DNA from: an uncultured archaeon
Lineage (GTDB): Archaea; Asgardarchaeota; Lokiarchaeia; Sigyniarchaeales; SOKP01
Direction of reading: 5' to 3'
Length of the DNA stretch: 64,000 nucleotides
Assembly: GCA_964486045.1 (NCBI GenBank)
Contig: CAZALK010000003.1
Location: 32,001-96,000, forward strand
Within the stretch, counting starts at the first letter, position 1, and each line of letters starts with the position of its first letter. Positions 1-64,000 of this stretch are shown here, in pieces. The translations under genes and the position numbers were made by a program. Below the pieces are notes generated by a model. That model searched no databases. It saw only the letters and a program-made list of their open reading frames with translations, and had not been told where the DNA came from.

Positions 1-407
1 ATTGCATCCTCTAAATTTATTGGTGTTTCCGTAAATTTATAGAACGCTGATTCTAAGATGGGCATTAGTTTATCTTTAGCCTCAAAATCATAAGCAAAAT
101 ATTTACCCCACGAAGGGCTAATTTCAGCCGGTTTTTTACTCTTAACACCTTTTTTTGCAATTGTAGCTTTTTTTGTTCTAGGTTTTTTAGTTTTTAATTT
201 TTCAGAAAGCTCTTTTATTTGGTTATCGTTTAAAAATTCCAAAATTATTTTATCTTTTTCTTGAGGGACAACCATTCTAAAAAACACATCTGAATCTTCT
301 TCGAATAATAACTCTCTTAGATTTCGAGGGAAAGTAATTCCTGTTTTCGTTTTTTTTACAATATCCTCAAAAAAAGGAGCATCCTTAGATTTCTCATCTT
401 CATCCAT
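1..407 (-). CDS. Partial CDS running off the window; possible AbrB/MazE-like N-terminal DNA-binding domain
   Basis: ATG at 407-405; manual translation MDEDEKSKDAPFFEDIVKKTKTGITFPRNLRELLF... stays open to the window edge; KTKTGITFPRNLRELL resembles the AbrB G-x-ITIP-xx-R-xx-L pattern. Confidence 0.55.
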   Translation of the reverse strand, partial: MDEDEKSKDAPFFEDIVKKTKTGITFPRNLRELLFEEDSDVFFRMVVPQEKDKIILEFLNDNQIKELSEKLKTKKPRTKKATIAKKGVKSKKPAEISPSWGKYFAYDFEAKDKLMPILESAFYKFTETPINLEDA

Positions 408-505
408 AATAATTAAAAAGATTATGGATTTTATATTTGTTTCTCATAGTAATTCAAAGTAATTACTTTCACCCAAGAATTTTATACGTTCCAAGTTAAG
501 TTTTT

Positions 506-1099
506 TCAGCCTGTAATATTCACAAGCTCTACACCACGGTGTTGAAAATTCTGATCTATAAAACAAAGTATAGCGTGACCTTCATGAGTATATACAATAG
601 GTACTGGATAGGATTCAGCATTCTGAATAAAACTCTTTTTTACAAATAATGGAAGAACTTTCTTACAAACTCTACACTCAACTTGGATTCTTTTAACTAA
701 ATCTAAATCTGCAAAATTTTTTATTATTTCTTCAATTATTTCCTTAAAACTATTAAAAATGTTAGAATTGAAGTTACTATAAGATAAAATAACATCAATG
801 TCATAAGTTTCATGAAATTTAAAACTTACATATTCCAGTAGAGCTTCTAATAATTGGAATTGTATTTTTATACTAGCTCCAGCAGTATAAATTAAACTAT
901 TTTTCCTAATATGAACTATTTTCATATTTCCCTTATCTTTATGGAAAAAAATATCACTAACAGGGTTTTCTTTGACAATATTTAAGTCTAAATCAAATCT
1001 CCTAAAAGATTTTTCTGGTTTCCATTCGAATAAAGTAAACTCATCGTTACTAATATTTATAAATTCGAGAAATTCACCGATATTTCTAAAGACTGGCAT
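506..1099 (-). CDS. Hypothetical protein with C-terminal CxxC/His domain common in Asgard proteins; N-terminal part possibly longin-like
   Basis: 197-aa ORF; C-terminus CRVC...YPVPIVYTHEGHAILCFIDQNFQHRGVE. Confidence 0.55.
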   Translation of the reverse strand: MPVFRNIGEFLEFINISNDEFTLFEWKPEKSFRRFDLDLNIVKENPVSDIFFHKDKGNMKIVHIRKNSLIYTAGASIKIQFQLLEALLEYVSFKFHETYDIDVILSYSNFNSNIFNSFKEIIEEIIKNFADLDLVKRIQVECRVCKKVLPLFVKKSFIQNAESYPVPIVYTHEGHAILCFIDQNFQHRGVELVNITG

Positions 1100-1232
1100 T
1101 CAATTAATTCTTTCTTAATTTAAGTATTTAATGATACTAAAGATATTTATATCTTTCAATTACTTTAAAATCCATAATATAAAAATGTCTGTAAACAGAT
1201 TGGGATTATTAAAATAGAGGCTGATTTGAATT

Positions 1233-1877
1233 ATGATTTATTTACAAGAAATTTTGAATCTGACACCTGCTACTCCAGAAACCCTAAATTCTTTTATAAA
1301 ATTAAGCCAAAATTTATTAGTACCTGTATGTAAACGCTTAGGAACGCGACTTGTAGTTGCGTGGTTTAGTCATTATGAATGGTTCTTTCAGGTAACTCAC
1401 GTTTTTGAATTTGCTGATATGAAGCCGCTAAAAGAATTTCGAATTAAAGCTAGCCAAGATGAACAATGGGGTGAATATAACGCAGAGTTAGATGGTTTTG
1501 CTCCAGAACGTCGCACTCGATTACTCGAACCAATAGGTGCAATTTCACCAGATGTACTTAATAAAGCAATCGAAGAAAGCCAGAAAACACCTCTTAAAGT
1601 TTATAGTTTAGCAACTCTAGGAGTAACTCCGAATAAAATGACCGAATTTGTTGAATTTGTGGAAACTTTGTCAAAAAATGCCCCGATTATCGCAAGTTGG
1701 CGACCAATTGCTGGTAATCCAAATGAAGTAAATGATTTATGGAAAGGAGATATTGGACCAAAAGATTCCCAACCTGTTGTTGAGGGGATGAAAGAATGGT
1801 TCCGAAAACTTCGAGAATTGGCACCAAAAGAGCGTTTAGTACAAATTTACCCTCTCCCATATTCTGAATTAAAATAG
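1233..1877 (+). CDS. NIPSNAP-family protein (tandem paralog 1)
   Basis: IYLQE-L, G-x-RLVVAW, D-x-xW, E-x-x-xxxPLPYSxLK ending; two-domain dimeric alpha/beta barrel pattern. Confidence 0.75.
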   Translation: MIYLQEILNLTPATPETLNSFIKLSQNLLVPVCKRLGTRLVVAWFSHYEWFFQVTHVFEFADMKPLKEFRIKASQDEQWGEYNAELDGFAPERRTRLLEPIGAISPDVLNKAIEESQKTPLKVYSLATLGVTPNKMTEFVEFVETLSKNAPIIASWRPIAGNPNEVNDLWKGDIGPKDSQPVVEGMKEWFRKLRELAPKERLVQIYPLPYSELK

Positions 1878-2026
1878 TCTTTACCTCAATATCCTTTTCA
1901 TTTTAAAAATGATTTATTGAATAATCTGAAATCTATAGAAACTTTAAAAATCACCTTTCTTTGAATCAGATATAATCTCAACTTTTTAGTATGACGGTTA
2001 TATAAAAATATAGGTAGATTTGAATA

Positions 2027-2680
2027 ATGATATATTTAGAGCAAACTCTTAATATTACACCAGCGAGTCCAGATATTCGGGATGATTATATTAAGGTTGC
2101 CGAAGAATTACTAGTCCCAGCATGCAAACGTCTTGGAGCACGTTTAGTAGCTGCTTGGAATGCGAATTCTGAATGGTTTATGCAGACAACTCAAATATTT
2201 GAGTTTAATGATATAGAAAACTTGAAGAAATTTCGGATTAACGCTAGTCAAGATAAAGAATGGGGTGAATATTTGGCTCAATTAGAGGTTTTTGCCCCGG
2301 AACGCCGTACTCGACTACTAGAACCTATAGGTGCGGTCCCACCAGAAGTACTGCATAAAGCAATAGAAGAGAGCCAGAAAACACCACTCAAAGCTTATAG
2401 TATGGCGATTCTTGAGGTAAATCCCGGGAAAATGCCGGATATGATTGCTGGAATATCAACAGGATATAAAGCAATGCCGATTATTGCAAGCTGGCGACCA
2501 ATTGCTGGAAGTCCAAATCAAATTATGGATTTATGGAAGGGAGATATATTGTTTAATGCTAACAATATGGCATATCGTCCTTTTAGCAAAGAACAACAAT
2601 GGGTTCGAGATCTTCGAGAAAATGCACCTAAAGAAAGAATCATGGCTTTATATACATTACCCTATTCTCCCCTGAAGTAA
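2027..2680 (+). CDS. NIPSNAP-family protein (tandem paralog 2)
   Basis: Shares blocks such as FAPERRTRLLEPIGA and PIIASWRPIAG with 1233..1877. Confidence 0.75.
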   Translation: MIYLEQTLNITPASPDIRDDYIKVAEELLVPACKRLGARLVAAWNANSEWFMQTTQIFEFNDIENLKKFRINASQDKEWGEYLAQLEVFAPERRTRLLEPIGAVPPEVLHKAIEESQKTPLKAYSMAILEVNPGKMPDMIAGISTGYKAMPIIASWRPIAGSPNQIMDLWKGDILFNANNMAYRPFSKEQQWVRDLRENAPKERIMALYTLPYSPLK

Positions 2681-2800
2681 ATTTTTTCAAAATTCCTAAA
2701 AGTTCTTTTTTTTATTTTCCACTTCATTTTAAAGCATAAGTTTATGAAAAAACTTTTGGTTTATGTTTAAGATATCGAATAAAGAGAGGTTAAGGATTAG

Positions 2801-3655
2801 TTGAACAAAAAAACACTCGAAAGGGAAATGGAATTGCATCAAGAAACTAAAATAGTTGAAGAGTATAAGAATCTTGAATTCACGGTTATTCTAGTACGCC
2901 CTGAACATGCTGCAAATATAGGATCAATAACTCGAGTCATGACAAATTTTGAATTTAAAAACCTTGTGATCTTTAATCCTATTGAACAAAAGGCAAATAT
3001 ATTCAGTCATCACACCCATGGATTTGCCATGCATGGAAAAGATATTCTGATGAAGGCACAAATCATAGAAGTAGGGGAACAAGAAAATCATCTTGGTGAA
3101 TTAAAATCCACCCTTAACCAGTTTGATTTGGTACTTGCAACAACTGCAAAGGGAAAGAGATATACTAATATTAAAAGATTAGCAATCTTTCCTGAAGATT
3201 TAACAATTCCAAGCTCCCTAAAACCTTTGAAAATTGCAATTTTATTTGGAAGAGAGTCTCGAGGACTAACAAATGATGAAATTAGTCTTGCTGATATACT
3301 TTTAAGGATACCCACCGGGGAAAATTATCCAACATTAAATTTATCTCATGCATGTGGAATTATATTATATGAAATCTTTAAAAAGATTAATAGATTGACA
3401 GTGGGAAGAGGATCAAAACCAGTATTACTTGCAAAAAGAGAAGATCGTCAAACACTTTATAATCTTGTTAATAATGTTTTAGAAAAGTTGAAAATTAGAG
3501 CTCATAGGAGAGAAAATGTATATTTTGCCTTTCGAAATATTATTGAACGTTCTTTTATGTCGAGAAAAGAACTGAGTCTAATTTCCGGAGTATTTTCCAA
3601 AATATATAGATTTATTGATGGATTACACCTCTTTGAGGAGGAAAGAAAGTCGTAA
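2801..3655 (+). CDS. trmJ: SPOUT tRNA/rRNA methyltransferase, TrmJ/TrmH family
   Basis: ILVRPEHAANIGSITRVMTNF, ILFGRESRGLTNDE, YPTLNLSHA motifs. Confidence 0.85.
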   Translation: MNKKTLEREMELHQETKIVEEYKNLEFTVILVRPEHAANIGSITRVMTNFEFKNLVIFNPIEQKANIFSHHTHGFAMHGKDILMKAQIIEVGEQENHLGELKSTLNQFDLVLATTAKGKRYTNIKRLAIFPEDLTIPSSLKPLKIAILFGRESRGLTNDEISLADILLRIPTGENYPTLNLSHACGIILYEIFKKINRLTVGRGSKPVLLAKREDRQTLYNLVNNVLEKLKIRAHRRENVYFAFRNIIERSFMSRKELSLISGVFSKIYRFIDGLHLFEEERKS

Positions 3656-3691
3656 AAACAAATTCTATGAAAATAATTGAAAAGAAGAGAA

Positions 3692-4018
3692 TTAGTTCTT
3701 ACTTTTCCATTTTGGTATTTCTTCTCCAACAAGAACAGCAGCAATAAAACAAAAACAAGCAAAAAGACCCAAAAATATAAAACTCAAATTAAAACATTTG
3801 ATATCATTACTTTCAAAACAATAACTACTAATATTTAAATATGTAATAAGGAAAACAATAAATAGTATATAAGAGGCAGCCATTATATATAACTTTACTT
3901 TCTTTATCGGTCTTTTCTTCTTTTTCGTTTTTTTAGCAAGGATTAAGCGCAATTCACATTTCGGACATAAAACACCACTTTCTTCTATTTCTGTTCCACA
4001 AATCTCGCAATAGGGCAT
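3692..4018 (-). CDS. Zinc-ribbon membrane protein
   Basis: CEICG...CPKC followed by a basic patch and two hydrophobic helices. Confidence 0.7.
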   Translation of the reverse strand: MPYCEICGTEIEESGVLCPKCELRLILAKKTKKKKRPIKKVKLYIMAASYILFIVFLITYLNISSYCFESNDIKCFNLSFIFLGLFACFCFIAAVLVGEEIPKWKSKN

Positions 4019-4234
4019 AATTTTATAACTTGTAAATGTTTATATTAGTTTTTAGCAATTATTACTCGCTATAGCTTGTTTCACGTTATCTAACGATTTT
4101 GGGCTTGCTTGAATAATACTTATCATTTTGACTTCAATAATTCAAAATATATTATTAAAATTTAAAGGATTTGGATTAAATAGATTATGGTTAATCCTTG
4201 GTTTTGGGATATAACCAAGCAAGTATATAAAAAT

Positions 4235-4876
4235 TTATATAAGTAATTTTTTCTGCAATTTTATATATTCATTATAGTCCAGAAATTCTTTTTCTACATA
4301 CTCAAAAACTATTTTATATAATTGCCTTAAAAGTTCTTCAGGAAAAGCTTTTTGTTCAAAAATAACCTCATAAACTAACTCTTCAGTAAGGATTTGAGCA
4401 TTTATAGATTGGTGGCTGAGTAAAAAACTCATCATCGCTTTATCCACTTTAGTTTTGATAAGCTTTTTTATGACATTCAGACTGATATCTCTCTTAGGAT
4501 CGATGAAATAGGGAAAATTCATGTCATCAAGGATTTTGATGTAGTTTAAGGAGTCTGTAATCTTTTCCACGCAATATTCTAGTGAACTTACGGGAAGATT
4601 AAATTTTTGACAATATTCTTTCTTGGTTTCATGAGCGGGGAAGCTAAAGGGGTGCCTAGAAATTATATAATACGCCCCTATAAAGAATTTGAACAAATTA
4701 TGAGGTATCTTTCTGTTGTTTCTTAAATATTTATATACAAGCGAAACCGTGTCAAGTAGAAAATTCTCGTTAATCTCAAATTGCTTTAAAAAATCTTGAC
4801 CATCTTTTAATAAATCAATGGTAATACGTTCTTTGGTGTTTGTTACTTCATATTCAGGAGTATAAAGTTCTAACAT
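4235..4876 (-). CDS. TFIIB/cyclin-fold-like hypothetical protein (ORF extends to 4945; MLELY start preferred)
   Basis: IGAYYIISRH...TKKEYCQKFNLPVSSLEYCVEKI resembles the cyclin-box repeat AAALYIACR..TQKEIA..VSEVTI of TFB. Confidence 0.5.
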   Translation of the reverse strand: MLELYTPEYEVTNTKERITIDLLKDGQDFLKQFEINENFLLDTVSLVYKYLRNNRKIPHNLFKFFIGAYYIISRHPFSFPAHETKKEYCQKFNLPVSSLEYCVEKITDSLNYIKILDDMNFPYFIDPKRDISLNVIKKLIKTKVDKAMMSFLLSHQSINAQILTEELVYEVIFEQKAFPEELLRQLYKIVFEYVEKEFLDYNEYIKLQKKLLI

Positions 4877-5124
4877 TTCACACACACTATTTTGCTTTGT
4901 TTTTAAAGGGAAGTAATATCGATATATTTTTAGGATAATATTCATATGTTATTTTTCATATATAAATGTGATGCAGATTTGATGTAATTTAGATCCATAA
5001 ATAATTCAATTTTGTTTCGAAATATATGTAAATATTATGCAAAAACGCAACATTTAAATATCTGTTTTAGCATTTATCTCTTAATTTTTGTCGAATATAA
5101 TTTAAAATCTTAAAACTTAAAGAA

Positions 5125-5589
5125 ATGACATCTGACACAGAGATAATCAATCAAGAAATAGACTTAGAATCTAAAAGAATAACTGTTAGTATTGATGAAG
5201 TAACAGATAAAATAATAGAAAATTTAATTGGTGTGAAAGGTAGATCAAAATCTTCTGTAATTTATCAAATAATTCGAGATTGGATTGATGACAATTCTGA
5301 ACTTATTCTAAATAACTGGGGTATAAATTTTGCTACAATAAGAAGACAAGTTATAAGTAAGTATAAAGAAGTTCCAGTTAAAAAAGAGCTTTCTGATTCT
5401 GAAATGAATGTTTTGAATCGACTTACAGAATTATTTAAAACAGTAAAAAGTATTAGTACGAAAGAATTGGCTGAGGAAGTGGATGTCGATACAAAAACAC
5501 TTAGAAATTTAATATTTAATAACCGTGTGAAATTAGAAGCAGCTGGACTTAAACTTGCTTATGAAGATGGCAAATTCTTTCCGACTTAA
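5125..5589 (+). CDS. Ribbon-helix-helix (CopG-like) plus C-terminal HTH DNA-binding protein
   Basis: KRITVSIDE...GRSKSSVIYQII (RHH) and ISTKELAEEVDVDTKTLRNLI (HTH). Confidence 0.7.
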   Translation: MTSDTEIINQEIDLESKRITVSIDEVTDKIIENLIGVKGRSKSSVIYQIIRDWIDDNSELILNNWGINFATIRRQVISKYKEVPVKKELSDSEMNVLNRLTELFKTVKSISTKELAEEVDVDTKTLRNLIFNNRVKLEAAGLKLAYEDGKFFPT

Positions 5590-5627
5590 AATTAAAAATA
5601 TAATGAATTAAGAAGTGAAAAATAAAA

Positions 5628-5816
5628 ATGAGTTCAAGACGATTAGAAATGTATGAAAACATTGATGTTTCCCTGCTTGTTATCCCCTTTTCAAAGGTAT
5701 TTAAGCCCTATAAAGCAAACTTTATCTATTCTGGAAATGAAAATATTCCCTTTAAAGAAAGAGAAACAGAATTTAAAATGATATTTAGACAAGAATTTTC
5801 AGATGTTTTAAGATAG
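5628..5816 (+). CDS. Small paralog family member A (62 aa)
   Basis: DVSLLVIPFSKV...IYSGNENIPFKER...FKMIFRQEF motif shared with four nearby ORFs. Confidence 0.8.
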   Translation: MSSRRLEMYENIDVSLLVIPFSKVFKPYKANFIYSGNENIPFKERETEFKMIFRQEFSDVLR

Positions 5817-5941
5817 AAAACAGATCACTTTTAACATTACTACTTTACTTCAATCTGGTTTTATATTTTGATAGAAATTATATTTTGATAAAGAAATAGT
5901 TCAAAATTTTACCATATTTCCTTATATTATAACAATAGTAT

Positions 5942-5991
5942 TTAATGACATAATTGAGAATAAATATTTAATCTATAATAATTGTCATTAA
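5942..5991. promoter_or_regulatory. Inverted repeat TTAATGACA-N32-TGTCATTAA around an AT-rich TATA-like segment upstream of member B
   Basis: Perfect 9-bp inverted repeat at 5942-5950 and 5983-5991. Confidence 0.35.
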
Positions 5992-6017
5992 CTGTGAATA
6001 TTTGGTATTAAATAAAC

Positions 6018-6221
6018 ATGCTAAAAGATACTGTAAACGGAGAGCCAAGAGCTTTTTCAGAATTGATTTTTAATATTTCAAGTGCCATAATTCCTTATTC
6101 CAAGATGATTCAATCATCGAATGTATCAGATATCTATTCGGGTGAAGAAAGAATTCCATTCCATAAGAGAACTCCAGAATATATATCGATTTTAAGAAAG
6201 GAATTTGCAGTTATTTCTTAA
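6018..6221 (+). CDS. Small paralog family member B (67 aa)
   Basis: NISSAIIPYSKM...IYSGEERIPFHKR...YISILRKEF. Confidence 0.8.
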   Translation: MLKDTVNGEPRAFSELIFNISSAIIPYSKMIQSSNVSDIYSGEERIPFHKRTPEYISILRKEFAVIS

Positions 6222-6402
6222 TAATACCCAAATATTGAAGAATTCTTTAGAATTTAGGATAAAATTCAAAATCTCTTTTTCCTTCCATCTGTAGCTGAAG
6301 TTCAAATTTATAAGTTGTTTAAAGCAACTTTAAATCAAAAAATCAAGGTTTCACCTTTAATCCTATCTTTTACTGAAACATCCTCAAAAATCTTTTAATT
6401 TA

Positions 6403-7674
6403 TTGAGAATTAGATTTCAATATACAACCGAAATTAAGAGATTTACAGAAATGAAAGGAAATTTTGAGATTCGTAAATTAATTGAACAAGATCGTGAAGT
6501 ATACAAAAAGTTGATGCGATATGCTTTTGAAACAACCATGAATAGTTATGAAGATTTAAGATGGCCTTCAGAGAAAATACCTATCGATTGGCATTATGGC
6601 GCGTTTGATAAGGAGCAATTAGTAGCGGGAGTAGGTATTATTCCATTTGAAATTCGAATGCGTTCTCAAGAGTTTAACATGTATGGAGTTGGAGGAGTTG
6701 CTTCAAAACCTGAATATCGTAATCTTGGTATCATAAGAGAATTAATGGTAAAAATTTTTAAAGATTTATATGAAAATAATATCCCGTTATCTGTTTTATA
6801 TCCATTTAAGCATTTATTTTATGAGATGTTAGGATACAAACTTGTTGATGAACATTTTTCCTACGAATTTAATATATCGGATATTATATACAGAGAAACA
6901 GAGTATCACATGAAAGAAGTCGAAAGGATAAATGATGATATTATAAGTGTTTATGATCGCGCTATTTTAAATTTTGATTATATTGCTAAAAGACCTGAGA
7001 TTCAATATTGGAGAGGCTTATATAAAAACAACTACAAATTCATTTGCTACAACGGAGATCAACCTGTAGGTTATGTAATAATAATCTTTACCAAAAGAGA
7101 TGCTGTGTGGTTAGAAAAAAAAGATGCCATGTGGTTAGAACATCCAGAGAAAACAATATTAATCCAAGAGGCGTTCTGGCTTGATCAAACGGCTAAGCAA
7201 ACAATCTTTAATTTTCTGTGGAGTCATCGAGATCAACGAAAATATATAGTTGGAACTTTTTCTGCGCATGAAAATATAATAGATCTTTTAAAAACTCCCC
7301 GAATAAAAACTAGGTATATAGTAGATAATTCTCAACTGAGAATAATAGATTTAAAAGCGGTTTTAGAGAATCTGAAGTATCCATTTGATAATTTTTATAT
7401 AATATTTCATACAAAGGATGACTTTTGTCCCTGGAATGAAGGATTCTTCACCCTAACGTCAAAAGAAGAACAAATCAATGTAGAGTATCATAAATCTTCG
7501 GAAAACTCAGCAGATATCGAATTAGATATTAGTTATTTAGCACAATTGCTAGCAGGTTTTAGAACAGTCAATGATCTTTTAGAATTCGGTTTTGTTTCTG
7601 TAAATCCTGAAAAACTTGAGCTATTACAAGCTTTATTTCCATTGACAAATAATTATTTTCATGACTTTTTCTAA
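6403..7674 (+). CDS. Eis-family GNAT acetyltransferase with C-terminal SCP2-like domain (likely start ATG 6451)
   Basis: GVGGVASKPEYRNLGI, SVLYPF..FYEMLGY, DDFCPWNEG, LAQLLAGF. Confidence 0.85.
   Translation: MRIRFQYTTEIKRFTEMKGNFEIRKLIEQDREVYKKLMRYAFETTMNSYEDLRWPSEKIPIDWHYGAFDKEQLVAGVGIIPFEIRMRSQEFNMYGVGGVASKPEYRNLGIIRELMVKIFKDLYENNIPLSVLYPFKHLFYEMLGYKLVDEHFSYEFNISDIIYRETEYHMKEVERINDDIISVYDRAILNFDYIAKRPEIQYWRGLYKNNYKFICYNGDQPVGYVIIIFTKRDAVWLEKKDAMWLEHPEKTILIQEAFWLDQTAKQTIFNFLWSHRDQRKYIVGTFSAHENIIDLLKTPRIKTRYIVDNSQLRIIDLKAVLENLKYPFDNFYIIFHTKDDFCPWNEGFFTLTSKEEQINVEYHKSSENSADIELDISYLAQLLAGFRTVNDLLEFGFVSVNPEKLELLQALFPLTNNYFHDFF
7093..7140 (+). repeat. In-frame 24-bp imperfect tandem duplication in the Eis gene
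   Basis: aaaagagatgctgtgtggttagaa / aaaaaagatgccatgtggttagaa encoding KRDAVWLE-KKDAMWLE. Confidence 0.8.
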
Positions 7675-7858
7675 ACTCACTTTATTCCTGTTTCAAGATT
7701 TTATTCTTAATTTATTTAGAATTATCCCATAATTCATTGGAAAATGCGGAAAAGCCAATATTTTTTATTTAAAAACCTTTGGTTTTCTTTATTATTATAT
7801 AATACAACTTCATTAGATGTTTATAAGAATAATTTGATAACTTTAGTTCTCACTCGAT

Positions 7859-8086
7859 GTGAAAATCAATATGGTAATGGATGATAAGATTACAACTTTT
7901 CTTGAAATTATCGATGAATTTGAAGATGAATTTTATCCGGATATCTCAGCTGCAGTAATTTCTTTCTCAAATGTAGGTATTAAGAAAGAAGAACAATATA
8001 TTTATTATGGGTATGAACAAATTCCTTTTAATAAAAGACATCCTACATACCAGAAGATTTTCATTTATGAATTCTTACATAGTTAA
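7859..8086 (+). CDS. Small paralog family member C (75 aa)
   Basis: DISAAVISFSNV...IYYGYEQIPFNKR...YQKIFIYEF. Confidence 0.8.
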   Translation: MKINMVMDDKITTFLEIIDEFEDEFYPDISAAVISFSNVGIKKEEQYIYYGYEQIPFNKRHPTYQKIFIYEFLHS

Positions 8087-8177
8087 ACTACTTCTCTTAC
8101 AAAATTAAGAACTCAAGAAAAAAACTGTCTCTTTTTATATATCAATTAAGATAGTTCGTAATCTATATTATTTTAAA

Positions 8178-8492
8178 ATGGCAACTATGAATTCAAGAAC
8201 TATTGAAAAACAGGTTGAAGATTTTTTAGATAATTCATTTAACGCAGAGGATCACTTCGTTAATAATGAAAATCAAAAAAAAAAGTTTGTTTTACTCTCA
8301 AGACTCGTTGCAGATTTATTTAAATGTGAAAATTCAGCAGTTTGTTTCCATAACATTTCAAATTTAATAGTTCTAATCTTAAACATCTACAATGAAAAAT
8401 TTCCAGTAGATATATATTCTAATGGGAGAACGGGTTCGAAAAAAAAAAGCGACAATGACTTTAAACGTATAATCAGAGAGAATTTGGTATAA
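8178..8492 (+). CDS. Small paralog family member D, divergent (104 aa)
   Basis: C-terminal half NISNLIVLILNI...DIYSNG...FKRIIRENL keeps the family spacing but lacks IPF. Confidence 0.65.
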   Translation: MATMNSRTIEKQVEDFLDNSFNAEDHFVNNENQKKKFVLLSRLVADLFKCENSAVCFHNISNLIVLILNIYNEKFPVDIYSNGRTGSKKKSDNDFKRIIRENLV

Positions 8493-8607
8493 GAGTTGGA
8501 TAAACAATTTATTTTATCAGAAAACATCAATAAATTTGTCGGGTGTTCTCTCTTAAATAATAATAATATTATATTAAAAATAAAAAGAAATAAGTAAGGG
8601 GTTCAAA

Positions 8608-8826
8608 TTGAGCTTAAAAGTAGATTTTAAAAAAATTGTGAATATTGACCATGATATTGAAGAGGTTGACGTTTTTCAAGGTATATCTCAGTTAATCATC
8701 CCTTTCTCGGTTGTCTTTAATATCAATCACTCTCCAGAAATATATACTGGAGAGGAACTAATTCCGTTCAGGGAAAAAAATATAAAATTCAGGAAAATAT
8801 TAATTGACGAGTTTATTAATGGTTAA
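8608..8826 (+). CDS. Small paralog family member E (72 aa)
   Basis: GISQLIIPFSVV...IYTGEELIPFREK...FRKILIDEF. Confidence 0.8.
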   Translation: MSLKVDFKKIVNIDHDIEEVDVFQGISQLIIPFSVVFNINHSPEIYTGEELIPFREKNIKFRKILIDEFING

Positions 8827-8898
8827 AACAGATTTGTAGAAAAAAAGAATAAAATTTGTAATTCTCTTCTTTTAGCTTATTAGGTAGAGAAAATTAAG

Positions 8899-9639
8899 TT
8901 AATTTTCCTTTAAGATGAGCTCTTTTATCCAATGAGGAAGCAAAAATCCACTATAGAAAGCAAGACCACTTAGAATTAGTATTATTCTATTTATTATTAA
9001 TATCACATCAATAATAGATCCAAAAAGTAAAGGTTTTAACCCATCTAAAGCTGCACCAATAAAAAAAAGTACTACTGCAAGCAAAATAAATTTTCCTTTT
9101 AATCTGATTTCCGTATTGTCAGATCTCATTGATACACGCGCAAAATTAACCCCTGTTATAAGAAATACTAATAACACCGATATTAAATAACCCAATGCGA
9201 ATGATTTATATTCAGCGTCTACAGAATTAAACATTACGCCAATAATTGAGACATCATTAAAGATAAAATAAAAAAAGACAATATAATATATTAATCCGGT
9301 GATGGTTGCTATTAATAAAAAAATTTTTTGTTTTTTTTTGTATAAAAAATCGGTATATGCTGTCAACCATAAAAATAGAGCTACTGGAACAAATAGATTA
9401 CCTAATGTAAAATAAAGTTCCTCACCAAATCCTGCTCCTGTAAAGAGAGCTGCGAGAAATGAAAATGCAGAAGACCACCATATTTCACATAACAATACCC
9501 ACGTAAACCCAACAAAAAGAAGTTCTCTTCTTTTATTTACAAAATACTTTGAAACAATTCGTAAACCAATTATTGTAGAGATTACAACAGTAGCTAAGCT
9601 TAAAGAACCGGTTAATATTTCAAGAGGTGTTAAAACCAT
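8899..9639 (-). CDS. Polytopic (~7 TM) membrane protein
   Basis: About seven hydrophobic helices; C-terminal YSGFLLPHWIK. Confidence 0.7.
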   Translation of the reverse strand: MVLTPLEILTGSLSLATVVISTIIGLRIVSKYFVNKRRELLFVGFTWVLLCEIWWSSAFSFLAALFTGAGFGEELYFTLGNLFVPVALFLWLTAYTDFLYKKKQKIFLLIATITGLIYYIVFFYFIFNDVSIIGVMFNSVDAEYKSFALGYLISVLLVFLITGVNFARVSMRSDNTEIRLKGKFILLAVVLFFIGAALDGLKPLLFGSIIDVILIINRIILILSGLAFYSGFLLPHWIKELILKEN

Positions 9640-9779
9640 GTTTTTTCAATATGAATTTTTTGATTAAATAAATTAATTTTAATTCTTTATTAATTTATCT
9701 CTCATTCAATTATTAAAAAAAAATTCGAGATAAAACCTTCAGTTTACTCTTAAGTATAATTTACTTTTCTTTATTAATC

Positions 9780-10079
9780 TTAAAGTGACTTTGGCATAAG
9801 AAATATATTTAAACACATCGGACAAGAATTATATTTTAACAGCCAAGAATCTATACATGTAGAATGATATTGACTGTCACAGAATGAGCATTTTATTGTA
9901 TTATATTTACTTGAACTGATGTATTCATGACAAATTGTACATTGAATCTTTAGTTTTGAAGATTTCTCGTTTTTCTTCAACTTAATGCCACAAAAACAAC
10001 AGTAATTTAATTGAGACACATTCAATCCTTGAATTCCTCTCCCACAATTAGGGCAAAAATTAAATTTTGTTAAGGGCAA
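9780..10079 (-). CDS. Zinc ribbon plus RING-type finger; putative E3 ubiquitin ligase
   Basis: CPNCG..CFCG then CTIC...CSFC...YHSTCIDSWL...SCPMC. Confidence 0.75.
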   Translation of the reverse strand: MPLTKFNFCPNCGRGIQGLNVSQLNYCCFCGIKLKKNEKSSKLKIQCTICHEYISSSKYNTIKCSFCDSQYHSTCIDSWLLKYNSCPMCLNIFLMPKSL

Positions 10080-10207
10080 TTTTTAAGCTTCTCATTTTTA
10101 TTCTTTTAATTAACACTTATTAAAAAACCTAAATGAATTTTTTCGAGTCCAATTTTTAATTAAAAAATAGGAAAGAAAGGGAATTTATCTTCGTTCCTTT
10201 TTTCTAC

Positions 10208-10603
10208 TCATTTTTCTTGGAGGATATAGAAATACGCAAAAACAATCAAGAATGCAACAAACATCCCAAAAACCCACCAACCAACAACAGGTCCAGATTC
10301 AATTAACCACCATGCCAATCCCACAATAGCAGATACTAACCATATCAAATCAGTTTGAACAAGAAGTTTAGATTTCTCCCAATCCTTGCTTCTGTATGCA
10401 AGGAAGGAACCACAACCTAAAGCAAGAGATGCTGCACCTATTAATCTTAAAAGACCGTAATCTGCCATAGTAACTCCCACTAAATTACAATATATCTCAG
10501 GAATAAACAAAAAGAAAATACCTAAGATTAATCCTAGTATAAAATGTACAATAAATACAATTTCAAGTCCTTTTAGAAGATCTTTCCCCATTAGTTTTCT
10601 CAC
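10208..10603 (-). CDS. Small 4-TM membrane protein
   Basis: Four hydrophobic segments; RLIGAA motif. Confidence 0.7.
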   Translation of the reverse strand: MRKLMGKDLLKGLEIVFIVHFILGLILGIFFLFIPEIYCNLVGVTMADYGLLRLIGAASLALGCGSFLAYRSKDWEKSKLLVQTDLIWLVSAIVGLAWWLIESGPVVGWWVFGMFVAFLIVFAYFYILQEK

Positions 10604-10715
10604 TTTTAGTTTTAATTTTTTCTAGATAGATTATAATTATACCCTCTGAATTTTTATAGAATTCGTTTTTCATTATAAAAATTCTTCCTAAAGTAGGATA
10701 AAATTCTGAAAAAGG

Positions 10716-11525
10716 TTATTTGTAATTATTGATAAATCTTTTTAATGGATCAATATATTCAACTTCGTAAGAAGAGATATTGTTGTGACCTGCTCCTTTT
10801 ATTAATACAAGTTTCTTCTCGACATCTAAAGGAACATTTTCAAAAATTAATTTTCCTTGACTGTAAGGAATAATCGAATCAAATGTGCCATGAATAACTA
10901 ATACTGGTTTTTTAAATTTTCTTATTCTTGTATCGTTTGAATATTCACTCAAAAATTCGGGTGTTATCTCTGAACCAGAAACACCAAACAATCCAGACAT
11001 CAAATCGTATATACTTGCAAATCCACTTTCAAAAATTACCCCACGTAAACTATCCGGATTGTGTGAGCCAATTTCGGATGCACAAATGCTTCCCAGTGAA
11101 CGTCCAAGAATAAATATTGAATCATTGAAATTATTCTTGATCAGCCATTTATAAAATTCATTATAGATTGGAAGGGCATCCGTAATTAAGCTAGTATAGT
11201 AAGGTTCTCCGCTACTAAATCCATATCCGCGAAAATCAATAACCGCTAAATTAATCCCACATTGAAAGAAGAAATCTTTAAAATATTGATAATCCGCTGC
11301 AATTTCTCCATTTCCATGGAATAATAGAATTGTTGGATAATTTAGATTATTTAAATAAAAAAATCCTCCAATAAGGATATTTTTTTCAATCTGGAGCTTT
11401 AGGGTTTTAATGTTTGGATCTGTCTCATTAGGTACTGGAATTTTCCGCGGATAAAAGACTATATTCGAAACTGCTGGATTATCAATTAATAATTTTCTCA
11501 CCATATATAATACCCTTTTGTTCAA
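10716..11525 (-). CDS. Alpha/beta hydrolase (ABHD13/17-like)
   Basis: LFHGNGE, DFRGYG, GRSLGS nucleophile elbow, IHGTFD, GAGHNN. Confidence 0.9.
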   Translation of the reverse strand: MNKRVLYMVRKLLIDNPAVSNIVFYPRKIPVPNETDPNIKTLKLQIEKNILIGGFFYLNNLNYPTILLFHGNGEIAADYQYFKDFFFQCGINLAVIDFRGYGFSSGEPYYTSLITDALPIYNEFYKWLIKNNFNDSIFILGRSLGSICASEIGSHNPDSLRGVIFESGFASIYDLMSGLFGVSGSEITPEFLSEYSNDTRIRKFKKPVLVIHGTFDSIIPYSQGKLIFENVPLDVEKKLVLIKGAGHNNISSYEVEYIDPLKRFINNYK

Positions 11526-11657
11526 ACTTAAATATCTTTCTTTAATGACTTAGTTATTATGTTTTTTTTTGGAAAATAGTAAAATTTTAAATTAAAAGAA
11601 ATAAAAGATAAACTTACCTTTAAATCCAACTTTAAAGAGAGTAAGGTGTAAATCACT

Positions 11658-11966
11658 ATGGGAATAATAATGATAACTGTTTGGGTTTCTCCCCATGACG
11701 CTATTGAGATGGCGAAATTGTATATGAAACAACCTAGAGAAATACCTTTTGTCACTAAATGGCGTGCTTTCAATACACCAGGCGGATTACACGGTCATAA
11801 ACAATACCACTTAATTTATACAGAAAGGGGAAAAGTAGAAGAAGCCGGTTTGGAGCTTGCTAAATATTTTTTGCCGTTTACGACTAAGATCGAAAGTTTT
11901 CGTTGGCAATCTGAAAGTTTAACAGGGGTAACTGAGACATTTAAATTAATTGGGGAGAATTGGTAG
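11658..11966 (+). CDS. Hypothetical dimeric alpha/beta-barrel-like protein; paralog of 22219..22539
   Basis: Shared pattern I(M/I)xTxxxPxH...KxY...IYxxxxGxxExA...IExY/F. Confidence 0.6.
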   Translation: MGIIMITVWVSPHDAIEMAKLYMKQPREIPFVTKWRAFNTPGGLHGHKQYHLIYTERGKVEEAGLELAKYFLPFTTKIESFRWQSESLTGVTETFKLIGENW

Positions 11967-11996
11967 TAATCTATTTATAAACTTCATTTTTTTTTA

Positions 11997-12554
11997 TTAT
12001 TTGTATCCACGCTTCTTATAGTACAATACTGAAACAGCTATCGTTCCGAGAAGTATCAAAATAAAGGGAGTAAATGAGAAGTTGATACTTGGTTGAAAAT
12101 TATTACTTGTCCAAACTGGATAGCCTGCTGAAATCCAGGCGTTTATAGCACCTAGCATGTTAAAGACTTTTGTAAAATTATGATTACCAGCGAGATTTTG
12201 ACTAGCAACTGCACCCCTAGCCCCTGACCTACAATATACAATTATCTCAGTATCATTATATGGCATCAATTCACCAATTCTTGAATCGATTTGATTGAGA
12301 GGGATCAAGGTTGCGTTATGTAAATGACTTTCATCATATTCGTTTTGTTCTCTAACATCAAGTATAAGCAAATTAGGGTATTGGGTATGGTTGTTTATCA
12401 TGGCATAAGCTGTTTGTACATCAATATCTGTATATGTTGCAGCCTTAACAGAATTTATAGGAATAAACATTAGAAAGGGTATTAACATCCCTAAAAAGAA
12501 TATTGCAACTTCAGTTTTAGTCTTAAAAATCTTTGATTTTTTATTTAACTTCAA
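11997..12554 (-). CDS. Membrane-anchored/exported rhodanese-domain protein
   Basis: ILDVRE..EY..H, active-site YCRSGARG; N-terminal signal and C-terminal TM with basic tail. Confidence 0.85.
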   Translation of the reverse strand: MKLNKKSKIFKTKTEVAIFFLGMLIPFLMFIPINSVKAATYTDIDVQTAYAMINNHTQYPNLLILDVREQNEYDESHLHNATLIPLNQIDSRIGELMPYNDTEIIVYCRSGARGAVASQNLAGNHNFTKVFNMLGAINAWISAGYPVWTSNNFQPSINFSFTPFILILLGTIAVSVLYYKKRGYK

Positions 12555-12690
12555 TTTTAATGCTCCCTACTATAATTGAGTTTTAGGGTCATCTATTTTA
12601 GGAAATAACGATATAGAATTTTAACTCTTTTCTTAATTTTTATAAACTTCTTATCAATAATTTTTATATAAATAAAGAATTTAAATTGCT

Positions 12691-13437
12691 TTATTGTGCT
12701 TTTCCTTGATCTGCTACAGCTTTAATTGCTTCTTCAACTTTTTCAGAGTCCGCAAGGTAATAGTGATTAATTGGTTTTAACTGATCATCTAACTCATAGA
12801 TTAAAGGTATTCCAGTTGGGATATTTAATTTAATTATTTCTTCTTCAGGGACGTTATCAAGATATTTAACGAGAGCACGTAAACTATTCCCATGTGCAGA
12901 AACTAAAATTTTTTTTCCTGACTTTATTGTCGGTGCAATTACTTCATGCCAATATGGTAAAACTCTTTCAACTGTATCTTTCAAACACTCAGAAAGAGGG
13001 ATTTCATCTGCTGTTAATCCTTTATATCTAATATCATTCCCCGGGTATCTTGGATCACTTGTTTTAAGTACAGGAGGAGGTACGTCATAACTTCTTCGCC
13101 ATATAAGCACTTGTTCCTCACCCATCTCTGCTGCTAATTTTGCTTTATATAAACCTTGCAAAGCACCATAATGCCTTTCGTTCAATCTCCATGCACGATG
13201 TACAGGTATCCACATTAAATCCATCTTATCTAACACAATCCATAGTGTTCTTATTCCTCTTTTTAGAACCGAAGTAAATGCTATATCGAAGGAATATCCT
13301 TCTTTTTTAAATTGTTGAGCTGCTTCTTTCGCCTCTTGAATACCTTTTTCTGAAAGATCTACATCAGTCCAACCGGTGAATCTGTTTTCCTTATTCCAAA
13401 TACTTTCCCCATGTCTTAAAAGAACAAGTTTATACAT
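12691..13437 (-). CDS. gpmA: 2,3-bisphosphoglycerate-dependent phosphoglycerate mutase
   Basis: [52 protein letters not shown]. Confidence 0.97.
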
Positions 13438-13558
13438 TTTATATCAATTTTGTATTATAGTTATCGCATTATTTGAATATCTTAAAACTTAATATTTATC
13501 TCTTTACTTTTTATATAATTAAAAAAGAAGATAAAACAAAATTCTAAGATGGTTTGAG

Positions 13559-14242
13559 ATGAAAGAAGGAGGAATATTAAAGGGAGCAGATCGTAGAGAA
13601 AAAAATTGGAATAGAATCAAATTTGGTGAACCCTTTAAAAAAGCGCTTGATCGCTTTAGGGAGGAGGTTCTTAAAAGAGAGGACTTTGATCCGACAGCAC
13701 TTTTGCAGTTTGGGCTTTTTATGAGTAAAGCTGTTATAAATATTTTATTAGAAAATGAATCAAGATTTGGTGTGAAGGGTCAACAGGCAGTTAATGATGC
13801 TTTAATTAAAACAGGATATGATATTGGAAAACAAATTATGGATGGTGTAGAGATTCCTTCGGATGTATCCCCAATTGAGCTAATAAGTTATTTCGCAACT
13901 ATTGTTAATACCCAAATTTGGGCTTCAATTGAAGAGCCAACAATAGATAATGAAGAAAAATGTTCGTTCAATATTTTATGGTGCCCACTTCAAGATGTCT
14001 ATAAAGCTTTTGATTGTCGAGTTCAACGATATTTAGTACAAGGATGTATCAATGCATTTCGGGATTTGAATCCCATAAAGATTGATCATCAAGTAGAATT
14101 TACACAAACCATACCATCTGGAGCAGATTTCTGTCGATTTATCATTGGATGCAAAAATCCAGGTGATAATGATAAGTGGGAGATTTATTCGCGAATTTTA
14201 GAAGAAGAAGCACTTAAGAGAATGGAAGATTGGAAGAAATAG
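13559..14242 (+). CDS. V4R / L-2-amino-thiazoline-4-carboxylate hydrolase-like protein
   Basis: WCPL...DC...TQTIPSGADFCRF Cys pattern. Confidence 0.6.
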   Translation: MKEGGILKGADRREKNWNRIKFGEPFKKALDRFREEVLKREDFDPTALLQFGLFMSKAVINILLENESRFGVKGQQAVNDALIKTGYDIGKQIMDGVEIPSDVSPIELISYFATIVNTQIWASIEEPTIDNEEKCSFNILWCPLQDVYKAFDCRVQRYLVQGCINAFRDLNPIKIDHQVEFTQTIPSGADFCRFIIGCKNPGDNDKWEIYSRILEEEALKRMEDWKK

Positions 14243-14296
14243 TATTAATAAAACACGCAATAGTAGGAGGAAAATTAAGATTTAACAAAGGAGTTA

Positions 14297-14668
14297 TTAT
14301 TCCATTTTAAAATCTTCAATAAGTTTTATGTTTTTATTAAGATCGATTGTAATTGCAAGAAATTTTGGTTCTTCCTCTTCCTCTTCTTTTGGGTCAAGCA
14401 TCACAAAGTAAAATCGATTTTCTTCCAATTCATACCCTACTTCCAACTCACCGCAATTGTCTGGCAAAACCTTCTTTAAGTCTTCCGTTGCATTTTCTTT
14501 AAGAATATCATAAATAGAATCTTCAACTTTATTTTGTTTAGCTCTTATTTCCTTGATGTTAGTAAAATCGAATTGTCCAAGAGATTCCTGGACTTTAAGA
14601 TTTAATTCGTTCCAGTCATGAAATAAATCTTTTATATTAAGTTTTGATCCCATATTATATGATTTCAT
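14297..14668 (-). CDS. Hypothetical acidic protein
   Basis: 123-aa ORF, no recognised motif. Confidence 0.6.
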   Translation of the reverse strand: MKSYNMGSKLNIKDLFHDWNELNLKVQESLGQFDFTNIKEIRAKQNKVEDSIYDILKENATEDLKKVLPDNCGELEVGYELEENRFYFVMLDPKEEEEEEPKFLAITIDLNKNIKLIEDFKME

Positions 14669-14763
14669 TTGAATAAAATAAAACTTCTTATTACTATGGA
14701 AATAAATAAGAATTGAAAAATTGGTATTAAAATCTAAAATTAACTAAAAAAAGTGGTTATAAA

Positions 14764-15339
14764 GTGGAACTCGAACTCCCTGAACCTTTATTTAAAGGAA
14801 AGAAAAGTCTTGAAGAATGTATTAATAAACGTGAGAGTGTTAGAAAATATCGAGATCAAGAAATTGAGATTGAAAAAATTTCCCAGATTCTATGGGCGGC
14901 TCAGGGGAAAAAAGGTCAAAAAAGGACGGTACCCTCAGCTGGAGCAACATACCCCTTAGAGATTTATGTCGTACTAAAGAAAAAAGGATATTATCATTAT
15001 GATATCGAGAATCATAGGTTAAAGTTAATTACTGAAGAAGACATTATCCTCAGGTTAGTAGAAGAGTCTTGGAATCAAAATTTCATAGAAGACGCATATT
15101 TAAATATATTAATCTGTGCTGATTATTCGAGGACTACTATAAGGTATGGTGAAAGAGGGATGAGATATGTGTATATGGAAGTAGGGCACTGTGCTCAGAA
15201 TATTCATCTAGAAGCTATTGCTTTAGGTTTAGTTTCGGTTCCGATTGGTGCGTTTCAAGATCAACATGTAAAAAAAGTGATGAATCTCCCTACTAATATT
15301 AATCCACTTTACATAATTCCAATAGGTTATCCCCGATAA
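14764..15339 (+). CDS. SagB/ThcOx-family nitroreductase-like dehydrogenase
   Basis: RESVRKY, RTVPSAGATYPLEIY, EVGHCAQNIHL, IGAF. Confidence 0.9.
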   Translation: MELELPEPLFKGKKSLEECINKRESVRKYRDQEIEIEKISQILWAAQGKKGQKRTVPSAGATYPLEIYVVLKKKGYYHYDIENHRLKLITEEDIILRLVEESWNQNFIEDAYLNILICADYSRTTIRYGERGMRYVYMEVGHCAQNIHLEAIALGLVSVPIGAFQDQHVKKVMNLPTNINPLYIIPIGYPR

Positions 15340-15368
15340 GTTCATTACTGAAATTTTTCTATGAAAAC

Positions 15369-15542
15369 TTAATATGAACGCTGCAATTCGTATTCCTCAT
15401 TTTTAAGAGTAAGTAACATGGCTTTTGGGATGAATCCATTGTGTTGTACATGTCCCATATATTTCATTCCTATTCTTTCTGCTACTTTCCAGCCACGTGT
15501 ATTATCTGGGTGTATATATGCAAATGCATCTATAAATTCTAA
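15369..15542 (-). pseudogene. 3' fragment of a RimJ-type GNAT acetyltransferase
   Basis: Manual translation EFIDAFAYIHPDNTRGWKVAERIGMKYMG...Y*; bounded upstream by an in-frame TGA, no start. Confidence 0.65.
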
Positions 15543-15919
15543 TCAATTACAGTAAAAATTACCTTTGACCAACTATTTGACACATCAAATCTAGCTGGAT
15601 CGGTCACTTGTGAAGTATTATTGTAGATATCAGTTGCTTTATATTAAAAAAAGAAATTCTACGACATATTTCATTTAATTACAAACCTCTTTGTATTGAT
15701 ATTTTACTAATAAACTAAGTGGAGAGAAGAAAAAATTCTGCAAAGCAAGGTGAATTTATAAAAATGTCATATTGTTATAAATTATTTTATGAAAAATAAG
15801 TAGAATAACTAAATTATACTAGATAATATAAACCAATTTGATAAATAGGAACAAACCCTTGTTATCCATAGATTCAAATTCTTATTATAGAGAAATTAAA
15901 ATTAAAAGAGATAAGAAAT

Positions 15920-16144
15920 ATGGTAGAAAAAACTGTTGACTATACAGGTTTCAGATGTCCTATTCCCGTCTTAAAAACCAAAAAAGAATTAAAAAATTTA
16001 ACTTCCGGACAAATTATCGAGGTAATTTCAGATGATATCGGTTCTAAGAAAGATATTCCCGCAATGTTGAAGAAGACCGGGGATGAATTAATTGAAATAA
16101 GGGAAGAAGATAAGAGTTTAATTTTTAAAATTAAAAAAACATAA
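15920..16144 (+). CDS. tusA: Sulfurtransferase TusA family
   Basis: DYTGFRCPIP, EVISDD...DIP. Confidence 0.9.
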   Translation: MVEKTVDYTGFRCPIPVLKTKKELKNLTSGQIIEVISDDIGSKKDIPAMLKKTGDELIEIREEDKSLIFKIKKT

Positions 16145-16158
16145 ACGATGAGAATATT

Positions 16159-16581
16159 ATGGTTATGAAAAAAATGAATTATATTGTAAAGGATCACTCA
16201 TTCGAGAAATTCGCAATGATGGCGATTCTTGGAAGCTCTGCGGATGCTATGGATATAGAAATGCATTTTTTCTGTACATTTTGGGGACTGAAACTCTTAA
16301 AAAAGAATTTCAAGCCAAAAGCAAGGGGTATGCCTTTTCCTATGAAAGGTATGGGCGCGAAGATGTTTAAAAAAAGATTAAAAAAAGGTGGAATAGATAG
16401 TCTATTGGATTTAATTAAGGACGCTGTAGAAAATGGGAGTATGAAACTTTATCCTTGCACAACTACGATGGATTTAATGAAAATTAAAAGAGAAGACTTA
16501 TTTGACTTTGTAGAAGAACCAATTGGAGCTGCTGGTTTCTTAGAAATTTGTGATGATGCTGATGCAGTTATCTCATTGTAA
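16159..16581 (+). CDS. DsrE/DsrF/DrsH-like (DsrE2) sulfur-relay protein
   Basis: FFCTFWGL, YPCTTTMDLM, GAAGFLE; adjacent to TusA. Confidence 0.85.
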   Translation: MVMKKMNYIVKDHSFEKFAMMAILGSSADAMDIEMHFFCTFWGLKLLKKNFKPKARGMPFPMKGMGAKMFKKRLKKGGIDSLLDLIKDAVENGSMKLYPCTTTMDLMKIKREDLFDFVEEPIGAAGFLEICDDADAVISL

Positions 16582-16605
16582 ACCAATCTTATTCTTAAAT
16601 CAACT

Positions 16606-16755
16606 TTTTATATTCAAAACGGGAAATTTAGTCAAAGTCTAGTCCTTTGTGAGAAATTCCGGGCAACAACTAAAGAGCTTTACAATAATCGACTGATCTC
16701 AGCAAATAATACTTATATTGCCGATGTTTAAAGAATAACTAGAGAATTAAATCAT
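16606..16755 (+). pseudogene. Degenerate TPR-repeat remnant
   Basis: FYIQNGKFSQSLVLCEKFRATTKELYNNRLISANNTYIADV*RITRELNH follows TPR helix spacing; internal stop. Confidence 0.35.
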
Positions 16756-16836
16756 TGTAATAAAGGAGATACCAGATACAAATGACTTAATGAATTTCTG
16801 ATTGATTAAATTATTACATCTACGAGCGAAAAAGTA

Positions 16837-17805
16837 ATGAGCTTAACTTCGAAAGTTGAGAGAAAACCAGAAATTATTGCCTATATTTTATTACTCTTAA
16901 CTGTAGTTATCTGGGGAGGAACTTGGCCATTAGGAAGATGGTTAGTTTCTGAGGAAGTCGGGGGAATGACAATCCCACCACTAATGATTGCAGTGATTCG
17001 CTATTTTTTAGCATTAATTTGTTTTTTTCTCATTCTAAAATTTAAAGAAGGAACTTTGAACTGGAGTTTTGTAAAAGAAAATTGGAGGATTTTGACCTTG
17101 ATGGGGTTTTTGTCAGTAGCAGTTTATCAAGCAGGCTATCTTATCGGTGAAATCTTTACAGCAGCGAGTGATGCAAGTATTATGATCGCAACAAACGCCA
17201 TTTGGGTTGTAATTCTTTCGAGTAAATTCTTAAAAACAGAATTTTTTACATGGAGAAAAGTTACTGGAACACTATTAGCATTCATAGCTGTCATCATCGT
17301 TGTGGGGTTCTCTCCTAATGTAGATGTCCCAAATCGAATTTTTGGAGATATTTTAATACTTGCTGCAGCATTTTCCTACGCTGTATATTCAGTAATTTCA
17401 CGATATTTTTTGAATAGAGCCAAAAACAAGGCTGAATCTTATCAACCAAGTTCTTTATGGATAATTACCTGGGTATCCTTTTTTGGTTTTATAATAACTA
17501 CACCTATAGCATTACTAGTAAGTCCGGAATATCTTAATCCATTAGAGTATTTAAGCATTCCACCTCGAGTGTGGATTGGAGTAGCATATCTGGCATTTTT
17601 TTCTACAGTAGGGGCATACACCTTCTATTTGGAAGGGATAAAGCGTTTAAATGCTAGTAGAGCCGCAATTTTCCTAACTTTAGTCCCATTATTTGGAGTG
17701 GTTTTCTCTACCATATTCTTAGGGGAAAAATTCGATGTTTTCATTTATCCTCTCGCGTTAATACTTGTAGTTTTAGGGATAAGTATTGTAAATCGAGATT
17801 CTTGA
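16837..17805 (+). CDS. DMT/EamA-family transporter
   Basis: IWGGTW, two EamA halves, VPLFGVVFS.IFLGE. Confidence 0.9.
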   Translation: MSLTSKVERKPEIIAYILLLLTVVIWGGTWPLGRWLVSEEVGGMTIPPLMIAVIRYFLALICFFLILKFKEGTLNWSFVKENWRILTLMGFLSVAVYQAGYLIGEIFTAASDASIMIATNAIWVVILSSKFLKTEFFTWRKVTGTLLAFIAVIIVVGFSPNVDVPNRIFGDILILAAAFSYAVYSVISRYFLNRAKNKAESYQPSSLWIITWVSFFGFIITTPIALLVSPEYLNPLEYLSIPPRVWIGVAYLAFFSTVGAYTFYLEGIKRLNASRAAIFLTLVPLFGVVFSTIFLGEKFDVFIYPLALILVVLGISIVNRDS

Positions 17806-17880
17806 CATATTAGATTCAATAATCTTCTATCAATAGTTAAAAAGAAACAACTTCAAATAAAAAAAAACAATTATTTAGTT

Positions 17881-18006
17881 ATGACAGAAGTAATTTTAGA
17901 AATGGGGAATTGTGAAGAATGTCGGTCCGAGATAAACCTCGCTGAAGCGTGGAGAGTTGACGAGAAATACTATTGTCAAAGTTGTTTTGAGAATTTGGGA
18001 TTTTAA
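17881..18006 (+). CDS. 41-aa single zinc-finger microprotein (below ORF-track cutoff)
   Basis: MTEVILEMGNCEECRSEINLAEAWRVDEKYYCQSCFENLGF*; CxxC-x17-CxxC. Confidence 0.7.
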   Translation: MTEVILEMGNCEECRSEINLAEAWRVDEKYYCQSCFENLGF

Positions 18007-18371
18007 TTAATTTGCCTTAAATCTTAAGTTTTTTATATCCCTTTTGCAACTTGAAAATTTCATAAGATTTCATTCAAATTTGTTTTGGTATTTCAGTTTT
18101 GGTATTATTCATAGACAATAACAACAGAAAAATATTTTATAATTAATTTTATTCTCTTTATTTCAATTTTTAGGTTAATCTAATTTTAGAATTAGCTTAA
18201 TTATATATTAGCTCAATAGTTTGTTAATTATACTCGTTAGGATATTCCTCATTCTATTTATCTTCATATAAACTTTAAATTAATTTGTAGCTAAGTTGTA
18301 TATATTAGAAAAAGTTTTCAATATTATCATAATACTATCATCTTAAAAAGCAGAATGTAATAGTAATTTTT

Positions 18372-19106
18372 ATGGAATATATTTCAGATTCTTTTGAAAA
18401 AGCTAAGAAGTCGGAAAGTGTAGAAATAATCAACGATTTTCTAATAAAATTAGGGAAAAATCCTAAACCAGATTACTTAGAATTTATAAAATATTTTATT
18501 AATGAAACAGAAGAAGATATACATGAGAAGATAAAGTTAAATTTAGTATATGCTTTGGGGGAAATTGGTAGCTTAACAAAGATCACTGATAATTACTTAC
18601 AAAAATTAATAAATATTTATTATACATCTGATCGGTGGGTTAGAAATGAAATAATTCAGGCGATTAAAAAAATCTCCAAGAAATCAAAACTAAATGAAAG
18701 TATCATTGGCCTACTAGGAATTGCATTAAATGATGATTATCTTCCCATAAAATTGAGCGCTTTGGAGGTTTTAAGAAATTTTAAGATCTTCCCTAATTCT
18801 ATTTTAAGGAATTTTTTTCAAGTCTTAAACTCAAAGGAATCAGAAATCTTAGATTTATGCAGAAGATTACTGAAAAGTGTTTCATTAGAAACTCAAAGTA
18901 TATTTGAATCGCTAAATTCTTCTGACAATTATAAGATTCTTAAAACTCGAGCAATTAGATCTCTACTATTAATAAACTTTGAGTCAATATTCAATTTGGA
19001 ATCGTTTAGAGAGAAAATTTTCAATTCTGGGTGGGATAATAGCTTTAAAGAGAACTATTTAACACAAATAGACACATTTCAGAGAATCCTCCTAAAAACT
19101 CTGTGA
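18372..19106 (+). CDS. HEAT/ARM-repeat protein
   Basis: VYALGEIG, DRWVRNEIIQAI, LNDDYLPIKLSALEVL. Confidence 0.75.
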   Translation: MEYISDSFEKAKKSESVEIINDFLIKLGKNPKPDYLEFIKYFINETEEDIHEKIKLNLVYALGEIGSLTKITDNYLQKLINIYYTSDRWVRNEIIQAIKKISKKSKLNESIIGLLGIALNDDYLPIKLSALEVLRNFKIFPNSILRNFFQVLNSKESEILDLCRRLLKSVSLETQSIFESLNSSDNYKILKTRAIRSLLLINFESIFNLESFREKIFNSGWDNSFKENYLTQIDTFQRILLKTL

Positions 19107-19121
19107 ATTATATCATAATTA

Positions 19122-20384
19122 TCATTGATAATTTTCAAGTGTATCTTCTAATTTTTCATTTGATACTATGATTTCATTAAAAATCTTAATCAGATATTTT
19201 ATCACTTCTCGTGGATTACCCCTTGCTTCTCTAAAAATATATTTTAAAACATTCTCATTTAAAGGGAAGAAAGAATTTGAGAAAAATTTAGGATATTCAT
19301 GGTAATTAACATTCGCAAAAAATATTTCTAAATTTTCTTTATAAAATTGAAACAAATCTTCTTCTATGAAATCTGACATGACTAGCGGTTTTTTCAGCAT
19401 AATAAGTAGTTTCCTATTCTTTTCCCCAATCTTCTTTTTTAATTCTTCAATAGCTTCAATGGATTTGAAAGTGATAATTATTTTTAAACCTCTTATTTTG
19501 TGTAACTCAAGGATTTTATCTAGAATTTTCTCTGCAGAGTATTTTTCTGGAACTTGCTTAATTCCAAACCATCTAGGATCAAAGACCTCCTCAATATCTT
19601 CAGTTAGTTCAACACTCTCATACATTGGCTTTTGAATTGGAAGAACTTTTTCAAAATCATCTAAAAATAACAAACTTTTCTTGTGTGAATTCTCAATAAA
19701 TACTCTTAACATTGTGAATGCGTGACTTCTTTTTCTAAGATCATGTTTTATATTCAATCTAGAAAGGTCTTTAACATCCATCAACTCACCAATAAGCCAT
19801 TGTTCCGCTTTAAATTTCTTGTAAGGCTCTAATTGATGAGCTGTAATTGCTGTAATCACATCTTTTAAGGCATCTTTATCCTCATATCTCCGGGACCATT
19901 TTTTAAATGCAGATTCCTTCGTTTTCTCTAAATTTGATATTTGAAAAAACCCAAATTTTCGCTCTTGTGGCCCCCATTTATTACATAATTGTTTTGTCAT
20001 ATTTCTTAATGGTTCCATCCTGTCCTCTGAATCAATCTTATCATACGATACGGCCATACTTTCGATGAATTCTGAGTAAGTTCTAAAATAAAATTTCTTA
20101 TAAACAGTTTCTAAAGAAATATAAACCGTATTGTAATCATATAATATGTTCTTTAGTGCCCAATATAAGTGTGTTTTTCCTTGACCCACTTCCCCTATTA
20201 TCGGTAAAATAAAGTTTTCATTCCCTTTAACGATAGTAACAATATTCCGTAAAAAATCTTTCCTTGATTGAACTAATCCAATATCTTCCCTAATTTCCCC
20301 TGTACTTACGAACTTTTTAAACGGGGATCCAATAAATTTCAGTGTATTAATTAATTTCTGTTCTTTGTTTTCAAGTAGAAGCAT
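19122..20384 (-). CDS. P-loop AAA+-type ATPase (BrxD/DUF2791-like)
   Basis: Walker A GEVGQGKT, Walker B LLFLDD, AEQWLIGE, C-terminal GNPREVI. Confidence 0.7.
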   Translation of the reverse strand: MLLLENKEQKLINTLKFIGSPFKKFVSTGEIREDIGLVQSRKDFLRNIVTIVKGNENFILPIIGEVGQGKTHLYWALKNILYDYNTVYISLETVYKKFYFRTYSEFIESMAVSYDKIDSEDRMEPLRNMTKQLCNKWGPQERKFGFFQISNLEKTKESAFKKWSRRYEDKDALKDVITAITAHQLEPYKKFKAEQWLIGELMDVKDLSRLNIKHDLRKRSHAFTMLRVFIENSHKKSLLFLDDFEKVLPIQKPMYESVELTEDIEEVFDPRWFGIKQVPEKYSAEKILDKILELHKIRGLKIIITFKSIEAIEELKKKIGEKNRKLLIMLKKPLVMSDFIEEDLFQFYKENLEIFFANVNYHEYPKFFSNSFFPLNENVLKYIFREARGNPREVIKYLIKIFNEIIVSNEKLEDTLENYQ

Positions 20385-20403
20385 ATTTATGATTATGGTG
20401 TGT

Positions 20404-21024
20404 TTATTGATTCAATTCTTCAGTTCCTAATATAATAATGAATAAAACATTCTTATCATCAACGTTGACAAAAAATTCATAACTAACTTTAACTTCATCA
20501 TCAGTATCTCTACCAACGATTATACAATCATAAAAAACTGGGTTACCCTTCTCATTAATCACAACGCGATCAGACATTATAATTCCCTTTTCGATTAATG
20601 AAACTGGATTTTTCAAGATCTCGTCTTTAAAAAAATCTAAATGATCAATTTCTCCTCTATTATTATTAAGATATAATCCTGCCGTGTGACATAAACTGAT
20701 TGAAAAGGGAAATGGAAATTGCTCTTTATTGTACTGCTCCATTATGGATTCTGATATTAGAACAGCGTATTCCAAAGGAGTTTCCTCAAGATTTTTCCAT
20801 GAGAAGTCAGATTTTTTAGAAAAAGCAGTTAATTTGCTATCCCTATCTTTGAACCCTACAATTAAACCTTGAGATATTGATATTTCTTCAGAATTTGATA
20901 TTGATAGATTATCGGAAAAGATAATTTTATCTTGACACTTAGAGATGATTGAACCCGTAAAATCTCCATTGTTTATTCTATTTTTTAACGCGTCGTATAA
21001 TACAAAATCAGTCGATTCATCCAT
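20404..21024 (-). CDS. Hypothetical protein, probably co-transcribed with the ATPase
   Basis: 206-aa ORF ending 19 bp upstream of the ATPase start. Confidence 0.65.
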   Translation of the reverse strand: MDESTDFVLYDALKNRINNGDFTGSIISKCQDKIIFSDNLSISNSEEISISQGLIVGFKDRDSKLTAFSKKSDFSWKNLEETPLEYAVLISESIMEQYNKEQFPFPFSISLCHTAGLYLNNNRGEIDHLDFFKDEILKNPVSLIEKGIIMSDRVVINEKGNPVFYDCIIVGRDTDDEVKVSYEFFVNVDDKNVLFIIILGTEELNQ

Positions 21025-21205
21025 TTTAAATATTTTATCTTTACTTTTTTATGACTTTTTTAATGAGCTTTTCCATGTAATATCATTAATCTTATATATA
21101 AATATTATATATAAAAATATTTGAGATTTGTGAGTTTATTCGGTTAAAATTGAAATTTTTAATTCCTTAAATGTTGAATCGATTTTGAAGTCCTTAATTA
21201 AGTGA

Positions 21206-21558
21206 AACGATTCAATTAAATTTTTTGTTCCTGGAAAAGCTTACACAGATCAAATATCTGATATCGGATTTCCTACGGTAAAGTAGTGTACATTCTACGC
21301 TTTGCTGAAGTGTCATATATAATGCCTCACTACAAGAGTGTCGCGAATAGCGAACAACCTGCTCAATGGATTATTGGAGTAGTTGATTATAATCAGATTG
21401 TCTCACCCTTTAATGGATATATCGAACTTAAAAATTATTTTGATAAAACAATTGGGAAGAGAGATATCAAGGATATAAAAGATGTATTAACAGGTGAAAG
21501 CATCTTCTCTGAAATGGTCTTCGTTGATAGTTCCCCAACTGCCTTAATGGAGTCATAA
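21206..21558 (+). pseudogene. Frameshifted 3' fragment of a larger unknown protein
   Basis: SIKFFVPGKAYTDQISDIGFPT shifts frame near 21280 into the 90-aa ORF ending SSPTALMES*; no credible start. Confidence 0.45.
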
Positions 21559-21569
21559 TTTTGAATATT

Positions 21570-21695
21570 ATGAAATACAAGTTTATCTTTCCGGCTATTG
21601 GAGCTGCGGTAGTATTATTAGGGTTATTTTTCCCCTCAGGAACTTTAATCTTATTTCCATCAATATATAATAGATCTTCGGCCATCTCTAATTGA
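21570..21695 (+). pseudogene. 5' fragment of a membrane protein related to 37111..37662
   Basis: MKYKFIFPAIGAAVVLLGLFFPSG matches FIWILPLIGGLLTLIAIFTPAA; ends after 41 codons. Confidence 0.5.
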
Positions 21696-21753
21696 TCGAA
21701 AACATTTGTTTGTAAAAACTTCCAATCACTCGCAGGAATGGAAAATCTTTTTT

Positions 21754-22181
21754 TTACTTTTTTTCAAAGATATCTTCGAAATCTCCTAAAGATTCATTAT
21801 TTTTTATCAATCGTATCACATCTGACCATCAAGATCCATATATAGACTCCCACGCTTCCAAGATATCAGGCTCAATAGGAAGATGATTCAATGAAAGACT
21901 TGAAAGGTTTGAAAAATTCTTAAAAGATTGGGGGAAGTTTAGTTATCAAATTATTATCTAAATTTAGAGAATAAAGTGCGTTTAAATTTCCAAATAGCTT
22001 TGGTAGTGATTTTATCTTATTGTTAGAAAGTTTTAGAGATTTAAGTGCAGTCAATTTACAAATTGAATCAGGAAGGGATGTTAAATTATTATGATCTAAA
22101 TGAAGTCCTTCAAGTTTAGTGAGATTTCCTATTGATGATGGGAGAGCATTCAATTCATTAAAGCTTAATGATAAATACTCC
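21754..22181 (-). pseudogene. LRR protein remnant (5'-truncated, frameshifted)
   Basis: Starts mid-repeat (EYLSLSFNELNALP) directly below the poly-T terminator of 22219..22539; +1 shift in the G5 run 21930-21934 restores LPQSFKNFSNLSSLSL; in-frame TGA at 21829-21831. Confidence 0.8.
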
Positions 22182-22218
22182 CAGATTAAAAAAAAAATGT
22201 TTAGAATTGAAAAAGAAA

Positions 22219-22539
22219 CTACTCAGGTGTGGGTAACCCTGCAAGTGCTGTTGCTTCTGGGAATGTAGCCCAAACTCTAATTTCGTATTCATATCCCTCG
22301 ATTTCTATATATTCATACAGTTGGGTACTAAATTGAGTATATGCTGCTTCAAATTGTCCTTCTTTTACTCTATAGATTGACATAACAGTTATTCCGTTCG
22401 GTCCAGTAGAAACCGGTTGGGCTATCAATTCTCCTAAAGATTCATCCGGGGGATATTTAGGGAGCACTTCGAGGTATTTTTTGATAACATCATTCTGTTT
22501 GTGACTAGGGTAACTAGATGTTGCGATAATAAATGGCAT
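22219..22539 (-). CDS. Hypothetical dimeric alpha/beta-barrel-like protein; paralog of 11658..11966
   Basis: YPSHK..VIKKYL...IYRVKEGQFEAA...IEGYEYEI. Confidence 0.65.
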   Translation of the reverse strand: MPFIIATSSYPSHKQNDVIKKYLEVLPKYPPDESLGELIAQPVSTGPNGITVMSIYRVKEGQFEAAYTQFSTQLYEYIEIEGYEYEIRVWATFPEATALAGLPTPE

Positions 22540-22689
22540 TATTTTTCTCCTTTCTTTTTGTTTACTTCTTTTTGAGAAGTGTCGGAATTTAAAACCATTT
22601 AATGATATATAAATCTTTATATTTTTGTAGTTGAAGTCAAAACCATATTATATTTGAATTTTCTGGGAAAAAGGAAACTTTAGGATGCT

Positions 22690-23241
22690 TTAAACTTTAT
22701 TGAGTAAATCTTCTACTGACAACAGAACTCGACGCTGATGAGGTTTTCGGATACTGATTTCTCGACAAAGTTTGGTAGTAAGTGCTTTAATTTTATTAGA
22801 ACGTTTCCGATAATCATCATCAGAAAGTTCAATATAGTGTAAACAATCATAAAAGCAATAATCGACACATGCAGGAGTTCCTCCGCATAAATCACATTTT
22901 ATCGCTTTTTGTTTCTTTAAATATTCCATAGCTCCAAACGGACAAGCAACTACACATTGATGACACCCTGTACATTTTTCTCTATCTACTTTAACAAGGT
23001 TTTCTCCTTTAGATGTTTCAGTTTTATAAATTGCCTCAGCTGAGCACGCTTTCATACACATCGGATCTTCACATTGCACACAAACCACGGGTCTAGACCA
23101 CCCCCCCAAACCATCAGTCACAACCTTAATACGAGATTGTGAGGGGATAAACACTCCTTCTTTAGCATTAGAGCATGCTAGTTCACATAAGTGACATCCA
23201 GTACAATTGTCTGATTGAATTGCTAAAACTTTTTTACTCAT
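22690..23241 (-). CDS. 4Fe-4S dicluster electron-transfer protein (AOR/DmsB-type partner)
   Basis: CTGCHLCELAC, CVQCEDPMCMKAC, CTGCHQCVVACPFG, KCDLCGGTPACVDYC. Confidence 0.9.
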   Translation of the reverse strand: MSKKVLAIQSDNCTGCHLCELACSNAKEGVFIPSQSRIKVVTDGLGGWSRPVVCVQCEDPMCMKACSAEAIYKTETSKGENLVKVDREKCTGCHQCVVACPFGAMEYLKKQKAIKCDLCGGTPACVDYCFYDCLHYIELSDDDYRKRSNKIKALTTKLCREISIRKPHQRRVLLSVEDLLNKV

Positions 23242-23254
23242 AATTAAACCTTTT

Positions 23255-23344
23255 TCATCCTCCTGGTATAAAAGGAGTCATTAATAGTTTATCACCATCC
23301 TTCAATGCAGTTTGAAATTGATCTTCTAGTGAAAGTATGTTACG
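23255..23344 (-). pseudogene. 3' end of a MoaD/ThiS-like sulfur carrier (C-terminal GG)
   Basis: RNILSLEDQFQTALKDGDKLLMTPFIPGG* matches RNI..L....T.LKDGD.V...P...GG; directly upstream of the Fe-S gene as in AOR operons. Confidence 0.75.
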
Positions 23345-23599
23345 TCTTCGTCTTGAACTGAATATATCTTTTTCATTTATCCCATCGATTTGAGCAAGTT
23401 CACTTCTTATGTCGTCGATCATTAATTTTAACCGTGATAAAGTCACAGACTTCCCATCTAACTCTACTTGTATGCTCATATTGGTTTTCAAAACTTTTTC
23501 CCTTAAGTTACTAATCGTATCTGAGATTTCACTGATTTCACTTGATATCTTTTCAAAATCTACAAAATTGGTTTCTTTCGCATTTTGCTCCTTAAAACT
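23345..23599 (-). pseudogene. Internal fragment of a coiled-coil (DIP1984-like) protein fused in frame to the MoaD tail
   Basis: FEKISSEISEISDTISNLREKVLKTN...VELDGKSVTLSRLKL; begins just below the poly-T terminator of 23628..24152. Confidence 0.45.
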
Positions 23600-23627
23600 T
23601 TTTATAAAAAATAAAAATAAAAAAAAA

Positions 23628-24152
23628 TTAATTAAATGTTTGGACAAATAAAGAAAAATCCATGATTGAATCTGCTGTGCTGTCCCCTCTAAAAACAATT
23701 GCAATAGAATGATTTCCTGAAGTCATTGTAGTGTTGTAATGTTGTAGAGACACAGACATTCGTAAACTTCCTGGTGTAACTGTATTATCTCTCCTTACAA
23801 AAATAATTGAAGAATACCAGATAATGCCATTTACCTTAAGTCTAACCTCGACATAACTACTTGGAGTCGAACTGTGGTCAAAATTAATTTCACCAATTAA
23901 TAAAAAATGTACTGATTGTCCTGAACTAACATCGAAATCAATTTTAATAGTAGGTAGAGTATTCCATGCATTACCGGACAGAACATAGTATACACTGCTA
24001 GCAGTATCGTACCATTTATTTTCAGGAGGAGTATCAGGCATTGTTGGAGGAATTAAAATAAAATTATCATATATAACAAAAGATCCTACTCCAAGTCCTA
24101 TGATTAAAGCTATAGTTGCTAAAATACTACTACTTTTTCCCATAAACATCAA
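23628..24152 (-). CDS. Membrane-anchored beta-sandwich hypothetical protein
   Basis: N-terminal TM, Pro-rich linker, beta-rich domain ending SGNHSIAIVF...SLFVQ. Confidence 0.65.
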   Translation of the reverse strand: MMFMGKSSSILATIALIIGLGVGSFVIYDNFILIPPTMPDTPPENKWYDTASSVYYVLSGNAWNTLPTIKIDFDVSSGQSVHFLLIGEINFDHSSTPSSYVEVRLKVNGIIWYSSIIFVRRDNTVTPGSLRMSVSLQHYNTTMTSGNHSIAIVFRGDSTADSIMDFSLFVQTFN

Positions 24153-24295
24153 CTTTTTTTGATAGAATAAATCCTCGTAATTAGATAGATATCAAAATTA
24201 TATAAAAGCTTCTAGGCACCCCTTTTAATAAAGTTCTCGTACGGAATTGACGCATCTAGAAAAATATTTAACTTTTAACGTATTTATGATAGCTT

Positions 24296-24424
24296 ATGGC
24301 TAAAAAGAAAAAAGAAGCTCCTTTAACCGGAATTACGGTATCTAGAGAAGAAGATTTTTCCGGTTGGTATACAGAACTAATAAATAAGGCGGAGAAAACT
24401 TCAAATCTACCATCAAATGATTGA
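24296..24424 (+). pseudogene. proS: 5' fragment (about 33 codons) of archaeal/eukaryote-type prolyl-tRNA synthetase
   Basis: MAKKKKEAPLTGITVSREEDFSGWYTELINKAE matches the ProRS N-terminal GITVxKEEDFSxWYxxxIxKAE; unrelated sequence and stop follow. Confidence 0.8.
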
Positions 24425-24574
24425 TAAACGAGTGATTCTGAAATTAATTCATTGAGAATATTTCGACGAGGATACCGAAGTTTATTTCGAATGTCTTCTC
24501 CATAAAGTATTGAAGTAAACATCCGGTAGTTATTCCTTTATTTCCGAATAATTAAATTTCTATGACTCAACATT

Positions 24575-25065
24575 TTATTTTTGCATTCTAGAGTCCCAAC
24601 CGAGGATAATGTTCCTCCCAAATTTATTCTTTAATATTTTAAGTGATGAAGGGATGTCGACTATTCTGTTTTTTTTAACCTGCATCATTTCCAAATTTTG
24701 TAACTTTTCAATTGTTGGTGGGATTGTTGTCAATTTATTATTTCTTATCCAAAAATCCTTAATTGATTTTAATTTGTCTATATTATCAGGAAGTGATGTT
24801 ATCTGATTATTTGATGTATGTAACCATAAGAGTGATTCTAACGAAAGGATTGGGAGTGGAAATTCAGTAAACTGATTATACTCTAAAGATAATTCTTTCA
24901 AACAATGTAAGAAACCTAAATTTCGGGGTAAATCACTGAGGTTGTTATGATCTAAATTTATATATTCTAGTGATAAAATTTCTGATAATACTTCAGGGAT
25001 TGAGAGTAGATTATTATGTGAAAGATCTAATCTTTTCAAATGATCTAATGATGTTAATTTTGCTA
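24575..25065 (-). pseudogene. LRR protein, 5'-truncated
   Basis: Six 23-aa LxxLxLxxNxLxxLP repeats; frame begins mid-repeat (LAKLTSLDHLKRLDL) back-to-back with the GIY-YIG ORF. Confidence 0.75.
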
Positions 25066-25100
25066 GCGGGTTTGTCGCACTCCAGTGATTTTCCCAAGAT

Positions 25101-27041
25101 GTGAAGATACAAAAGAAGATTACTCATAATATTGTTTCCGAGCAATTACCAAGTGATTATTATCTAAATGATGTTATTGCTGATAGTACTGATGCTTTAA
25201 TAAATGAAGGAATAGGAGATGCCATTGAGTGGGCTCAAGTTAGTTCGTTACCGAACAATCAAAGGAATTCAATAAATGAAGGTTTAATAAAGAAAACTTC
25301 TAAATGGGCTAAGGTTGCAAAAGTTGTAGGATTTTCCGGCCTGGCAGTTGCGGGGTTAGGGGTTACTGGGGGATTGGCTTCCGTATTTGGATTTTTGGGA
25401 GGGATTTCAGGCATTTTTGCTACAACTATTATGGGAACGACTGCCATGGTAAGAAATATTAATTCCTTCATAACTCCAGATTTATCATTTAGGAAATCTG
25501 TAAGAAAAACTAAAGCAATCTCCTTTATTTTGAAAAAAGGTTCAAAAGATAATATGATCGGGATTTACAGAGATAGAAGTGAAGTTCTTATTCATATTGC
25601 TAATAGACAAGAAAAATATATCAACCCCACTAATATAGATGATAAGATCAATAGCGGAGAATATAATGCTATTCAGCCTTATGAAAGTCGCCTTACTATA
25701 ATGACTCATTCCCATCATGAACTAATGAAAATCCATAATAAAAAATCTAGACAGTATAAAAATCGAGGTCTCTTTGGTGTTGTCTATTTAATTATTGACT
25801 GGGAAACCGGAAAACTAAAGGTTGGAAGGACTGAGACTTCATTAGGTACCAGAAAGTCGCAATATATCTCAGCAGCAATAAAACAGCTTAACAAAAAAGA
25901 TCCTATAACAGAAAGAATAAGGGAGTTAATAGCGATTAGAGGGAAGAAACTTGTGAGAAAAACCCTTGAGTGGATTCCAATTGAAGTAGTTTTAAGAACG
26001 GGAAGTTCTGATGGACATATCGCTCATGACCGAAAGCTTATTGAAAATTTAGAGCAATTATGGCAAAACAAATTAGACACTTCAGATCCTCGATATGGAT
26101 ATGACCAGACTTCTGGAGCTGCTGGTCCTCATGCCAGAAAAGCGAGTTACCCTCCCACTGCTGTTGAGATCACGTTACCGAGAGTATTTATTAATCCTCA
26201 CGAACTTCAAATACTTTTGGAGAAAGTATGTGATTTTAATCAAATGCTTACTGTTCTCTCTATTAAGAAAAATTATCTCGGAATTAATTCTAGAGATATC
26301 TATGAAAATATTAAATATCATTGGCCGTTCTTAGCAAGAGGATTAGACACCTTCACTCCCCAAAATAAGCTCCCAGTTTTATTAAAGAATGCAAGATATT
26401 ATTTCATAGCTCAAATAGTTAGTAATTATGTTGAAAATGGCTATGATGTTCTATCCGAAATTGCATTAACATTTCAATCTAAAGAGAATCCTTCTGGTGT
26501 ATCTAGGGAGACAATATCACGAGCTATTAAGCAAGAATTTGGGACTAATTCTTGGGCGGGTTTTCTCTCATTACATGGAACAAAGTTAACACCACAATCT
26601 ATAAAGCATCTTGACATCAGAGAATTTATAAATGTTGGCGGTAAGTCATTAGAAGATCACATAAAATTCACTTTATCTACTTTCATTATTAAAGGGCTAA
26701 GTGAAGCAGAAATTGTAGTTGAATTAAGAACACATAATTTTCATATCAGTTCTCTACCAGGTTTACAAAGGTATATCTACAAATTCTGGGGAAATTTGGC
26801 AAATGCAAGGAAAGTGTTGGTGGCTCCAATCTTGGCTTTAAGTTTTAAACTGGGCCATGATTCGACTCAGATAAGACGGGAGATGCCATTCTTTCAGAGA
26901 AGGGGTCCAGGGCTTAGCGCAGGAGATGTAGTACGAGCTTATTGCAAGCAGTGGTTTACCATAAATCCCACTCAAGCTAGGAGTATTCTGAGACTCAGAT
27001 CTTTAAGTGAATTTTTGAATCAAAATCTAAATGATCAGTAA
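25101..27041 (+). CDS. Probably 5'-truncated protein: Gly-rich hydrophobic hairpin + GIY-YIG nuclease + four HTH-like repeats
   Basis: GVVYLI..ETGKLKVGRTETSLGTRK and LEQLWQNKLDTSDPRYGYD (25767-26105); hydrophobic segment VVGFSGLAVAGLGVTGGLASVFGFLGG; no room for a promoter upstream. Confidence 0.75.
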   Translation: MKIQKKITHNIVSEQLPSDYYLNDVIADSTDALINEGIGDAIEWAQVSSLPNNQRNSINEGLIKKTSKWAKVAKVVGFSGLAVAGLGVTGGLASVFGFLGGISGIFATTIMGTTAMVRNINSFITPDLSFRKSVRKTKAISFILKKGSKDNMIGIYRDRSEVLIHIANRQEKYINPTNIDDKINSGEYNAIQPYESRLTIMTHSHHELMKIHNKKSRQYKNRGLFGVVYLIIDWETGKLKVGRTETSLGTRKSQYISAAIKQLNKKDPITERIRELIAIRGKKLVRKTLEWIPIEVVLRTGSSDGHIAHDRKLIENLEQLWQNKLDTSDPRYGYDQTSGAAGPHARKASYPPTAVEITLPRVFINPHELQILLEKVCDFNQMLTVLSIKKNYLGINSRDIYENIKYHWPFLARGLDTFTPQNKLPVLLKNARYYFIAQIVSNYVENGYDVLSEIALTFQSKENPSGVSRETISRAIKQEFGTNSWAGFLSLHGTKLTPQSIKHLDIREFINVGGKSLEDHIKFTLSTFIIKGLSEAEIVVELRTHNFHISSLPGLQRYIYKFWGNLANARKVLVAPILALSFKLGHDSTQIRREMPFFQRRGPGLSAGDVVRAYCKQWFTINPTQARSILRLRSLSEFLNQNLNDQ

Positions 27042-27145
27042 TTTACACCACCTTTAAAGTTTAAATACTTTAGTTTTTTTATTTATCAAGAAGATCGTAA
27101 TATTTAATATGTTTTATTATAGCAAAATAAAATAAGGTAATCTAG

Positions 27146-28249
27146 ATGGGAAAAAGTACTCCTTATATTATGGAAGGCGATGGGGAAGCAGATATTGAAT
27201 ATGACATAATTCAATTATTAGGATTAGACTGGTATAGCTATCTCAATGATGAGACAATTTTAAATAGACAGTTCTTAGAGTTAAATATGGAGAAAGTTTT
27301 AAATGAAGTGAAAGACCCGTCGGAAGATCCAGGTTATTTTCTAATTATTGGATATTTTATTCTGAAGACAGGAGCAGCTGTTTCTAATGCGCTCAAAAAT
27401 AAGGTTGCTGAGTCTACTAAGTGGGAATATGAAGAGACCATTTATCCTAGTAAAGAAATGGAAGAGGAGAGAAAAGTTATTCTTAAAGATTTACGGGATA
27501 AAATCCTAGACCATAGACCTGGTAGGATTACACGTTTAATTGAAGATGGTGGAGGTTATGCTCCCAAAATACTTTTTCAGGAAAAAGAATTAGTATCATT
27601 AATTGAAAAAACTTATTCACTTGAACAAATAAAAGACTTTTTTGCTAGAAAATTATCTACCAATATTTCAAAAGAAGATGTATTAGCGAATATAAAATGG
27701 TATTTTCGCATTAATTCTTATGACCTTTCTGAGGAAATCTTTAAACAAGCACAAAGAAAAATACTTAAGAAAGAATTTATAGAATTTATAGGTAAAGGTG
27801 TAAGAATTTTAGATGAGATGAACCAAAAACTTATCTCTCTTGGAAAACCCGATGAAGTTACAAGTAATGAGTTAGAAGAACTGGTAAAAGAATCCTTATC
27901 TGTTAAATCTTGGGAGGATGCTATAAAGAAACATGGGATTCCTTCAGAAGGATGGATGGATACGTATATCGAACAAGTATGTGGTATTGACACTGAAAAG
28001 TTTTCTGAAGAAGAAGAATTTGTCACTCGAGAAATGGTTGAGGTTCATTTTAGTGAGTTAGTTGAAATGGTTACTAGGTGGGGCAGTCCTAAAGGATATT
28101 ATAAACTTGGATTGCTTATTCTCGAAACAAGTGCTAGAATAACAGAAAACCTTCGAAAGGTTATTATTGAATTCACTAATGGTCTACAAGGTTTTGAGGA
28201 GAAATCGATACAAACGTTTCAAGATAAGATTCGAAGGTACAAATCCTAA
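27146..28249 (+). CDS. Acidic partner protein (candidate immunity protein) with A-B-A' architecture
   Basis: N- and C-terminal helical repeats (GYFLIIGYFILKTGA / GYYKLGLLILETSA) flank a region homologous to the HTH repeats of 25101..27041. Confidence 0.65.
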   Translation: MGKSTPYIMEGDGEADIEYDIIQLLGLDWYSYLNDETILNRQFLELNMEKVLNEVKDPSEDPGYFLIIGYFILKTGAAVSNALKNKVAESTKWEYEETIYPSKEMEEERKVILKDLRDKILDHRPGRITRLIEDGGGYAPKILFQEKELVSLIEKTYSLEQIKDFFARKLSTNISKEDVLANIKWYFRINSYDLSEEIFKQAQRKILKKEFIEFIGKGVRILDEMNQKLISLGKPDEVTSNELEELVKESLSVKSWEDAIKKHGIPSEGWMDTYIEQVCGIDTEKFSEEEEFVTREMVEVHFSELVEMVTRWGSPKGYYKLGLLILETSARITENLRKVIIEFTNGLQGFEEKSIQTFQDKIRRYKS

Positions 28250-28353
28250 GGAAATTCTTCTTTTCAAGGCAAAGAAATTTATACCTAAATTTTTGATTAT
28301 TTAATAATAACTAAGCTAGTAACTATTCGTTTGGATACGGAATTCTTGTTAAA

Positions 28354-29601
28354 ATGCGACCATTATCTCATTACCAAAAAGTTTCTGAGCTAACGAAATC
28401 GGATTTACTAGATAGAGCAAGCCAATTCATTTTTTCCACGGGATTGAATGACGGTGCGTCTAAACTATGTAAAGCAAATATGAAATACGGTCTTGCTCAA
28501 ATTCAACTTATACAAGAAAAATATGGATTTGAGCCAAAAGCAACATTTATTAGTTCACCTGATGAAACAATATCGAGGAATAAATTTAGATGGAGTTCTG
28601 GATTGGGATATGGTGGTCGCCTAAATTGGGGAGACGGAAACGAAAAAATTGTCTTTTTAAATGTTAAGCCTAATTGTTGTGGTTTACTTGTAGGAGGGTT
28701 AGAAGAAGTCCCAGATCCCTACGACTTGATTAAAAAAATAGATAAGATAAAATCCATTGAGCTTTATCATAATGATGTTCTAATAGATTGGGATTATGGA
28801 GTATCTAACCATTTCATTAATTGTTTTGAGACTAAAAATTTATCCGAAGTAGACCTTCCTCCTTACATTTTTATAATTCATGGTTCTGCTCCCGAATTTA
28901 GAGAAGCCAATAAGCATGGGATTGGCCTTTATATAGATAAATCAAAACTGCTAAAAGAACTCGCAATAGAAGAAAATACTAAATTTGGAAAACAATACAT
29001 ATTGATAGATTCTGATGCAAAAAACTTTCTCAAATTCCATGAAAAGGCTTTAGAGTTCTCAAATTCAAAAAGAAAAATAATAGCAAGCAAACTTTTTGAT
29101 TATGGATACAAACCAATATGTAATCAGCCGCATCAATTTCTTAAAGATTATAATAATATGTACTTAGGTAGTAATTGCACAGATACTAATTGTAGTATCA
29201 TAAAATCTGATATTTTTCCCATAACATTAAGAGCAGATATATCTGCTTATCTATTTAGAGGGAAGAAAAATTTTTCAACATTAACTTTAAAAAATGAGGA
29301 TTTTCTAAAAAGGGCTGAAAATTTTGAAGTTTTAGATATTTTGACTAATGCCTGTATTCTCCCGCATGGAGGTGGTTATGAACTTACAGATATCGATGAT
29401 GTATTAGATATTTTGGAGTATAAATATCAAAGGTATTTTGTAACTTCGCTGAAAGCAAATACAAATAGGCTTAAAATAATTAGAAATGTGGGGGAGCTCC
29501 AATTTGAATATAGGGGAAGAGATATTGTTTTAAAAACACTCCAATTAAATCTAGGGGATATTATTTCTCGGTTGACCCCGTTATTCTCGCTAAAATTATA
29601 A
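28354..29601 (+). CDS. Divergent RtcB-like RNA ligase family protein
   Basis: Ordered RtcB motifs SPD, NCCG, SNHF, IHGS, PHQ, PHGGG and C-terminal LTPLFSLK. Confidence 0.7.
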   Translation: MRPLSHYQKVSELTKSDLLDRASQFIFSTGLNDGASKLCKANMKYGLAQIQLIQEKYGFEPKATFISSPDETISRNKFRWSSGLGYGGRLNWGDGNEKIVFLNVKPNCCGLLVGGLEEVPDPYDLIKKIDKIKSIELYHNDVLIDWDYGVSNHFINCFETKNLSEVDLPPYIFIIHGSAPEFREANKHGIGLYIDKSKLLKELAIEENTKFGKQYILIDSDAKNFLKFHEKALEFSNSKRKIIASKLFDYGYKPICNQPHQFLKDYNNMYLGSNCTDTNCSIIKSDIFPITLRADISAYLFRGKKNFSTLTLKNEDFLKRAENFEVLDILTNACILPHGGGYELTDIDDVLDILEYKYQRYFVTSLKANTNRLKIIRNVGELQFEYRGRDIVLKTLQLNLGDIISRLTPLFSLKL

Positions 29602-29602
29602 A

Positions 29603-31660
29603 TTATCTTATTTTTGCCCCAGACTCTATATCTTTATCTGGTACTAAAACTGAAACAATTTCTCCCTCTTCAGCTGCTAAAAGCATTCCTTCACTTGTAA
29701 TTCCTCTTAGTTTCCGCGGTTCTAAGTTAGCTAAAATGACAATTTTCTTTCCAACTAACTCGTCTATTTTGTATAATTCAGCTAAACCAGCAACTAAAGT
29801 ACGTTTTTCATCCCCAAAACTTACTGTAAGTTTATACAATTTATCCGCTTTTGGTACTTTTTCAACTTTGTCAATTAAAGCAATCCTTATATCTAATTTT
29901 TGAAAATCATCATATGAAATCAATTCTTTCTCTCCTTTTTTTGGCTCTTCTCCCTTTAATTTTTTGTATTTATTTTTTATTTCCTCAATATCTAATTTTT
30001 GAAAAAGAGGTTCTGGTTTTTTAATATATCCCCCTGATTTGACAGAATTCTCATTAATGCTGTCCCATTTTAACTCTGATAATTTTGCAGAATTTATATA
30101 AGATAGTATCTTCTCAGATGTTTCAGGAATGAAAGGACTTAACAATATTGCTAAAGCATATACTGCTTGAACGCATATATTAAATACATGCCCTACGGCA
30201 TCTCTATTTTTTTTAATTAAATGCCAAGGGGCTTTGTCATTTAAATATATATTCCCTTCCTTTCCAAAATTCACTATTTCTCTAATGGCTTTTCTTAACT
30301 TAAAAGTACGCAAACTTTTCCCAACTTTAATCCCAATTTCATCTATTTTTTTAATGAATTTTATATCCGTGTCATCATAATCTATTTTTTTAGGAATTTT
30401 GCTGTTAAATTGCTTTTCGATAAAGGTTAAAGTCCGATGTATAAAATTTCCGATATTATCGTTAAGAGTTTTTATATTATTTTCAAATTCAGACCACAGA
30501 AAAGAAGTATCACTTGTTTCAGGACGATTAAATATCAAATTAAATCTCCAATAATCAAGAGCAGCTAGTTCCAGTGCATCATCAATCCATATCCCAATTC
30601 CTCTTGATTTAGAAAATTTCTCATTCTCATACATCAAAAATTCGGTTGATGAGACATTATAGGGGATAACAAACTGTTCTCCTTTCTTTTTATCAGCATT
30701 ATAGCTTAAAATAAGACTTGGGAGAATAATCCAGTGAAAAATAATATTATCTTTAGCCACAAAGAATACTGTTTTCGTCTCTTGATCTTTCCAGAAGTAT
30801 CCGAATTTCTCAGGTTTTCCGATTAACTTATCTGCCCATTCTTTCACAGCAGTTATATATCCTAATACAGCTTCAAACCAAACATAAATCGTTTTGTTTT
30901 CAGCTCCTTTGAAGGGTGCAGGAATGCCCCATTCTAAATCTCGTGTAATGGCGCGTTCAGGTAAGCCCTCTGCAATGCTATTTAAACACATTTGTCGAGC
31001 GTTGTCAGGCATAATTTCATTCTCTTCAATTAATTGTTTCAATTGATCCTGTAATTTAGGTAAATCTAAATACCAATGCTTCGTTTTTTTAATTATCGGA
31101 GTATTTCCACAAATTGCACATCTAGGTTTTATCAATTCTAATGGTGTTAATAACTTTTGGCACTTATCACATTGATCTCCTCTAGCTCCATCATCTTTGC
31201 AGTTAGGACAAGTCCCTTCTACAAATCTATCTGGCAAGAACAAGCCATCATCTTCACAATAAAGAGATTCTATTTCTTTTTCAGTTATATAACCGTTCTT
31301 CTGTATGTCTAAATACATTTTCTGCACAAATTCAATATGAGTAGGATTATGAGTTATTGTGTAATTATCAAAAGAAATTTGCCATTTTTCATGCAAATCT
31401 TTAATAATATTATGATATTTTGTGGCTAATTCTTCTGCTTGAACATTCAGTTTTTTTGCTTCCACAGAAATGGGGGTTCCATGAGAATCTGAACCAGATA
31501 CAAACACTACTTCCTCTCCATTCATTCTCAAAAATCTTGCAAATATATCAGCAGATAGAGTACTTCCGATTAAATTACCCAGATGAGGTGTGGCATTCAC
31601 GTACGGCCATGCAGAAGTAACTACCCATTTTCCTTTAGGATTATCCTTTAAATTAATCAC
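29603..31660 (-). CDS. metG: Methionine--tRNA ligase with C-terminal tRNA-binding (EMAP/Trbp) domain
   Basis: PYVNATPHLGN, Zn knuckles, YVWFEA, KFSKS, NLEPRKLRGITSEGMLL; GTG start. Confidence 0.98.
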   Translation of the reverse strand: MINLKDNPKGKWVVTSAWPYVNATPHLGNLIGSTLSADIFARFLRMNGEEVVFVSGSDSHGTPISVEAKKLNVQAEELATKYHNIIKDLHEKWQISFDNYTITHNPTHIEFVQKMYLDIQKNGYITEKEIESLYCEDDGLFLPDRFVEGTCPNCKDDGARGDQCDKCQKLLTPLELIKPRCAICGNTPIIKKTKHWYLDLPKLQDQLKQLIEENEIMPDNARQMCLNSIAEGLPERAITRDLEWGIPAPFKGAENKTIYVWFEAVLGYITAVKEWADKLIGKPEKFGYFWKDQETKTVFFVAKDNIIFHWIILPSLILSYNADKKKGEQFVIPYNVSSTEFLMYENEKFSKSRGIGIWIDDALELAALDYWRFNLIFNRPETSDTSFLWSEFENNIKTLNDNIGNFIHRTLTFIEKQFNSKIPKKIDYDDTDIKFIKKIDEIGIKVGKSLRTFKLRKAIREIVNFGKEGNIYLNDKAPWHLIKKNRDAVGHVFNICVQAVYALAILLSPFIPETSEKILSYINSAKLSELKWDSINENSVKSGGYIKKPEPLFQKLDIEEIKNKYKKLKGEEPKKGEKELISYDDFQKLDIRIALIDKVEKVPKADKLYKLTVSFGDEKRTLVAGLAELYKIDELVGKKIVILANLEPRKLRGITSEGMLLAAEEGEIVSVLVPDKDIESGAKIR

Positions 31661-31754
31661 CTATTCACACTTGTTTAGATATAAAACGAATATTAGCTTA
31701 AATATTTTAAACTAAACAAGTTGATATTTTTATTTTTATTTTAGGAACAACTTT

Positions 31755-32936
31755 TTAATCAGAAGCTATTTTGGCACCACAATTTCTACAAGCGCTAATT
31801 TCTTTAATCATTTTACCTAAACAGGGTTTATGATAATAAGAACCACATTTTTCACATTGAAAAACTTGATAATCCCCTAAAAAAATGCTATGGCAATAAA
31901 AACATGACGCATCGATTTGATTAACATTTTCTGGAGGAATTAATGTAAGTTTGGTTTCTAATCCTTCATCTTCTTCTATTATTGTTATCCCAACCTTGTC
32001 TTCATCTCTATCCTGAACAAACTTTAGAGCAGCTCTTGGTAATTCTAATAAAAAAAAGCAAAATGGACACCTAAATACAGTTTCTTTATATTCTGTTTTT
32101 TTCGCCCACATTGCGGCACACGATAAATGCATTGCCCTATCGCATGATGGACAATACCTACCCTCGCTGTAAAAGTCTGAGCCAGTAAGAAGAGCTTTAA
32201 CAGAATGACAAATGTTACATTTATCTTTTCCTCTACCCTTTCCGCTCATCATTAACCTCATTTCTAACAAATTAGGCCGTCTTAATGGTAATGCGATTTC
32301 ACTCACCAATGGAGCAATTTCTTCCTTTTTTTCAGGAGAAAAATAATCGATAGTTTCCCTTACCTCTTTTTTTGAAGCAAAAGCTTTTCCTGCATTAACT
32401 ATTTCTTTAGTATTATTAAAAAAACCAAATTCTCCTCTAGTTTTTTGGGTAATTCTTTTTATTGTATTTTCTTCAAATCCTTCAATTCCTCCCAACTGGC
32501 AAGCGTCAATGTAAACACCCAAGCCCTTTGCAATATTTACCATTTTATCTAATCGATCTTTATCAAATACTAACTTACTATCAGTTATAATGAGAATTCG
32601 TGGAATTTTTCCACCTATTTTCCGCATTTCTTCAACTAAGATTTGTAGAGCAAATGCGATTCCTTCATGCAATATTCCCCTTCCAGAAATTTGAATAGTC
32701 TTTAAAGAATTTATTAATTTCTCCTCCTCGTAGGCGAAACCAACTAGTTTATGTGAAGTCTCCCCAAAAGAAATTACCGAAATTCTGTCCTTCATATCGA
32801 TTGTTAATTTTGATTTGATGAAGTTTTTCGCTGTTTGAAGCCCTGCAGCTAACCGACTTGGTTTAAAATCCTTTCTGAGCATTGACCTCGAAGTATCAAG
32901 TAAAATTACTGTATCTTCAATTTTTATCTCTGGCAC
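31755..32936 (-). CDS. vWA domain (Ssl1/p44- or Rpn10-like) plus two C4HC3 RING/PHD-type fingers
   Basis: LLDTSRSMLRKDFKPSRL MIDAS; CNIC..CPSC..HLSC..CPFC and CFYC..CEKC..HKPC..CRNC. Confidence 0.8.
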   Translation of the reverse strand: MPEIKIEDTVILLDTSRSMLRKDFKPSRLAAGLQTAKNFIKSKLTIDMKDRISVISFGETSHKLVGFAYEEEKLINSLKTIQISGRGILHEGIAFALQILVEEMRKIGGKIPRILIITDSKLVFDKDRLDKMVNIAKGLGVYIDACQLGGIEGFEENTIKRITQKTRGEFGFFNNTKEIVNAGKAFASKKEVRETIDYFSPEKKEEIAPLVSEIALPLRRPNLLEMRLMMSGKGRGKDKCNICHSVKALLTGSDFYSEGRYCPSCDRAMHLSCAAMWAKKTEYKETVFRCPFCFFLLELPRAALKFVQDRDEDKVGITIIEEDEGLETKLTLIPPENVNQIDASCFYCHSIFLGDYQVFQCEKCGSYYHKPCLGKMIKEISACRNCGAKIASD

Positions 32937-33057
32937 GGTTTCTCCAAAATTCTCTTATTATCAGAAATTAATAAAATAATAATAGTAAAATCTTATAAAT
33001 TTCTATATTCTATAAATCAAGGTGAAAATATGAATAAAGATGTTATATTAACAGATA

Positions 33058-34407
33058 TTACTTTAAAAAATTATAAGCAAATAATGTATATACTTTCACT
33101 GAGTTAATAAAATCTCGAATTTCTATATATTCATTTGTTGTATGAGCAGTTCTGGCACTTCCAGGGCCAAAGAGAATTGTAGGAGGACAATAACCTTCAT
33201 TTCTTAAATAGTGAGCATCCGCAGAAGGGGGATAAAGAAAATAAAACGGTTTCTTCTTGTAGATGTCAGCTACAAGCTGATGTAAAAAATTTAAATCTGT
33301 AGAATTTTCCCAACCTTCCCAATACGAACCTTCTGAAGCGTTGATAATCTCCAAATAGACAAAAATGTCTTCAGGATTTCCTGTAGGTTCATCTCTAATA
33401 TCAAAACCTACTTCTTTTTTGATAAGCTCACTTAAGCCATTTATGATATCATTTTCTTTTTGTCCCGGTGACAATCTAAAATCGATTGTAGCTTCACACC
33501 TATCTGGAACAACATTATCTTTAATTCCCCCTTTAATCAAAGTTAAAACTTTTGTGGATTTTATTGCATCAAGAAGGGTTTTAAGCAATGGTTGTTCATT
33601 TAGAATTCTATTAAAGACATCTTCATTAACAAATGCGTCGCTAACTAATTTTTTCAACTGTTCCTTCTCAATTGGTGGTTTTACATACTGTATATATTTA
33701 TCAAGTTCACCTAATTTTTCTATTATTTTACTCATCATAGATATTGCATTTTTCCCTAGAGTAGGTAATGCTGCATGAGCGGAAATACCATTAGTGACTA
33801 CTTTCACTAACATACGACCTCTTTCACCTAAAATTATTGCTTTTGGTAAAGGACTGAGACCCGTAGGTTCCCCAATTATACAAAAATCTACAGAAATGTC
33901 CTTTAATTTATTATCCAAGCACCATTTGGTACCAAGTTTTCCATTAGTTTCTTCATCTGAAACGGCATTTAGGAACAGAGTTCCAGATAACGTTATTCCT
34001 AATTTTTTTAAGATCTTTAACGTTATAACCATTGCAGCTAGCCCTCCCTTCATATCAGTAGTACCTCTCCCAAAAATCCGTTTCCTTTTAATTGTTGCAG
34101 AAAGAGGGGGCATTTTCCATTCCTCTTCGGAACCGGGGGGAACAACATCCATATGCCCATTAAATAATAGATTTTTACCTTTAGAATCTTCATTCAATGT
34201 AGCTATTAAATTAGCCCGATTATCACCAAAAGGAAAAATTTCACAATTGATACCTACCTCGTTTAAATATTGTTCAATCATCATCGCTACATTTTTCTCG
34301 TTGCCCGGTGGATTGTAAGAATTTGTTTGAATCAAATCCCTTAGAAATTCGATATATTCCTCAGTATTATCTTCAATTTCTTGAATTATCAATTCTTCTT
34401 CCAACAT
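33058..34407 (-). CDS. M20 metallopeptidase, ArgE/DapE family
   Basis: NGHMDVVP, GRGTTDMKGG, SDEE, IGEP, DNVVP, AHTTNE. Confidence 0.92.
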   Translation of the reverse strand: MLEEELIIQEIEDNTEEYIEFLRDLIQTNSYNPPGNEKNVAMMIEQYLNEVGINCEIFPFGDNRANLIATLNEDSKGKNLLFNGHMDVVPPGSEEEWKMPPLSATIKRKRIFGRGTTDMKGGLAAMVITLKILKKLGITLSGTLFLNAVSDEETNGKLGTKWCLDNKLKDISVDFCIIGEPTGLSPLPKAIILGERGRMLVKVVTNGISAHAALPTLGKNAISMMSKIIEKLGELDKYIQYVKPPIEKEQLKKLVSDAFVNEDVFNRILNEQPLLKTLLDAIKSTKVLTLIKGGIKDNVVPDRCEATIDFRLSPGQKENDIINGLSELIKKEVGFDIRDEPTGNPEDIFVYLEIINASEGSYWEGWENSTDLNFLHQLVADIYKKKPFYFLYPPSADAHYLRNEGYCPPTILFGPGSARTAHTTNEYIEIRDFINSVKVYTLFAYNFLK

Positions 34408-34445
34408 CTTTCCCTTTATTTTATTTATATTTATTTATCAATTAC

Positions 34446-34505
34446 GACAGGATTAAAGAAATGGCTTACTGTAGTGGTGTCTGTTGCATGCTAGGTTTGA
34501 AAAAT
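34446..34505 (+). pseudogene. About 60-bp scrap resembling the HdrA YCSxxCCM motif
   Basis: DRIKEMAYCSGVCCMLGLKN versus HdrA RD...YCSRVCCMYxLK. Confidence 0.5.
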
Positions 34506-34847
34506 TTAATCACGGAAGAGAAAATAGCTTCATAATAGGTAGATATAATTAAACTTATCTTAAAGAATTTTCCCTAACTTTCTTCAAATCTCTCCTTTTA
34601 TTAAAATAAGTTCACTACTCTTCCTTTTCTTTTTTTTTTCCTTCCTGTATTAATGCCAAAAATCTTTTTTTAAAGCATGAAACAGAAACCACCAAAGATT
34701 TTTTTTAATTATAGAATATGTTATAAAAAAAAAAGAAGTTATATCTTATATTGAAATTTAAAGTCAAAAAAGAAAGAATTGAGGAACAAATGTAGAAAGT
34801 AAGTGTTAAAAACTATAATATTATAAATTATTATGGAGGAGTAGAAC

Positions 34848-35324
34848 TTGAAAAGTACTAAAAAGTTGGGACAACCAATTTCATCTAAAACAGGAGAACC
34901 ATTAAAGCCGTTTATAAAACCGAGGGATACATTACTACGAGGGATCATAATTATTAACTTTGGATTTTTTATGTGGTTGATAGCATATATAGGGGGAAAT
35001 AATTTTACTGACCCGTTAATTTTTTCATTTATTATAGGGTGTGTATTGATTTCTCGTGCAAAACTTGGCAATAAACATGTGCTGGCTCACCAAATAATCA
35101 TATTAATAAGCGATATCTTTACATTTATTATGGGATTTGTTTTATCAATATACTTTTGGTCAGCACCTAATCATCTATTGTTCATGATAATGGGTATTAT
35201 AATCATTATAGTACTTACCTTGGTCTCCATTATTCATTGTTTATATTGGCTCGTGAAGTTGGAGAAATACAAGGTTAAAAATGAAGTCTTTAGAAGAGAT
35301 CGTAACTCTATTATTTATGAATAA
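34848..35324 (+). CDS. Hypothetical 4-TM membrane protein
   Basis: Four hydrophobic helices after a basic N-terminus. Confidence 0.6.
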   Translation: MKSTKKLGQPISSKTGEPLKPFIKPRDTLLRGIIIINFGFFMWLIAYIGGNNFTDPLIFSFIIGCVLISRAKLGNKHVLAHQIIILISDIFTFIMGFVLSIYFWSAPNHLLFMIMGIIIIIVLTLVSIIHCLYWLVKLEKYKVKNEVFRRDRNSIIYE

Positions 35325-35335
35325 AATATTACTAA

Positions 35336-35509
35336 ATCAGCGGTCGATGCTATTTTTCTCAAGATATTTGCGGAAGTGAAGAAAAATCAGCAAACAGAGG
35401 AATGTTTGAACAACCATGTAGAAGAAAATGGGGGCTTCGCGAGGAAAATGGCACAGAATATATATATGGTGGTTTTAGAGGTAATTTTAGAGAACAATAT
35501 TCTTATTAA
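35336..35509 (+). pseudogene. Internal fragment of a U32-family (TrhP/RlhA-like) gene
   Basis: ISGRCYFSQDICGSEEKSANRGMFEQPCRRKW matches SGRCxxS..SANRGxCxQPCR; one Cys codon reads TTT. Confidence 0.75.
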
Positions 35510-35621
35510 ATAATTATTTTAAATTTTATACAAGTATAAGATATAAATAATTTATTGTAGTGTTAAGTATTTCTTTTTGAAATTTGATACTTGTAAAAAA
35601 TAATTAGAAATAATTAGAGTG

Positions 35622-36718
35622 AATGAAAATCGTTTAAGCATAATAATAATAATAGAAAATAAAAGTTATAAAACAAGTTATATTTTTTCTCCAATTTAAT
35701 CTTGTATTGTTAGATAAGTGCACCTTAAACTATTATAAACCGTGCCATTTATCATTATATGACTGTAATCAAAAGGTAAATTGTGAAAGAGAATGAACCT
35801 GAAGAGAGTTAAGATTAAGAACAAAATAATGTCAATTTCTACTAGTATATCTTCTTTTTTTATTCCAATTTTTCAGTACGTTCCCTGTTTATCTATATGG
35901 AGAGGCATAATGAGTGTTCCATTAATAACTTACTTAACCTTCTTCTTTCAAAATCCCAAAATTCTATCTACTGACTATTTTTTTTTATTTGGAAATCATG
36001 GCATTTATTTTATTATCTTTGGTTTCTGGTTTTTTATAATCTCATTAATATTTCAATTAACTCATAGAAATCAGTTAATTCGAACCGGACCATATAAGTA
36101 TATAAGGCACCCTCAATATCTTGCTTTCATTCTTATGACCTTTGGAATGACATTAATAGTGTTTCAGACAACCCCAGTTGTCGAATTTAATCCCTTTCAT
36201 CTTGAAGGTTATACCATTATCTTCTATACTTGGATCGGTGAAGTGTTAGCGTACATAATCTTAGGAAAGATTGAAGATTTTGCATTGAAAGCTAAATATG
36301 GTGATGAATTTATTGAGTATAAAAATACAGTATTTTTTTTGTTCCCAACCATAAATTTAAAGAAAAATGACCCCAAACATAGAATTGAGAAAGAATAAAC
36401 CAGGTAGCAATTTCAATTACTTTTATATCTTAAAATCATTACTCATAATTTCTTCATTAATTTTATTATTTATCATTTTAGTTCAACTTATTAATTTAAG
36501 TTTATATGAACAACTACCAGCCTTTAGAAAAATAGATAACCTCGAATCAATTACCATTTCTATTCTAATAACCGCAATCTTTTTAATCTCTGCTCTGACA
36601 TTACTTACGTTAAAAGAATTTAGAAGCTATATAATAAGGAGAAAATATATTCAAAACAGTAATTCTTATTTATCTCTTACTAATATCTTTGAAAATGAAA
36701 ATCGTTTAAGCATAATAA
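35622..36718 (+). repeat. Exact 25-bp dispersed direct repeat aatgaaaatcgtttaagcataataa (35622-35646 intergenic; 36694-36718 inside the HTH gene)
   Basis: Direct sequence comparison. Confidence 0.8.
35793..36398 (+). CDS. Isoprenylcysteine carboxyl methyltransferase / PEMT-family membrane protein
   Basis: LIRTGPYKYIRHPQY, IEDFALKAKYGDEFIEYK. Confidence 0.8.
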   Translation: MNLKRVKIKNKIMSISTSISSFFIPIFQYVPCLSIWRGIMSVPLITYLTFFFQNPKILSTDYFFLFGNHGIYFIIFGFWFFIISLIFQLTHRNQLIRTGPYKYIRHPQYLAFILMTFGMTLIVFQTTPVVEFNPFHLEGYTIIFYTWIGEVLAYIILGKIEDFALKAKYGDEFIEYKNTVFFLFPTINLKKNDPKHRIEKE

Positions 36719-37104
36719 ATCAAATCCTGGAGAATCCAGGGATTCATCATAACGAATTGCTACGAAATTGCAATTTACAAAAAGGTCAATTACGATGGCA
36801 TTTAGATGTATTGCTAAAATATCATATTATAAAAAAAAAAAAATATGGGCAATTTATTATATATTTTCCGATTACAACCTCGTTTGATGCTAATGAATAT
36901 TTAGGGAATCTTATTACAAAATCAAAAACTACTTTGGAGATCTTAAATATTATTAAAGAAAATCCAGGAATTAATTCTTCTGAAATAGCCCGAATTCTAA
37001 GCCTTTCTCGTAATACTATAAAATATCATATTGATAAATTATCAAAAGAGAAACTGGTTATATTAACCAAAAAAGGTCGTGAAATAGAGTTACATCCTAT
37101 TTAA
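36367..37104 (+). CDS. Membrane-anchored double winged-HTH transcription regulator
   Basis: Two TM helices, then ENPGIHHNELLR..GQLRWHL and ENPGINSSEIAR..TIKYHI. Confidence 0.85.
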   Translation: MTPNIELRKNKPGSNFNYFYILKSLLIISSLILLFIILVQLINLSLYEQLPAFRKIDNLESITISILITAIFLISALTLLTLKEFRSYIIRRKYIQNSNSYLSLTNIFENENRLSIINQILENPGIHHNELLRNCNLQKGQLRWHLDVLLKYHIIKKKKYGQFIIYFPITTSFDANEYLGNLITKSKTTLEILNIIKENPGINSSEIARILSLSRNTIKYHIDKLSKEKLVILTKKGREIELHPI

Positions 37105-37110
37105 CTTAGT

Positions 37111-37662
37111 TTGTTAATTAAATTTAGAGTGTTAAAAATTAAAATTAAAAATTTTATTTGGATATTGCCATTAATTGGCGGACTTCTAACGCTCATAGCA
37201 ATTTTTACCCCAGCAGCTTATAATTTTGAGAGTAGTGGGCACTTAATTTTTTGGATGTGGGGTTGGTATGATAGATTAGGCATATGGGATTATTGTATGG
37301 TAAAGGGATTAATTTCTGATCCGTTGATCCTTAATATTGGAACTATTTGTACTGTATTAATAATAGTTGTTGCATCCATCTTCGTCGTTAACAGCATTTC
37401 AGCGGCTTTGATATTTAGGAAAGGTAATAGGTTTACCAAAATTGTATTATGGGTATGGTTTTTAAGTGGAATTTTATTTATTATAGCACCAATCTTTTGG
37501 ATGGCAATGGTACAAATTTTTCCACCATTTTCACCAATTCCTGTTGGTAGTGACCCTCCTCTTAATTTTTGGAGGATATTTTTTCCAGGCTGGGCAATTA
37601 TAGCCCCAATTTTAACTGGTGCTTTATCTTGTGGCACTATTATTTTGTCACGGGTGGAGTAA
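37111..37662 (+). CDS. Hypothetical membrane protein
   Basis: WILPLIGGLL..FTPAA..WMWG..PGWAIIAPILTGAL. Confidence 0.65.
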   Translation: MLIKFRVLKIKIKNFIWILPLIGGLLTLIAIFTPAAYNFESSGHLIFWMWGWYDRLGIWDYCMVKGLISDPLILNIGTICTVLIIVVASIFVVNSISAALIFRKGNRFTKIVLWVWFLSGILFIIAPIFWMAMVQIFPPFSPIPVGSDPPLNFWRIFFPGWAIIAPILTGALSCGTIILSRVE

Positions 37663-37841
37663 ATCCAATTACAAATGAAAAAATGGATGATACTACTATT
37701 TCAAGAAGCGATATTGTTGGTGTCCCTGATTTATCCACGAAAGCAATCACAGGATCAAATACCAAGTTTATACAGAAAAGTAAAAAAAGCTTTTATATGA
37801 TTGTTGTATTCATATTATCTACTAAATGAGGGTGAAATTAA

Positions 37842-40010
37842 TTGAGAAAAAAATATAGATTAAATCTATTAATAATTGTATTAATTCTATCGTTTCTTTT
37901 TAGTTTCAACAATATTACTCAAAATTACACCAATCTTAGAGATCCTAACGAAGTTGCTAGTGCTGGAGCGCTCAACACTCTTATCGTTGGAACCATGTAT
38001 GGTCCAGTTGACCTTGATCCAATAGTGGCTTGGGATAGTGCGTCATTTGCTGTAATTGATCAAGTAGTTGAGGGTTTATTCGCATATGATTTAGGTGATC
38101 CTGATATGGCATTAATACCGCGACTTGCCAGCGCTTTTGGTACATGGAATAGTGGGGCTACTGAATATACTGTACCCCTCAGAACGGGTGTTACATTTCA
38201 TGATGGAACAAACTTTAATGCTGCTGCTGTTGTTGCTCACTGGGATAGAATTGCCTGGGCTTTAAACAGTACTGGCACTAACACAGTTGGTATAACTCAG
38301 GTAGCTGAGTTATATAAATTTCCAGATGGTACACCTATTGTGAATAATGTCACTGACAATGGTGACAATACCGTAACTTTTTACATAAATGATCCCTTTG
38401 TACCATTTGTATCTCTCTTATGCTTCAGTGCTTCATATATTCAGTCACCTACATATACAGCTACTTTGACAGATTATATTGATACATCTATTGAGATCAT
38501 CGTCGGAACGGGACCTTTTGTTTATGATTCATACGAAGCTGGTGTCGAAGTACTATTTCACGCTTTTGATGATTATTGGAAAGGAAAAGCGAACATTAGT
38601 GAATTAGTTTTTAAAGAAATTGTTGATCCAATAGCCAGAAACAATGCATTACTGGCGGGAGATATTCATTTTTTATCATCCCCTTTATCAACTATGATAG
38701 ACGCTTTCAAGGCTCATCCTAACATAACTGTGTTAGATGCCGGAAAAAAAAACGCAATTACACAATATCTTGGGATGAATAACAATAATATAAATAAGAC
38801 CTTCAGAGAGGCAATTTCATATGCAATCAATTATTCATATATAATCGATGAACTTAGAGAAGGTAATGCTGTCAGAATGAGATCTCCTATTCCAGAAGGA
38901 ATTATGTTTTCTAACACCACATTTGACGTACCGATTTTAAACCTGACACATGCAAGATTGGTAATGCAATCTATGGGATTTGGAGTAGGTTTTAACTTAT
39001 TTGCCGATACTGAATGGATAAATCAGAAAGCCACTGCTCCATTTGCAACATTTAATTATACTTATAATATTGGAAATACGTTGAGAGAAGATTTATTGAT
39101 TCTACTACAAGATAATCTCGGAAAAATTGGAATCAACGTAACCGAAGCTGGTATGACATGGGGAGATTTTATTTACTCGCTCTATGAAATCGGTGGTCGA
39201 CATAGAGATCATTTAGAACTTTATTTCATTGGATGGGGTCCTGATTATAATGATCCAAGCAACTTCATCAATCCATTGTTTACAAATAGATCTGTAGCTT
39301 CTAATGGAGTAGATTATAATGGTTACCTTGCAGCAATAGAGGATGGTAGAGATCCATTTGACCAGAATGACAATGTTCAGCTCTTAATGGAAGCGGCTAA
39401 TATCGAAACCGATCCAGTAGCAAGAGAAGCCATGTATGACAGAATTCAAGAACTTTTGATTGAGCGAGATTTTCCATGGGCTTTAGGTTATGTTTCAAAA
39501 ATATATCATGCTCATCATGTCAATTTAACTGGATTTCAACAAAATGCTTATAATAAGTTAGATTTCTATTCTTGTCAATGGGACTATTATAATCCCGCTA
39601 TTATACCAATAGTTGATTCCCTCTCTATTACTACTCCTGATAGCTCCAGTTCATGGGAAGCAGGTACTATTCATTCTATTGCATGGACATCAACAGGTAG
39701 TATCACAAATGTGCAAATTGAACTCTATATTTCAGGAATTCTTAACTTAGTTCTCACTTCGGGTACCCCGAACGATGGTGAGATATCATGGACAATTCCA
39801 TCTGAACTCACGAATTCTACGTTTTATCAGATAAAAATCACTGATTTGTCTAATTCTTCCACATATGGTTATAGTGATTATTTTGCGATATACGATCCCG
39901 CTATTACTGAAGAACCTATTCCAGGATATAGTCTCTACTTCCTATTTATGATACTAAGTATAGTCTCAGTGGTTCTGATAAAAAAGCAGTATAAACATTT
40001 AAAAAAATAA
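37842..40010 (+). CDS. ABC peptide-binding protein (SBP family 5) with Ser/Thr-rich Ig-like domain and IPGY-TM sorting tail
   Basis: DLDP, LRTGVTFHDGT, VGTGPF, GWGPDYNDP; C-terminal IPGYSLYFLFMILSIVSVVLIKK; no permease or ATPase nearby. Confidence 0.88.
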   Translation: MRKKYRLNLLIIVLILSFLFSFNNITQNYTNLRDPNEVASAGALNTLIVGTMYGPVDLDPIVAWDSASFAVIDQVVEGLFAYDLGDPDMALIPRLASAFGTWNSGATEYTVPLRTGVTFHDGTNFNAAAVVAHWDRIAWALNSTGTNTVGITQVAELYKFPDGTPIVNNVTDNGDNTVTFYINDPFVPFVSLLCFSASYIQSPTYTATLTDYIDTSIEIIVGTGPFVYDSYEAGVEVLFHAFDDYWKGKANISELVFKEIVDPIARNNALLAGDIHFLSSPLSTMIDAFKAHPNITVLDAGKKNAITQYLGMNNNNINKTFREAISYAINYSYIIDELREGNAVRMRSPIPEGIMFSNTTFDVPILNLTHARLVMQSMGFGVGFNLFADTEWINQKATAPFATFNYTYNIGNTLREDLLILLQDNLGKIGINVTEAGMTWGDFIYSLYEIGGRHRDHLELYFIGWGPDYNDPSNFINPLFTNRSVASNGVDYNGYLAAIEDGRDPFDQNDNVQLLMEAANIETDPVAREAMYDRIQELLIERDFPWALGYVSKIYHAHHVNLTGFQQNAYNKLDFYSCQWDYYNPAIIPIVDSLSITTPDSSSSWEAGTIHSIAWTSTGSITNVQIELYISGILNLVLTSGTPNDGEISWTIPSELTNSTFYQIKITDLSNSSTYGYSDYFAIYDPAITEEPIPGYSLYFLFMILSIVSVVLIKKQYKHLKK

Positions 40011-40540
40011 AAACTTTTTTTTTTACTTTCGTTACAACATTTCATTGATTAACTCTGATCTTTTCATCCGCTTCTGTTATCAACTCCATCAAGTTTAACT
40101 TAAAGCATAAATCTGCTTATAAAGAATTATTAGAGCTATTAAGGATTCATTTAATAATTGGAAACTCTTTCATTAAAAATTTTTTTGAATTATTTTAATA
40201 TTTCATAATCTCGTATAAAATTAATCTAATCTTTAATATCTAGCAAAATGTAGAATTATATCTTTATTATGATAAATAAATTTAATTGAATAAAGAATTA
40301 ATGTTTTAGAACGGTTAGATTAAAAAAAAATAGAAAATGGATCATAAATTTTAAGAAAAAACTCCTTGAAAAAAGTTACTAGATCCTCGAAAAGTAACAT
40401 CTTTTTTCTGCTTAATTTTTACTATAGGAATTATAACCAGATTAATTAAACCTCCCTCATGAGAGGCATTTCGAGCATTTACAAGTGAAGATTTAGACTG
40501 GTCTTCTAACTCCCTAAAAGCAGGTGCACAGAAAGGTTAT

Positions 40541-43500
40541 ATGAAAAAGATTGCCGAAGCATTCTATAGGGAACAAATCTTAAGCGTTTTTGAAGAAGCA
40601 AAGGGGAATCATCAAGAATTGCAAAAGGTTAGGGAAAATATTGTTAAAGCCGTTCAATGGAATTTACTTAAGAAATTATCATTAAGTAGAACTTCTATAA
40701 AATTAGGTAGTCCTATAATTCATACTCTTGGGAATTCAGTCGATGAGCAAAACTCCATATTTAATGGTTTATTTGATAATCTAAAACAGCTTGTAGGTAA
40801 TAAGAAGATATTTGCCGAAGATCAAGACCAAATTGATGGAGGAGCGTTATTTTCGATTTCAGTACTTCAGTGTCTTTTGGATGCTATAGCTTCGTTTGCA
40901 ATTAAGTCTGATGGTATTGTTAATAAGCTTTTCCGTTTCAATACAGCCCTACAGTCTATTCAGGGTACTGAGTTTGAGAACGTTCTAACTCTTGAGATAT
41001 TACCAAGAACAATTCTCTCATATTATGATGCAAAATATGATAAAATGATTGATAAAAACGGGAAAGAAGTTGATCACCGCGAATTGTGGAAAATTCATAC
41101 TCAGACTTCAAGGGAATTAAAAAGTAAACTTTTTGGACCGGCAAGCTATTTTTCCAAAAATGATTATGGTTTATTCGATGTTTTTGGTAGGCAGTATCTA
41201 ATTCGGGGTGACCAATTAATAATTGTTGGAAATATTGCCAAACATTCTAAAGAAGATAGAAGTTTTACATTTGAGCAATCTATGATAGGTTTAGATGCAT
41301 TCAGAAATGTCTATGACACATTATTGGAGGTAGCAGACGATCCTAACAAGTTTAACCCTGATAAGACCACAATTAGAATTAATTTTAACAGTCCTATGTT
41401 TAATCGCGAACTAAATAATATTGAAGCTTTTATCGATGTTGTTTTAACTGACTTGATGAAAAGAGGTAGTATTGGTCAACAAACTGTAGGGGTATCTGGT
41501 CAATATGATACAAAATGGGCCAAATTGTCAAAATCTGATGTAATTAAGTATTATACAATTAACGCATTAAATGAATTGTTACAGAATGTAGAAGGCTACA
41601 TTGGTACTACTCCTGTAGAGAGTAATCTTCTTAAACATTCATTTAGAAAGATGCTTCTGAAAGTGGATTCTAATTTCATAGAGACCTTAAAAAACGATTT
41701 ATTTAAAAAATACAGAATAAATAAAGGAGATATTATAGATTTAGATAATTTTATTCGCAATAAAGTTGCTGGGAATGTTGAACATTACTATGGTGCTTAT
41801 TTAGGGAATGATGGAAGTGTTAAATACGGTTTAGTACTTGGTGCAGTTATAGAGACATATTTACCTGGAGCTTCTAATGAACAAGTTTCAATTTATAATA
41901 TAAAAGATTCCCGATTTGATTCAAGTAATTTGGAATCTAATAAAGATTATGATAAAGAGACAGGAAATTTGTTGGGTCCATACACATTTGCTTTCAAAAT
42001 CAAGGATAACAAGATTACTTATCGGTTATATAAAGTAAGATCAAATCTTAAGTTAGAAGGCGGTTGGCAGATTGGGATCCCAGATTTAGAGACAGGAGAG
42101 ATTATTAGTGTTATAATTACTGATGGAAATGGACGCAAGCTATATGGCAGAATAAAATACGAAGGCTATAGTATAACAGAGAGAGTCGGTGGGGTTCATT
42201 GGTGGCGTTCAAGTAGTATGAAGTCTATAAAAGAGAATAATTATATTAGGAATCTTAAAGGAACAGGCGTAGGAGATTATAGTGGTATACGAGTCATAAA
42301 CGCCATGTTCACTAGATATGGGGATATGAACCAAATAATGTGGGTGACTACAGATTTGATAAACCCATACCTAGATTTTGACTTTTCGCACGATTTTTAC
42401 ACTATACTCTACAAGAATTTTCCTATACCTTCCAGACGACCGAAATCTGGAATTATTAATATGCTTCCATTCTTACGGCAATTTCCGATCACTGCGGATA
42501 TTTTAGCGAAAGAATCGAGTATGCGAGATTTAGTACTAACGCATATTTTCGATATAGCCCAAAAAATTATTGATCATAGTGGACTCTCAGAATATTTACC
42601 AGTATATGATAATATACTCAAAGTCTTAAACGCGTATGAAGACAAATCTGGTGTTATACATTTGGGACCAGGTTATAAAGAATTGAGCCATTTATTTAAA
42701 ACAGTTATTGGTAGTAGTGCTTATAGCTTCAGTTTCAATAATTTTAGGGATGACATCGAAGATATTAATCACTTGACTTACAATAAAGACCAATCCTTCA
42801 AGGATTGGTTAAAAATAGCTTTGGATCTTTATCAAAACTATCAATTACCCTCTAGGGGGAATTCTGATCCCGTCCTAAAGGCATTAGATGAAAAAATTAG
42901 GGCAGAAATTTTCGATTCAATAGGCAATAATAAATTCGTTAAAGGAGGTGTGCCAAGAACATTCTCTGATGGAGATGATTTCTTACAAGGATACGACGGG
43001 CATGAAGATAAAGTGTTAATAGAAGAGATCATTTCTACAACTACCAATCTTTATGGAGGCTTTACTTTATCAAAACTTCTTACAGGTTCAATCTTCGTTC
43101 AGAATGGAAGAGTACAATTTGCATTACTAACTTGGGATTCTTTATTTAAAGCACATAAAAACGCAGGATTAGTTAATGAGCATCTTAATGTTAAATTCCC
43201 CAGTTCCACTTCTTATACCACTGCTCAAAGTCAGGTTGTTGATGAAATGATACTTCGACCTAGTATTGAAGTTACTATTAAATACGGTGTAAACGAGGAA
43301 GTAGAATTTATTCAAATCCCTCATATTCCTACTGATTACTGGGATCCAAACATCAAAAGTCAAAATGAAGTTAGTATCGAAAGTTTAGATTTAACCAAAT
43401 ACTCTAATGGGTTATCTAATCTATTATTAAAATATTGGGGAAAGAAGCAGCGTTCTCAAATTGTTTATAGAACTCAGAGGGCTTATGGAAACCGATTAGT

Positions 43501-44512
43501 TTATAATGTCTTATTTGAAAAATACAAAGAACAAATTGAAAATAATATCGCTGATGATGAGACACAATTTATTTATCTAAATGTAATAGGTCAGTTATTA
43601 TATCAATATATTTATTACGGACATGGTCCAGCTTTAACGAATTATAGAAAAATGTTCCAAAAGTTTTTGGTAGATGGGGGAAAGGAAACACTTGAATTAT
43701 TAGGATTAATACCTTTGCCGACGATTAATGGAATCAATTTTAAAGAAATTATATTAAGCGACCTTGATTTACGTAAATGGTATGATGATGGTATAGTTGA
43801 TATAATGCATAATTCTTTAACACCTATTGGAGTTGTGAGTGTTAAAGAATACAGTGCGAAGGAAATAATTAGAAATCTAAATGAGCCAATTTCGAGTTTT
43901 GGAAACTCTTTAAAAAATTTAGCTCTTAGATTTGGAAAACCATCTAAAGGTTCTAAGAAAATATATATCATCCCCCAAGGCATCACTTCTGGTGGATTGG
44001 GACAGTATTATGAAATCCCCAATCAGTTCATAGCAGCAGCAAATAAAATAGTTAAATTGAATAATAAGGATTTCTATTCTTGGGAAATTGATGGGACAAA
44101 TAACGGTGATAACTTAGTTGGCTTTAATAAGCATTATAAAGATGTTGTAAGAGCCTTTCTTGAAGGGTATAAAACATTATTTATTTTTGCTGCTATCGAA
44201 TCTGGTGGTGAGGTCACTCAAATTGAGGGTATAGGCTCTCTCAATATATTATCTGGTGCTCTATTACCTTCTGAATATGCCGATGATTATACAAATCAAT
44301 TAATAGATGGTTATTTCAATTCAGATAATCATTATCATTCATTGGAAGGCATAACATTCTACGATAGTGAGTTTTATAGCAAAGAAAATAAGTATAATAT
44401 CATAAATATCATGAATTCATTTAGAGCATATAATTCGTATACCGTTCCCTTTTCTAAATTTAATAAATATCAAGAAGCTTGGAACTTAATCAATTCCATG
44501 TTTTCTTTTTAA
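40541..44512 (+). CDS. Large unknown protein, probably the 3' part of a giant gene (frame open from 40463)
   Basis: Frame continues 26 codons upstream of the ATG to a TGA at 40460; no signal peptide or recognisable domain. Confidence 0.65.
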   Translation: MKKIAEAFYREQILSVFEEAKGNHQELQKVRENIVKAVQWNLLKKLSLSRTSIKLGSPIIHTLGNSVDEQNSIFNGLFDNLKQLVGNKKIFAEDQDQIDGGALFSISVLQCLLDAIASFAIKSDGIVNKLFRFNTALQSIQGTEFENVLTLEILPRTILSYYDAKYDKMIDKNGKEVDHRELWKIHTQTSRELKSKLFGPASYFSKNDYGLFDVFGRQYLIRGDQLIIVGNIAKHSKEDRSFTFEQSMIGLDAFRNVYDTLLEVADDPNKFNPDKTTIRINFNSPMFNRELNNIEAFIDVVLTDLMKRGSIGQQTVGVSGQYDTKWAKLSKSDVIKYYTINALNELLQNVEGYIGTTPVESNLLKHSFRKMLLKVDSNFIETLKNDLFKKYRINKGDIIDLDNFIRNKVAGNVEHYYGAYLGNDGSVKYGLVLGAVIETYLPGASNEQVSIYNIKDSRFDSSNLESNKDYDKETGNLLGPYTFAFKIKDNKITYRLYKVRSNLKLEGGWQIGIPDLETGEIISVIITDGNGRKLYGRIKYEGYSITERVGGVHWWRSSSMKSIKENNYIRNLKGTGVGDYSGIRVINAMFTRYGDMNQIMWVTTDLINPYLDFDFSHDFYTILYKNFPIPSRRPKSGIINMLPFLRQFPITADILAKESSMRDLVLTHIFDIAQKIIDHSGLSEYLPVYDNILKVLNAYEDKSGVIHLGPGYKELSHLFKTVIGSSAYSFSFNNFRDDIEDINHLTYNKDQSFKDWLKIALDLYQNYQLPSRGNSDPVLKALDEKIRAEIFDSIGNNKFVKGGVPRTFSDGDDFLQGYDGHEDKVLIEEIISTTTNLYGGFTLSKLLTGSIFVQNGRVQFALLTWDSLFKAHKNAGLVNEHLNVKFPSSTSYTTAQSQVVDEMILRPSIEVTIKYGVNEEVEFIQIPHIPTDYWDPNIKSQNEVSIESLDLTKYSNGLSNLLLKYWGKKQRSQIVYRTQRAYGNRLVYNVLFEKYKEQIENNIADDETQFIYLNVIGQLLYQYIYYGHGPALTNYRKMFQKFLVDGGKETLELLGLIPLPTINGINFKEIILSDLDLRKWYDDGIVDIMHNSLTPIGVVSVKEYSAKEIIRNLNEPISSFGNSLKNLALRFGKPSKGSKKIYIIPQGITSGGLGQYYEIPNQFIAAANKIVKLNNKDFYSWEIDGTNNGDNLVGFNKHYKDVVRAFLEGYKTLFIFAAIESGGEVTQIEGIGSLNILSGALLPSEYADDYTNQLIDGYFNSDNHYHSLEGITFYDSEFYSKENKYNIINIMNSFRAYNSYTVPFSKFNKYQEAWNLINSMFSF

Positions 44513-44653
44513 TTTTTTTTGTTTTTTATTGTAATTTGATGACAATTTTTCTTAGATAAAAAAGTTTATTTGTTTAAATTTTAACGAGTGTATACATTTA
44601 AATTAATAAATCATCATTTATTTCATTAGACGTGTTTAAAAGTCGAAAGCATT

Positions 44654-45733
44654 ATGAAAGAGTTTAAAATAAATGAATTTTTATCATTGAGATTAGAGGA
44701 TAATAAGGCCAATATTTATGTTGACAATGAATTATTTAGGCAATGTAAGTTCTTATTGATTAATATTCCGATTAAGGATGTAGATACATTTGATGAAATT
44801 GGGTCTATTGATGAAATTGAGATGAGATCTGATCGTTCATTAGAATTCAGGGAGCCTGCTAAGATAAATATTCCTCTTGAGACTGAGTTTTGGGCTCATT
44901 GCTCAAATTTACAAGTTTGGTATGAGAATAATTATGACACATGCCTTTTACATAGTAATTTAGCCTTTCCACTCCTAAAAAGATTAGAAAAAGTTGGGGA
45001 TCCGCTTGCAAAAAGAAGATTTAAGGAAGAGATAGCCAAAAGATTTGAGGGAGGGTATTTTCCTACGATCTATTTTCTATTAGAGGAAGGGTATGACGAA
45101 TATCTTTCGAGGGAAGAATTATTTTTAAGTTTATTAGGACAAGATGAAGAAGCAGAAGAAAAGACAAGAATTATTCTAGAACTGGAAAGATTGATAAACG
45201 ATAAGTTTCATATCGAGGATTTTCTTAATGGCGAATTTAATGGGATTAAAATAGTGAATCATAGAGTCATAGGATTATCAATTGCGCATACAAATATAGA
45301 AATGCTTCCAGAATCTATAGGCAATTTCAAGTATCTAAAAAAGATCTTTATAGATTATACTAAACTAAAAAAGCTTCCAGGGGCATTTAAAAATCTTAAA
45401 TCTCTTGAATTTCTCGACATATCTAATAATGAACTAAATGAAATTCCCGAATCTATTTGTGCGTTAAACACGCTTAAAAAACTTATCATGTGTAATAATA
45501 AGATAATAACAATACCAGAATCTATTAAAAATTTGAAGTCTCTTGAACTTTTAAATCTAGGAGGGAACAGAATCAAGGTTCTACCTGACTCTATTATGGA
45601 AATTCAATCACTTAAGGATATCTTTTTAGAAGATAATGAATTAATCTCACTTCCAGAATCTATAAGAACTATGAATTCTTTGAAATCTTTGAATGTAAGA
45701 GGAAATGAACTCTTGAAATTAGATAAGGGCTGA
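44654..45733 (+). CDS. LRR protein with Lokiarchaeia-type N-terminal domain
   Basis: EFKINEFLSLRLE..FRQCKFLL..EFWAHCSNLQVW..LLHSNLAFPLLK..GDPLAK..FKEEI then about six 23-aa LRRs. Confidence 0.85.
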   Translation: MKEFKINEFLSLRLEDNKANIYVDNELFRQCKFLLINIPIKDVDTFDEIGSIDEIEMRSDRSLEFREPAKINIPLETEFWAHCSNLQVWYENNYDTCLLHSNLAFPLLKRLEKVGDPLAKRRFKEEIAKRFEGGYFPTIYFLLEEGYDEYLSREELFLSLLGQDEEAEEKTRIILELERLINDKFHIEDFLNGEFNGIKIVNHRVIGLSIAHTNIEMLPESIGNFKYLKKIFIDYTKLKKLPGAFKNLKSLEFLDISNNELNEIPESICALNTLKKLIMCNNKIITIPESIKNLKSLELLNLGGNRIKVLPDSIMEIQSLKDIFLEDNELISLPESIRTMNSLKSLNVRGNELLKLDKG

Positions 45734-45958
45734 ACTTTTAATATTAGAGTAAATTGCAATTAAATTAGCACGATTATCTCCAAAAGGAAAAAGTTCACAG
45801 TTAATATTTGCATCCTTTAAATATTGTTCAATCTTCAATGCAACATTTTTTTCATTGCCAGGGGGATTGTAAGATTCAGTTTGAATCAGATCTCTAAAAA
45901 ATTCAATATATTCCTCAGTATTATTTTCAATTTCTTGGATTATTAATTCTTCATTCAA
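45719..45958 (-). pseudogene. Truncated 5' copy of the M20 peptidase gene
   Basis: First 68 codons match 33058..34407 (57/68 aa identical by manual count), then diverge at LIA|IYS. Confidence 0.9.
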
Positions 45959-46122
45959 CGCTTTACCTCAAGATTTATTGTTCTTATTTTAATTTTAAAG
46001 AAAATTCGATTGCTATAAATATTTTGTTATATGGCAATCTAACTGATAGATTTAAAAATTTAGGAAATTTTAATACTTTTAAATGATTTTATAATCAAAA
46101 ATTAGGTTTCACGGTTATTTTC

Positions 46123-49100
46123 TTGATTCGACAAAAAAAAGAGATTAAAAGAATAGTCATTGTCGTAATTTTTATTACATTTATTTTAATAACCAATTTC
46201 CACTTTCTTAATCATTCCAATCTAATAGATGAAAATAATGACGAAAATCAAGGATTAGAGATTTTTCCTAAAACTTCTGATCTTAATATAACAGATTTTA
46301 TTCTTGGTAGTGGAGACGACCAAGATGTTAGAATATATGTAAATAACGAATCTAGCAATTTAAACGATAACGAAGATTTTTTCGATATTCCCTCAATTCC
46401 TACAGACGATATGTTTCTCACTTATGGTGATTTTAATTTCACATTTCAAAATAATTACACAACAGATTACATTCTTGAGGATGACACTGCTTTAGATGCA
46501 GCAGATTTCATATCCTTTGATTTTGATGAGGATCCATCCAATTCAGATTATATTCCGGGAGTTGGAACATCAGTTATTGGAGGATCGTTCAGCGATTTAG
46601 TTGACAGTTCAAATTCAACCAACCTGTGGTTACAATCAAATGCCACAAATAATATATTAAATTTTACAATAAAAGCAAATTATACAGATGAAACTTATAC
46701 AAACATAGGGGTGATCAATGGTAATGTAGAGTTCGATAGAACTGATATATTAGCTCTAATTCTCTCATTACTTTTTGACCTTACTCTTGATGCTAATTTG
46801 ACAATAAGAATAAAGGATTATACACAACCAACTTGGGTTAATTTGACTGATCCAATTCTGGTTAATAGTAGTATAGGTATACAGGAGATTAACCGTAAGA
46901 TTATTAATGAAAATTTGAATTTCATTGATTTATCAGATGTTTGTTATTTACAATTCTTTTTTGAGAGAAGTGACCTTGCTTCATTTGATGGCCGATTCTA
47001 CAACTTAGAATTAGAATCAACCTACGCATTTGATCTACCTATAACTAATAATAGCTATGTCGCTTTAGAATTTGACTTAAAGGGGGAAAATTCGACTGTA
47101 AATGGATTTAATGTTTGGATAAGGACCTTAAATTTGACTCAGGCGGCAATAACACAACTAAATATTACACTGTATAGAGCAGATGGTACTTTAGTTCGAT
47201 CAGGTGGGACAGGTGGGAGTTTACGAGGTACTCAGTTAAACCCAGATTACAATGAACCGATAGATCCAATATTATTATTAAATTATACTAAAGACAACAT
47301 TTCCTATTTTGAGTTTAATACTTCTAACACTCAAAATCTAAACCTTTCAAATTACTTTGTTGTGATAAAATCAAATAACTCAAATGAAGTGTACAGTCTA
47401 GTAACTTTGCCCTATATTGATTATACCGCAGATGGGATAACTGAACACCAATTAATAACTACAATCAATGATGGAATTAGTTGGTCATTAGCTAAAAAAC
47501 AAGTAGATACTACCATTTCAACATACCCTTCAGGTCAATTAGATGCTAGTCCTTTTAGGTTGAACGTCACTAGAGGATATATGCCATCAGATTTTATATA
47601 CAATGCTACCAATACACTAAAAATTCAAGATATTCCAATAGAAAATTTAGAAATTAGCTCCTATCCATATAATGAAAGTTCTTATTTAACTTGGGGATTA
47701 GGGAGATGGACTAATACCTTTATTGAACCAATTGAAGATACTCTCGCAAATGAATTTGAAGTTTACTTACAATGGAATAAAACTGTTATTGAGGGTTTTA
47801 AATTCAATGTTACTTATTCTATAAAAGCTTATTGGATTGTAGGCGCTCAAGCATTTTATAATGCAACTTATAATGAAAATCCTGAATGGAATTTAGAGTT
47901 CGATTTTGATAAAAATAATTCAAAATTCAATAATTGGGATTTTTTTGAATTTTGGTTTGTTTATCCTAACTTCATGAATGCTCATAATTTGACAAATCCA
48001 AATGGAGAAGAGTTTCTTTGGTTATTAGAACAAGAATCAATTTTAACAGAGAATCCAACTATGTTTAAACTTGTAATTAATGAATCTTATTCCAGTCTTA
48101 ATGGTTCATACACACTTAATTTAACGAGTTACAATTTCATTCAACAGATTCACAGTTATATTAACTATAATGGAATTTTATCAGAAACAGTTGGTTTCAT
48201 GTATGGAGATAACATATCGATTAGCCTTGATATCCAAGACCAGAATCTTGACGCCCCTATAAGTGGTGATGCAAACGTTACCCTTTTTTACCCAAATGGA
48301 ACTAAATATCCTGGAGCGATATTGTTTGATTCAACAGGAGATGTTGATGGATCAGTATTATCTTACGATTTCAATAACAACACGATTCTAGATTTGACAG
48401 ATGCGGTTACAGTTTTTGGGGAATATAAATTAGGAATCCTTTGGTTAAATGGTTCCGCCTTAGGATGCAAAAAGATAACTTTATATATTGATTCATACGA
48501 TCTCGATTTATATAATTTAACCTATTCTTCGAACCTAGGGACTAATGTTCTTATTGGAGAAATAAATAATAAGGTATTTCAAAATTACACAATGTTAATT
48601 GCATCAATTAACGATACAACAGGTATCCCAAATCCAAATTTTTATGCTATAAATAATTCAAATATCAATCAAGAATATTCTTATAATTTTGAAGGATGGG
48701 ATCTACCCATTTTGCTTGAATCATTTCTGCAAAGTGAAAATATCTTAAACCCGAATGAAATTATCAACTTTAAGACAACAATTCAAAATGCACACGAAAC
48801 GTTCAATTTAACTATTAAAATCCTTACACAAATAGTATCTTATCTCAATGAAGATTGGATTATAGCTGAAAATTCTTCAAACTCAATTACATTAAATTCC
48901 TCCGGTTCCCCAAATGATAGTTATGAATTTGACTTTAATCTTACAATTCCAAATTTAAATATAGCTACACAAACTTGGATGGGTGTAAATGCACCTATCA
49001 GATTAGGGGGTGCAAAAACAATAGTTACTTTATATATCGAGGATAACGTTGCAGGGATATATAAAAGTCCTGAATTCTCACTTTTAAGTAATAAAACAAG

Positions 49101-50256
49101 TGATAATTTTGAGGGTTATATTCTTGGTTTGACAATTTCTGAAAAGATCACAAGTCGAAGCATTTTATATGAATTTGACAGAGACGAATGTATTTACTTT
49201 CCAGATAATTCATCATTTTTAGTTAATATCATTGATGAAAATTATGTTAGCAGTTATAGACAATTCAATGACGAATTTTCTATAAAACTTAATAGTATAT
49301 TTACAAATATCACTATTGAACCAAACTCTCCCATCAAAGGTCAATCAATAAATTTTAGTTCAACTTTAACTACTGAATTTGGAGTAGTGTTATCAAATAA
49401 AAATGTCACTTGTGAGTATTTTGACTCGAGTTCATGGGTAGAAATTGCTACAGGTATAACTGATTCCAACGGTCACGTTACCTTTAATATTGACACTATG
49501 GTTATCGATTTTGAGGATGATTTGCAATTACAATTATCTTGGGATGGGGATATCATAAATGGAGTTTCAAAGAATGCTTTCATAAATATTTTGCATGAAA
49601 CAAACGGCATTTCAATTTTAGTTAGCCAGATTGATGTTTTAATATACAGAAACAGACTAACAACAATAAAATACATTCTAAGTAATATAGGAGACTCTGA
49701 CTTAAGACTTTTTAACATTACAGTGGATATTGAAAATAATTTACAATATACAACCGTAGAAATAAATTATGTTGAATTAAATTGGTTCTCTTCTGGAGAT
49801 AACACAGATATAATAATTGAAATTTCAATATCAGAAGTCAGCCAACTTCAAGTTAATTTTACAATTACAGCCCAAAATGTTATTACAGGAGAAATATTCA
49901 CTTTCTTCAAGGAATCTTCTTATGCCGTTTTTGATCCTCCAATAACAGATTATGTAATTGAGTTTTTCATGTTTACTATAATTGTCATTTTCGGTATTAT
50001 TTGGCTTGCAGCAATAATCTATACTCGTCGAGTAAGGAAAAGAATTGAAGAACCGGTTGAAGTTCCGTTGAGAAAACCGAGAAAGGGCAAATATATAATG
50101 GTATCCGATCTTAAAAAACCAACTCCAGAGAAAAAGGTTCCCAAGAAAAAAGTAGAACAAAAAGAAGTCAAACCAAAAAAGACGACAGACTTAGATTCCT
50201 TGTTAGAAGAAAGAGGCTTAGCTGAAAAACAAAAAAAGAAAAATTCTAAAAAGTAA
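46123..50256 (+). CDS. Large type-I membrane surface glycoprotein (1377 aa)
   Basis: N-terminal hydrophobic signal, many N-x-S/T sequons, beta-rich body, C-terminal TM, Lys-rich tail ending DLDSLLEERGL. Confidence 0.75.
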   Translation: MIRQKKEIKRIVIVVIFITFILITNFHFLNHSNLIDENNDENQGLEIFPKTSDLNITDFILGSGDDQDVRIYVNNESSNLNDNEDFFDIPSIPTDDMFLTYGDFNFTFQNNYTTDYILEDDTALDAADFISFDFDEDPSNSDYIPGVGTSVIGGSFSDLVDSSNSTNLWLQSNATNNILNFTIKANYTDETYTNIGVINGNVEFDRTDILALILSLLFDLTLDANLTIRIKDYTQPTWVNLTDPILVNSSIGIQEINRKIINENLNFIDLSDVCYLQFFFERSDLASFDGRFYNLELESTYAFDLPITNNSYVALEFDLKGENSTVNGFNVWIRTLNLTQAAITQLNITLYRADGTLVRSGGTGGSLRGTQLNPDYNEPIDPILLLNYTKDNISYFEFNTSNTQNLNLSNYFVVIKSNNSNEVYSLVTLPYIDYTADGITEHQLITTINDGISWSLAKKQVDTTISTYPSGQLDASPFRLNVTRGYMPSDFIYNATNTLKIQDIPIENLEISSYPYNESSYLTWGLGRWTNTFIEPIEDTLANEFEVYLQWNKTVIEGFKFNVTYSIKAYWIVGAQAFYNATYNENPEWNLEFDFDKNNSKFNNWDFFEFWFVYPNFMNAHNLTNPNGEEFLWLLEQESILTENPTMFKLVINESYSSLNGSYTLNLTSYNFIQQIHSYINYNGILSETVGFMYGDNISISLDIQDQNLDAPISGDANVTLFYPNGTKYPGAILFDSTGDVDGSVLSYDFNNNTILDLTDAVTVFGEYKLGILWLNGSALGCKKITLYIDSYDLDLYNLTYSSNLGTNVLIGEINNKVFQNYTMLIASINDTTGIPNPNFYAINNSNINQEYSYNFEGWDLPILLESFLQSENILNPNEIINFKTTIQNAHETFNLTIKILTQIVSYLNEDWIIAENSSNSITLNSSGSPNDSYEFDFNLTIPNLNIATQTWMGVNAPIRLGGAKTIVTLYIEDNVAGIYKSPEFSLLSNKTSDNFEGYILGLTISEKITSRSILYEFDRDECIYFPDNSSFLVNIIDENYVSSYRQFNDEFSIKLNSIFTNITIEPNSPIKGQSINFSSTLTTEFGVVLSNKNVTCEYFDSSSWVEIATGITDSNGHVTFNIDTMVIDFEDDLQLQLSWDGDIINGVSKNAFINILHETNGISILVSQIDVLIYRNRLTTIKYILSNIGDSDLRLFNITVDIENNLQYTTVEINYVELNWFSSGDNTDIIIEISISEVSQLQVNFTITAQNVITGEIFTFFKESSYAVFDPPITDYVIEFFMFTIIVIFGIIWLAAIIYTRRVRKRIEEPVEVPLRKPRKGKYIMVSDLKKPTPEKKVPKKKVEQKEVKPKKTTDLDSLLEERGLAEKQKKKNSKK

Positions 50257-50305
50257 ACTTACTAACAATCCTTTTACTTATTTTTAAAAAAAAGGATTTA
50301 TAAAA

Positions 50306-50674
50306 TTATAAATTTGATATTGAAATTAAGTTTCTCTTTAATAATGCAAGAGAACTTCTTCCGTCCGAACCAGCCAAAGCTATTAATGTATTCTTTTCGG
50401 AACCAACCAAAACAGCAAATCCATTTTCAAGTTCAATCGTGGTTGTTTTTAAACCGCCTTTACCCGTATCTTTACCAAGTGCATTTGAATCCTTGATTAT
50501 GGCAACACAGGCCTTTGCAATTTTACTATGATCCATATCTGTAATAGTTTGACCAATTAAAACCTTCCCTTCCGAATCAGTTGCTATTAAACCTTCACAT
50601 TCAGGAACTATATCCATTAATTCTGCTAACTTCTTCTCAAGAACTTTTTTATCTACCATAATAGAGTATCCCAT
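50306..50674 (-). CDS. Roadblock/LC7 (MglB/LAMTOR2-like) protein
   Basis: L..L...VPECEGLIATDSEGKVL, GKGGLKTTTIELENG, LIAL..SLALL. Confidence 0.85.
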   Translation of the reverse strand: MGYSIMVDKKVLEKKLAELMDIVPECEGLIATDSEGKVLIGQTITDMDHSKIAKACVAIIKDSNALGKDTGKGGLKTTTIELENGFAVLVGSEKNTLIALAGSDGRSSLALLKRNLISISNL

Positions 50675-50955
50675 AAAATAATTTCAATAGTTTGGAATTC
50701 TGAAATTGGTTAAGAAATTATCTTAAATAAGTATTAGTTAAAATATATCGTTTAAGCAATTTAAATTTATCAAATAATATAAAAAAAGAGTAAGTGAAAA
50801 AAGTAAAAACCATCATAGTAAAATATTTTAGCCTAAGGGAACTTTTTTAATTGTAGTTTGATTGTAAATTTATTTAGTAATATAAATTTTTAAAAACCCT
50901 TAATCTATTATTATAATATAAAAAATTTAGAGTTTTCTTAAAGGTGTAATTTATC

Positions 50956-51252
50956 ATTATAAATCGTCAAGAAGTTAAAAATATAATCCGTCGTTTCGAA
51001 GAGAGGGAGGGAATTCGCGGCGTCATTATTTGCGATTCCAGTGGGTTGCCAATTGATTCGAATATGAAAATAGATATTAGTGAAGAAGTAGCTGCTTACG
51101 TGACATCACTTATCGGGAAAGGAAGACAAGTAGTTGAAGCCTTAGATGAAGGAATTTTGAAATTTATAAGATTAGAGACTGCGGTTGCCGGTGAGTCACG
51201 TGAAGTAATGGTGGCTTTGGAAGAAAACCTAATTTTAATAATTATGAAGTAG
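50956..51252 (+). CDS. Dynein light chain roadblock (DYNLRB)-like protein, ~98 aa, non-canonical start
   Basis: Frame extends 30 codons upstream of the tracked TTG: (I)INRQEVKNIIRRFEEREGIRGVIICDSSGLPIDSNM...; TAA at 50947; AGGTG at 50942-50946. Confidence 0.8.
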   Translation: MINRQEVKNIIRRFEEREGIRGVIICDSSGLPIDSNMKIDISEEVAAYVTSLIGKGRQVVEALDEGILKFIRLETAVAGESREVMVALEENLILIIMK

Positions 51253-51389
51253 AAAAACAAGTTTTCCTTCTTTTTAATATTTAAATTCTTCAAAATAGAG
51301 AAATACTGTAATAATATCATCCACACCTCTTTATTATTTCGTATTTTATCATCTTTTGATTAATACTTTTTTAAGATGAAAATCTCTAT

Positions 51390-52031
51390 TTAGAGAAAAT
51401 ATTTTTTATGTGGATTTTGTTTCCTCTCTTCTCCCACAGAGGTAACATCACCAGAGTAGGAATGACCTGAAAATATAAGAAAATTATCTGTGATTTCAGG
51501 ATTATACATTATTTTATTTTTAATGGATGAAAATAACTGATTTGGGTTTCCCCCCCCGAAATCCGATCTTCCTATGCCACGACAGAAAATTAAATCACCA
51601 GTAAAGATTATCCCATCTATTTCTTGACCGTTAAATTCTTTTGGATCTTTTGAATAATAACAGAGGGAATCGAGAGAGTGACCAGGGGTTTCTAAGACAT
51701 GTAAGGTATATTCCCCCACGTTAATAGTATCACCCTCTATCAACCCTCGATTATCCCTACCTGCAGAATATCTTCCCCATTTATATCTCGATTTATGAAA
51801 CATTATAGGAATGTCAAAGTAGTTTGAAATTACACCAACATTTCCGGTGTGGTCTTCGTGTCCATGAGTCACAAGAACCGCAATTGGTCTAACATCCAAT
51901 TCATCAACTGCATTAATTATTTTCTCTGCCTCAGCACCGGGATCAACAATTACAACTTCTTTAGTGTTTGGTGACCCGAAGATGTATGTATTAACAATGT
52001 AAGATCCAACAACTAATCTTTTTAAAATCAC
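51390..52031 (-). CDS. MBL-fold hydrolase (glyoxalase II/YcbL-like), tandem paralog
   Basis: THGHEDHTG, TPGHS, FTGD, SGH. Confidence 0.9.
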   Translation of the reverse strand: MILKRLVVGSYIVNTYIFGSPNTKEVVIVDPGAEAEKIINAVDELDVRPIAVLVTHGHEDHTGNVGVISNYFDIPIMFHKSRYKWGRYSAGRDNRGLIEGDTINVGEYTLHVLETPGHSLDSLCYYSKDPKEFNGQEIDGIIFTGDLIFCRGIGRSDFGGGNPNQLFSSIKNKIMYNPEITDNFLIFSGHSYSGDVTSVGEERKQNPHKKYFL

Positions 52032-52162
52032 ACTAAATCTACTTCTTTCTAAAATTAGAACTTAAAATATTGGTTAACCTATAATTTTTTATATTTCTTC
52101 AATTGATATCTGTTCTATGGAATTACTCTTATCAGCAAAAAATTGACAGAACCAGCTCCACT

Positions 52163-52807
52163 TCAAACAAAATAATTTCTAAACATATTCATTTGCCTTT
52201 CTTCTCCTACTGAGGTGCTACCCATATGGCCTGCAAAAATTAGGAAGTTATCGGTTATTTCAGGATTAAGCATAATTTTATTTTTAATGGATGAAAATAG
52301 AAGGTTTGGGTCACCTCCTCCGAAATCCGACCTTCCAATGCTTCTTCGAAAGATTAAATCACCTGTGAAAATAACTCCATCAATTTGAATCTCATTATAC
52401 TCTTTAACATCTTTTGTAAAGAAACACAACGAACCAGGAGAATGTCCTGGAGTTTCTAAGACATTTAGTATAATTTCACCTATGAGAATGGAATCTCCCT
52501 CATTTAGCCACCTTTCTGCTTGTTTTTGATGATATAACCCCGAATCGTATTCCTTTTTATTAAACATTAGAGGAATATCAAAATATCGTATAATTTTTCC
52601 AACACCTCCTGTATGATCGAAGTGTCCATGACTTAACAGGATACTAATTGGTTTTACATCTAGTTCTTCTATAGATTGAATAATCCTACTTGAATCTCCA
52701 CCGGGATCGATAATGACAGCTTCTTTAGACTCAGATGACCCGAATATATATGAGTTCGTGCCAAGTGGTCCAACAATTAGCTTTTTTAAAATCAAATTAA
52801 ATTCCAC
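52163..52807 (-). CDS. MBL-fold hydrolase (glyoxalase II/YcbL-like), tandem paralog
   Basis: SHGHFDHTG, TPGHSPG, FTGD, AGH; close paralog of 51390..52031. Confidence 0.9.
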   Translation of the reverse strand: MEFNLILKKLIVGPLGTNSYIFGSSESKEAVIIDPGGDSSRIIQSIEELDVKPISILLSHGHFDHTGGVGKIIRYFDIPLMFNKKEYDSGLYHQKQAERWLNEGDSILIGEIILNVLETPGHSPGSLCFFTKDVKEYNEIQIDGVIFTGDLIFRRSIGRSDFGGGDPNLLFSSIKNKIMLNPEITDNFLIFAGHMGSTSVGEERQMNMFRNYFV

Positions 52808-52840
52808 TTCTTTAAGGATTGAATATAAAATAAAAAGGGA

Positions 52841-53122
52841 CTAATTTTTTACTAAATTGTTTATTTCTTTCAGTTTATTGTAAATGTCCAAACCCTTCTC
52901 AGTTAACTTAATGTATTTAACCTTATTACTGTTTTCAATCTCTATTAGACCTTTTCTTATAAGATCTTCTTTAACACGAAAGAATGAGTTATAGTAGGAA
53001 AACTTATTTAACTCATTATAGAATGCATGCTTATCTAATTTATTGCCATTTTTCGTAAGCACAAAAAAAGTATCTTTGAACCCTTTCTTTTTAAGCAAAC
53101 TAATTAAATCTTCAAATATCAT
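52841..53122 (-). CDS. Small winged-helix DNA-binding protein
   Basis: LIRKGLIE...YIKLTEKGLDI wing motif. Confidence 0.75.
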   Translation of the reverse strand: MIFEDLISLLKKKGFKDTFFVLTKNGNKLDKHAFYNELNKFSYYNSFFRVKEDLIRKGLIEIENSNKVKYIKLTEKGLDIYNKLKEINNLVKN

Positions 53123-53193
53123 TTTAAAGCTCCTATACCTAAATAAATGGGAAGAAAAATTTTAACTAAATTGTAACTGAGAATTAAAAAGGA

Positions 53194-53424
53194 TTAAAAA
53201 ACCTTGTGATTTAATGCTATTATGTTTTATTAGCTGTAACTTTAGTTTAAGTTCTCAATTAAATTAAAAATATAACTCAAATTTTTTCTTTATGTATTAG
53301 TTGAAGATAATTTTAGAATCAAGAAGATCCCCAATTCCAAATGTTTTAAAGTAGAATAGAAAGCAAAAAATTTTTAAAAAACCTTGTGATTTACATAATA
53401 ATCTGTTTAGGAGGCAGTAACTTT
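53194..53424. repeat. Two-copy imperfect ~50-bp direct repeat with 180-bp period upstream of the wHTH gene
   Basis: ttaaaaaaccttgtgattta at 53194-53213 and 53374-53393, each followed by gc(t/a)gtaacttt at 53233 and 53414. Confidence 0.75.
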
Positions 53425-53965
53425 TAATTTACTTTTTATGGAATTTGTTTTTAATTTTACTTCCCTCAAATGCAAGTATCATGAATATCTAAACTATGTT
53501 CAGTCTGAGATTCAATTATCACTAGGAAAACTAGATGGATTTTCATTCTTTGTATTGTATTCTAAACAATGTTCAATTGTTAATAGATGTTTCCGATTTA
53601 TTGGAATTTCAGGTCATTTAGTGTTGTTTAGTAGAATGGGATCCAAGTGGGAAAGATTTATATAGTAATATTTCCATTTAATTAATAATGAAAAAAGAAA
53701 TAATAAATGAACAAATCAATAGAGATGGTCAAGAAAACTTACGTATTAGTTCAGTTCTACTAACAAATATTTTTAGTGAAGACCAAAAATAATGTTTCTT
53801 ACATTAAATCCTTCTCATATAATAGAGAAAATGCTAGAAACCTTCATTGAGGGGAAACCCGGAAATTCTAGACATTATAAAATTTGATCTTTTTCCTTTT
53901 TTATCAATTTTTTTTAATTTTAGCGATAATTTCTTAATATCTAGTCTGTTTTAATTATTATATCT

Positions 53966-54862
53966 ATGACTATTGATTCCGTTGACATAGTTATTTTAGG
54001 TCATTTTGCCAAGGATATTATAGAAGTAGATGGTGTAAGTAGTACTAGTATAGGTGGTGCAGTATATTACGGCGGAATTACTGGGAGTCATATGGGTCTT
54101 AAAATCGCAATTATTACAAGACTTAGAAAAGAAGATTTCGAATTTTTATCAATTTTCAAAACAAATGGTGTTAAATATTACGCTTTTCCTTCTGAGGAAA
54201 CATCCGGCTTAAAAAACATTTATTCCTCAAATAACATGGAATTTAGAAGCTATGAGCCCCTCGGTTTTGCGGGGTTGTTTAAACAAGAAGAAATTATCAG
54301 TATAAATTCAAAATTTTTTGTAATTGGTCCAATTACAGCTGGAGAAGTAGATTTAGAATTACTAGAATATCTAAAAACAAGATACTCTGAAAATTTGTGT
54401 TTAGATATACAGGGTTTTATTAGATTTAGAGATAATAAAAAAGTTTTTTATTCTCCCCTAACCCTTAAAGAGAAGAAGGTGATCATATCAAACATCAACG
54501 TATTAAAAGTTGATCAAACTGAAGCTGAAGTACTAACTGATCAGAAGAATATTGAGAATGCCGCCAAAAATTTACTTAAATTAGGCCCAAAAGAGATTCT
54601 TATTACTCATGAGGACGGAATTTCTATCTTTGGAAATAATTTTTCATATAGCTTTTCATGGAAAAACAAAAGCTCAATGGGAAGAACCGGTAGGGGTGAT
54701 ACTGCATTTATTAGTTATATAGGATCTCGCATTACAAAAAATCCTAGACAATCATTGAAATTTGCAGCAGCACTCACATCTCTTAAACTAGAAACTCCTG
54801 GGCCATTTAGTTTGCCACTTTATCAGGTAGAAACATTAATTAAAAAAGAATATTCTGATTAG
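53966..54862 (+). CDS. PfkB-family carbohydrate kinase
   Basis: GGAVYYGG, LDIQG, C-terminal RTGRGDT signature. Confidence 0.85.
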   Translation: MTIDSVDIVILGHFAKDIIEVDGVSSTSIGGAVYYGGITGSHMGLKIAIITRLRKEDFEFLSIFKTNGVKYYAFPSEETSGLKNIYSSNNMEFRSYEPLGFAGLFKQEEIISINSKFFVIGPITAGEVDLELLEYLKTRYSENLCLDIQGFIRFRDNKKVFYSPLTLKEKKVIISNINVLKVDQTEAEVLTDQKNIENAAKNLLKLGPKEILITHEDGISIFGNNFSYSFSWKNKSSMGRTGRGDTAFISYIGSRITKNPRQSLKFAAALTSLKLETPGPFSLPLYQVETLIKKEYSD

Positions 54863-54865
54863 ATC

Positions 54866-55618
54866 ATGAAAATAGGAGGAATCCTTGATATATCAACAAA
54901 GGATATCCCACATAAATCAGCTATGGTTTTATTTACTGTAGGGTGTAACTTTAAGTGTGAATTTTGCCACAATAAGTACCTTTTACAACCAAGTGTTGGG
55001 AGAGAATATAATATCAAGGAATTGATTAACAAAATAAGTTCCAATTTACTGGTAAGCGGAGTAAGTATTACTGGAGGAGAACCAACACTACAAAAAGAAT
55101 TACCGGAATTATGTATAGAAATTAAAAAAATTGGCAAATATTTAAGCATCGATACAAATGGGTCAAATCCCTCTGTCATAAAAGCTATTTCTCCTTCTAT
55201 TAATAGGGTTGCATTAGATTTAAAGGGAACATTTGAGCTAAAAAGTTTAGAAAAAATTACTGGTGTAAAGGTAGATATAAGTAAAATTAGAGAAACTTTA
55301 GAGTTCCTTAAATCTCAAAAAGATATAGAGTTTGAAATACGTACTACTTATGTAGAAAGCCTATTATCTTCAATTGATATTGAAAACATTATTAACACTC
55401 TCAGAGAATCAGAATTTTCAGGTAATTTTGTTCTTCAACAATACCAATTTTTTAATGGGGTAGGGGAAAAATTTAAACAAATTTTCTCCAAACCCGAGCA
55501 TGATACGCTAGTGAATATCTTGAGACCTTATAGAGATTTAGAAGCAGAACTTCCATTTAAAATATTCCTAAGGGATGAAATAGTTGGATATTGTGCTATT
55601 AATGAAATGGACAATTAA
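54866..55618 (+). CDS. Radical SAM activase (anaerobic RNR / glycyl-radical activating family)
   Basis: GCNFKCEFCHN, ITGGEPTLQ, IDTNG, LDLKG, EIRTT. Confidence 0.85.
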   Translation: MKIGGILDISTKDIPHKSAMVLFTVGCNFKCEFCHNKYLLQPSVGREYNIKELINKISSNLLVSGVSITGGEPTLQKELPELCIEIKKIGKYLSIDTNGSNPSVIKAISPSINRVALDLKGTFELKSLEKITGVKVDISKIRETLEFLKSQKDIEFEIRTTYVESLLSSIDIENIINTLRESEFSGNFVLQQYQFFNGVGEKFKQIFSKPEHDTLVNILRPYRDLEAELPFKIFLRDEIVGYCAINEMDN

Positions 55619-55621
55619 GAT

Positions 55622-55848
55622 CTAATTATTATTTGTTGGTATTGATTTCATTTCTATTTTTGATTTCATTGCATAGAAAACTACAAAACCACATAATACA
55701 ATAATTACTTGGATAAGAATGACTAAGAAACTAAAAGTAAACAATAATGCGATACAGATAATTGAACCTAATAGTGCAACAATTAGTACCCATCTAATAT
55801 TTGGCTTTAATTTAAATTTAGTTTAGGTTTTTTCTTAGCTTCTGTCAC
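55622..55848 (-). pseudogene. Small 2-TM protein with a 1-bp frameshift near the start
   Basis: GTG ACA GAA GCT AAG... then the shifted frame KFKLKPNIRWVLIVALLGSII...; 227 nt in total. Confidence 0.4.
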
Positions 55849-55983
55849 TTCAAGGTCGCTCCTTGTTATAAATTATCTTGCATTAACTTATATAAAAAGA
55901 TATATTTTATGATTAGTAAATCAACTTAAAATAAGGTTATAGAATTTCAAAAAATTTCAATTAAAAATAATTTAACTCTAAAG

Positions 55984-56292
55984 GTGATAATTGTAGATCC
56001 AAAAAATATTTTTGATGATCAGGAATTTCTATTAGAAACCCCCGTGAAAGATTTAATTTATAATTCAAGCAATTTTAAGATAATACGAATCTCTCTAAAA
56101 AAAGGATTAGCAATCCCCTCACATCAGGGTTCGCATATTGTTGTTTTCTTCGTCTTGAAAGGAAAGGGACTTTTTACGTCTGGTTCCGGGGAGGTAGAAT
56201 TAAGTGAGAATGATTATATTTCAATAAGTGAAAATGAACCAAGGGGGATCAGAAGTTTGGAAGATTTAGTTGTCTTAGCTATTCGTGATTAA
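55984..56292 (+). CDS. Cupin-domain protein
   Basis: IPSHQG..FFVLKGKG..LSENDYI. Confidence 0.8.
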   Translation: MIIVDPKNIFDDQEFLLETPVKDLIYNSSNFKIIRISLKKGLAIPSHQGSHIVVFFVLKGKGLFTSGSGEVELSENDYISISENEPRGIRSLEDLVVLAIRD

Positions 56293-56316
56293 ATAATTGA
56301 TTTTAAGTTAAGCTTT

Positions 56317-56832
56317 TTACTTCAATTTTTCAGGTCGTGCTATACAAGGTTGATGGATATGTTTGTGCTTTTTAACTTGTTGTAATCTTAATTTTCTTCT
56401 GTTTTTAGCTTCTTCAAACCTTCGTTTATCATCTTCAGTTATTAAAATAAGTTTCGGGACAAGTGTTGGTTTATCATTTTTATCTAAAGCTACAAAAGTT
56501 AAGTAGGCAGAACCAACATGAGTGTGAGTGCCTGTTCTTAAGCATTCTGCCTCTATCCTTACACCAATCTCCATAGAAGTATTTGAAATATAGTTTAATG
56601 AGGCTTTTGCAAAGACCAAGTTTCCGACATAAACAGGCGAGATGAAATCCATTCTGTCCAAACTAGCTGTCACTATATTACTGTGTGTGTGCCTTGCTGC
56701 TACTATGGCACCCGCTTGGTCGACTAATTTTAAAATATATCCTCCGTGAACATTTCCAGCAACGTTAGAATGTTCAGGCATCATTACTTGAGCAATTTCA
56801 ACTTTTGAATCCGCAACTTTTTTACTTTCCAT
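56317..56832 (-). CDS. Hotdog-fold acyl-CoA thioesterase (YciA-like)
   Basis: PEHSNVAGNVHGG..VDQAG, VTAS, TSMEIGV, TFVALD. Confidence 0.92.
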   Translation of the reverse strand: MESKKVADSKVEIAQVMMPEHSNVAGNVHGGYILKLVDQAGAIVAARHTHSNIVTASLDRMDFISPVYVGNLVFAKASLNYISNTSMEIGVRIEAECLRTGTHTHVGSAYLTFVALDKNDKPTLVPKLILITEDDKRRFEEAKNRRKLRLQQVKKHKHIHQPCIARPEKLK

Positions 56833-56874
56833 TTTAAATTCCCCAATATATATAGTTAAAAAGAAAAAACTAAC

Positions 56875-57138
56875 CTAAAATAAAAAAGGAATAATAGTGC
56901 TTAAATAGATTATTAAAATGATTGATGCAACAATGAGTACAGCAGTCATCACCAGGCTTTGCTTCCTTACCTTTCTCGGGAATTTTTTTTGACAATTCGC
57001 ACAGTTAACAGCAGGAGCATTATTTCTCTTGGAAAATCCATGTATTATGTGATCTTGGCATAAAGGTTTTCCACATATAGCACAATTAGAAACAGCATCC
57101 TTCTCACATTCAGCGCAAGTTTCCACAGTCATTGTCAT
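56875..57138 (-). CDS. B-box-like zinc finger with C-terminal TM anchor
   Basis: CAEC...CAICGKPLCQDH...CANC plus hydrophobic tail. Confidence 0.7.
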   Translation of the reverse strand: MTMTVETCAECEKDAVSNCAICGKPLCQDHIIHGFSKRNNAPAVNCANCQKKFPRKVRKQSLVMTAVLIVASIILIIYLSTIIPFLF

Positions 57139-57243
57139 TATCTACTTATTTCAGATTAAATCTAAGTCATAAATATTCATTTATGATTATAAACACTTGG
57201 TTAATAAGGAATAATAATTTTGTTTTTATAATACTCCGACTGT

Positions 57244-59055
57244 GTGTATATTATAGTGAAGAGAAGAGAGAAATTAGCTGATGGTATCAAAAAATTAAGG
57301 AACAGAATTGAAAAAAAGCGATTATTTAAGTATATAGGAATTATGTTCTTATCTTTGAGCATAATTTTAACGGTAATTTCTGTTTCTCTCGCCTTAGTTT
57401 TAAGAGATCAACAACTTACTTATTTCAATGATGAAAATATTGATGTGGAGTCGATTTCATTAGAGATGCGAGATGGAATTGTTATTAAAGGACTTATATA
57501 TATAGACAAGAATTTAAAAGAAAATGTTACAAATTCAATTCCCACTATCTTGCTTCTACATGGTATCAACGGAAGAAAAGAACATAAAACAGGAATAATA
57601 TATCAATATGTTAAATTGGGTTATGCTGTAATTTCAGTAGAACAAAGAGGTCATGGAGAATCTGGTAGCCCTAGCGGATTTCTTTCTAAAGAGCCTGATG
57701 ATATGATTGAATTGATTGATTATATTGGAGCAAATTATCAGTATGCAAATACAACTCATATGGGGTTGCTAGGCTATTCATATGGTGGTGGAATTGGTGC
57801 GATCTTGCAAGCTTTAGAAGATAGAATTCATGCTGTAGTTCTTTATCATCCATTAGCCGATCTTGGAAGCTTAACTACTAGAATTCCACTTCGATATCTG
57901 ATTGGATCAACCATAGCTGTTCCGAACATCGATAACATTCAAGATGGTTATGAACTCGCGAACGAAAACAATACCCAAAATCTGTTGTTGTTACAAGGTT
58001 TAGCAGATAATGTAATAACTCCAGCAGACACTGAGAATTTTTATGAAAAAATAAATCCTGCTAACAGAACTGATATCGTCTTAAAAGAGAGGCCAAATCT
58101 AAATCATGAAGGAAATGAGAAAGACATTACATCTTTGAAAATGGCTATTGTGTGGTTTGAGCATTTTTATGAAAAACAAACGATTAATATTACTAACTTA
58201 GAAAATGAAATTAATTCCATTAGTTTATTTGATTACGCTTTTCCTAGCAATATGATTTCAGAAGATTTAGTTATCATCTCAGCTATCATTTTATTCATGG
58301 GATTGAGTTCATTGGTAGTTAAATTTAGAATTTTGCCATATTGGGACAAACTTCCTATGAAAAAGGACGTCGACAATTCTCGAGAGGGCAAAGAAAGATA
58401 TAAAAAAATGATAATCTATCGCACTACAGGTTATATGGGTGCATTATTAATCACGGGAATAATTTTTTTCTTATTTAATCAATCTTTCCTTTATGGATAT
58501 TTCATATTTTTCCCTTTAATCTCAATACCTATTATGCTTTTTATACCCAGTGAATTGCATTCCAACTGGAAGGAAGAATGGAGAAATTGGATAAAAAATG
58601 ATTTAATCTCCTTTTTATATTCGCTTTCAATAGTTATTGTCCCTACTGTATACTTTTTACTATTGTATAATCTAGTGGCTGGATTAACAATGAGTTTTAC
58701 AATTCCAATTTTTAATATTTCTTCTTTACCCTATTTAGTTCTTGGATTAGGTTCTGGAATTATGGACTACTTATACTTACGAGAAATGAAGGGTCGTCAT
58801 GCTATGATTCTTATGATAATTCGACCTATTACTATTTTGATATTTTTAGGCTTTGTCCCACTTCCTCCCTTCCCTATTTTAGGAGGTATTATTTCTCACG
58901 TATTATTTATATTATTAACTGGAATTATTTTATATTATATTAGAAGCCTTGTCAAGCTTTTAGCTAAATTTTATAAAAACAGTTCTTCTCTTTATTTATT
59001 AGTCATGCTACCCTTTGTAATCTTTTATATGCGAGTCTTTTTTAGAATTATATAA
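57244..59055 (+). CDS. Membrane-bound alpha/beta hydrolase with C-terminal multi-TM domain
   Basis: LLHG, RGHGES, GYSYGG, QGLADNVI, NHE; many C-terminal TM helices. Confidence 0.85.
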   Translation: MYIIVKRREKLADGIKKLRNRIEKKRLFKYIGIMFLSLSIILTVISVSLALVLRDQQLTYFNDENIDVESISLEMRDGIVIKGLIYIDKNLKENVTNSIPTILLLHGINGRKEHKTGIIYQYVKLGYAVISVEQRGHGESGSPSGFLSKEPDDMIELIDYIGANYQYANTTHMGLLGYSYGGGIGAILQALEDRIHAVVLYHPLADLGSLTTRIPLRYLIGSTIAVPNIDNIQDGYELANENNTQNLLLLQGLADNVITPADTENFYEKINPANRTDIVLKERPNLNHEGNEKDITSLKMAIVWFEHFYEKQTINITNLENEINSISLFDYAFPSNMISEDLVIISAIILFMGLSSLVVKFRILPYWDKLPMKKDVDNSREGKERYKKMIIYRTTGYMGALLITGIIFFLFNQSFLYGYFIFFPLISIPIMLFIPSELHSNWKEEWRNWIKNDLISFLYSLSIVIVPTVYFLLLYNLVAGLTMSFTIPIFNISSLPYLVLGLGSGIMDYLYLREMKGRHAMILMIIRPITILIFLGFVPLPPFPILGGIISHVLFILLTGIILYYIRSLVKLLAKFYKNSSSLYLLVMLPFVIFYMRVFFRII

Positions 59056-59120
59056 CACAAGTATCAAAAAACTTATTTAATCTATTTTTAAAATTAGTAT
59101 TTAGATGTTGATGGTAATAT

Positions 59121-61520
59121 TTGATTTTAGATAATAGCCTTAAAAGAACCTCGAGATTGAAAAATAATCTCTTGTCTAGTAAATATGAATTATGCATCGA
59201 ACGTTCGAAATTTTTCACCAAAATTTACAAAAAATTCCCTAATGATCCCGAAATCTTAAAGAGAGCTAAGGCTATAGCTCATACTTTAAATTACATGACC
59301 ATTTTTATTAGAGAAGATGAACTACTTGTTGGTAATGAAACCAGTAAAAATTTAGGAGAGAAAATCAACCTCGACTTATACTCCTATGACGGAACTCTAG
59401 ACAAACGCACTAACATTAAAAAATACGGAAGGCGAAAATTACAACCATTTTATATGGAAGAAAATGAAATTGACGATCTCCTAGGATTAATCCCTTTCTG
59501 GAAAGGAAAAGCTCTTTATAGTGATATAATCTCTAAAAGAATTTTAGATGAGAAATTAGTAACAGGAGTAAGTAGAATTGCCCTTGCAACCCCAAATATA
59601 GCTATTACAAATGGAACTAATGAAGGTCATATTTGCGCGGGATATGAAAAACTGCTAAAATTGGGATATAGAGGCATCCTTAAAGAAGCAGAGTCTCATC
59701 AATCAAAGTTAGAATCAGAGGATTTTGATTATCAAGAGAAGTATGATTTCTATGAAGCTGTCAAAATTACCTATACTGCTGCTATTCAATTTTCAAGGAG
59801 ATTCTCAGAGTTTGCATACAAAAAAGCATCTAATATAATAAATGATCAGAGAAGGAAGCAACTCGAGATTATTGGAGAGATGATGGAAAAATTTACTAAA
59901 GATACTCCAAGTTCTTTCTACGAGGCAATCCAATTAATTCTGTTCACCCAGAACATAATCAATATAATTTATCAACGAAGTGTTGTGGCTTTAGGAAGGT
60001 TAGATCAAATTTTGTGGTCATATTACAAGGAAGATTTAGAAAAAAATGTGATCACAAGAGATTTTGCATTAGAACTGATTGAAGAATTAAATTTAAAGCT
60101 AACATGGAATGTAACATTGTTGCCAACAGAATATACTACAGTAGCAAATGCGCTTGGACAAAATACCCAAACAATAACAATTTCGGGTTTAGACAAGAAA
60201 GGAAATGACGCTACAAATGAGATTTCTTATTTATTTCTTGAAGCTTATAAGAACCTTAAAGCCCTTACTACAGATCTCTCTATAAGAATTCACAATAGAA
60301 CTCCAACCAAATTTATAAAAGAAGCATTAAAAGTATTTCGATCTACTTCAGGAATTGCTTTTTACAATGACGAGATAATTATCCCTGCAATGAAAAAAGC
60401 GGGATACATGATGGAAGATGCTATTAACTATGCTATAATTGGATGTGTAGAACCTACGAGCCAGGGTAATACTTTTGCTGCTACAGCTAGAATGTACATG
60501 AACCTACCGGGCGTTTTAGAGCTTACATTAAACAATGGATTTTGTAACTTAACACAACAAATAGGTGGTCTTGAAACAGGAGACCCTAGTAACTTCTTAA
60601 CATATGATGATTTCTACTCAGCTTTTATCAAACAGTTACAGCATAATATTGAGAAATGTGTTAAAGTCGCAGAGATCGGAGATAAAGAGACAGTTAAGTT
60701 TTTCTCCCAACCGTTTGTTTCTGCCATCATTGATGGGTGCATGGAAAAAGGTAAAGATTATACTGCGGGGGGAGCACGATATAATTTCTCCTCAATTACT
60801 GCATTTGGATTTGCAACATTGGTAGATTCAATGTTTAATATTAAAAAGATAGTCTATGAAGAGAAAGTCATGACTTTTCCCGACTTTATTCAAATTTTGA
60901 ATTCTAATTTCAAAGGGCAAGAAGAACTAAGACAAAAATTAATACATAAATATTGTAAATGGGGAAATGATGAAGAAGAAATAGATCGACTTGCAAATGA
61001 ATTGTGGGATTTATTCTGCTCTGAGGTAGTAAAACATAAATGTTTAAGAAATGGTAGATATAATCCGGGAGCATATTCTATGGGAATACACGTTATAGAG
61101 GGAATGTTTACAAAAGCTTCTGCTGACGGGAGAAAAGCTAATCAACCGTTATCAAATAGCCTTTCTCCTGTAAATAATATGGAAAATAATGGCCTTACTG
61201 CCGTTTTAAATTCTATATCAAAGTTGAATTATGAACTGGCTATAAATGGGGTTGCAGTTAATGTGAGATTACATGGACAAAATTTTTCAAGAGAAGAACA
61301 TATTGATAAATTCTGCCATTTGCTCAAATCCTACTTTAAATCAGGAGGGGTTCAACTTCAACCGACAGCAGTATCATCTGAAATTCTTAGAGATGCTCAA
61401 AGCCATCCTGAGAAATATACAGATTTAATTGTAAAGGTTGGAGGATATAATGCAACTTTCGTGGATCTTGGAACCCCGATCCAAAACGATATTATTAACA
61501 GACTAGAACATAACCTTTAA
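59121..61520 (+). CDS. Glycyl radical enzyme (PFL2/dehydratase-like, substrate unknown)
   Basis: GRLDQ, single-Cys GCVEP finger loop, ADGR, LIVKVGGY glycyl-radical loop. Confidence 0.9.
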   Translation: MILDNSLKRTSRLKNNLLSSKYELCIERSKFFTKIYKKFPNDPEILKRAKAIAHTLNYMTIFIREDELLVGNETSKNLGEKINLDLYSYDGTLDKRTNIKKYGRRKLQPFYMEENEIDDLLGLIPFWKGKALYSDIISKRILDEKLVTGVSRIALATPNIAITNGTNEGHICAGYEKLLKLGYRGILKEAESHQSKLESEDFDYQEKYDFYEAVKITYTAAIQFSRRFSEFAYKKASNIINDQRRKQLEIIGEMMEKFTKDTPSSFYEAIQLILFTQNIINIIYQRSVVALGRLDQILWSYYKEDLEKNVITRDFALELIEELNLKLTWNVTLLPTEYTTVANALGQNTQTITISGLDKKGNDATNEISYLFLEAYKNLKALTTDLSIRIHNRTPTKFIKEALKVFRSTSGIAFYNDEIIIPAMKKAGYMMEDAINYAIIGCVEPTSQGNTFAATARMYMNLPGVLELTLNNGFCNLTQQIGGLETGDPSNFLTYDDFYSAFIKQLQHNIEKCVKVAEIGDKETVKFFSQPFVSAIIDGCMEKGKDYTAGGARYNFSSITAFGFATLVDSMFNIKKIVYEEKVMTFPDFIQILNSNFKGQEELRQKLIHKYCKWGNDEEEIDRLANELWDLFCSEVVKHKCLRNGRYNPGAYSMGIHVIEGMFTKASADGRKANQPLSNSLSPVNNMENNGLTAVLNSISKLNYELAINGVAVNVRLHGQNFSREEHIDKFCHLLKSYFKSGGVQLQPTAVSSEILRDAQSHPEKYTDLIVKVGGYNATFVDLGTPIQNDIINRLEHNL

Positions 61521-61593
61521 ATTTTCAAAAGAGTTTAAATCAAAAAAATTGAATTTATATTTAGCAAGATTAGCTAAATAAAATCTTCAAAAT

Positions 61594-62091
61594 TTGCCAA
61601 ACTGTTATTTTTGTAAGGATAAAATGGATGATATACCCTATAGATGTACTTTCTGCGGTATGGTCTTCTGTGGTACCCATCGATTACCTGAAAATCATGA
61701 GTGTCCTTTTGATTTAAAGGGAAAATCTGTGATAATGGATTCATCACAACAATCTCAGGTGTTTTACCAGGATGCTTTAGATTTTATGGATAAAGATTTA
61801 TCGATAGCAAAGATTTACGAGTTTGTAACAACTAATCAGATGAATAATATGGAAGCAACAGAACTTTTAGCTCATTTTTTAGACAATAGTGAGGAGGTCG
61901 ATGTTAGAATAAATGGTATTATGGCTTTCAAAGTTTTAGAGTTAAAAAATAAAGAAGTTTTCAATATTCTCGAGAGCTGTATCCTATCGGATGAAAATCC
62001 AGAAGTAAAAAATGCAGCGTTAGAAGTTATTAAAGATCTTTTTCCAAGGAAGAGTAAAGACATTTTAAATTGGATTAAAAAACATAAATAA
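61594..62091 (+). CDS. AN1-type zinc finger plus HEAT-repeat protein
   Basis: CYFC...PYRCTFCGMVFCGTHRLPENHEC; DENPEVKNAALEVI. Confidence 0.85.
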   Translation: MPNCYFCKDKMDDIPYRCTFCGMVFCGTHRLPENHECPFDLKGKSVIMDSSQQSQVFYQDALDFMDKDLSIAKIYEFVTTNQMNNMEATELLAHFLDNSEEVDVRINGIMAFKVLELKNKEVFNILESCILSDENPEVKNAALEVIKDLFPRKSKDILNWIKKHK

Positions 62092-62183
62092 AAGTCTAAG
62101 CTACAAAAAAATAATCTAGATTTAATGGAAAGAATATAAAACATTCACTCTTTTTATAACTTAAAACCATATAGTGAATTATT

Positions 62184-63011
62184 ATGGATATAACTTACGA
62201 TTTAATGTCTATAACATCTCTAACAGCAGCAAATACTACTGGAAAGGGTCGTGGTAATGCAGGAGGGATAGCATTGCGAAATTTCTGCATTGCCATTGAT
62301 AGTACTATGTATGTTAAGACCGCAGAAATAATGCGTCAGAATTTAGAGAAAAATTTTGATATGCCAGTTAAATACTTAGTAATTACTCACTATCACGGAG
62401 ATCATATATTTGGGATTAAACCGTTTAAGGATGTTTGCGTCCTTAGTAGTGAATTAACTTCAAAAATCATGCTAAATAATGAAACAAAATCTCGATATCA
62501 AGTTTTCATAAAGGATTTGGCAAAAGAAGGACCGATAGGTGAGGATATCGAATATATTGTTCCTAATCTTCTATTTACAGATAAATTATTAATCCAAGAT
62601 GATGATCTGCATATAGAGATTTACCATACAGGAGGCCATACAGCGGGTTCCAGTTTTATTTCCTTCCCTCATGAGAAGGTTATTTTTGCAGGAGATTTGA
62701 TATTTGAGAATACTTTTCCTTATGCAGGTGATCCTACGTGCGACCCTGAACTTCTAATTGATGCTTTAAAGAAAATGCAGGAGATTAATGCACAGATATA
62801 TGTCCCAGGTCATGGACCTATTATGAAAGGAGCTAGTTCATTAGATCGACACATTAAATTTTATAATGAATTTAGAAACATAATTAAAGATGCGATAAGA
62901 GATAAAACAACTGCCGCAAAAGTTTCTGTTCCGGACGTTTTTGGAGAACCTGATGCAGGCCGTAAAAATATGACTGTAACTCATTGGTTAAACTTCTATA
63001 AAAACAAATAA
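62184..63011 (+). CDS. MBL-fold hydrolase (cyclase-like)
   Basis: THYHGDH, GGHT, FAGD, PGHG. Confidence 0.88.
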   Translation: MDITYDLMSITSLTAANTTGKGRGNAGGIALRNFCIAIDSTMYVKTAEIMRQNLEKNFDMPVKYLVITHYHGDHIFGIKPFKDVCVLSSELTSKIMLNNETKSRYQVFIKDLAKEGPIGEDIEYIVPNLLFTDKLLIQDDDLHIEIYHTGGHTAGSSFISFPHEKVIFAGDLIFENTFPYAGDPTCDPELLIDALKKMQEINAQIYVPGHGPIMKGASSLDRHIKFYNEFRNIIKDAIRDKTTAAKVSVPDVFGEPDAGRKNMTVTHWLNFYKNK

Positions 63012-63029
63012 GGAAAAGAAGAAAATTAT

Positions 63030-64000
63030 TTATTCATTAATATTATTTATTTTTTCCCTAATTTCTTCCATTTTTTCCATATTATCATAATCAATATGTC
63101 TAATGTTAGTGAAAAAATAGGGGAATATCGTTATTAAAATTCCAATGAGAGCGCATAGCAGATATAGAAATGATATTCCTATAATCTCACTTAATGTGCC
63201 TGCCAAAATAGCTCCTAAAGGCGAACCAATCATCATTAATGTACTTAATATAGAAGAAACTCTCCCCATTTTATCATGAGGAACTGTAATTTGAACAACC
63301 GTCATTACAATTATGTTTATTACCGGCATAATGAACCCCATTATAAATGCTCCGATACCTATCAGAGGATAAAAACCAATTGGAGCAAGGGCATATATTA
63401 AATAACCAATATTTACTACAATCATTCCGATAAACAAAATTCTCATTTTATTTTTCCATCGTTTCTTAAAAAAAGGGATCAATGCGCCTAAAATCATTCC
63501 TCCCTGCATAATCATTTGGATGATTGCTAACGCAAAGTTATCGCCACCGTGTATATACTTTATAAAAAATGTGGCTAGAACCATTAAAGGTTGCGTCAAC
63601 ATGGTTAATAACATCGCGATCAGCATAATTGTTAGAAGTCCAGGAACATTTTTCATTACTTTAATACCTTCCTTAAAATCTTTGACAAAGGATTTTCTTT
63701 CAACATGATCCTTGCTAATTTGAAGCGGAGGTAATTTTAGAGTTAAAAGAGGAACAAGCGCAATAAAGAAAGTAATTACATCTATCCAGAGAATATATTT
63801 TATTTCAACAAAAAATAATAAAGTTGCCCCCACTCCTGGTCCTATAAATTGTATGATACCTATAAATAAGTATCTTATACCATTGACTTTCCCTAGCTTA
63901 TCTTGTGGAACCATAGATGGTAAAATTGCCATCACTGTTGGTTGATGAAAGGCTTGACATATACTTCGAAACCCAAGGAATATAAATACAAGCCAAACTT
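63030..64000 (-). CDS. MFS transporter (MefA/DHA3-like), 5' end outside the window
   Basis: Multiple TM helices, MVPQDKLGKVNG, VPHDKMGRVSS; frame continues towards the window edge. Confidence 0.85.
   Translation of the reverse strand, partial: VWLVFIFLGFRSICQAFHQPTVMAILPSMVPQDKLGKVNGIRYLFIGIIQFIGPGVGATLLFFVEIKYILWIDVITFFIALVPLLTLKLPPLQISKDHVERKSFVKDFKEGIKVMKNVPGLLTIMLIAMLLTMLTQPLMVLATFFIKYIHGGDNFALAIIQMIMQGGMILGALIPFFKKRWKNKMRILFIGMIVVNIGYLIYALAPIGFYPLIGIGAFIMGFIMPVINIIVMTVVQITVPHDKMGRVSSILSTLMMIGSPLGAILAGTLSEIIGISFLYLLCALIGILITIFPYFFTNIRHIDYDNMEKMEEIREKINNINE

Follow-up and report, generated by a model that had tools for sequence, protein, structure and literature searches.

Short proteins at a conserved Lokiarchaeal locus and a previously unnamed protein superfamily

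Asgard genomes carry many uncharacterised small genes, and how signals pass to transcription in these archaea is largely unknown. The window analysed here, a stretch of 64,000 nucleotides from an uncultured archaeon of the class Lokiarchaeia, contains five short co-oriented ORFs (A to E, Table 1). The original prediction described them as one array of paralogous microproteins, old and under selection, which share a motif and might act, for example, as interchangeable adaptors or inhibitors docking on one partner. The locus raises two questions: whether the five ORFs belong to a single family, and what such a family might do.

All five ORFs were present at the stated positions on the plus strand. 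When the 5.2-Mb genome was searched in six frames, A, B, C and E matched each other with E-values from 1e-7 to 6e-4, and each pair among them outscored all 2000 shuffles. By sequence comparison, these four are true paralogs. Their core reads S-x-x-I-I-P-F-S, about 10 residues, D-I-Y-x-G-x-E-x-I-P-F and then R-x-P-x-Y-K-x-I-L-x-x-E-F, with the residues Y, G, E, F, E and F conserved in 97–100% of 248 sequences. The conserved positions are mostly aromatic, hydrophobic, glycine or glutamate, the net charge is near neutral or acidic, and neither a Cys/His cluster nor a membrane segment was found in the family's sequences. B is closest to A-type members and exists in only some genomes (79% identity to its ortholog on contig L252), while the start of C, judged by orthologs, is probably ATG 7871 or 7877. 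Between the paralogs, synonymous changes have almost saturated (pS about 0.65–0.86), and the median dN/dS was 0.23 for the short forms and 0.18 for D (Nei-Gojobori, over non-independent pairs), not near 1. The picture of an old, selected family, with a motif kept while the DNA diverged, is thus borne out. No meaningful DNA repeats were detected between the copies.

Member D required more distant relatives to be placed. Its similarity to A, B, C and E was not significant within the window (shuffle p 0.01–0.7; E 3.3 against an HMM of the four), but with orthologs added it aligned with the short forms over 52 columns at an hhalign probability of 96% (E 3e-9), and in a further profile comparison over 48 columns at 97%. 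Genome searches also recovered intermediates, at L162 and L163, that join the helical extension of D to the loop of the short forms. On this evidence D belongs to the family only via its orthologs and these intermediates, so that the proposed five-way paralogy stands directly for four members and indirectly for the fifth. The N-termini, described as unrelated, are indeed variable in the short forms, but the N-terminal half of D is a conserved helical region.

A profile widened with D-like intermediates matched 123 of the 126 genomes of the window's family and exposed a third, helical form of about 100 aa, here called H. The superfamily thus comprises H, the intermediate D and the short forms of 60–90 aa, which consist of the C-terminal ~48 residues behind a variable, disordered N-terminus. 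H and D aligned over 87 columns with a probability of 94%; the direct similarity of H to the short forms is weak (E 0.002–0.03), and homology between them is therefore transitive through D. Read through these alignments, the short forms correspond to the C-terminal half of a helical domain that is older than they are and about 100 aa long. All 61 genomes sampled from the family had the H form, mostly in 2–6 copies, as did 4 of 4 genomes of a sister family in the same order, but none of 185 other genomes searched in the phylum. This nested distribution (H in two families, the D/H profile in 123 of the 126 genomes, the short form in 95 of them) suggests, as an order that comes from ranges and not from a rooted tree, that H came first, then D, then the short forms. 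Considering that D-like and longer helical forms range wider than those with IPF, the two IPF motifs were probably gained in the short forms, which reverses the earlier suggestion that D has lost IPF. The genome of the window holds about 11 copies in all, six short, one D and four H; two of the short copies lie outside the window, on contigs C1 and C23.

Searching Asgard genomes with a profile, as had been proposed, located the short form in 95 of the 126 genomes of the window's Lokiarchaeia family, with 1–8 copies each, in none of the 24 other genomes of the class and, with a deeper profile, in none of 155 other genomes of the phylum. Since the short forms are confined to one family among the genomes searched, no bearing on eukaryote origins is shown. 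Related loci lie in Promethearchaeota (Lokiarchaeia), including Loki_b32. Exhaustive searching yielded 242 clusters at 50% identity, almost all stand-alone, and the best 150 of these measured 47–120 aa, save one probable chimera. The core of A is 72% identical to Lokiarch_17380 (KKK44542.1), which is annotated as hypothetical, just as had been expected of such ORFs, and a contig that carries this gene repeats the five-gene order of the window, with both A and B and with the gene inserted between B and C.

The motif had been recognised from no named family, and none emerged: the short, D and H forms matched no family in Pfam, NCBIfam, PHROGs or PDB sequences. Rfam gave no match, a feature search of the ESM Atlas gave no usable one for the family, and we found no paper on the family or on Lokiarch_17380. 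A resemblance to a UPF0147-like ORF (E about 2) was dropped as chance, and one member carries the JGI label 'methyl coenzyme M reductase subunit D', which found no support from Pfam or NCBIfam. In short, Pfam gave no match, the ORFs were not fragments of one long gene, dN/dS was not near 1, and homologous arrays do exist in related genomes, with the same gene order on another contig. Taken at the level of sequence, this is a real, previously unnamed Lokiarchaeal protein superfamily.

Table 1. Coordinates in the window of the five ORFs, their neighbour genes and promoter-like elements.
Feature	Position	Strand	Basis or remark
CYC, 213-aa all-helical protein	4235..4876	-	Anchors the locus; divergent from the RHH gene
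RHH + winged-helix regulator (RHH-wHTH)	5125..5589	+	Pfam RHH_1 and HrcA wHTH at cut-off
Member A, short form, 62 aa	5628..5816	+	Six-frame genome search; copy directly after the RHH gene
Member B, short form, 67 aa	6018..6221	+	Six-frame genome search; extra copy
Eis-like GNAT acetyltransferase	6403..7674	+	Pfam Acetyltransf_9/17 and SCP2_2; variable cargo, not a family member
AT-rich promoter-like block with TATA-like element, upstream of C	7761..7803	+	8 orthologous upstream regions aligned
Member C, short form, 75 aa as called	7859..8086	+	Six-frame genome search, orthologs
BRE/TATA-like element upstream of D	8116..8143	+	Conserved
Member D, long form, 104 aa	8178..8492	+	N-terminal helices and shared C-terminal module, without IPF motifs
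Element upstream of E	8527..8558	+	AAATTTGTCGGG, followed at about 10 nt by a TATA-like box; almost no variation among 8 orthologs
Member E, short form, 72 aa, TTG start	8608..8826	+	Six-frame genome search, orthologs
Zn-ribbon + RING-finger gene	9780..10079	-	Pfam zf-RING_2; converges on C-D-E

The conserved order at this locus is CYC (minus strand), the RHH-wHTH gene, A, variable cargo, C, D, E and the converging RING gene, so that the synteny with the CYC and RHH genes, proposed earlier as a check, was recovered. The five ORFs are not contiguous: the GNAT gene splits A and B from C, D and E. The interval between A/B and C depends on the genome, with other genes replacing GNAT at many loci, and the RING gene is the right-hand neighbour in most loci with C, D or E. 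Within the GNAT gene of the window, a 24-nt tandem duplication occupies positions 7093–7140. C, D and E each follow their own conserved promoter-like block, which supports separate regulation of these three and agrees with the separate expression predicted for the members. The element upstream of E is essentially unique in the genome, and as a motif it defines no genome-wide regulon. Orthologous subtypes hold fixed positions, and the term interchangeable is accordingly a poor fit.

A signalling context was found for some H-form subfamilies, and not for the five genes of the window. In one single case, in the genome of the window, the H domain forms the C-terminal part of a receiver-domain protein (C16:39236-39928; L201:5237-5929; E 3e-8). 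This fusion may be a recent read-through, given that the closest homologs of the fused domain are stand-alone. The closest relatives of the fused H lie just downstream of genes for MCP-signal membrane proteins (three loci) or of a receiver gene, and the operon of another H pair also contains a receiver gene and a TFB-like gene; H loci adjacent to a receiver gene number two. Most H copies have unrelated neighbours, and no receiver fusion of D or of the short forms was seen.

A second unnamed family of small helical proteins, c13, is present in 117 of the 126 family genomes. Among 19 c13 loci from five genomes, 7 had short forms within 1.5 kb and 4 were fused to the D domain, and the genus g3 lacks both c13 and recognisable short forms. 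Examples of c13 are found at L001:7193-7468, L146, L147, L255, L257, L259 and L261. The similarity of c13 to the N-terminal helices missing from the short forms was not significant, as 5 of 100 shuffles reached its score. The frames of the D-c13 fusions (L255:1204, L257:1204, L259:1198, L261:1974 and L264:1294) have no ATG, GTG or TTG near the start and carry an ATA or ATT codon after an SD-like GAGATGA, suggestive of a non-canonical start that is conserved.

With a probability of roughly one half, we propose by analogy that the short forms lack enzymatic activity and bind proteins, as adaptors or titrators that work in signalling or transcription control and would fold on their partner. They may have arisen through loss of the N-terminal helices and gain of the two IPF motifs. 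In the AF2 model of E the N-terminus is disordered, helices are short and the C-terminal helix is confident, with a pTM of 0.36; fold searches with the short-form model found no match in the PDB or the atlas, a result that, with a model so small and of low pTM, does not imply a new fold. As modelled, a short form is probably not compact alone, and it would thus fold on a partner, although a monomer model of low confidence for so small a protein is weak evidence of this. Such proteins could then serve as adaptors or as competitive titrators, as has been proposed for other stand-alone output domains in archaea. The leading candidates for the partner would be the long forms and the c13 family, whose members recur next to short forms or in fusions with the D domain. 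With distinct promoters, individual paralogs would be switched on under distinct conditions.

Plant and animal microProteins of the Id or LITTLE ZIPPER type are short and retain a single interaction module from a longer relative, with which they could titrate that relative or its partner. The short forms likewise amount to one module, the C-terminal ~48 residues, of a longer paralog, D, although there is no homology to those microProteins and the long forms here lack a known DNA-binding or effector domain. Closer in kind are HalOD1 and the death-domain-like NitrOD2/4/5, lineage-specific output domains of archaeal response regulators (PMC5847659). These are small domains of narrow range with many stand-alone copies and rare receiver fusion; that source presumes that they act by protein-protein interaction and holds that archaeal two-component signalling works mainly through protein-protein contacts. 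A small stand-alone domain, several copies per genome and a narrow phyletic range were all found here, whereas there was no sequence match to the family HMMs of NitrOD5 (PF11537) and NitrOD2 (PF18550), and the genes of the window are shortened derivatives never seen fused to REC. The superfamily does not appear in the accessible part of the HalOD1/NitrOD census (PMC5847659). Judged by this analogy, the short forms are in kind a truncated variant of the archaeal multi-copy, stand-alone output-type domains. With an alignable superfamily, a candidate partner family and a conserved locus, their role becomes a testable question.

An unlikely but still credible explanation is that the microproteins are inhibitors or assembly factors of CYC, following a p27- or MAT1-like logic, and so modulate a cell-cycle regulator or an alternative TFB-like one. 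Identities of A correlate with those of CYC at 0.73 and with those of RHH at 0.44, a sign that A and CYC are inherited together, and even distant genera have degenerate short forms behind the CYC/RHH pair, but co-inheritance of A and CYC is expected by linkage alone. CYC is highly conserved and occurs in 111 of the 126 family genomes, usually once; its range is wider than that of the short forms, as it is also found in other Lokiarchaeia families and in genomes without an adjacent copy. Residues ~24–113 of CYC may adopt a cyclin-box fold, an assignment that draws on three weak signals: the best PDB match of the CYC profile was cyclin B1 (E 0.027), the match to a TFB repeat was in register (P 0.07), and TFIIB/TFB chains were common among the weak Foldseek rows of a poor model (pLDDT 43), whose fold searches were otherwise uninformative. 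CYC had no Pfam match. Compared with cyclin B1 and TFIIB/TFB, it weakly resembles one cyclin-box repeat, and its assignment as a TFB/TFIIB was rejected, as it falls outside the PF00382 matches of the genome and shows no Cys zinc ribbon in the alignment. The microproteins are partly disordered, as are CDK inhibitors such as p27, but they lack a CKI motif and show no sequence similarity in Pfam or the PDB to known cyclin-binding proteins or CDK inhibitors. The genome has eight TFB paralogs, and the CYC domain recurs inside its 370–830-aa proteins resembling winged-helix regulators.

Slightly less probable is that the short forms are accessory subunits of nucleic-acid machines (Hef/Ski2-like helicases, RNA polymerase or chromatin) or bind nucleic acids directly. 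In favour of this, a second conserved cluster of short forms lies between a Ski2-like and a Hef-like helicase gene. Such helicases are universal, however, whereas the family is lineage-limited, and the short forms have no DNA-binding motif and no net positive charge.

It is doubtful that A and its paralogs act on the RHH-wHTH protein as co-repressors or anti-repressors. The RHH gene is probably co-transcribed with A, which begins 38 nt past its stop codon and lies directly after it in nearly all genus-level loci examined, but most short-form copies have no RHH gene nearby. About nine types of the RHH gene, with less than 50% identity between types, are scattered over the CYC tree. Between close relatives, RHH alleles only 25–40% identical are swapped while both neighbours are conserved and A stays 58–84% identical; two genomes with 98% identical CYC have RHH proteins 25% identical and A proteins 84% identical. 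These swaps were defined at the RHH gene of the window and at L065, L066, L072, L033, L039, L073 and L252. The DNA alignment of L065 and L066 breaks across the RHH gene together with its promoter, and three loci retain remnants of RHH genes that were displaced, which in some genomes lie downstream. Identity of A was the same within and between RHH types (0.695 vs 0.695). A thus shows no co-variation with the type of RHH, evidence against a partnership specific to one RHH allele, and the swapping of RHH alleles independently of A makes the RHH protein a weak candidate for the partner. The Sulfolobales cell-cycle regulators aCcr1-3 (PMC9976878, PMC13199686) are likewise RHH regulators in a conserved locus; the RHH protein here carries a winged helix in addition and is subject to allele swapping, and the comparison concerns this neighbour and not the microproteins. 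Apart from the microproteins, both the CYC gene and the RHH regulator with its swapped alleles offer leads on how Asgard archaea control transcription or the cell cycle. Equally doubtful is a eukaryote-like module in which the putative cyclin-box protein, the allele-swapping RHH-wHTH and the RING protein would be controlled by separately expressed, partly disordered microproteins, with receiver input via the long forms.

It is quite improbable that the short forms are defence proteins, antitoxins or anti-viral decoys diversifying beside a variable island. The variable cargo between A and C and the hypervariable RHH gene next to A would fit such a setting, but the copies occupy fixed loci, show stable vertical inheritance and evolve under purifying selection, and we saw no PHROG family, no match to a viral contig and no cognate toxin.

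That the ORFs are spurious, are pieces of one long gene or are duplicates in decay is scarcely credible, since frameshifted short-form copies at a few loci and a module placed N-terminally in longer proteins of two genera stand against a dN/dS of about 0.2, conserved starts, stops and promoters, clusters almost all stand-alone and a five-gene order repeated on another contig. A dedicated search for longer fused forms, a weak test, found none, and the genome search gave two fusions. In these two, L160:5323-6297 (with the module twice) and L187:2504-3286, the short-form module is N-terminal in proteins of 260–324 aa with an unnamed C-terminal domain. Separately, the genome of the window contains a family of ~55–65-aa ORFs sharing SYY[DE]WQ (C14:3855-4040, C14:149574-149780, C8:131556-131723 and C2:7692-7898), and both copies on C14 have an upstream element resembling the promoter of E.

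Follow-up and report, generated by a model that had tools for sequence, protein, structure and literature searches.

A severed nuclease end of a giant gene with a putative immunity partner in a Loki-type Asgard archaeon, a probable remnant of a polymorphic toxin system

The bacterial polymorphic toxins CdiA/CdiI, Rhs and MafB combine a long constant body with a variable C-terminal domain and a downstream partner, and are accompanied by stand-alone tip-partner pairs, strings of partners and LRR partners (Zhang et al., 2012, PMC3482391). One of their toxin domains, Tox-URI2, is of the GIY-YIG type with the signature Y, KxG, [EQ], and its partners Imm9, Imm12, Imm39 and Imm44 are alpha+beta proteins (PMC3482391). 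For Asgard archaea, the available part of the account of the aloposons Otus and Ephialtes of Heimdallarchaeum describes tandem pairs of giants of 3,000-6,000 aa at tRNA sites (Wu et al., 2022, PMC8813620), and the available part of a census of huge proteins gives 12 in Lokiarchaeota (PMC11573180). A tip and partner organisation of Asgard giants is absent from these parts of the two accounts, and our literature search found no description of giants with swappable tips, apart from a possible mention in Makarova et al. (2019, mBio) on archaeal polymorphic toxins, and no published antagonism system for Asgard archaea.

The window analysed here is a stretch of 64,000 nucleotides (G000:C3:32001-96000) within a 5.18-Mb genome assembly, a MAG with 7.8% contamination, and we infer from its gene content (small GTPases, and actin-like neighbours in congeners) that the host is a Loki-type Asgard archaeon. 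A sequence-only reading had proposed that the window holds an orphan module of an Asgard polymorphic nuclease-toxin system. The features at and around the locus are as follows:

21113..28330 (ends approximate), no strand: variable island of about 7.2 kb, made of gene shards and the tip-partner pair, inside an AT-rich divergent promoter
20404-21024, minus strand, and 28354-29601, plus strand: conserved genes flanking the island, recognised by their adjacency in congeners
24575..25059, minus strand: 3' remnant of an LRR gene (Pfam LRR_14/LRR_8, with the frame read at 24575-25039), truncated at the junction where the tip is cut too
25059..25245, plus strand: last 62 codons of the constant region of the giant family, with a TGA at 25086-25088 and a swap point, shared with the C8 and C23 giants, at the 3' end
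25101..27041, plus strand: orphan tip, an open frame of 646 aa with a GTG start
25309..25450, plus strand: Gly/Ala-rich hydrophobic hairpin of the variable cassette, read from the sequence
25764..26114, plus strand: predicted GIY-YIG nuclease domain, residues about 222-338 (profile, fold match, conserved residues)
26178..27020, plus strand: tandem HTH region of two double-HTH-like units, with model residues 311-428 matching AraC-type DNA-binding domains
27042..27145, plus strand: intergenic sequence carrying TATA-like, AT-rich boxes and, 8 nt 5' of the ATG, an SD-like AAGGT
27146..28249, plus strand: intact immunity-like partner gene, 367 aa, pI 4.9 (B profile, HTH copy, dN/dS, complex model)
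Partner residues 1-132, 138-264 and about 265-367: B domain, copy of an HTH pair and second B domain (B-profile matches at 1-135 and 252-367)

The frames of the tip and of its acidic partner were recovered as first read, and the frame of the tip indeed stays open in the 5' direction past a single TGA, abutting at 25059/25060 the LRR remnant on the opposite strand, which has no start of its own. Similarity to giant paralogues begins at this junction. The DNA of 25059-25245 recurs in the same genome at C23:4407 (87%), C8:26405 (86%) and C7:26405 (85% over 79 bp), where the copies sit within frames of 2,010, >9,447 and >9,498 codons, respectively; a fourth giant, on C4 (>5,235 codons), is more distant, and the GTG of the orphan tip corresponds to an internal Val codon in the giants. 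The 646-codon frame is thus a 3' end severed from a giant gene, in agreement with the suggestion that it was the tail of something longer. Identity of the tip region to C8 and C23 collapses at about +190 bp, where C8 and C23 also diverge from each other, which places a swap point common to all three at about 25245. Beyond it, the tips are unrelated, and by motifs read by eye C7 and C23 are HNH-like, C8 is GIY-YIG-like and C4 is PD-(D/E)xK-like. Giants with the same region and other C-termini, for which a search had been proposed, are therefore present in the genome itself and were found family-wide. Longer forms of the tip (1,132-3,230 aa) were searched for and none was found, a weak result since the giants exceed that size, and no full giant carrying a tip of the exact orphan sub-clade was found on contigs that are mostly short. 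The hydrophobic Gly-rich stretch noted earlier does exist at 25309-25450; since it lies 3' of the swap point it is part of the variable cassette, and it is not the conserved pre-tip segment of the giants, whose hydrophobic helices are lost upstream of the break at this locus. Similar segments precede related tips at L140 and L141. Stand-alone tips sharing constant sequence with full genes occur at the present locus, in two more orphan tip-partner pairs of the genome (C3:222597-224065, outside the window, with the cassette at C3:223000-224065, and C13:8102-10749, with the cassette at C13:8740-10749) and in many relatives. The C3 and C13 tips are HNH-like, and downstream of each lies a gene from a second partner family, which has Cys pairs; the C3 tip is broken into two frames and its partner is whole.

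Judged by sequence, a giant consists of an N-terminal multi-TM part (in most copies read; five TM-like segments at the C36 N-terminus), an acidic body of 8,000-19,000 aa with a pI of about 4.1, a helical conserved pre-tip region and a basic variable tip (pI 7.4-9.9). The longest frame of the family, 20,619 codons, belongs to a giant ending near 147-148 kb on G085:C13. The pre-tip region was detected in 42 of 161 genomes of the class by a search with one protein and in 52 of 134 family genomes by a profile search, the profile matching twice outside the class among 400 genomes. A member of 11,809 aa whose tip is of the GIY-YIG type (L160, G237:C57) sits in a genome outside the class, by transfer or mis-binning. 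Because neither 8,900 aa from the body of C8 nor the C36 N-terminus gave a Pfam domain, no secretion, adhesion or autoprotease module could be identified, and a match to the SseD translocon was weak (E 1.6e-4, far below cut-off). About 70 tips fell into 28 clusters, in which the non-GIY classes are motifs read by eye, none of them confirmed by Pfam. The tips at L088 and L170 have LAGLIDADG-like domains (Pfam E 0.0035, below cut-off), which are unusual for polymorphic toxins. A second subfamily of giants (C9:3-10280, C10:187929-198077 and C8:79139-85003) ends in tips of about 1,600 aa without an assigned fold; downstream of these tips are genes that carry a Loki-expanded N-terminal domain, often LRR-fused. 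At C17:1-2300 and C23:293-6325 a giant N-terminus is joined to a mid-gene piece of 824 bp, through internal deletion or misassembly, and the C23 giant begins abruptly at position 329.

Like CdiA/CdiI, Rhs and MafB, the Asgard giants have a constant body, a variable C-terminus, a downstream partner, stand-alone pairs, partner strings and LRR partners. Unlike them, they gave no match to a known trafficking, repeat or protease domain, possess an N-terminal multi-TM part, reach 9,000-20,000 aa and are archaeal, and their orphans are scattered and variably cut instead of being arrayed behind the gene. The logic is that of the known polymorphic toxins (PMC3482391); no named system was matched in backbone, size, host group or partner family.

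Neither Pfam nor NCBIfam provided a name for the orphan tip or its partner, and for either of them the PADLOC anti-phage defence profiles returned 0 families. On the other hand, a profile built from related tips matched I-TevI (E 1.3e-4), Atlas assigned the tip to GIY-YIG at 0.94, and the tip model (pLDDT 90) superimposed on 1LN0 (I-TevI) with Z 9.8 and an rmsd of 2.3 A over 90 residues, on 1MK0 with a TM of 0.80 and on T4 EndoII with Z 7.3. The GIY-YIG residues are Y229, K240-V-G242, R251, Y255, E318 and G-Y-D 333-335; among aligned tip rows, Tyr, Gly and Arg are each conserved in 21/21 and Glu in 23/24, and the terminal Asn of GIY-YIG is replaced by Asp in the orphan tip and in 11 of 24 rows. 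The GIY-YIG core recognised at the outset was upheld by the I-TevI profile match, the fold and the retained catalytic residues, and the modelled fold together with the Tyr/Gly/Arg/Glu core places the tip in the GIY-YIG superfamily, with nuclease activity predicted. I-TevI and T4 EndoII have this catalytic fold in common with the tip, which differs from them in being neither intron-encoded nor of phage, and in being giant-fused and partnered. Compared by signature only, Y229, K240-x-G242 and E318 fit Tox-URI2; unlike Tox-URI2, the nuclease is followed by four HTHs, and the partner is predicted to be all-alpha and is unmatched in Pfam. The four HTH-like repeats were a fair reading; residues 311-428 of the model resemble AraC-type double HTHs at Z 8.0-8.6, a range that may mean no more than a shared helical arrangement. 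Compared with the G074 and L116 tips, the orphan tip has a dN/dS of 0.17-0.24, which mostly records history before truncation.

Residues 1-132 of the partner define an unnamed domain, B, present in 40 of 161 genomes and often LRR-fused. Assignment of B to DUF4259 (PF14078) was rejected, since the feature likeness was weak (0.90, 28% of cluster members, low recognition) and the Pfam model matches no B gene. The B-HTH-B layout is retained in partner homologues of 49-76% identity, and the HTH segment is a copy of the first HTH pair of the tip (hhalign 98.6%, E 1.2e-15). The dN/dS of the partner is 0.16-0.31, and that of B genes without a tip 0.2-0.28. A promoter of its own in 27042-27145 is plausible; the first half of this stretch is partly conserved in 5 relatives, and a promoter scan, run with a sigma-70 model on an archaeal host, was at chance level. 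A B gene lies 3' of 5 of the 13 GIY-YIG tips versus 2 of 55 others (Fisher p 0.002, with kin that are not independent), one of these two being the C8 tip, GIY-YIG-like by eye, and 3' of 0/14 non-GIY tips in a later set. The remaining 8 of the 13 GIY-YIG tips have other genes downstream, B also follows one REase-like tip, and other tip types have partner families of their own. The downstream gene co-varies with the type of tip, in an association that for B is partial (5/13). At L049/L032 (G116:C48), a B-LRR gene stands tail-to-tail with a GIY-YIG tip and not downstream of it.

The complex prediction that had been suggested for the pair gave a score of 0.67, compared to 0.00 for the best of three controls; 58 of 80 solved pairs attain the mark applied to this score, as do 2 of 110 mismatched pairs, and these counts apply only roughly to a pair with its own alignments. 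The runs had at least 72% of contacts in common, with a partner pLDDT of at least 85 (39 in a single-sequence model). In the model, the confident interface brings residues 12-20 of the partner against G242-T246 and R251 of the tip and also takes in E318, with an N-terminal helix that bears the conserved acidic motif DxExD placed on the active site of the GIY-YIG domain. D12 and D16 are retained in 32 of 36 rows. Further contacts come from the second B domain, and the HTH copy barely touches the tip. The model supports binding of the partner at the active site.

Giants with other tips together with the complex model support the proposed orphan module, for which toxicity, delivery and rescue are presumed, and we consider the locus to be, with good probability, what is left of a giant gene for a polymorphic toxin in a Loki-type Asgard archaeon, namely its severed 3' end next to the cognate immunity gene. 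A rather improbable alternative is that the tip acts within its producer, as the toxin of a toxin-antitoxin pair stabilising the giant gene of 30-60 kb or its element; orphans would then be kept, the pair being impossible to lose. Genes for ParB-like proteins and tyrosine integrases upstream of several giants would suit such an addiction module, as would the frequent 5'-truncated giant copies, many of them inside contigs, and the unbroken 646-codon frame with its catalytic residues kept. However, relatives lose the nuclease and yet keep the partner: the tips of the closest relatives are shortened to about 530, 450, 350, 300, 230, 160, 150 or 90 residues or are absent, B is whole in all of these except G074, and among the 11 closest tips with downstream DNA it is intact in 10, though five are without the nuclease domain. 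Lone B genes are also widespread, with three or four in the genome itself, and an intracellular pair needs no fusion to a membrane-anchored acidic stalk. The genes upstream of the giants (at L146-L154 ParB-like, tyrosine integrase and small winged-HTH genes, with a recurring membrane-anchored gene of about 600 aa) suggest an undescribed integrative element. As in the available description of aloposons (PMC8813620), giant Asgard genes lie near partition-type genes and are probably mobile, and they are set apart from it by the variable tip and partner, none of which that description gives for Otus/Ephialtes. Integration at a tRNA downstream of the giants, as for aloposons, was rejected, a tRNA being found in 2 of 59 giant loci within the few kb read.

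Still less probable is a surface adhesin, or a protein that captures DNA, with a tip that breaks down external DNA and a partner that protects only during synthesis. This would agree with the acidic, extracellular-type body, with most recognisable tips being nuclease-like and with no delivery domain being recognised, but it leaves unexplained the tip-specific partners, the partners retained without any tip and the rapid swapping of tips on near-identical backbones. The C7 and C8 giants are 44-100% identical per block over 8,700 aa and then about 20%. A quick tree built on the constant region requires 13 changes to account for the 13 GIY-YIG tips. Unrelated tips sit on sister backbones whose end branches measure 0.02-0.11 (G069, G119) and on near-identical backbones within one genome (G069, G119, G046).

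In 18 of the 20 congeners read, the island is absent and its two flanking genes lie side by side; the gene at 28354-29601 is a conserved single-copy gene of 415 aa, found in 52 of 53 congeners and without a Pfam or NCBIfam name. At the same site G106 has a lone gene of the partner family with a B-B layout, and G074 has a truncated tip of 69% identity and a broken LRR-B partner gene. The stretch 21113-25059 is a mosaic of shards, with two LRR remnants, the 5' end of proS (79% to C31) and a 289-bp piece 90% identical to C33, together with ferredoxin-like and small genes that are intact. Neither a target-site duplication nor a terminal repeat could be made out at the ends of the island or at the 25059/25060 junction. 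In appearance the orphan is a decayed relic within a mosaic island, not one cassette of an ordered array. We regard as very unlikely a stand-alone or homing-type endonuclease beside an unrelated neighbour, or a chance shard; a GIY-YIG domain with an HTH tail does resemble homing endonucleases and the island is made of shards, but this reading is largely refuted by the 5' end of the tip, which is constant-region DNA of the giants, and by homologues that have no start in common, as a free-standing enzyme would have had, and are cut at many different points. There is, moreover, no intron or intein host, and the same pairing is found at several loci that are unrelated and is upheld by the complex test. 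An assembly chimera at 25059/25060, suggested by the contamination of the MAG and by the absence of the junction from metagenome contigs as an independent assembly, in a collection from which near-identical genomes may be missing, is the least credible reading of all, given that the remnant differs by 13-15% from each of the giants assembled and carries a stop codon of its own, that G074 has its truncated tip at the same site and that a 91%-identical pair is present in another sample.

If the locus is the end of a giant toxin gene with its immunity gene, the intact giant would be a long membrane-anchored stalk displayed at the cell surface, which would deliver its tip into a touching cell, where the tip would cut the DNA; the producer would be shielded by the partner, modelled as blocking the GIY-YIG active site. 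The targets would be kin, because lone antidotes are kept in kin chromosomes. The orphan tip presumably cannot be delivered, as it is without anchor, stalk or evident promoter, and the orphan copy most likely no longer attacks; it would supply immunity and possibly a spare tip, which the 187 bp of constant sequence could let recombine into a giant. The partner is most likely the selected part of the locus and may protect against related GIY-YIG tips from neighbours or against the cell's own leaky tip.

More broadly, we lean towards the view that Loki-type Asgards may wage contact-dependent war on kin by means of membrane-tethered proteins of 9,000-20,000 residues that have exchangeable nuclease tips and a delivery region not yet described, and are often carried by mobile elements, and that their chromosomes collect lone antidotes, comprising new B-domain and LRR-fused families, one with a copy of the toxin's own DNA-binding module. 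A likely role would thereby fall to a class of unexplained giant genes of Asgards, and also to part of the many LRR genes and unannotated small genes of these archaea. The pre-tip region, which is conserved and has no known family, may be a new route for proteins across the archaeal membrane, and the small parts, a nuclease of 120 residues and a partner domain of 130 residues with a predicted interface, are testable. How Asgards deal with neighbouring cells, in turn, bears on models of the origin of eukaryotes.

Follow-up and report, generated by a model that had tools for sequence, protein, structure and literature searches.

A diverged copy of a toxin block within the partner protein of a putative polymorphic-toxin nuclease from an Asgard archaeon

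Introduction

As a rule, immunity proteins show no sequence relationship with the toxins that they counteract, and how a new specificity originates is an open question. To our knowledge, which here includes a keyword search of the literature that was not exhaustive, no described immunity protein carries a copy of a domain of its own toxin. A comparable logic is found in dominant-negative HLH proteins such as Id, which have an interaction domain in common with a DNA-binding protein but are devoid of the basic part that contacts DNA.

According to Zhang et al. (2012, PMC3482391), nucleases of polymorphic toxin systems usually come without arrays of DNA-binding domains. In the HipBST system, as described in PMC9325769, the toxin HipT represents the C-terminal and the antitoxin HipS the N-terminal part of a single protein.

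Here we analysed a locus of a Loki-type Asgard archaeon that departs from these arrangements. It lies within a 64,000-nucleotide stretch of DNA, called the window in the following, and all coordinates refer to this window. An earlier note on the locus had claimed that the partner protein of a nuclease contains a copy of the HTH-repeat region of this very nuclease, and had proposed immunity by self-mimicry, for instance through a dominant-negative heterodimer or the shielding of target sites.

Results

Gene layout and the pre-toxin junction

The locus comprises two adjacent genes on the plus strand. The first one encodes P0001 (25101..27041), a 646 aa protein with the make-up of a headless (orphan) polymorphic-toxin tip. 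The second one encodes the immunity-type partner P0002 (27146..28249, 367 aa), for which an all-helical structure was predicted (pLDDT 86.7, pTM 0.74). Head to head with this cassette, on the minus strand, lies a truncated LRR gene fragment that lacks its 5' end (24575..25039; Pfam LRR_8 and LRR_14). It can be aligned (E 1e-23 to 1e-10) with the region spanning residues ~150-290 in A-LRR and LRR partners that are encoded 3' of related tips (domain A is described below). No meaningful DNA repeats were found flanking the P0001-P0002 cassette.

P0001 begins within a conserved pre-toxin junction (25060..25248, plus strand) that is homologous at the DNA level to giant genes on the contigs C8 and C23. 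Identity to the C8 gene product amounts to 81% over residues 1-52 of P0001, and identity to the C23 gene product to 66% over residues 1-65. On C8 the junction is located within an open frame that extends over 9447 aa or more, and on C23 within an ORF of 1868 aa. Past the junction the sequences of the three tips are unrelated, and an unrelated tip at the same junction position ends in an HNH-like motif. The DNA homology starts at ~25060, which is ~40 nt upstream of the GTG start codon of P0001 and beyond an in-frame TGA located 12 nt before this GTG, such that the cassette stands alone and headless. In P0016, a homologue that is 83% identical to P0001, ~320 additional trunk residues precede this junction, and the next gene downstream encodes a homologue of P0002. 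The tip of the giant C8 gene is followed by an A-domain gene. Within the giant trunk of at least 9447 aa we detected no Pfam domain and no recognisable secretion or delivery domain. Taken as a whole, the arrangement suggests that P0001 is a spare orphan cassette belonging to a polymorphic toxin system with giant proteins. The headless cassette may not be expressed.

The predicted nuclease core and its DNA-binding tail

Downstream of the junction, P0001 contains a hydrophobic, Gly/Ala-rich stretch that could form a membrane hairpin (25296..25475, plus strand, residues ~66-125). Kyte-Doolittle means over 19-residue windows exceed 1.4 for window centres at residues 79-104. It is followed by a nuclease core (25668..26135, plus strand, residues ~190-345), for which an AlphaFold model with a pLDDT of 81.9 was obtained. 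In the numbering of the model, the core consists of two strands (33-44 and 50-55), two helices (59-72 and 79-99), a strand (100-109) and a helix (115-135), i.e. the beta-beta-alpha-alpha-beta-alpha catalytic fold of the GIY-YIG (URI) nuclease superfamily. Structure comparison with VIA-align matched the core to the catalytic domain of I-TevI (1ln0) with Z 8.2 and an rmsd of 2.4 over 86 of 92 residues, and furthermore to T4 EndoII (2wsh, Z 5.8) and PD-T4-3 (9u75, Z 5.6). Invariant are Y229, K240, G242, R243, E245, R251, E315 and E318. For Tox-URI2 a signature 'Y, KxG, [EQ]' has been given (PMC3482391), with which Y229, K240-x-G242, R251 and E315/E318 agree.

The tail of P0001 comprises block B (26178..26591, residues 360-497) and block C (26592..27038, residues 498-646), both on the plus strand. 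According to the structure models, both are AraC/MarA-like seven-helix double-HTH domains and are predicted to bind DNA. Block B was matched to the DNA-binding domain of ToxT (6p7r) with Z 8.1 and an rmsd of 3.1 over 104 residues. For block C the comparison returned 3mkl (Z 8.6), Rns (6xiu, Z 8.6), MarA (1bl0, Z 7.8) and AraC (2k9s, Z 6.6), and overall some ten chains of the AraC family, which aligned over 99-112 residues with Z 6.6-8.6. For helical bundles, the Z values of both B and C are moderate. Since B and C both match AraC/MarA-type double-HTH domains, the designation as an HTH-repeat region in the earlier note holds at the level of the fold. The sequence similarity between B and C is weak (BLASTP E 0.011).

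Sequence-based annotation of P0001 returned no match in Pfam, NCBIfam, PADLOC or PHROG even at E 0.1-1, and no Pfam HTH_18 or HTH_AraC match at E values up to 1. A sequence-profile search of the PDB found no match either, and Foldseek searches of the PDB with the whole P0001 and P0002 models returned no significant match.

The partner family built on domain A

P0002 starts with the acidic, helical domain A (27146..27550, residues 1-135), continues with block B' (27551..27949, residues 136-268) and ends with domain A' (27950..28246, residues 269-367), all on the plus strand. That the middle block lies between two copies of another helical domain had been noticed before, and is borne out by a comparison of A with A' (BLASTP E 2e-7; hhalign 97.4%). 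In addition, an HMM of domain A matches residues 273-345 of P0002 at 1.2e-7; A' is thus a diverged second copy.

Domain A carries a net charge of -9 to -18. It was found in 39 of the 134 genomes of the same archaeal family and in none of 265 other genomes of the phylum. It is usually encoded 40-120 nt 3' of a toxin tip or a large ORF; at about 10 of 20 loci the A-family genes are located 42-118 nt downstream of tips. The family occurs just downstream of tips that have the GIY-YIG core or the C tail in common, and it also follows unrelated tips. Sister proteins consist of A plus LRR, of A alone or of A-A', and most of them carry an LRR, as does P0037. In P0002 Pfam detects no LRR. The C-terminal half of the A+LRR proteins shows no relation to B or A'. 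Neither P0002 (Pfam, NCBIfam, PADLOC, PHROG) nor domain A, when compared with described Imm families in Pfam and NCBIfam, had a match, and a scan of the genome contigs for relatives of P0002 found none.

The junction, the GIY-YIG fold and the occurrence of the partner family downstream of such tips are independent lines of evidence, which together support a toxin/immunity setting for the two genes.

A homologous block in toxin and partner

The two segments that the earlier note had aligned with each other are exact in their coordinates: 26178-26579 corresponds to residues 360-493 of P0001 and 27563-27937 to residues 140-264 of P0002. BLASTP aligns the identical span with 35 bits, 22% identity and an E value of 3e-6. 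The Smith-Waterman score of 92 compares to 28.5 ± 4.9 for 2000 shuffled controls (maximum 59, z 12.8), none of which reached it. Aligning the two family alignments with HHalign gave a probability of 98.6% (E 9e-16) over 129 columns, and 99.3% (E 2e-20) was obtained when toxin B and B' were trimmed to the blocks. Searches of the 20,471 six-frame ORFs of the genome were reciprocal: an HMM of the partner block found P0001 at E 1e-12 with the next match at 0.04, and an HMM of the toxin block found P0002 at 1.3e-8 with the next match at 0.07. Among 5.8 billion proteins the block is confined to the P0001 and P0002 families. Ten other adjacent tip/partner pairs have no block in common by BLASTP and HMM comparison. 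Sequence comparison thereby confirmed that block B of P0001 and block B' of P0002 are homologous.

When the predicted secondary structures are projected onto each other through the alignment, the seven helices of B' are in register with those of toxin B. The agreement amounts to 88%; since the two structure models have some alignment rows in common, they do not agree fully independently of each other. VIA-align searches with the partner model returned generic helical matches that all map to A'. Since A' filled the match lists, the fold of B' was not matched to AraC-type domains, and a search of the ESM Atlas with B' gave no usable match. From the homology to toxin B and the seven helices in register we infer an AraC-type fold for B'.

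Selection and charge change in block B'

Judged from its dN/dS of 0.27, compared to 0.16-0.27 for toxin B, block B' is under purifying selection. Its length is unchanged in nine homologues, the identity of which goes down to 37%. Because only 22% identity to the toxin block is left and the block is present in all nine family members, its capture would have happened long ago.

The earlier note had also described the partner block as more acidic. Over the block as a whole this is only mildly so, with a net charge of -8 to +4 compared to +1 to +7 for the toxin block. It is mainly in helix 6, which presumably reads DNA in the second HTH, that the two blocks differ: the net charge of this helix changes from +1.5 in the toxin to -2.0 in the partner. 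This helix has the highest identity within the partner family (0.61) and an identity to the toxin of 0.13. Arg474, which is invariant in helix 6 of the toxin, is E, N, D or Q in the partners. Helix 3 keeps an N-I-K motif common to both families and is the best conserved helix between them (0.36), and helix 4 of B' remains basic (+2.1).

Purifying selection together with the charge reversal of helix 6 show that B' is functional, and that its DNA binding has probably been lost. The same two features favour a protein-binding role, as a decoy or specificity module, over the shielding of target sites. A block B' that still binds DNA would act either in a type II antitoxin-like autorepression of the operon or by shielding target sites. 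Such an activity would agree with the descent from an AraC/MarA-like double-HTH domain, with the N-I-K motif in the well-conserved helix 3 and with the basic helix 4. It appears unlikely, however, given a block that is near neutral to acidic overall and a helix 6 with a net charge of -2 in which Arg474 is replaced. Furthermore, sister partners have an LRR, i.e. a protein-binding module, at the position of B', and shielding the whole genome would demand very large amounts of protein.

Natural variants of the pair

The toxin/partner pair is retained in the window as well as in L057 and L055; in L055 a P0002 homologue is immediately preceded by the tail of a P0001 homologue. Other loci deviate from this arrangement. 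In L061 a toxin remnant consisting of B and C (59% identical) adjoins an A-A' partner without B, and A-A' proteins with a short linker do occur. In L060 an intact toxin (70% identical) adjoins an LRR partner that has neither A nor B, and the A family was not detectable in this genome. Conversely, a B'-bearing homologue in L056 (P0009) is not preceded by a P0001-like gene. Taking L060 and L061 together, B' appears not to be required for this class of toxins, which makes immunity by self-mimicry less necessary.

These variants also bear on the idea that B' is a mere spacer or scaffold, acquired by local recombination, which sets the distance between A and A' without contacting the toxin. Short-linker A-A' proteins, toxin relatives whose partners lack B and the LRR gene shard beside the cassette would all fit a spacer. 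On the other hand, the dN/dS of 0.27 and the strict length of the block in homologues as distant as 37% identity argue against it, and conserved, charge-reversed surface positions that cluster in helix 6 would not be expected for a plain spacer. We consider this explanation improbable.

Discussion

The homology of B and B' is consistent with the following course of events. A partner lineage would have been built on the acidic helical domain A, to which as a rule a protein-binding module is linked, in most cases an LRR. Long ago, block B of the neighbouring toxin gene would have been copied into the partner gene between two A domains. Selection would then have retained B', with helix 6 turning from basic to acidic and becoming the most conserved helix of the block. 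In its most likely role, which would be protein binding, B' may dock onto the DNA-binding tail of the toxin or replace one of its domains, with the acidic A domains masking the basic surfaces of the nuclease and of its DNA-binding region. The nuclease would thereby be barred from DNA in the producing cell.

That the locus represents an orphan toxin cassette with an immunity-type partner, in which the captured B' serves as toxin-recognition or decoy module, has in our view an even chance of being correct. More tentative is the specific version, in which a captured DNA-binding domain with a charge-reversed reading helix is a decoy that pairs with or displaces the toxin domain and gives the immunity its specificity; this we regard as possible but doubtful. 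Immunity by self-mimicry in general is a plausible reading of the homology.

Alternatively, the two proteins might not be toxin and antidote but two subunits of one DNA-targeting machine, such as a homing-endonuclease-like or restriction-like enzyme with its helper, which use a common DNA-binding or dimerisation domain. Homing endonucleases such as I-TevI indeed combine a GIY-YIG core with a DNA-binding tail, and for polymorphic-toxin nucleases Zhang et al. (2012, PMC3482391) describe arrays of DNA-binding domains as unusual. However, an in-frame fusion via a conserved junction links the tip to the ends of giant proteins, unrelated tips, one of them with a terminal HNH-like motif, occupy the same position, and the A domains of the partner are strongly acidic and belong to a family that follows unrelated tips, all of which makes such a machine very unlikely. 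Finally, a chance or compositional resemblance between two helical, K/E/I/L-rich proteins encoded by low-GC DNA, for which an identity of a mere 22% might speak, is ruled out for practical purposes by the z of 12.8, the hhalign E value of 2e-20 and the reciprocal unique best matches in the genome.

Read from the homology, the locus shows a partner gene that took a domain from the adjacent toxin gene and kept it under selection, with the presumed DNA-contacting helix changed. If B' recognises or disables the toxin, cognate immunity could evolve along a simple path, and the pair would be an example of dominant-negative design in nature. 'Domain capture' as a route to neutralisation would lack a described precedent among polymorphic toxins, and its occurrence here would place it in that archaeal lineage which is closest to eukaryotes. 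The analysis further describes the components of a giant-protein toxin cassette of an Asgard archaeon, i.e. a GIY-YIG core with two AraC-like domains as predicted from models, as well as a new, lineage-specific partner domain A that combines with leucine-rich repeats.

Comparison with known systems

With bacterial polymorphic toxins (CdiA-CT/CdiI, Rhs; PMC3482391) the locus has in common a conserved trunk, a junction and unrelated C-terminal tips, a partner gene directly downstream, a headless spare cassette whose junction homology could serve recombination, and a nuclease tip with URI (GIY-YIG) fold, the invariant Y, K-x-G and E positions of which agree with the Tox-URI2 signature. The Imm-LRR class (PMC3482391) is the counterpart of the LRR partners, though P0002 itself has no LRR. 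In contrast to the bacterial systems, the host is an Asgard archaeon, the tip of P0001 carries two predicted DNA-binding domains, the trunk extends over at least 9447 aa without a Pfam domain, and domain A matches none of the described Imm families.

Like I-TevI (1ln0), P0001 combines a GIY-YIG catalytic domain with a flexible linker and an HTH DNA-binding region. It differs from I-TevI in lacking a Pfam GIY-YIG match, in having Lys in place of the second Tyr of the motif, in its tail of two AraC/MarA-type double-HTH domains, and in being the tip of a giant protein rather than intron-encoded. The tail domains resemble those of the AraC/XylS family (MarA 1bl0, ToxT 6p7r, Rns 6xiu) in their seven-helix bundle with two HTH and a long central helix. 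Unlike in that family, they make up a nuclease tail, and one copy, with an acidic helix 6, resides in a non-nuclease partner.

As in HipBST, going by the description in PMC9325769, the neutraliser is the counterpart of a domain from the toxin lineage. There, one protein has been split and the toxin is left without the domain, whereas block B is still present in P0001 and a diverged second copy of it is found in the partner; HipBST is moreover an intracellular TA module, as opposed to a swappable tip of giant proteins. The Id-type HLH proteins follow the same logic as the one proposed for B'. They are, however, eukaryotic transcription regulators, and any dimerisation of block B would be hypothetical.

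Homology of the shared block

The earlier note had claimed that the immunity-type partner P0002 (367 aa, window positions 27146-28249) holds a copy of the HTH-repeat region of the nuclease P0001 (646 aa, GTG start, 25101-27041). Both ORFs lie on the forward strand, with 104 nt between them. The segments it had aligned, exactly residues 360-493 of P0001 and 140-264 of P0002, are the span aligned by BLASTP (35 bits, 22% identity, E 3e-6). The local alignment score was 92 compared to 28.5 ± 4.9 for shuffled controls (z 12.8), and none of 2000 shuffles reached it. HHalign comparison of profiles from nine partner sequences (37-100% identity) and six toxin sequences (41-100%) gave a probability of 98.6% (E 9e-16), which for the trimmed blocks rose to 99.3% (E 2e-20). 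The similarity between block B of the toxin and block B' of the partner exceeds chance.

The relation is also specific. Searched against the 5.18-Mb genome translated in six frames (20,471 ORFs), the partner-block HMM found P0001 at E 1e-12 (runner-up 0.04) and the toxin-block HMM found P0002 at E 1.3e-8 (runner-up 0.07). A joint profile run against 5.8 billion proteins recovered solely members of the two families. The proposed A-B-A' layout of the partner proved real as well, with A and A' matching at 97.4% in hhalign.

Domains of the toxin tip

Residues 190-646 of P0001 were modelled with AlphaFold (pLDDT 81.9) and searched against structural representatives. Residues 225-332 are predicted to adopt a GIY-YIG fold: they superpose on 1ln0, the catalytic domain of I-TevI (Z 8.2, rmsd 2.4, 86/92 residues), and also match T4 EndoII (Z 5.8) and PD-T4-3 (Z 5.6). 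The assignment comes from the fold, no sequence profile having matched P0001 in the libraries searched (Pfam, NCBIfam, PADLOC, PHROGs). Y229, K240-x-G242 and Glu residues, invariant in the toxin family, fit the Tox-URI2 signature 'Y, KxG, [EQ]' (Zhang et al. 2012, PMC3482391).

A disordered linker (residues 328-359) leads from the nuclease core to the tail. There the shared block (363-497) matches the DNA-binding domain of ToxT (Z 8.1, rmsd 3.1, 104 residues), and domain C (498-644) matches about ten AraC/XylS-family DNA-binding domains at Z 6.6-8.6, MarA and AraC among them. Arrays of DNA-binding domains are usually absent from polymorphic-toxin nucleases (Zhang et al. 2012, PMC3482391), so a tip bearing two predicted ones is unusual. 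Elsewhere in the genome a 226-aa ORF (contig C15, 115393-116070, forward strand), away from any nuclease core, is a paralogue of domain C (HMM E 1.2e-7).

P0001 as a spare tip of a giant-protein system

The first 52 residues of P0001 are 81% identical to a stretch within a giant open frame on contig C8, and the first 65 are 66% identical to one within an 1868-aa ORF on contig C23 (locus L015, 719-6325). Beyond this common stretch the three proteins are mutually unrelated. The C8 frame comprises at least 9447 aa and runs off the contig start (C8:1-28344; loci L069, L014); about 8700 residues of it were scanned, with no Pfam domain found. Its tip bears no relation to P0001 and is followed by P0013, a 162-aa A-domain gene; the C23 ORF carries a third unrelated tip with an HNH-like motif at its end. 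On C23 the ORF following this junction gene lies on the opposite strand.

Homology of the junction DNA extends from about 25060 to about 25248; its start precedes the GTG by some 40 nt, with an in-frame TGA in between. In the metagenomic homologue P0016 an 83% identical tip sits on about 320 more trunk residues, and a P0002 homologue lies 3' of it. The shared junction, the DNA homology upstream of the GTG and the P0016 trunk mark P0001 as a spare, headless tip belonging to a giant-protein system that resembles polymorphic toxins.

Head to head against the toxin junction lies a 5'-truncated leucine-rich-repeat gene (24575-25039, reverse strand). It resembles the C-terminal LRR half of partners located after tips related to this toxin (E as low as 1e-23), so a further gene of the partner type was severed at this joint. 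At 104 nt 3' of P0002, a spacing equal to that between toxin and partner, a 415-aa ORF follows (28354-29601, forward strand) whose only matches are faint RtcB-like ones (NCBIfam E 0.02). In a 393-aa protein (31755-32936, reverse strand), PHD- and RING-like zinc fingers accompany a von Willebrand A domain, a eukaryote-like architecture. Neighbours of the pair encode eukaryote-like VWA/PHD/RING and LRR domains.

The partner family

Domain A (P0002 residues 1-135) defines a protein family that 39 of 134 genomes in this archaeal family encode; it was absent from all 265 genomes examined elsewhere in the phylum. In the 20 loci examined, its genes usually lie 42-118 nt 3' of a large or tip-sized ORF on the same strand. 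Of ten adjacent tips, five have a P0001-type core (hhalign probability 95-97% for three of them, weaker for the other two) and three have a C-type tail. The commonest layout, about 290 aa, is A followed by leucine-rich repeats; some partners are A alone, such as P0013, and in P0038 a short linker joins A to A'. Two partner homologues of about 453 aa (P0010 and the product of L056, 1412-2776) carry an extra C-terminal extension of about 85 residues after A'. Net charge is -9 to -18 for domain A, +9 to +16 for the toxin core and +5 to +9 for the C tail. The family follows the pattern of immunity proteins in which a constant acidic domain is joined to an exchangeable protein-binding module.

Relatives show other combinations. 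The G182 genome has a toxin remnant truncated at its 5' end (B and C only, 59% identical), which adjoins an A-A' partner without B. The intact toxin P0017 of G196 (70% identical) has P0037 directly 3' of it (locus L060, 489-1406, reverse strand), an LRR protein with an N-terminal region of about 100 aa and neither A nor B. P0037 represents another type of partner for this toxin; the A family was undetected in G196, whose genome is 88% complete. At L056 the ORFs upstream of a B'-bearing partner are unrelated to P0001, and no P0001-like gene lies 5' of it. The B copy is thus not the sole way to accompany the toxin, and the cassettes are reshuffled.

History and function of the copied block

Block B is absent from the other partners and other tips sampled; AraC-like tails recur among tips, though without it. 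Copying of B by the partner gene from the toxin gene would be the economical history. The capture was probably early, because all nine partners have the block and only 22% identity to the toxin is left. In the P0002 model (pLDDT 86.7, pTM 0.74) the seven helices of B' are in register with those of toxin B (88% agreement at aligned positions), which is supportive but not independent as the modelling alignments shared a few rows. The two blocks have diverged unevenly along their length.

The observation in the earlier note is confirmed, and the self-mimicry it proposed is partly supported. The homology, the cassette context, the folds of the toxin domains and selection on B' are established; what limits the idea is that the B copy is not the toxin's only accompaniment. 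We see roughly even chances for a version in which B' has given up DNA binding and would serve as a toxin-recognition or decoy module, where sister partners have leucine-rich repeats, while the acidic A domains would cover the basic nuclease and DNA-binding surfaces.

Improbably, B' may still bind DNA, as an autoregulator or by shielding sites. Its helix 3 has an N-I-K motif common to both families. Against it stands helix 6, the putative recognition helix of the second HTH if MarA is taken as a guide, whose net charge goes from +1.5 in the toxin to -2.0 in the partner, with the toxin's invariant Arg474 lost.

That B' is merely a spacer, as the A-A' partners might suggest, is about equally doubtful. 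Its length is 133-134 residues in all nine homologues, and its dN/dS of 0.27 (unsaturated dS 0.54) is close to that of toxin B (0.16-0.27) and slightly higher than that of domain A (0.15); B' is not decaying. Within the partner family no helix is better conserved than helix 6 (0.61), yet between the two families it ranks near the bottom (0.13), the mark of a function that has changed but stayed under selection. Still less probable is that the two genes encode an enzyme and a helper working together rather than a toxin and its antidote.

Comparison with known systems

We know of no described immunity protein containing a copy of one of its toxin's domains, and a keyword literature search found none. 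The nearest precedent found is HipBST, in which a single protein has been split and its two parts correspond to antitoxin and toxin (PMC9325769); the HipBST toxin is without the domain, whereas P0001 keeps B. In three genetic features the locus as a whole resembles the orphan-cassette loci of bacterial polymorphic toxins: unrelated tips after a common junction on a shared trunk, a partner gene directly 3' of the tip, and a headless spare cassette.

Follow-up and report, generated by a model that had tools for sequence, protein, structure and literature searches.

B1323, a reading frame of 1323 aa in the 64,000-nucleotide stretch of DNA analysed here (the window), is judged with somewhat better than even confidence to be an orphaned copy of an exchangeable C-terminal cargo module, which, in related loci, is the tip of giant Asgard surface proteins anchored in the membrane. 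On the same judgement, the adjacent leucine-rich repeat (LRR) protein C359 is its linked cytoplasmic binding partner. Comparison of sequences indicates that B1323 is probably an orphan polymorphic-toxin-like cargo module and C359 its cognate, putatively neutralising LRR partner. The features of the pair are as follows.

40011–40540, no strand: AT-rich 530-bp spacer 5' of B1323, containing the "stop-ridden" stretch 40338–40462 (translations, profile search, blastn).
40541–44512, plus strand: B1323, read as a type-II giant's variable C-terminal cargo module, 5'-truncated and standing alone (homology, sequons, AF2).
44513–44653, no strand: 141-bp spacer between module and partner (102–125 bp at four other co-directional pairs in the host genome).
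44654–45148, plus strand: N-domain of C359 (aa 1–165), conserved and Asgard-specific, with invariant C31, H82, S84, N85, E91 and D116 and no fold match.
45269–45733, plus strand: LRR part of C359, about 6–7 repeats of 23 aa, then the stop codon (Pfam LRR_8/LRR_14, repeat spacing, dN/dS).

B1323 is homologous to the variable C-terminal module of the giants (27–33% identity over about 1,150 aa). Its residues 142–1314 align with residues 2233–3369 of C10g, a giant of at least 3,382 aa on contig 10 of the same genome, and modules of the same type lie within open frames of 12,779, 2,632 and 1,628 aa in other genomes. The module is a large, multi-domain unit of about 1,200–1,400 aa, and an alignment of seven sequences spans all of it. 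The 12,779-aa giant, found in a congener, is complete and membrane-anchored, with six TM helices at residues 467–695. Full-length relatives share one order of parts: an N-terminal cytoplasmic region, six TM helices, an ectodomain of thousands of residues, a hydrophobic Gly-rich hairpin region, a junction and then the module. Between C10g and the contig 9 giant (C9g), identity is 75% as far as residues 1986/2037, after which the two are unrelated; type-I giants are 78% identical up to residue 8882 and unrelated beyond. The giant family combines a conserved body with a variable C-terminal region, and B1323 is the variable part alone. The original prediction, which had linked this ORF to giant polymorphic proteins, is borne out in that B1323 is a homolog of their variable C-terminal module.

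Members form a nested truncation series of 12,779, at least 3,382, at least 2,313, 1,568, 1,323, 771 and 681 aa. Three stand-alone modules have an N-domain partner (B1323, 1323 aa; G057, 1568 aa; G063, 681 aa) and one, G065 (771 aa), has none. The distribution is patchy (8 of 400 genomes of the phylum). The nearest relatives of B1323 appear only as metagenome fragments, at 60–70% identity (59–67% for P0023 and P0043); among 5.8 billion proteins, the only near-full-length match was B1323 itself. With B1323 as query, no related loci were found in metagenome contigs, in a type of search that, given an 84% C359 ortholog as query, missed that ortholog's own 9.5-kb contig.

The B1323 frame is open from 40463, immediately after a TGA at 40460–40462 in translation, and the ATG at 40541 is its earliest start codon. 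SD-like motifs precede this ATG (AGGTG at 19 nt, AGGT at 4–8 nt), and motifs of this kind are over-represented ahead of start codons in the host genome. The ORF is unbroken across 1323 codons in a genome of 30% GC and keeps 18 of the 18 family-conserved positions; the conserved residues of the module family are mostly Gly, Pro and aromatic. Neither a signal peptide nor a strong TM segment was found in B1323, and its AF2 model has pLDDT >90 for aa 643–1323. Translation and Pfam agree with the earlier description of a 1323-aa ORF with a frame open from 40463 and no signal peptide or known domain. The intact, SD-preceded ORF with all its conserved positions points to recent truncation, ongoing selection or both.

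B1323 begins about 140 residues inside the module. The N-terminal part of the module (profile positions 1–139) has no match in B1323 or, in any frame, upstream of 40541, where blastn also found no related DNA. The anchor, stalk, hydrophobic hairpin and junction are absent from B1323, and no relic of them was seen in the upstream DNA. The ORF had been called "headless", and rightly so: it matches the module only, minus its first 140 or so positions. The accompanying claim that 40337–40460 is degenerate coding sequence is not upheld, since its 3 stops in 41 codons are at chance level for DNA of 30% GC and it has no profile or blastn match; it is ordinary AT-rich spacer. Decay from a signal anchor at 40338–40460 was likewise considered and rejected, as the stop density is that of chance and the hydrophobic look comes from T-rich codons. 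Stand-alone relatives start at profile positions 58, 215, 261, 336, 368, 464 and others; judged from the sequences, this scatter looks like random truncation and not a conserved architecture.

The module family is marked by near-complete avoidance of N-glycosylation sequons. B1323 contains 0 N-X-S/T sequons against 12.2 +/- 3.2 expected, and its 120 relatives together hold 23 against 438 expected. Among ORFs of the host genome expected to carry at least 8 sequons, 3 of 94 have none, and all three are giant-type modules adjoining N-domain LRR genes; such zero-sequon large ORFs are enriched beside N-domain LRR genes in the host genome (Fisher p=2e-4). Controls behave differently: the genome-wide ratio of observed to expected sequons is 1.08, two surface proteins of the window have 53 vs 24 and 16 vs 8 expected, and the LRR partners have 102 observed vs 107 expected. 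Cytoplasmic proteins do not avoid sequons, and the ectodomain of the giants carries them at or above the expected rate.

Searches for a function of the module turned up neither a toxin fold nor a catalytic motif nor any known domain (Pfam, PDB-sequence, Foldseek, VIA, Atlas). Pfam assigned no family to B1323 or six relatives, and a profile of the module matched no PDB sequence. The original prediction had proposed a Foldseek check; run on a 1200-aa module model, Foldseek matched nothing, and VIA on the same model also gave no match (best Z 4.8), a whole-model search that is weak for single domains and may miss a known fold within the module. An Atlas lead to Peptidase_C13/C14 scored 0.81–0.85, within noise, and an active peptidase of this kind was rejected because no His or Cys is conserved.

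The C359 gene (44654–45733) is intact and bears the EFWAHCSNLQVW domain; its predicted position, complete and 141 bp downstream of B1323, is confirmed. Pfam LRR_8/LRR_14/LRR_4 match aa 248–353, the repeats are spaced at 138 nt, and a dN/dS of 0.26 against an 80%-identical ortholog indicates purifying selection. No hydrophobic segment was seen in the C359 sequence, and its family does not avoid sequons, so that C359 is probably cytoplasmic. Its orthologs are 78–84% identical. N-domain paralogs share 50–60% identity and the invariant Cys, His, Ser, Asn, Glu and Asp, and their repeats vary; the N-domain also occurs in fusions with TPR repeats and with Rab-like GTPases. A model of the N-domain (pLDDT 82) has no Foldseek match with E <1, and its best VIA Z is 4.0. 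One clade (support 96/89) unites the partners of the C10g, G085 and G057 modules. C359 lies outside it, in a polytomy; the paralogs closest to it by BLAST are unlinked genes elsewhere in the genome.

In 7 of the 8 loci of this module family, the gene immediately beside the module 3' end encodes an N-domain protein (2 co-directional, 5 convergent); what these loci show is adjacency. The linkage persists across changes of orientation, and with five of the seven linked pairs convergent, module and partner are not co-transcribed in most of them. Pairs of a stand-alone module and an LRR gene recur at C8:148452, C11:170240 and in G063. Viewed from the partner family, about 7 of the 37 N-domain genes in the host genome lie beside giant-type modules and about 30 have no module nearby; among 24 metagenome loci holding an N-domain gene, 0 have a large zero-sequon ORF beside it. 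The neighbour tally suggested by the original prediction divides: the module loci and the Fisher enrichment support linkage, but the host-genome and metagenome counts limit it to a minority of genes. Its proposal that the LRR family may be the immunity/recognition arm of a conflict system built on giant proteins is supported, as far as linkage goes, for the subset next to a module and not for the whole family, which is mostly unlinked, includes TPR and GTPase fusions, and in the case of C359 itself falls outside the partner clade.

The pair lies at the right end of a strain-specific island bounded by direct repeats with a start-to-start spacing of 11,554 nt (11.55 kb).

34202–34437, no strand: left copy of a 236-nt direct repeat (5' end of an M20 peptidase gene), bounding the island (repeat comparison, synteny).
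34438–45755, no strand: strain-specific island, about 11.3 kb between the repeats; no such insert at the site in six congeners.
45756–45991, no strand: right copy of the repeat, 80% identical, starting 22 nt after the C359 stop codon.

Besides B1323 and C359, the island contains an ICMT-like gene, an HTH regulator and a solute-binding protein, and synteny places its absence at the same site in all six congeners.

Three further features of the window serve for comparison.

25059–27041, plus strand: 5'-truncated tip of a type-I giant, a 646-aa ORF from 25101 (homology to giants begins 5' of the start codon).
24575–25039, minus strand: LRR-only remnant of 154 aa without N-domain, abutting the truncation point of the 646-aa ORF.
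21920–22153, minus strand: LRR-only remnant of 77 aa without N-domain (sequence comparison).

The 646-aa ORF is 65–84% identical to type-I giants, with homology from 25059–25062, before its GTG, and unlike B1323 it keeps the junction. The layout of B1323 had been claimed to recur here; the ORF is indeed the headless 3' part of a giant, but its partner is a non-LRR protein. A decayed copy of that layout, placed at 21206–21695, is not upheld: tblastn gave no match there to any giant or C-terminal module at E <10. As for the three LRR genes counted in the window, C359 is intact and the other two are the short remnants listed above.

In the proposed mechanism, the module would be exported unfolded past the oligosaccharyltransferase and would have to stay glycan-free because it would later cross another membrane on its way into a neighbouring cell, where it would serve as a toxin-like effector. 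Within the producer's cytoplasm, the LRR partner would bind and neutralise it; from the sequences, we infer an immunity function for this partner. B1323, having lost every delivery part, could then not be deployed; it and its partner would have come in together, as one cassette within a recombination island. Several points count against this account. C359 is outside the partner clade, and most N-domain genes have no adjoining module. At about 1,200 aa, the module far exceeds typical toxin tips in size. GTPase and TPR fusions of a shared N-domain are unusual for simple immunity proteins. The failure to find a toxin fold or catalytic motif, the mostly Gly, Pro and aromatic nature of the conserved residues, the five convergent pairs and the missing junction homology of B1323 also weigh against it.

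The signs of intactness also suit a possible, though rather unlikely, alternative in which B1323 and C359 are a working intracellular pair: 40541 would be a genuine start, and the LRR protein would restrain a cytoplasmic module in a toxin–antitoxin (addiction)-like cassette that stabilises the island. The frame unbroken over 1323 codons at 30% GC, the SD-like AGGT before the ATG in a genome enriched for such motifs upstream of starts, the 18/18 retained positions, the purifying selection on C359, the location at the edge of a mobile island and the three recurrent stand-alone pairs all fit it; the scattered, truncation-like starts of stand-alone relatives do not. This alternative overlaps the orphan-module reading and differs from it solely in present-day role. 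It is quite unlikely that the N-domain LRR/TPR proteins are Asgard intracellular protein sensors, whose repeats would recognise incoming or resident toxin-like modules and whose N-domain would perform a common effector step, with B1323–C359 as a toxin/sensor addiction cassette; if true, they would stand as a prokaryotic equivalent of the innate immune receptors built on LRRs.

Two other explanations change the role of the LRR protein or of the module. As an export chaperone or adaptor, the LRR part would hold the module unfolded and the N-domain would dock to a common secretion or processing machine. A conserved N-domain with variable repeats fits such docking, as does the conserved linkage to the module, yet a partner persists beside headless modules unable to be exported (B1323, G063, C8:148452, C11:170240), about 30 of 37 N-domain genes have no module, as orphan immunity genes would, and convergent orientation uncouples expression of the partner from that of the giant; this explanation is decidedly unlikely. 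A very unlikely reading makes the module the variable tip of a giant surface fibre, serving recognition or adhesion (kin recognition or cell–cell contact), with B1323 a spare or decaying allele and the LRR protein a linked regulator. The large, multi-domain module without a catalytic signature would suit an adhesin, and the Thermococcales offer a precedent in a hypervariable module on a large surface protein without known toxin (PMC8416519). Against it, sequon avoidance of 23 vs 438 goes far beyond what a binding surface needs, with ectodomain sequons as frequent as expected or more so, the module of the giants follows a hydrophobic hairpin region, and a probably cytoplasmic partner has no obvious role for an external adhesin.

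The orphan-module reading has its closest parallels in bacterial polymorphic toxins (CdiA-CT/CdiI, Rhs, MafB; PMC3482391). Shared with them are an enormous surface protein whose body is conserved and whose C-terminal module can be exchanged, paralogs whose identity breaks off sharply, a small gene for a linked partner at the module 3' end, truncated cassettes of stand-alone module and partner (orphan toxin–immunity cassettes; PMC3482391) and a patchy distribution. The differences are also clear. The Asgard host is an archaeon, and polymorphic toxin systems and most immunity superfamilies were reported to be sparse in archaea (Zhang et al. 2012, PMC3482391). The Asgard carrier is anchored by an N-terminal six-TM block and not exported by a dedicated secretion system; the module, of about 1,200 aa, lacks a known toxin domain; and the partner is often convergent and not co-transcribed. 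Unlike bacterial orphan cassettes, B1323 has no junction homology for recombining back into a giant gene.

On the partner side, C359 resembles the Imm-LRR immunity class, a cytoplasmic leucine-rich-repeat protein encoded beside a variable toxin-like module (Zhang et al. 2012, PMC3482391), and combines leucine-rich repeats with the lack of an export signal. Unlike Imm-LRR, the Asgard LRRs carry a highly conserved 160-aa Asgard-specific N-domain, also found on TPR proteins and Rab-like GTPases and without a PDB fold match, and most members of the N-domain family are not linked to any module. In archaea, the hypervariable Ig-domain module of Thermococcales likewise has a large variable surface protein with variable genes downstream of it and, as far as the accessible text of its description goes, was proposed to act in conflict or self/non-self recognition (PMC8416519). 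Its protein families are, to the same extent, unrelated to the Asgard ones, and that text describes no LRR partner, no carrier of >9,000 aa and no sequon avoidance, unlike the Asgard system (PMC8416519).

No published description of this Asgard giant-module/LRR system was found in the searchable literature. By analogy, B1323–C359 looks like the addition of an orphan cassette to an archaeal counterpart of the bacterial contact-dependent toxin systems. Near-absolute sequon avoidance is a simple marker, read from sequence alone, by which cargo of this kind, exported but unglycosylated, can be sought in any archaeal genome. Eukaryotes have their closest prokaryotic relatives in the Asgard archaea, with which they share an expansion of LRR proteins. 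The present comparison suggests that part of the Asgard LRR expansion partners, and probably neutralises, toxin-like tips, and the B1323–C359 locus and its relatives give a subset of Asgard LRRs a testable role as dedicated partners of exchangeable giant-protein tips.

B1323, the 1323-aa ORF of this locus, appears by homology to be a stand-alone copy of the variable C-terminal end piece (the module, ~1,200 aa) of giant Asgard surface proteins. The locus comprises the following features:

34202-34437 and 45756-45991: 80%-identical direct repeats of 236 nt, copies of the M20 peptidase gene 5' end, bounding a genomic island
35622-35646 and 36694-36718: two copies of a perfect 25-nt direct repeat within the island, the first upstream of the ICMT-like gene, the second in the HTH regulator gene
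40541-44512, plus strand: B1323, 1323 aa
44654-45733, plus strand: C359, an LRR protein of 359 aa
45719-45958, minus strand: 79-aa ORF overlapping the right 236-nt repeat copy
46123-50256: surface protein of 1,377 aa, bearing a signal anchor and a C-terminal TM segment

A search of 5.8 billion proteins for near-length matches retrieves only B1323 itself. Its residues 142-1314 align with residues 2233-3369 of a paralog in the same genome (27% identity, E ~1e-90), the contig 10 giant C10g, an ORF of at least 3,382 aa that runs off the contig end. Giants of this genome form two groups: type I on contigs 7 (at least 9,498 aa), 8 (at least 9,447 aa), 4 (5,217 aa) and 23 (1,868 aa), and type II, consisting of C10g and the contig 9 giant C9g. 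The contig 7 and contig 8 giants are 78% identical to residue 8882, after which the final 560-620 aa are unrelated; C10g and C9g are 75% identical to residues 1986/2037, after which the final ~1,400 aa are unrelated. B1323 is a tip of the C10g kind. The last ~90 C10g residues before the identity break (~1900-1986; L003, minus strand) have, by eye, the look of a small ubiquitin-like beta-grasp unit, and a 1,568-aa form in the related genome G057 retains the equivalent stretch.

Across 154 genomes from the order, the module is found within open frames of 12,779 aa (G085), 2,632 aa (G032) and 1,628 aa (G057) and as short ORFs of 771 aa (G065) and 681 aa (G063); the alignment of relatives spans the whole module. 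With the module profile, a full HMMER scan covering 1.84 billion representatives yields 120 relatives at E <1e-3, among which fragments are common and several start with Met at scattered profile positions. The complete G085 giant (L059, G085:C95:26000-45900, minus strand) carries ~460 Lys-rich hydrophilic residues, then six TM helices (467-695), then a long region bearing N-X-S/T glycosylation sites (sequons); a classical signal peptide is absent from it.

The proposal that B1323 is headless is supported by this homology. B1323 aa 11-167 match positions 140-268 in the profile of the module's N-terminal part, so its start lies ~140 positions into the module, and the hydrophobic Gly-rich hairpin region (1588-1785) and two TM segments (1035-1081) of C10g are missing. 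The family forms a nested truncation series (12,779, at least 3,382, at least 2,313, 1,568, 1,323, 771 and 681 aa), in which the 1,568-aa form retains the junction but lacks any TM segment. The ORF itself is as originally predicted: the frame is open after a TGA at 40460-40462, and the ATG at 40541, with an SD-like AGGT 4 nt upstream, is the first start codon. B1323 shows no signal peptide, strong hydrophobic segment or Pfam family match. The stretch 40338-40460 had also been read as degenerate coding sequence; its 3 in-frame stops in 41 codons equal the chance rate at the window's base composition (GC ~30%), and upstream of 40541 neither the profile of the missing N-terminal part nor blastn finds related sequence, so that reading is unsupported. 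No sign of decay beyond head loss is seen, and B1323 keeps the consensus residue at 18/18 family positions conserved at 80% or more, C-terminal Phe included. Of 65 aligned relatives, 94% likewise have Phe as the module's last residue (window 44507-44509 in B1323), and this NFxF-like ending might serve as a sorting or processing signal.

Sequons are absent from B1323 (12.2 +/- 3.2 expected) and from all tested giant tips of the genome, and the 120 relatives hold 23 against 438 expected. Controls are near or above expectation: 102 versus 107 in 37 LRR proteins of the C359 kind, 53 versus 24 in the surface protein at 46123, 16 versus 8 in the solute-binding protein at 37842, and an observed/expected ratio of 1.08 genome-wide (ORFs of at least 300 aa). 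On these counts, the module has faced strong and lasting selection against glycosylation sites. Such selection would be expected only if, as we infer, the module passes the oligosaccharyltransferase on the membrane's outer face yet must stay glycan-free. Just 3 of the 94 ORFs for which 8 or more sequons are expected have none (B1323, a 1,939-aa truncated giant on contig 8 and a 959-aa ORF at C8:148452), and a C359-type LRR gene adjoins all three. In other genomes, frames of 13,906, 14,557 and 9,240 aa contain homologs of the C8:148452 ORF and of a 615-aa zero-sequon ORF at C11:170240. At the G057 locus L060 (G057:C64:10000-24000), a second zero-sequon ORF (3-3335, plus strand; at least 1,110 aa, where 12.1 would be expected) precedes the B1323-like gene by 3.5 kb, perhaps as a further module of an array.

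The AF2 model of B1323 has a mean pLDDT of 78 (>90 for aa 643-1323) and no match by Foldseek or VIA. Most conserved module positions are Gly, Pro or aromatic; N697, K754, D823, R1036 and D1184 are conserved too. An Atlas lead to an active C13/C14 peptidase was rejected: its score is at noise level and a His/Cys dyad is missing.

C359, 141 bp past B1323, is the intact LRR gene expected there. Its conserved N-terminal domain (N-domain, ~165 aa) contains EFWAHCSNLQVW and precedes six to seven LRRs. Metagenomic orthologs are 78-84% identical, and comparison with an 80%-identical ortholog gives a dN/dS of 0.26. The N-domain family comprises 1,332 clusters in several Asgard lineages, with fusions to TPR repeats, Rab-like GTPases and a Rad51/KaiC-like domain. 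Across 93 homologs of the domain (window 44654-45148, aa 1-165), C31, H82, S84, N85, E91, Y94 and D116 are invariant and C83 and H100 near-invariant (the 80% ortholog on the related locus L034 has Ser at 83), a pattern that suggests a metal site or active site. The predicted model (pLDDT 82) combines a beta-hairpin sheet with a helical bundle and has no match in the PDB.

Linkage of N-domain genes to giant or 5'-truncated ORFs is real for a subset, not for the whole family as originally proposed. Five of the 37 full N-domain copies that an HMM detects in the genome follow giant-family ORFs at a distance of 102-141 bp on the same strand (contigs C3, C7, C8b, C9 and C10); ORFs of at least 1,200 aa make up only 1.2% of all ORFs. 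Two more N-domain copies converge on zero-sequon module ORFs with 4-8 nt overlaps. Within the B1323 module family, the module's 3' end adjoins an N-domain gene at 7/8 loci with readable context, co-directional on C3 and C10 of this genome and tail-to-tail in the related genomes G085, G057, G032, G063 and G026; in G065 the partner is absent. The modules of C10g, G085 and G057 have partners that group in a single clade (96/89 support); C359 falls in a polytomy, its nearest paralogs lying at other sites. With adjacency in ~7/37 genes here, and a large zero-sequon ORF adjoining the N-domain gene at 0/24 metagenome loci, linkage is therefore limited to a subset.

The M20 peptidase gene and the ortholog of the surface protein at 46123 are immediate neighbours in six congeners. 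Here ~11.3 kb (34438-45755), lacking in those congeners, separates the two, and the flanking repeats are 11,554 nt apart start to start. The island holds the ICMT-like gene, the HTH regulator and the solute-binding protein, with the B1323-C359 pair at its right edge; the pair therefore came in with a recombination island and is attached to no giant gene. The surface protein itself is single-copy, conserved in 52/54 genomes of the genus, and may be an S-layer or major surface glycoprotein.

The layout matches that of polymorphic toxin systems of bacteria that have Imm-LRR immunity proteins and orphan cassettes (PMC3482391). It differs in its archaeal host, a carrier anchored by six TM helices, a novel 1,200-aa module, and a partner that has an extra conserved domain and is often convergent; unlike orphan cassettes, B1323 lacks junction homology for re-insertion. 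A literature search found no paper on such a system in Asgard archaea, and a 2026 preprint describes Asgard LRR proteins as functionally unresolved. The idea that these LRR proteins may form the immunity arm of a giant-protein conflict system is supported in part: module and partner are linked in a subset of cases, and not across the whole family. In our reading of the sequences, B1323 would be an orphan headless cargo module and C359 its cognate N-domain LRR partner, a candidate toxin-immunity pair whose function is plausible but unproven.
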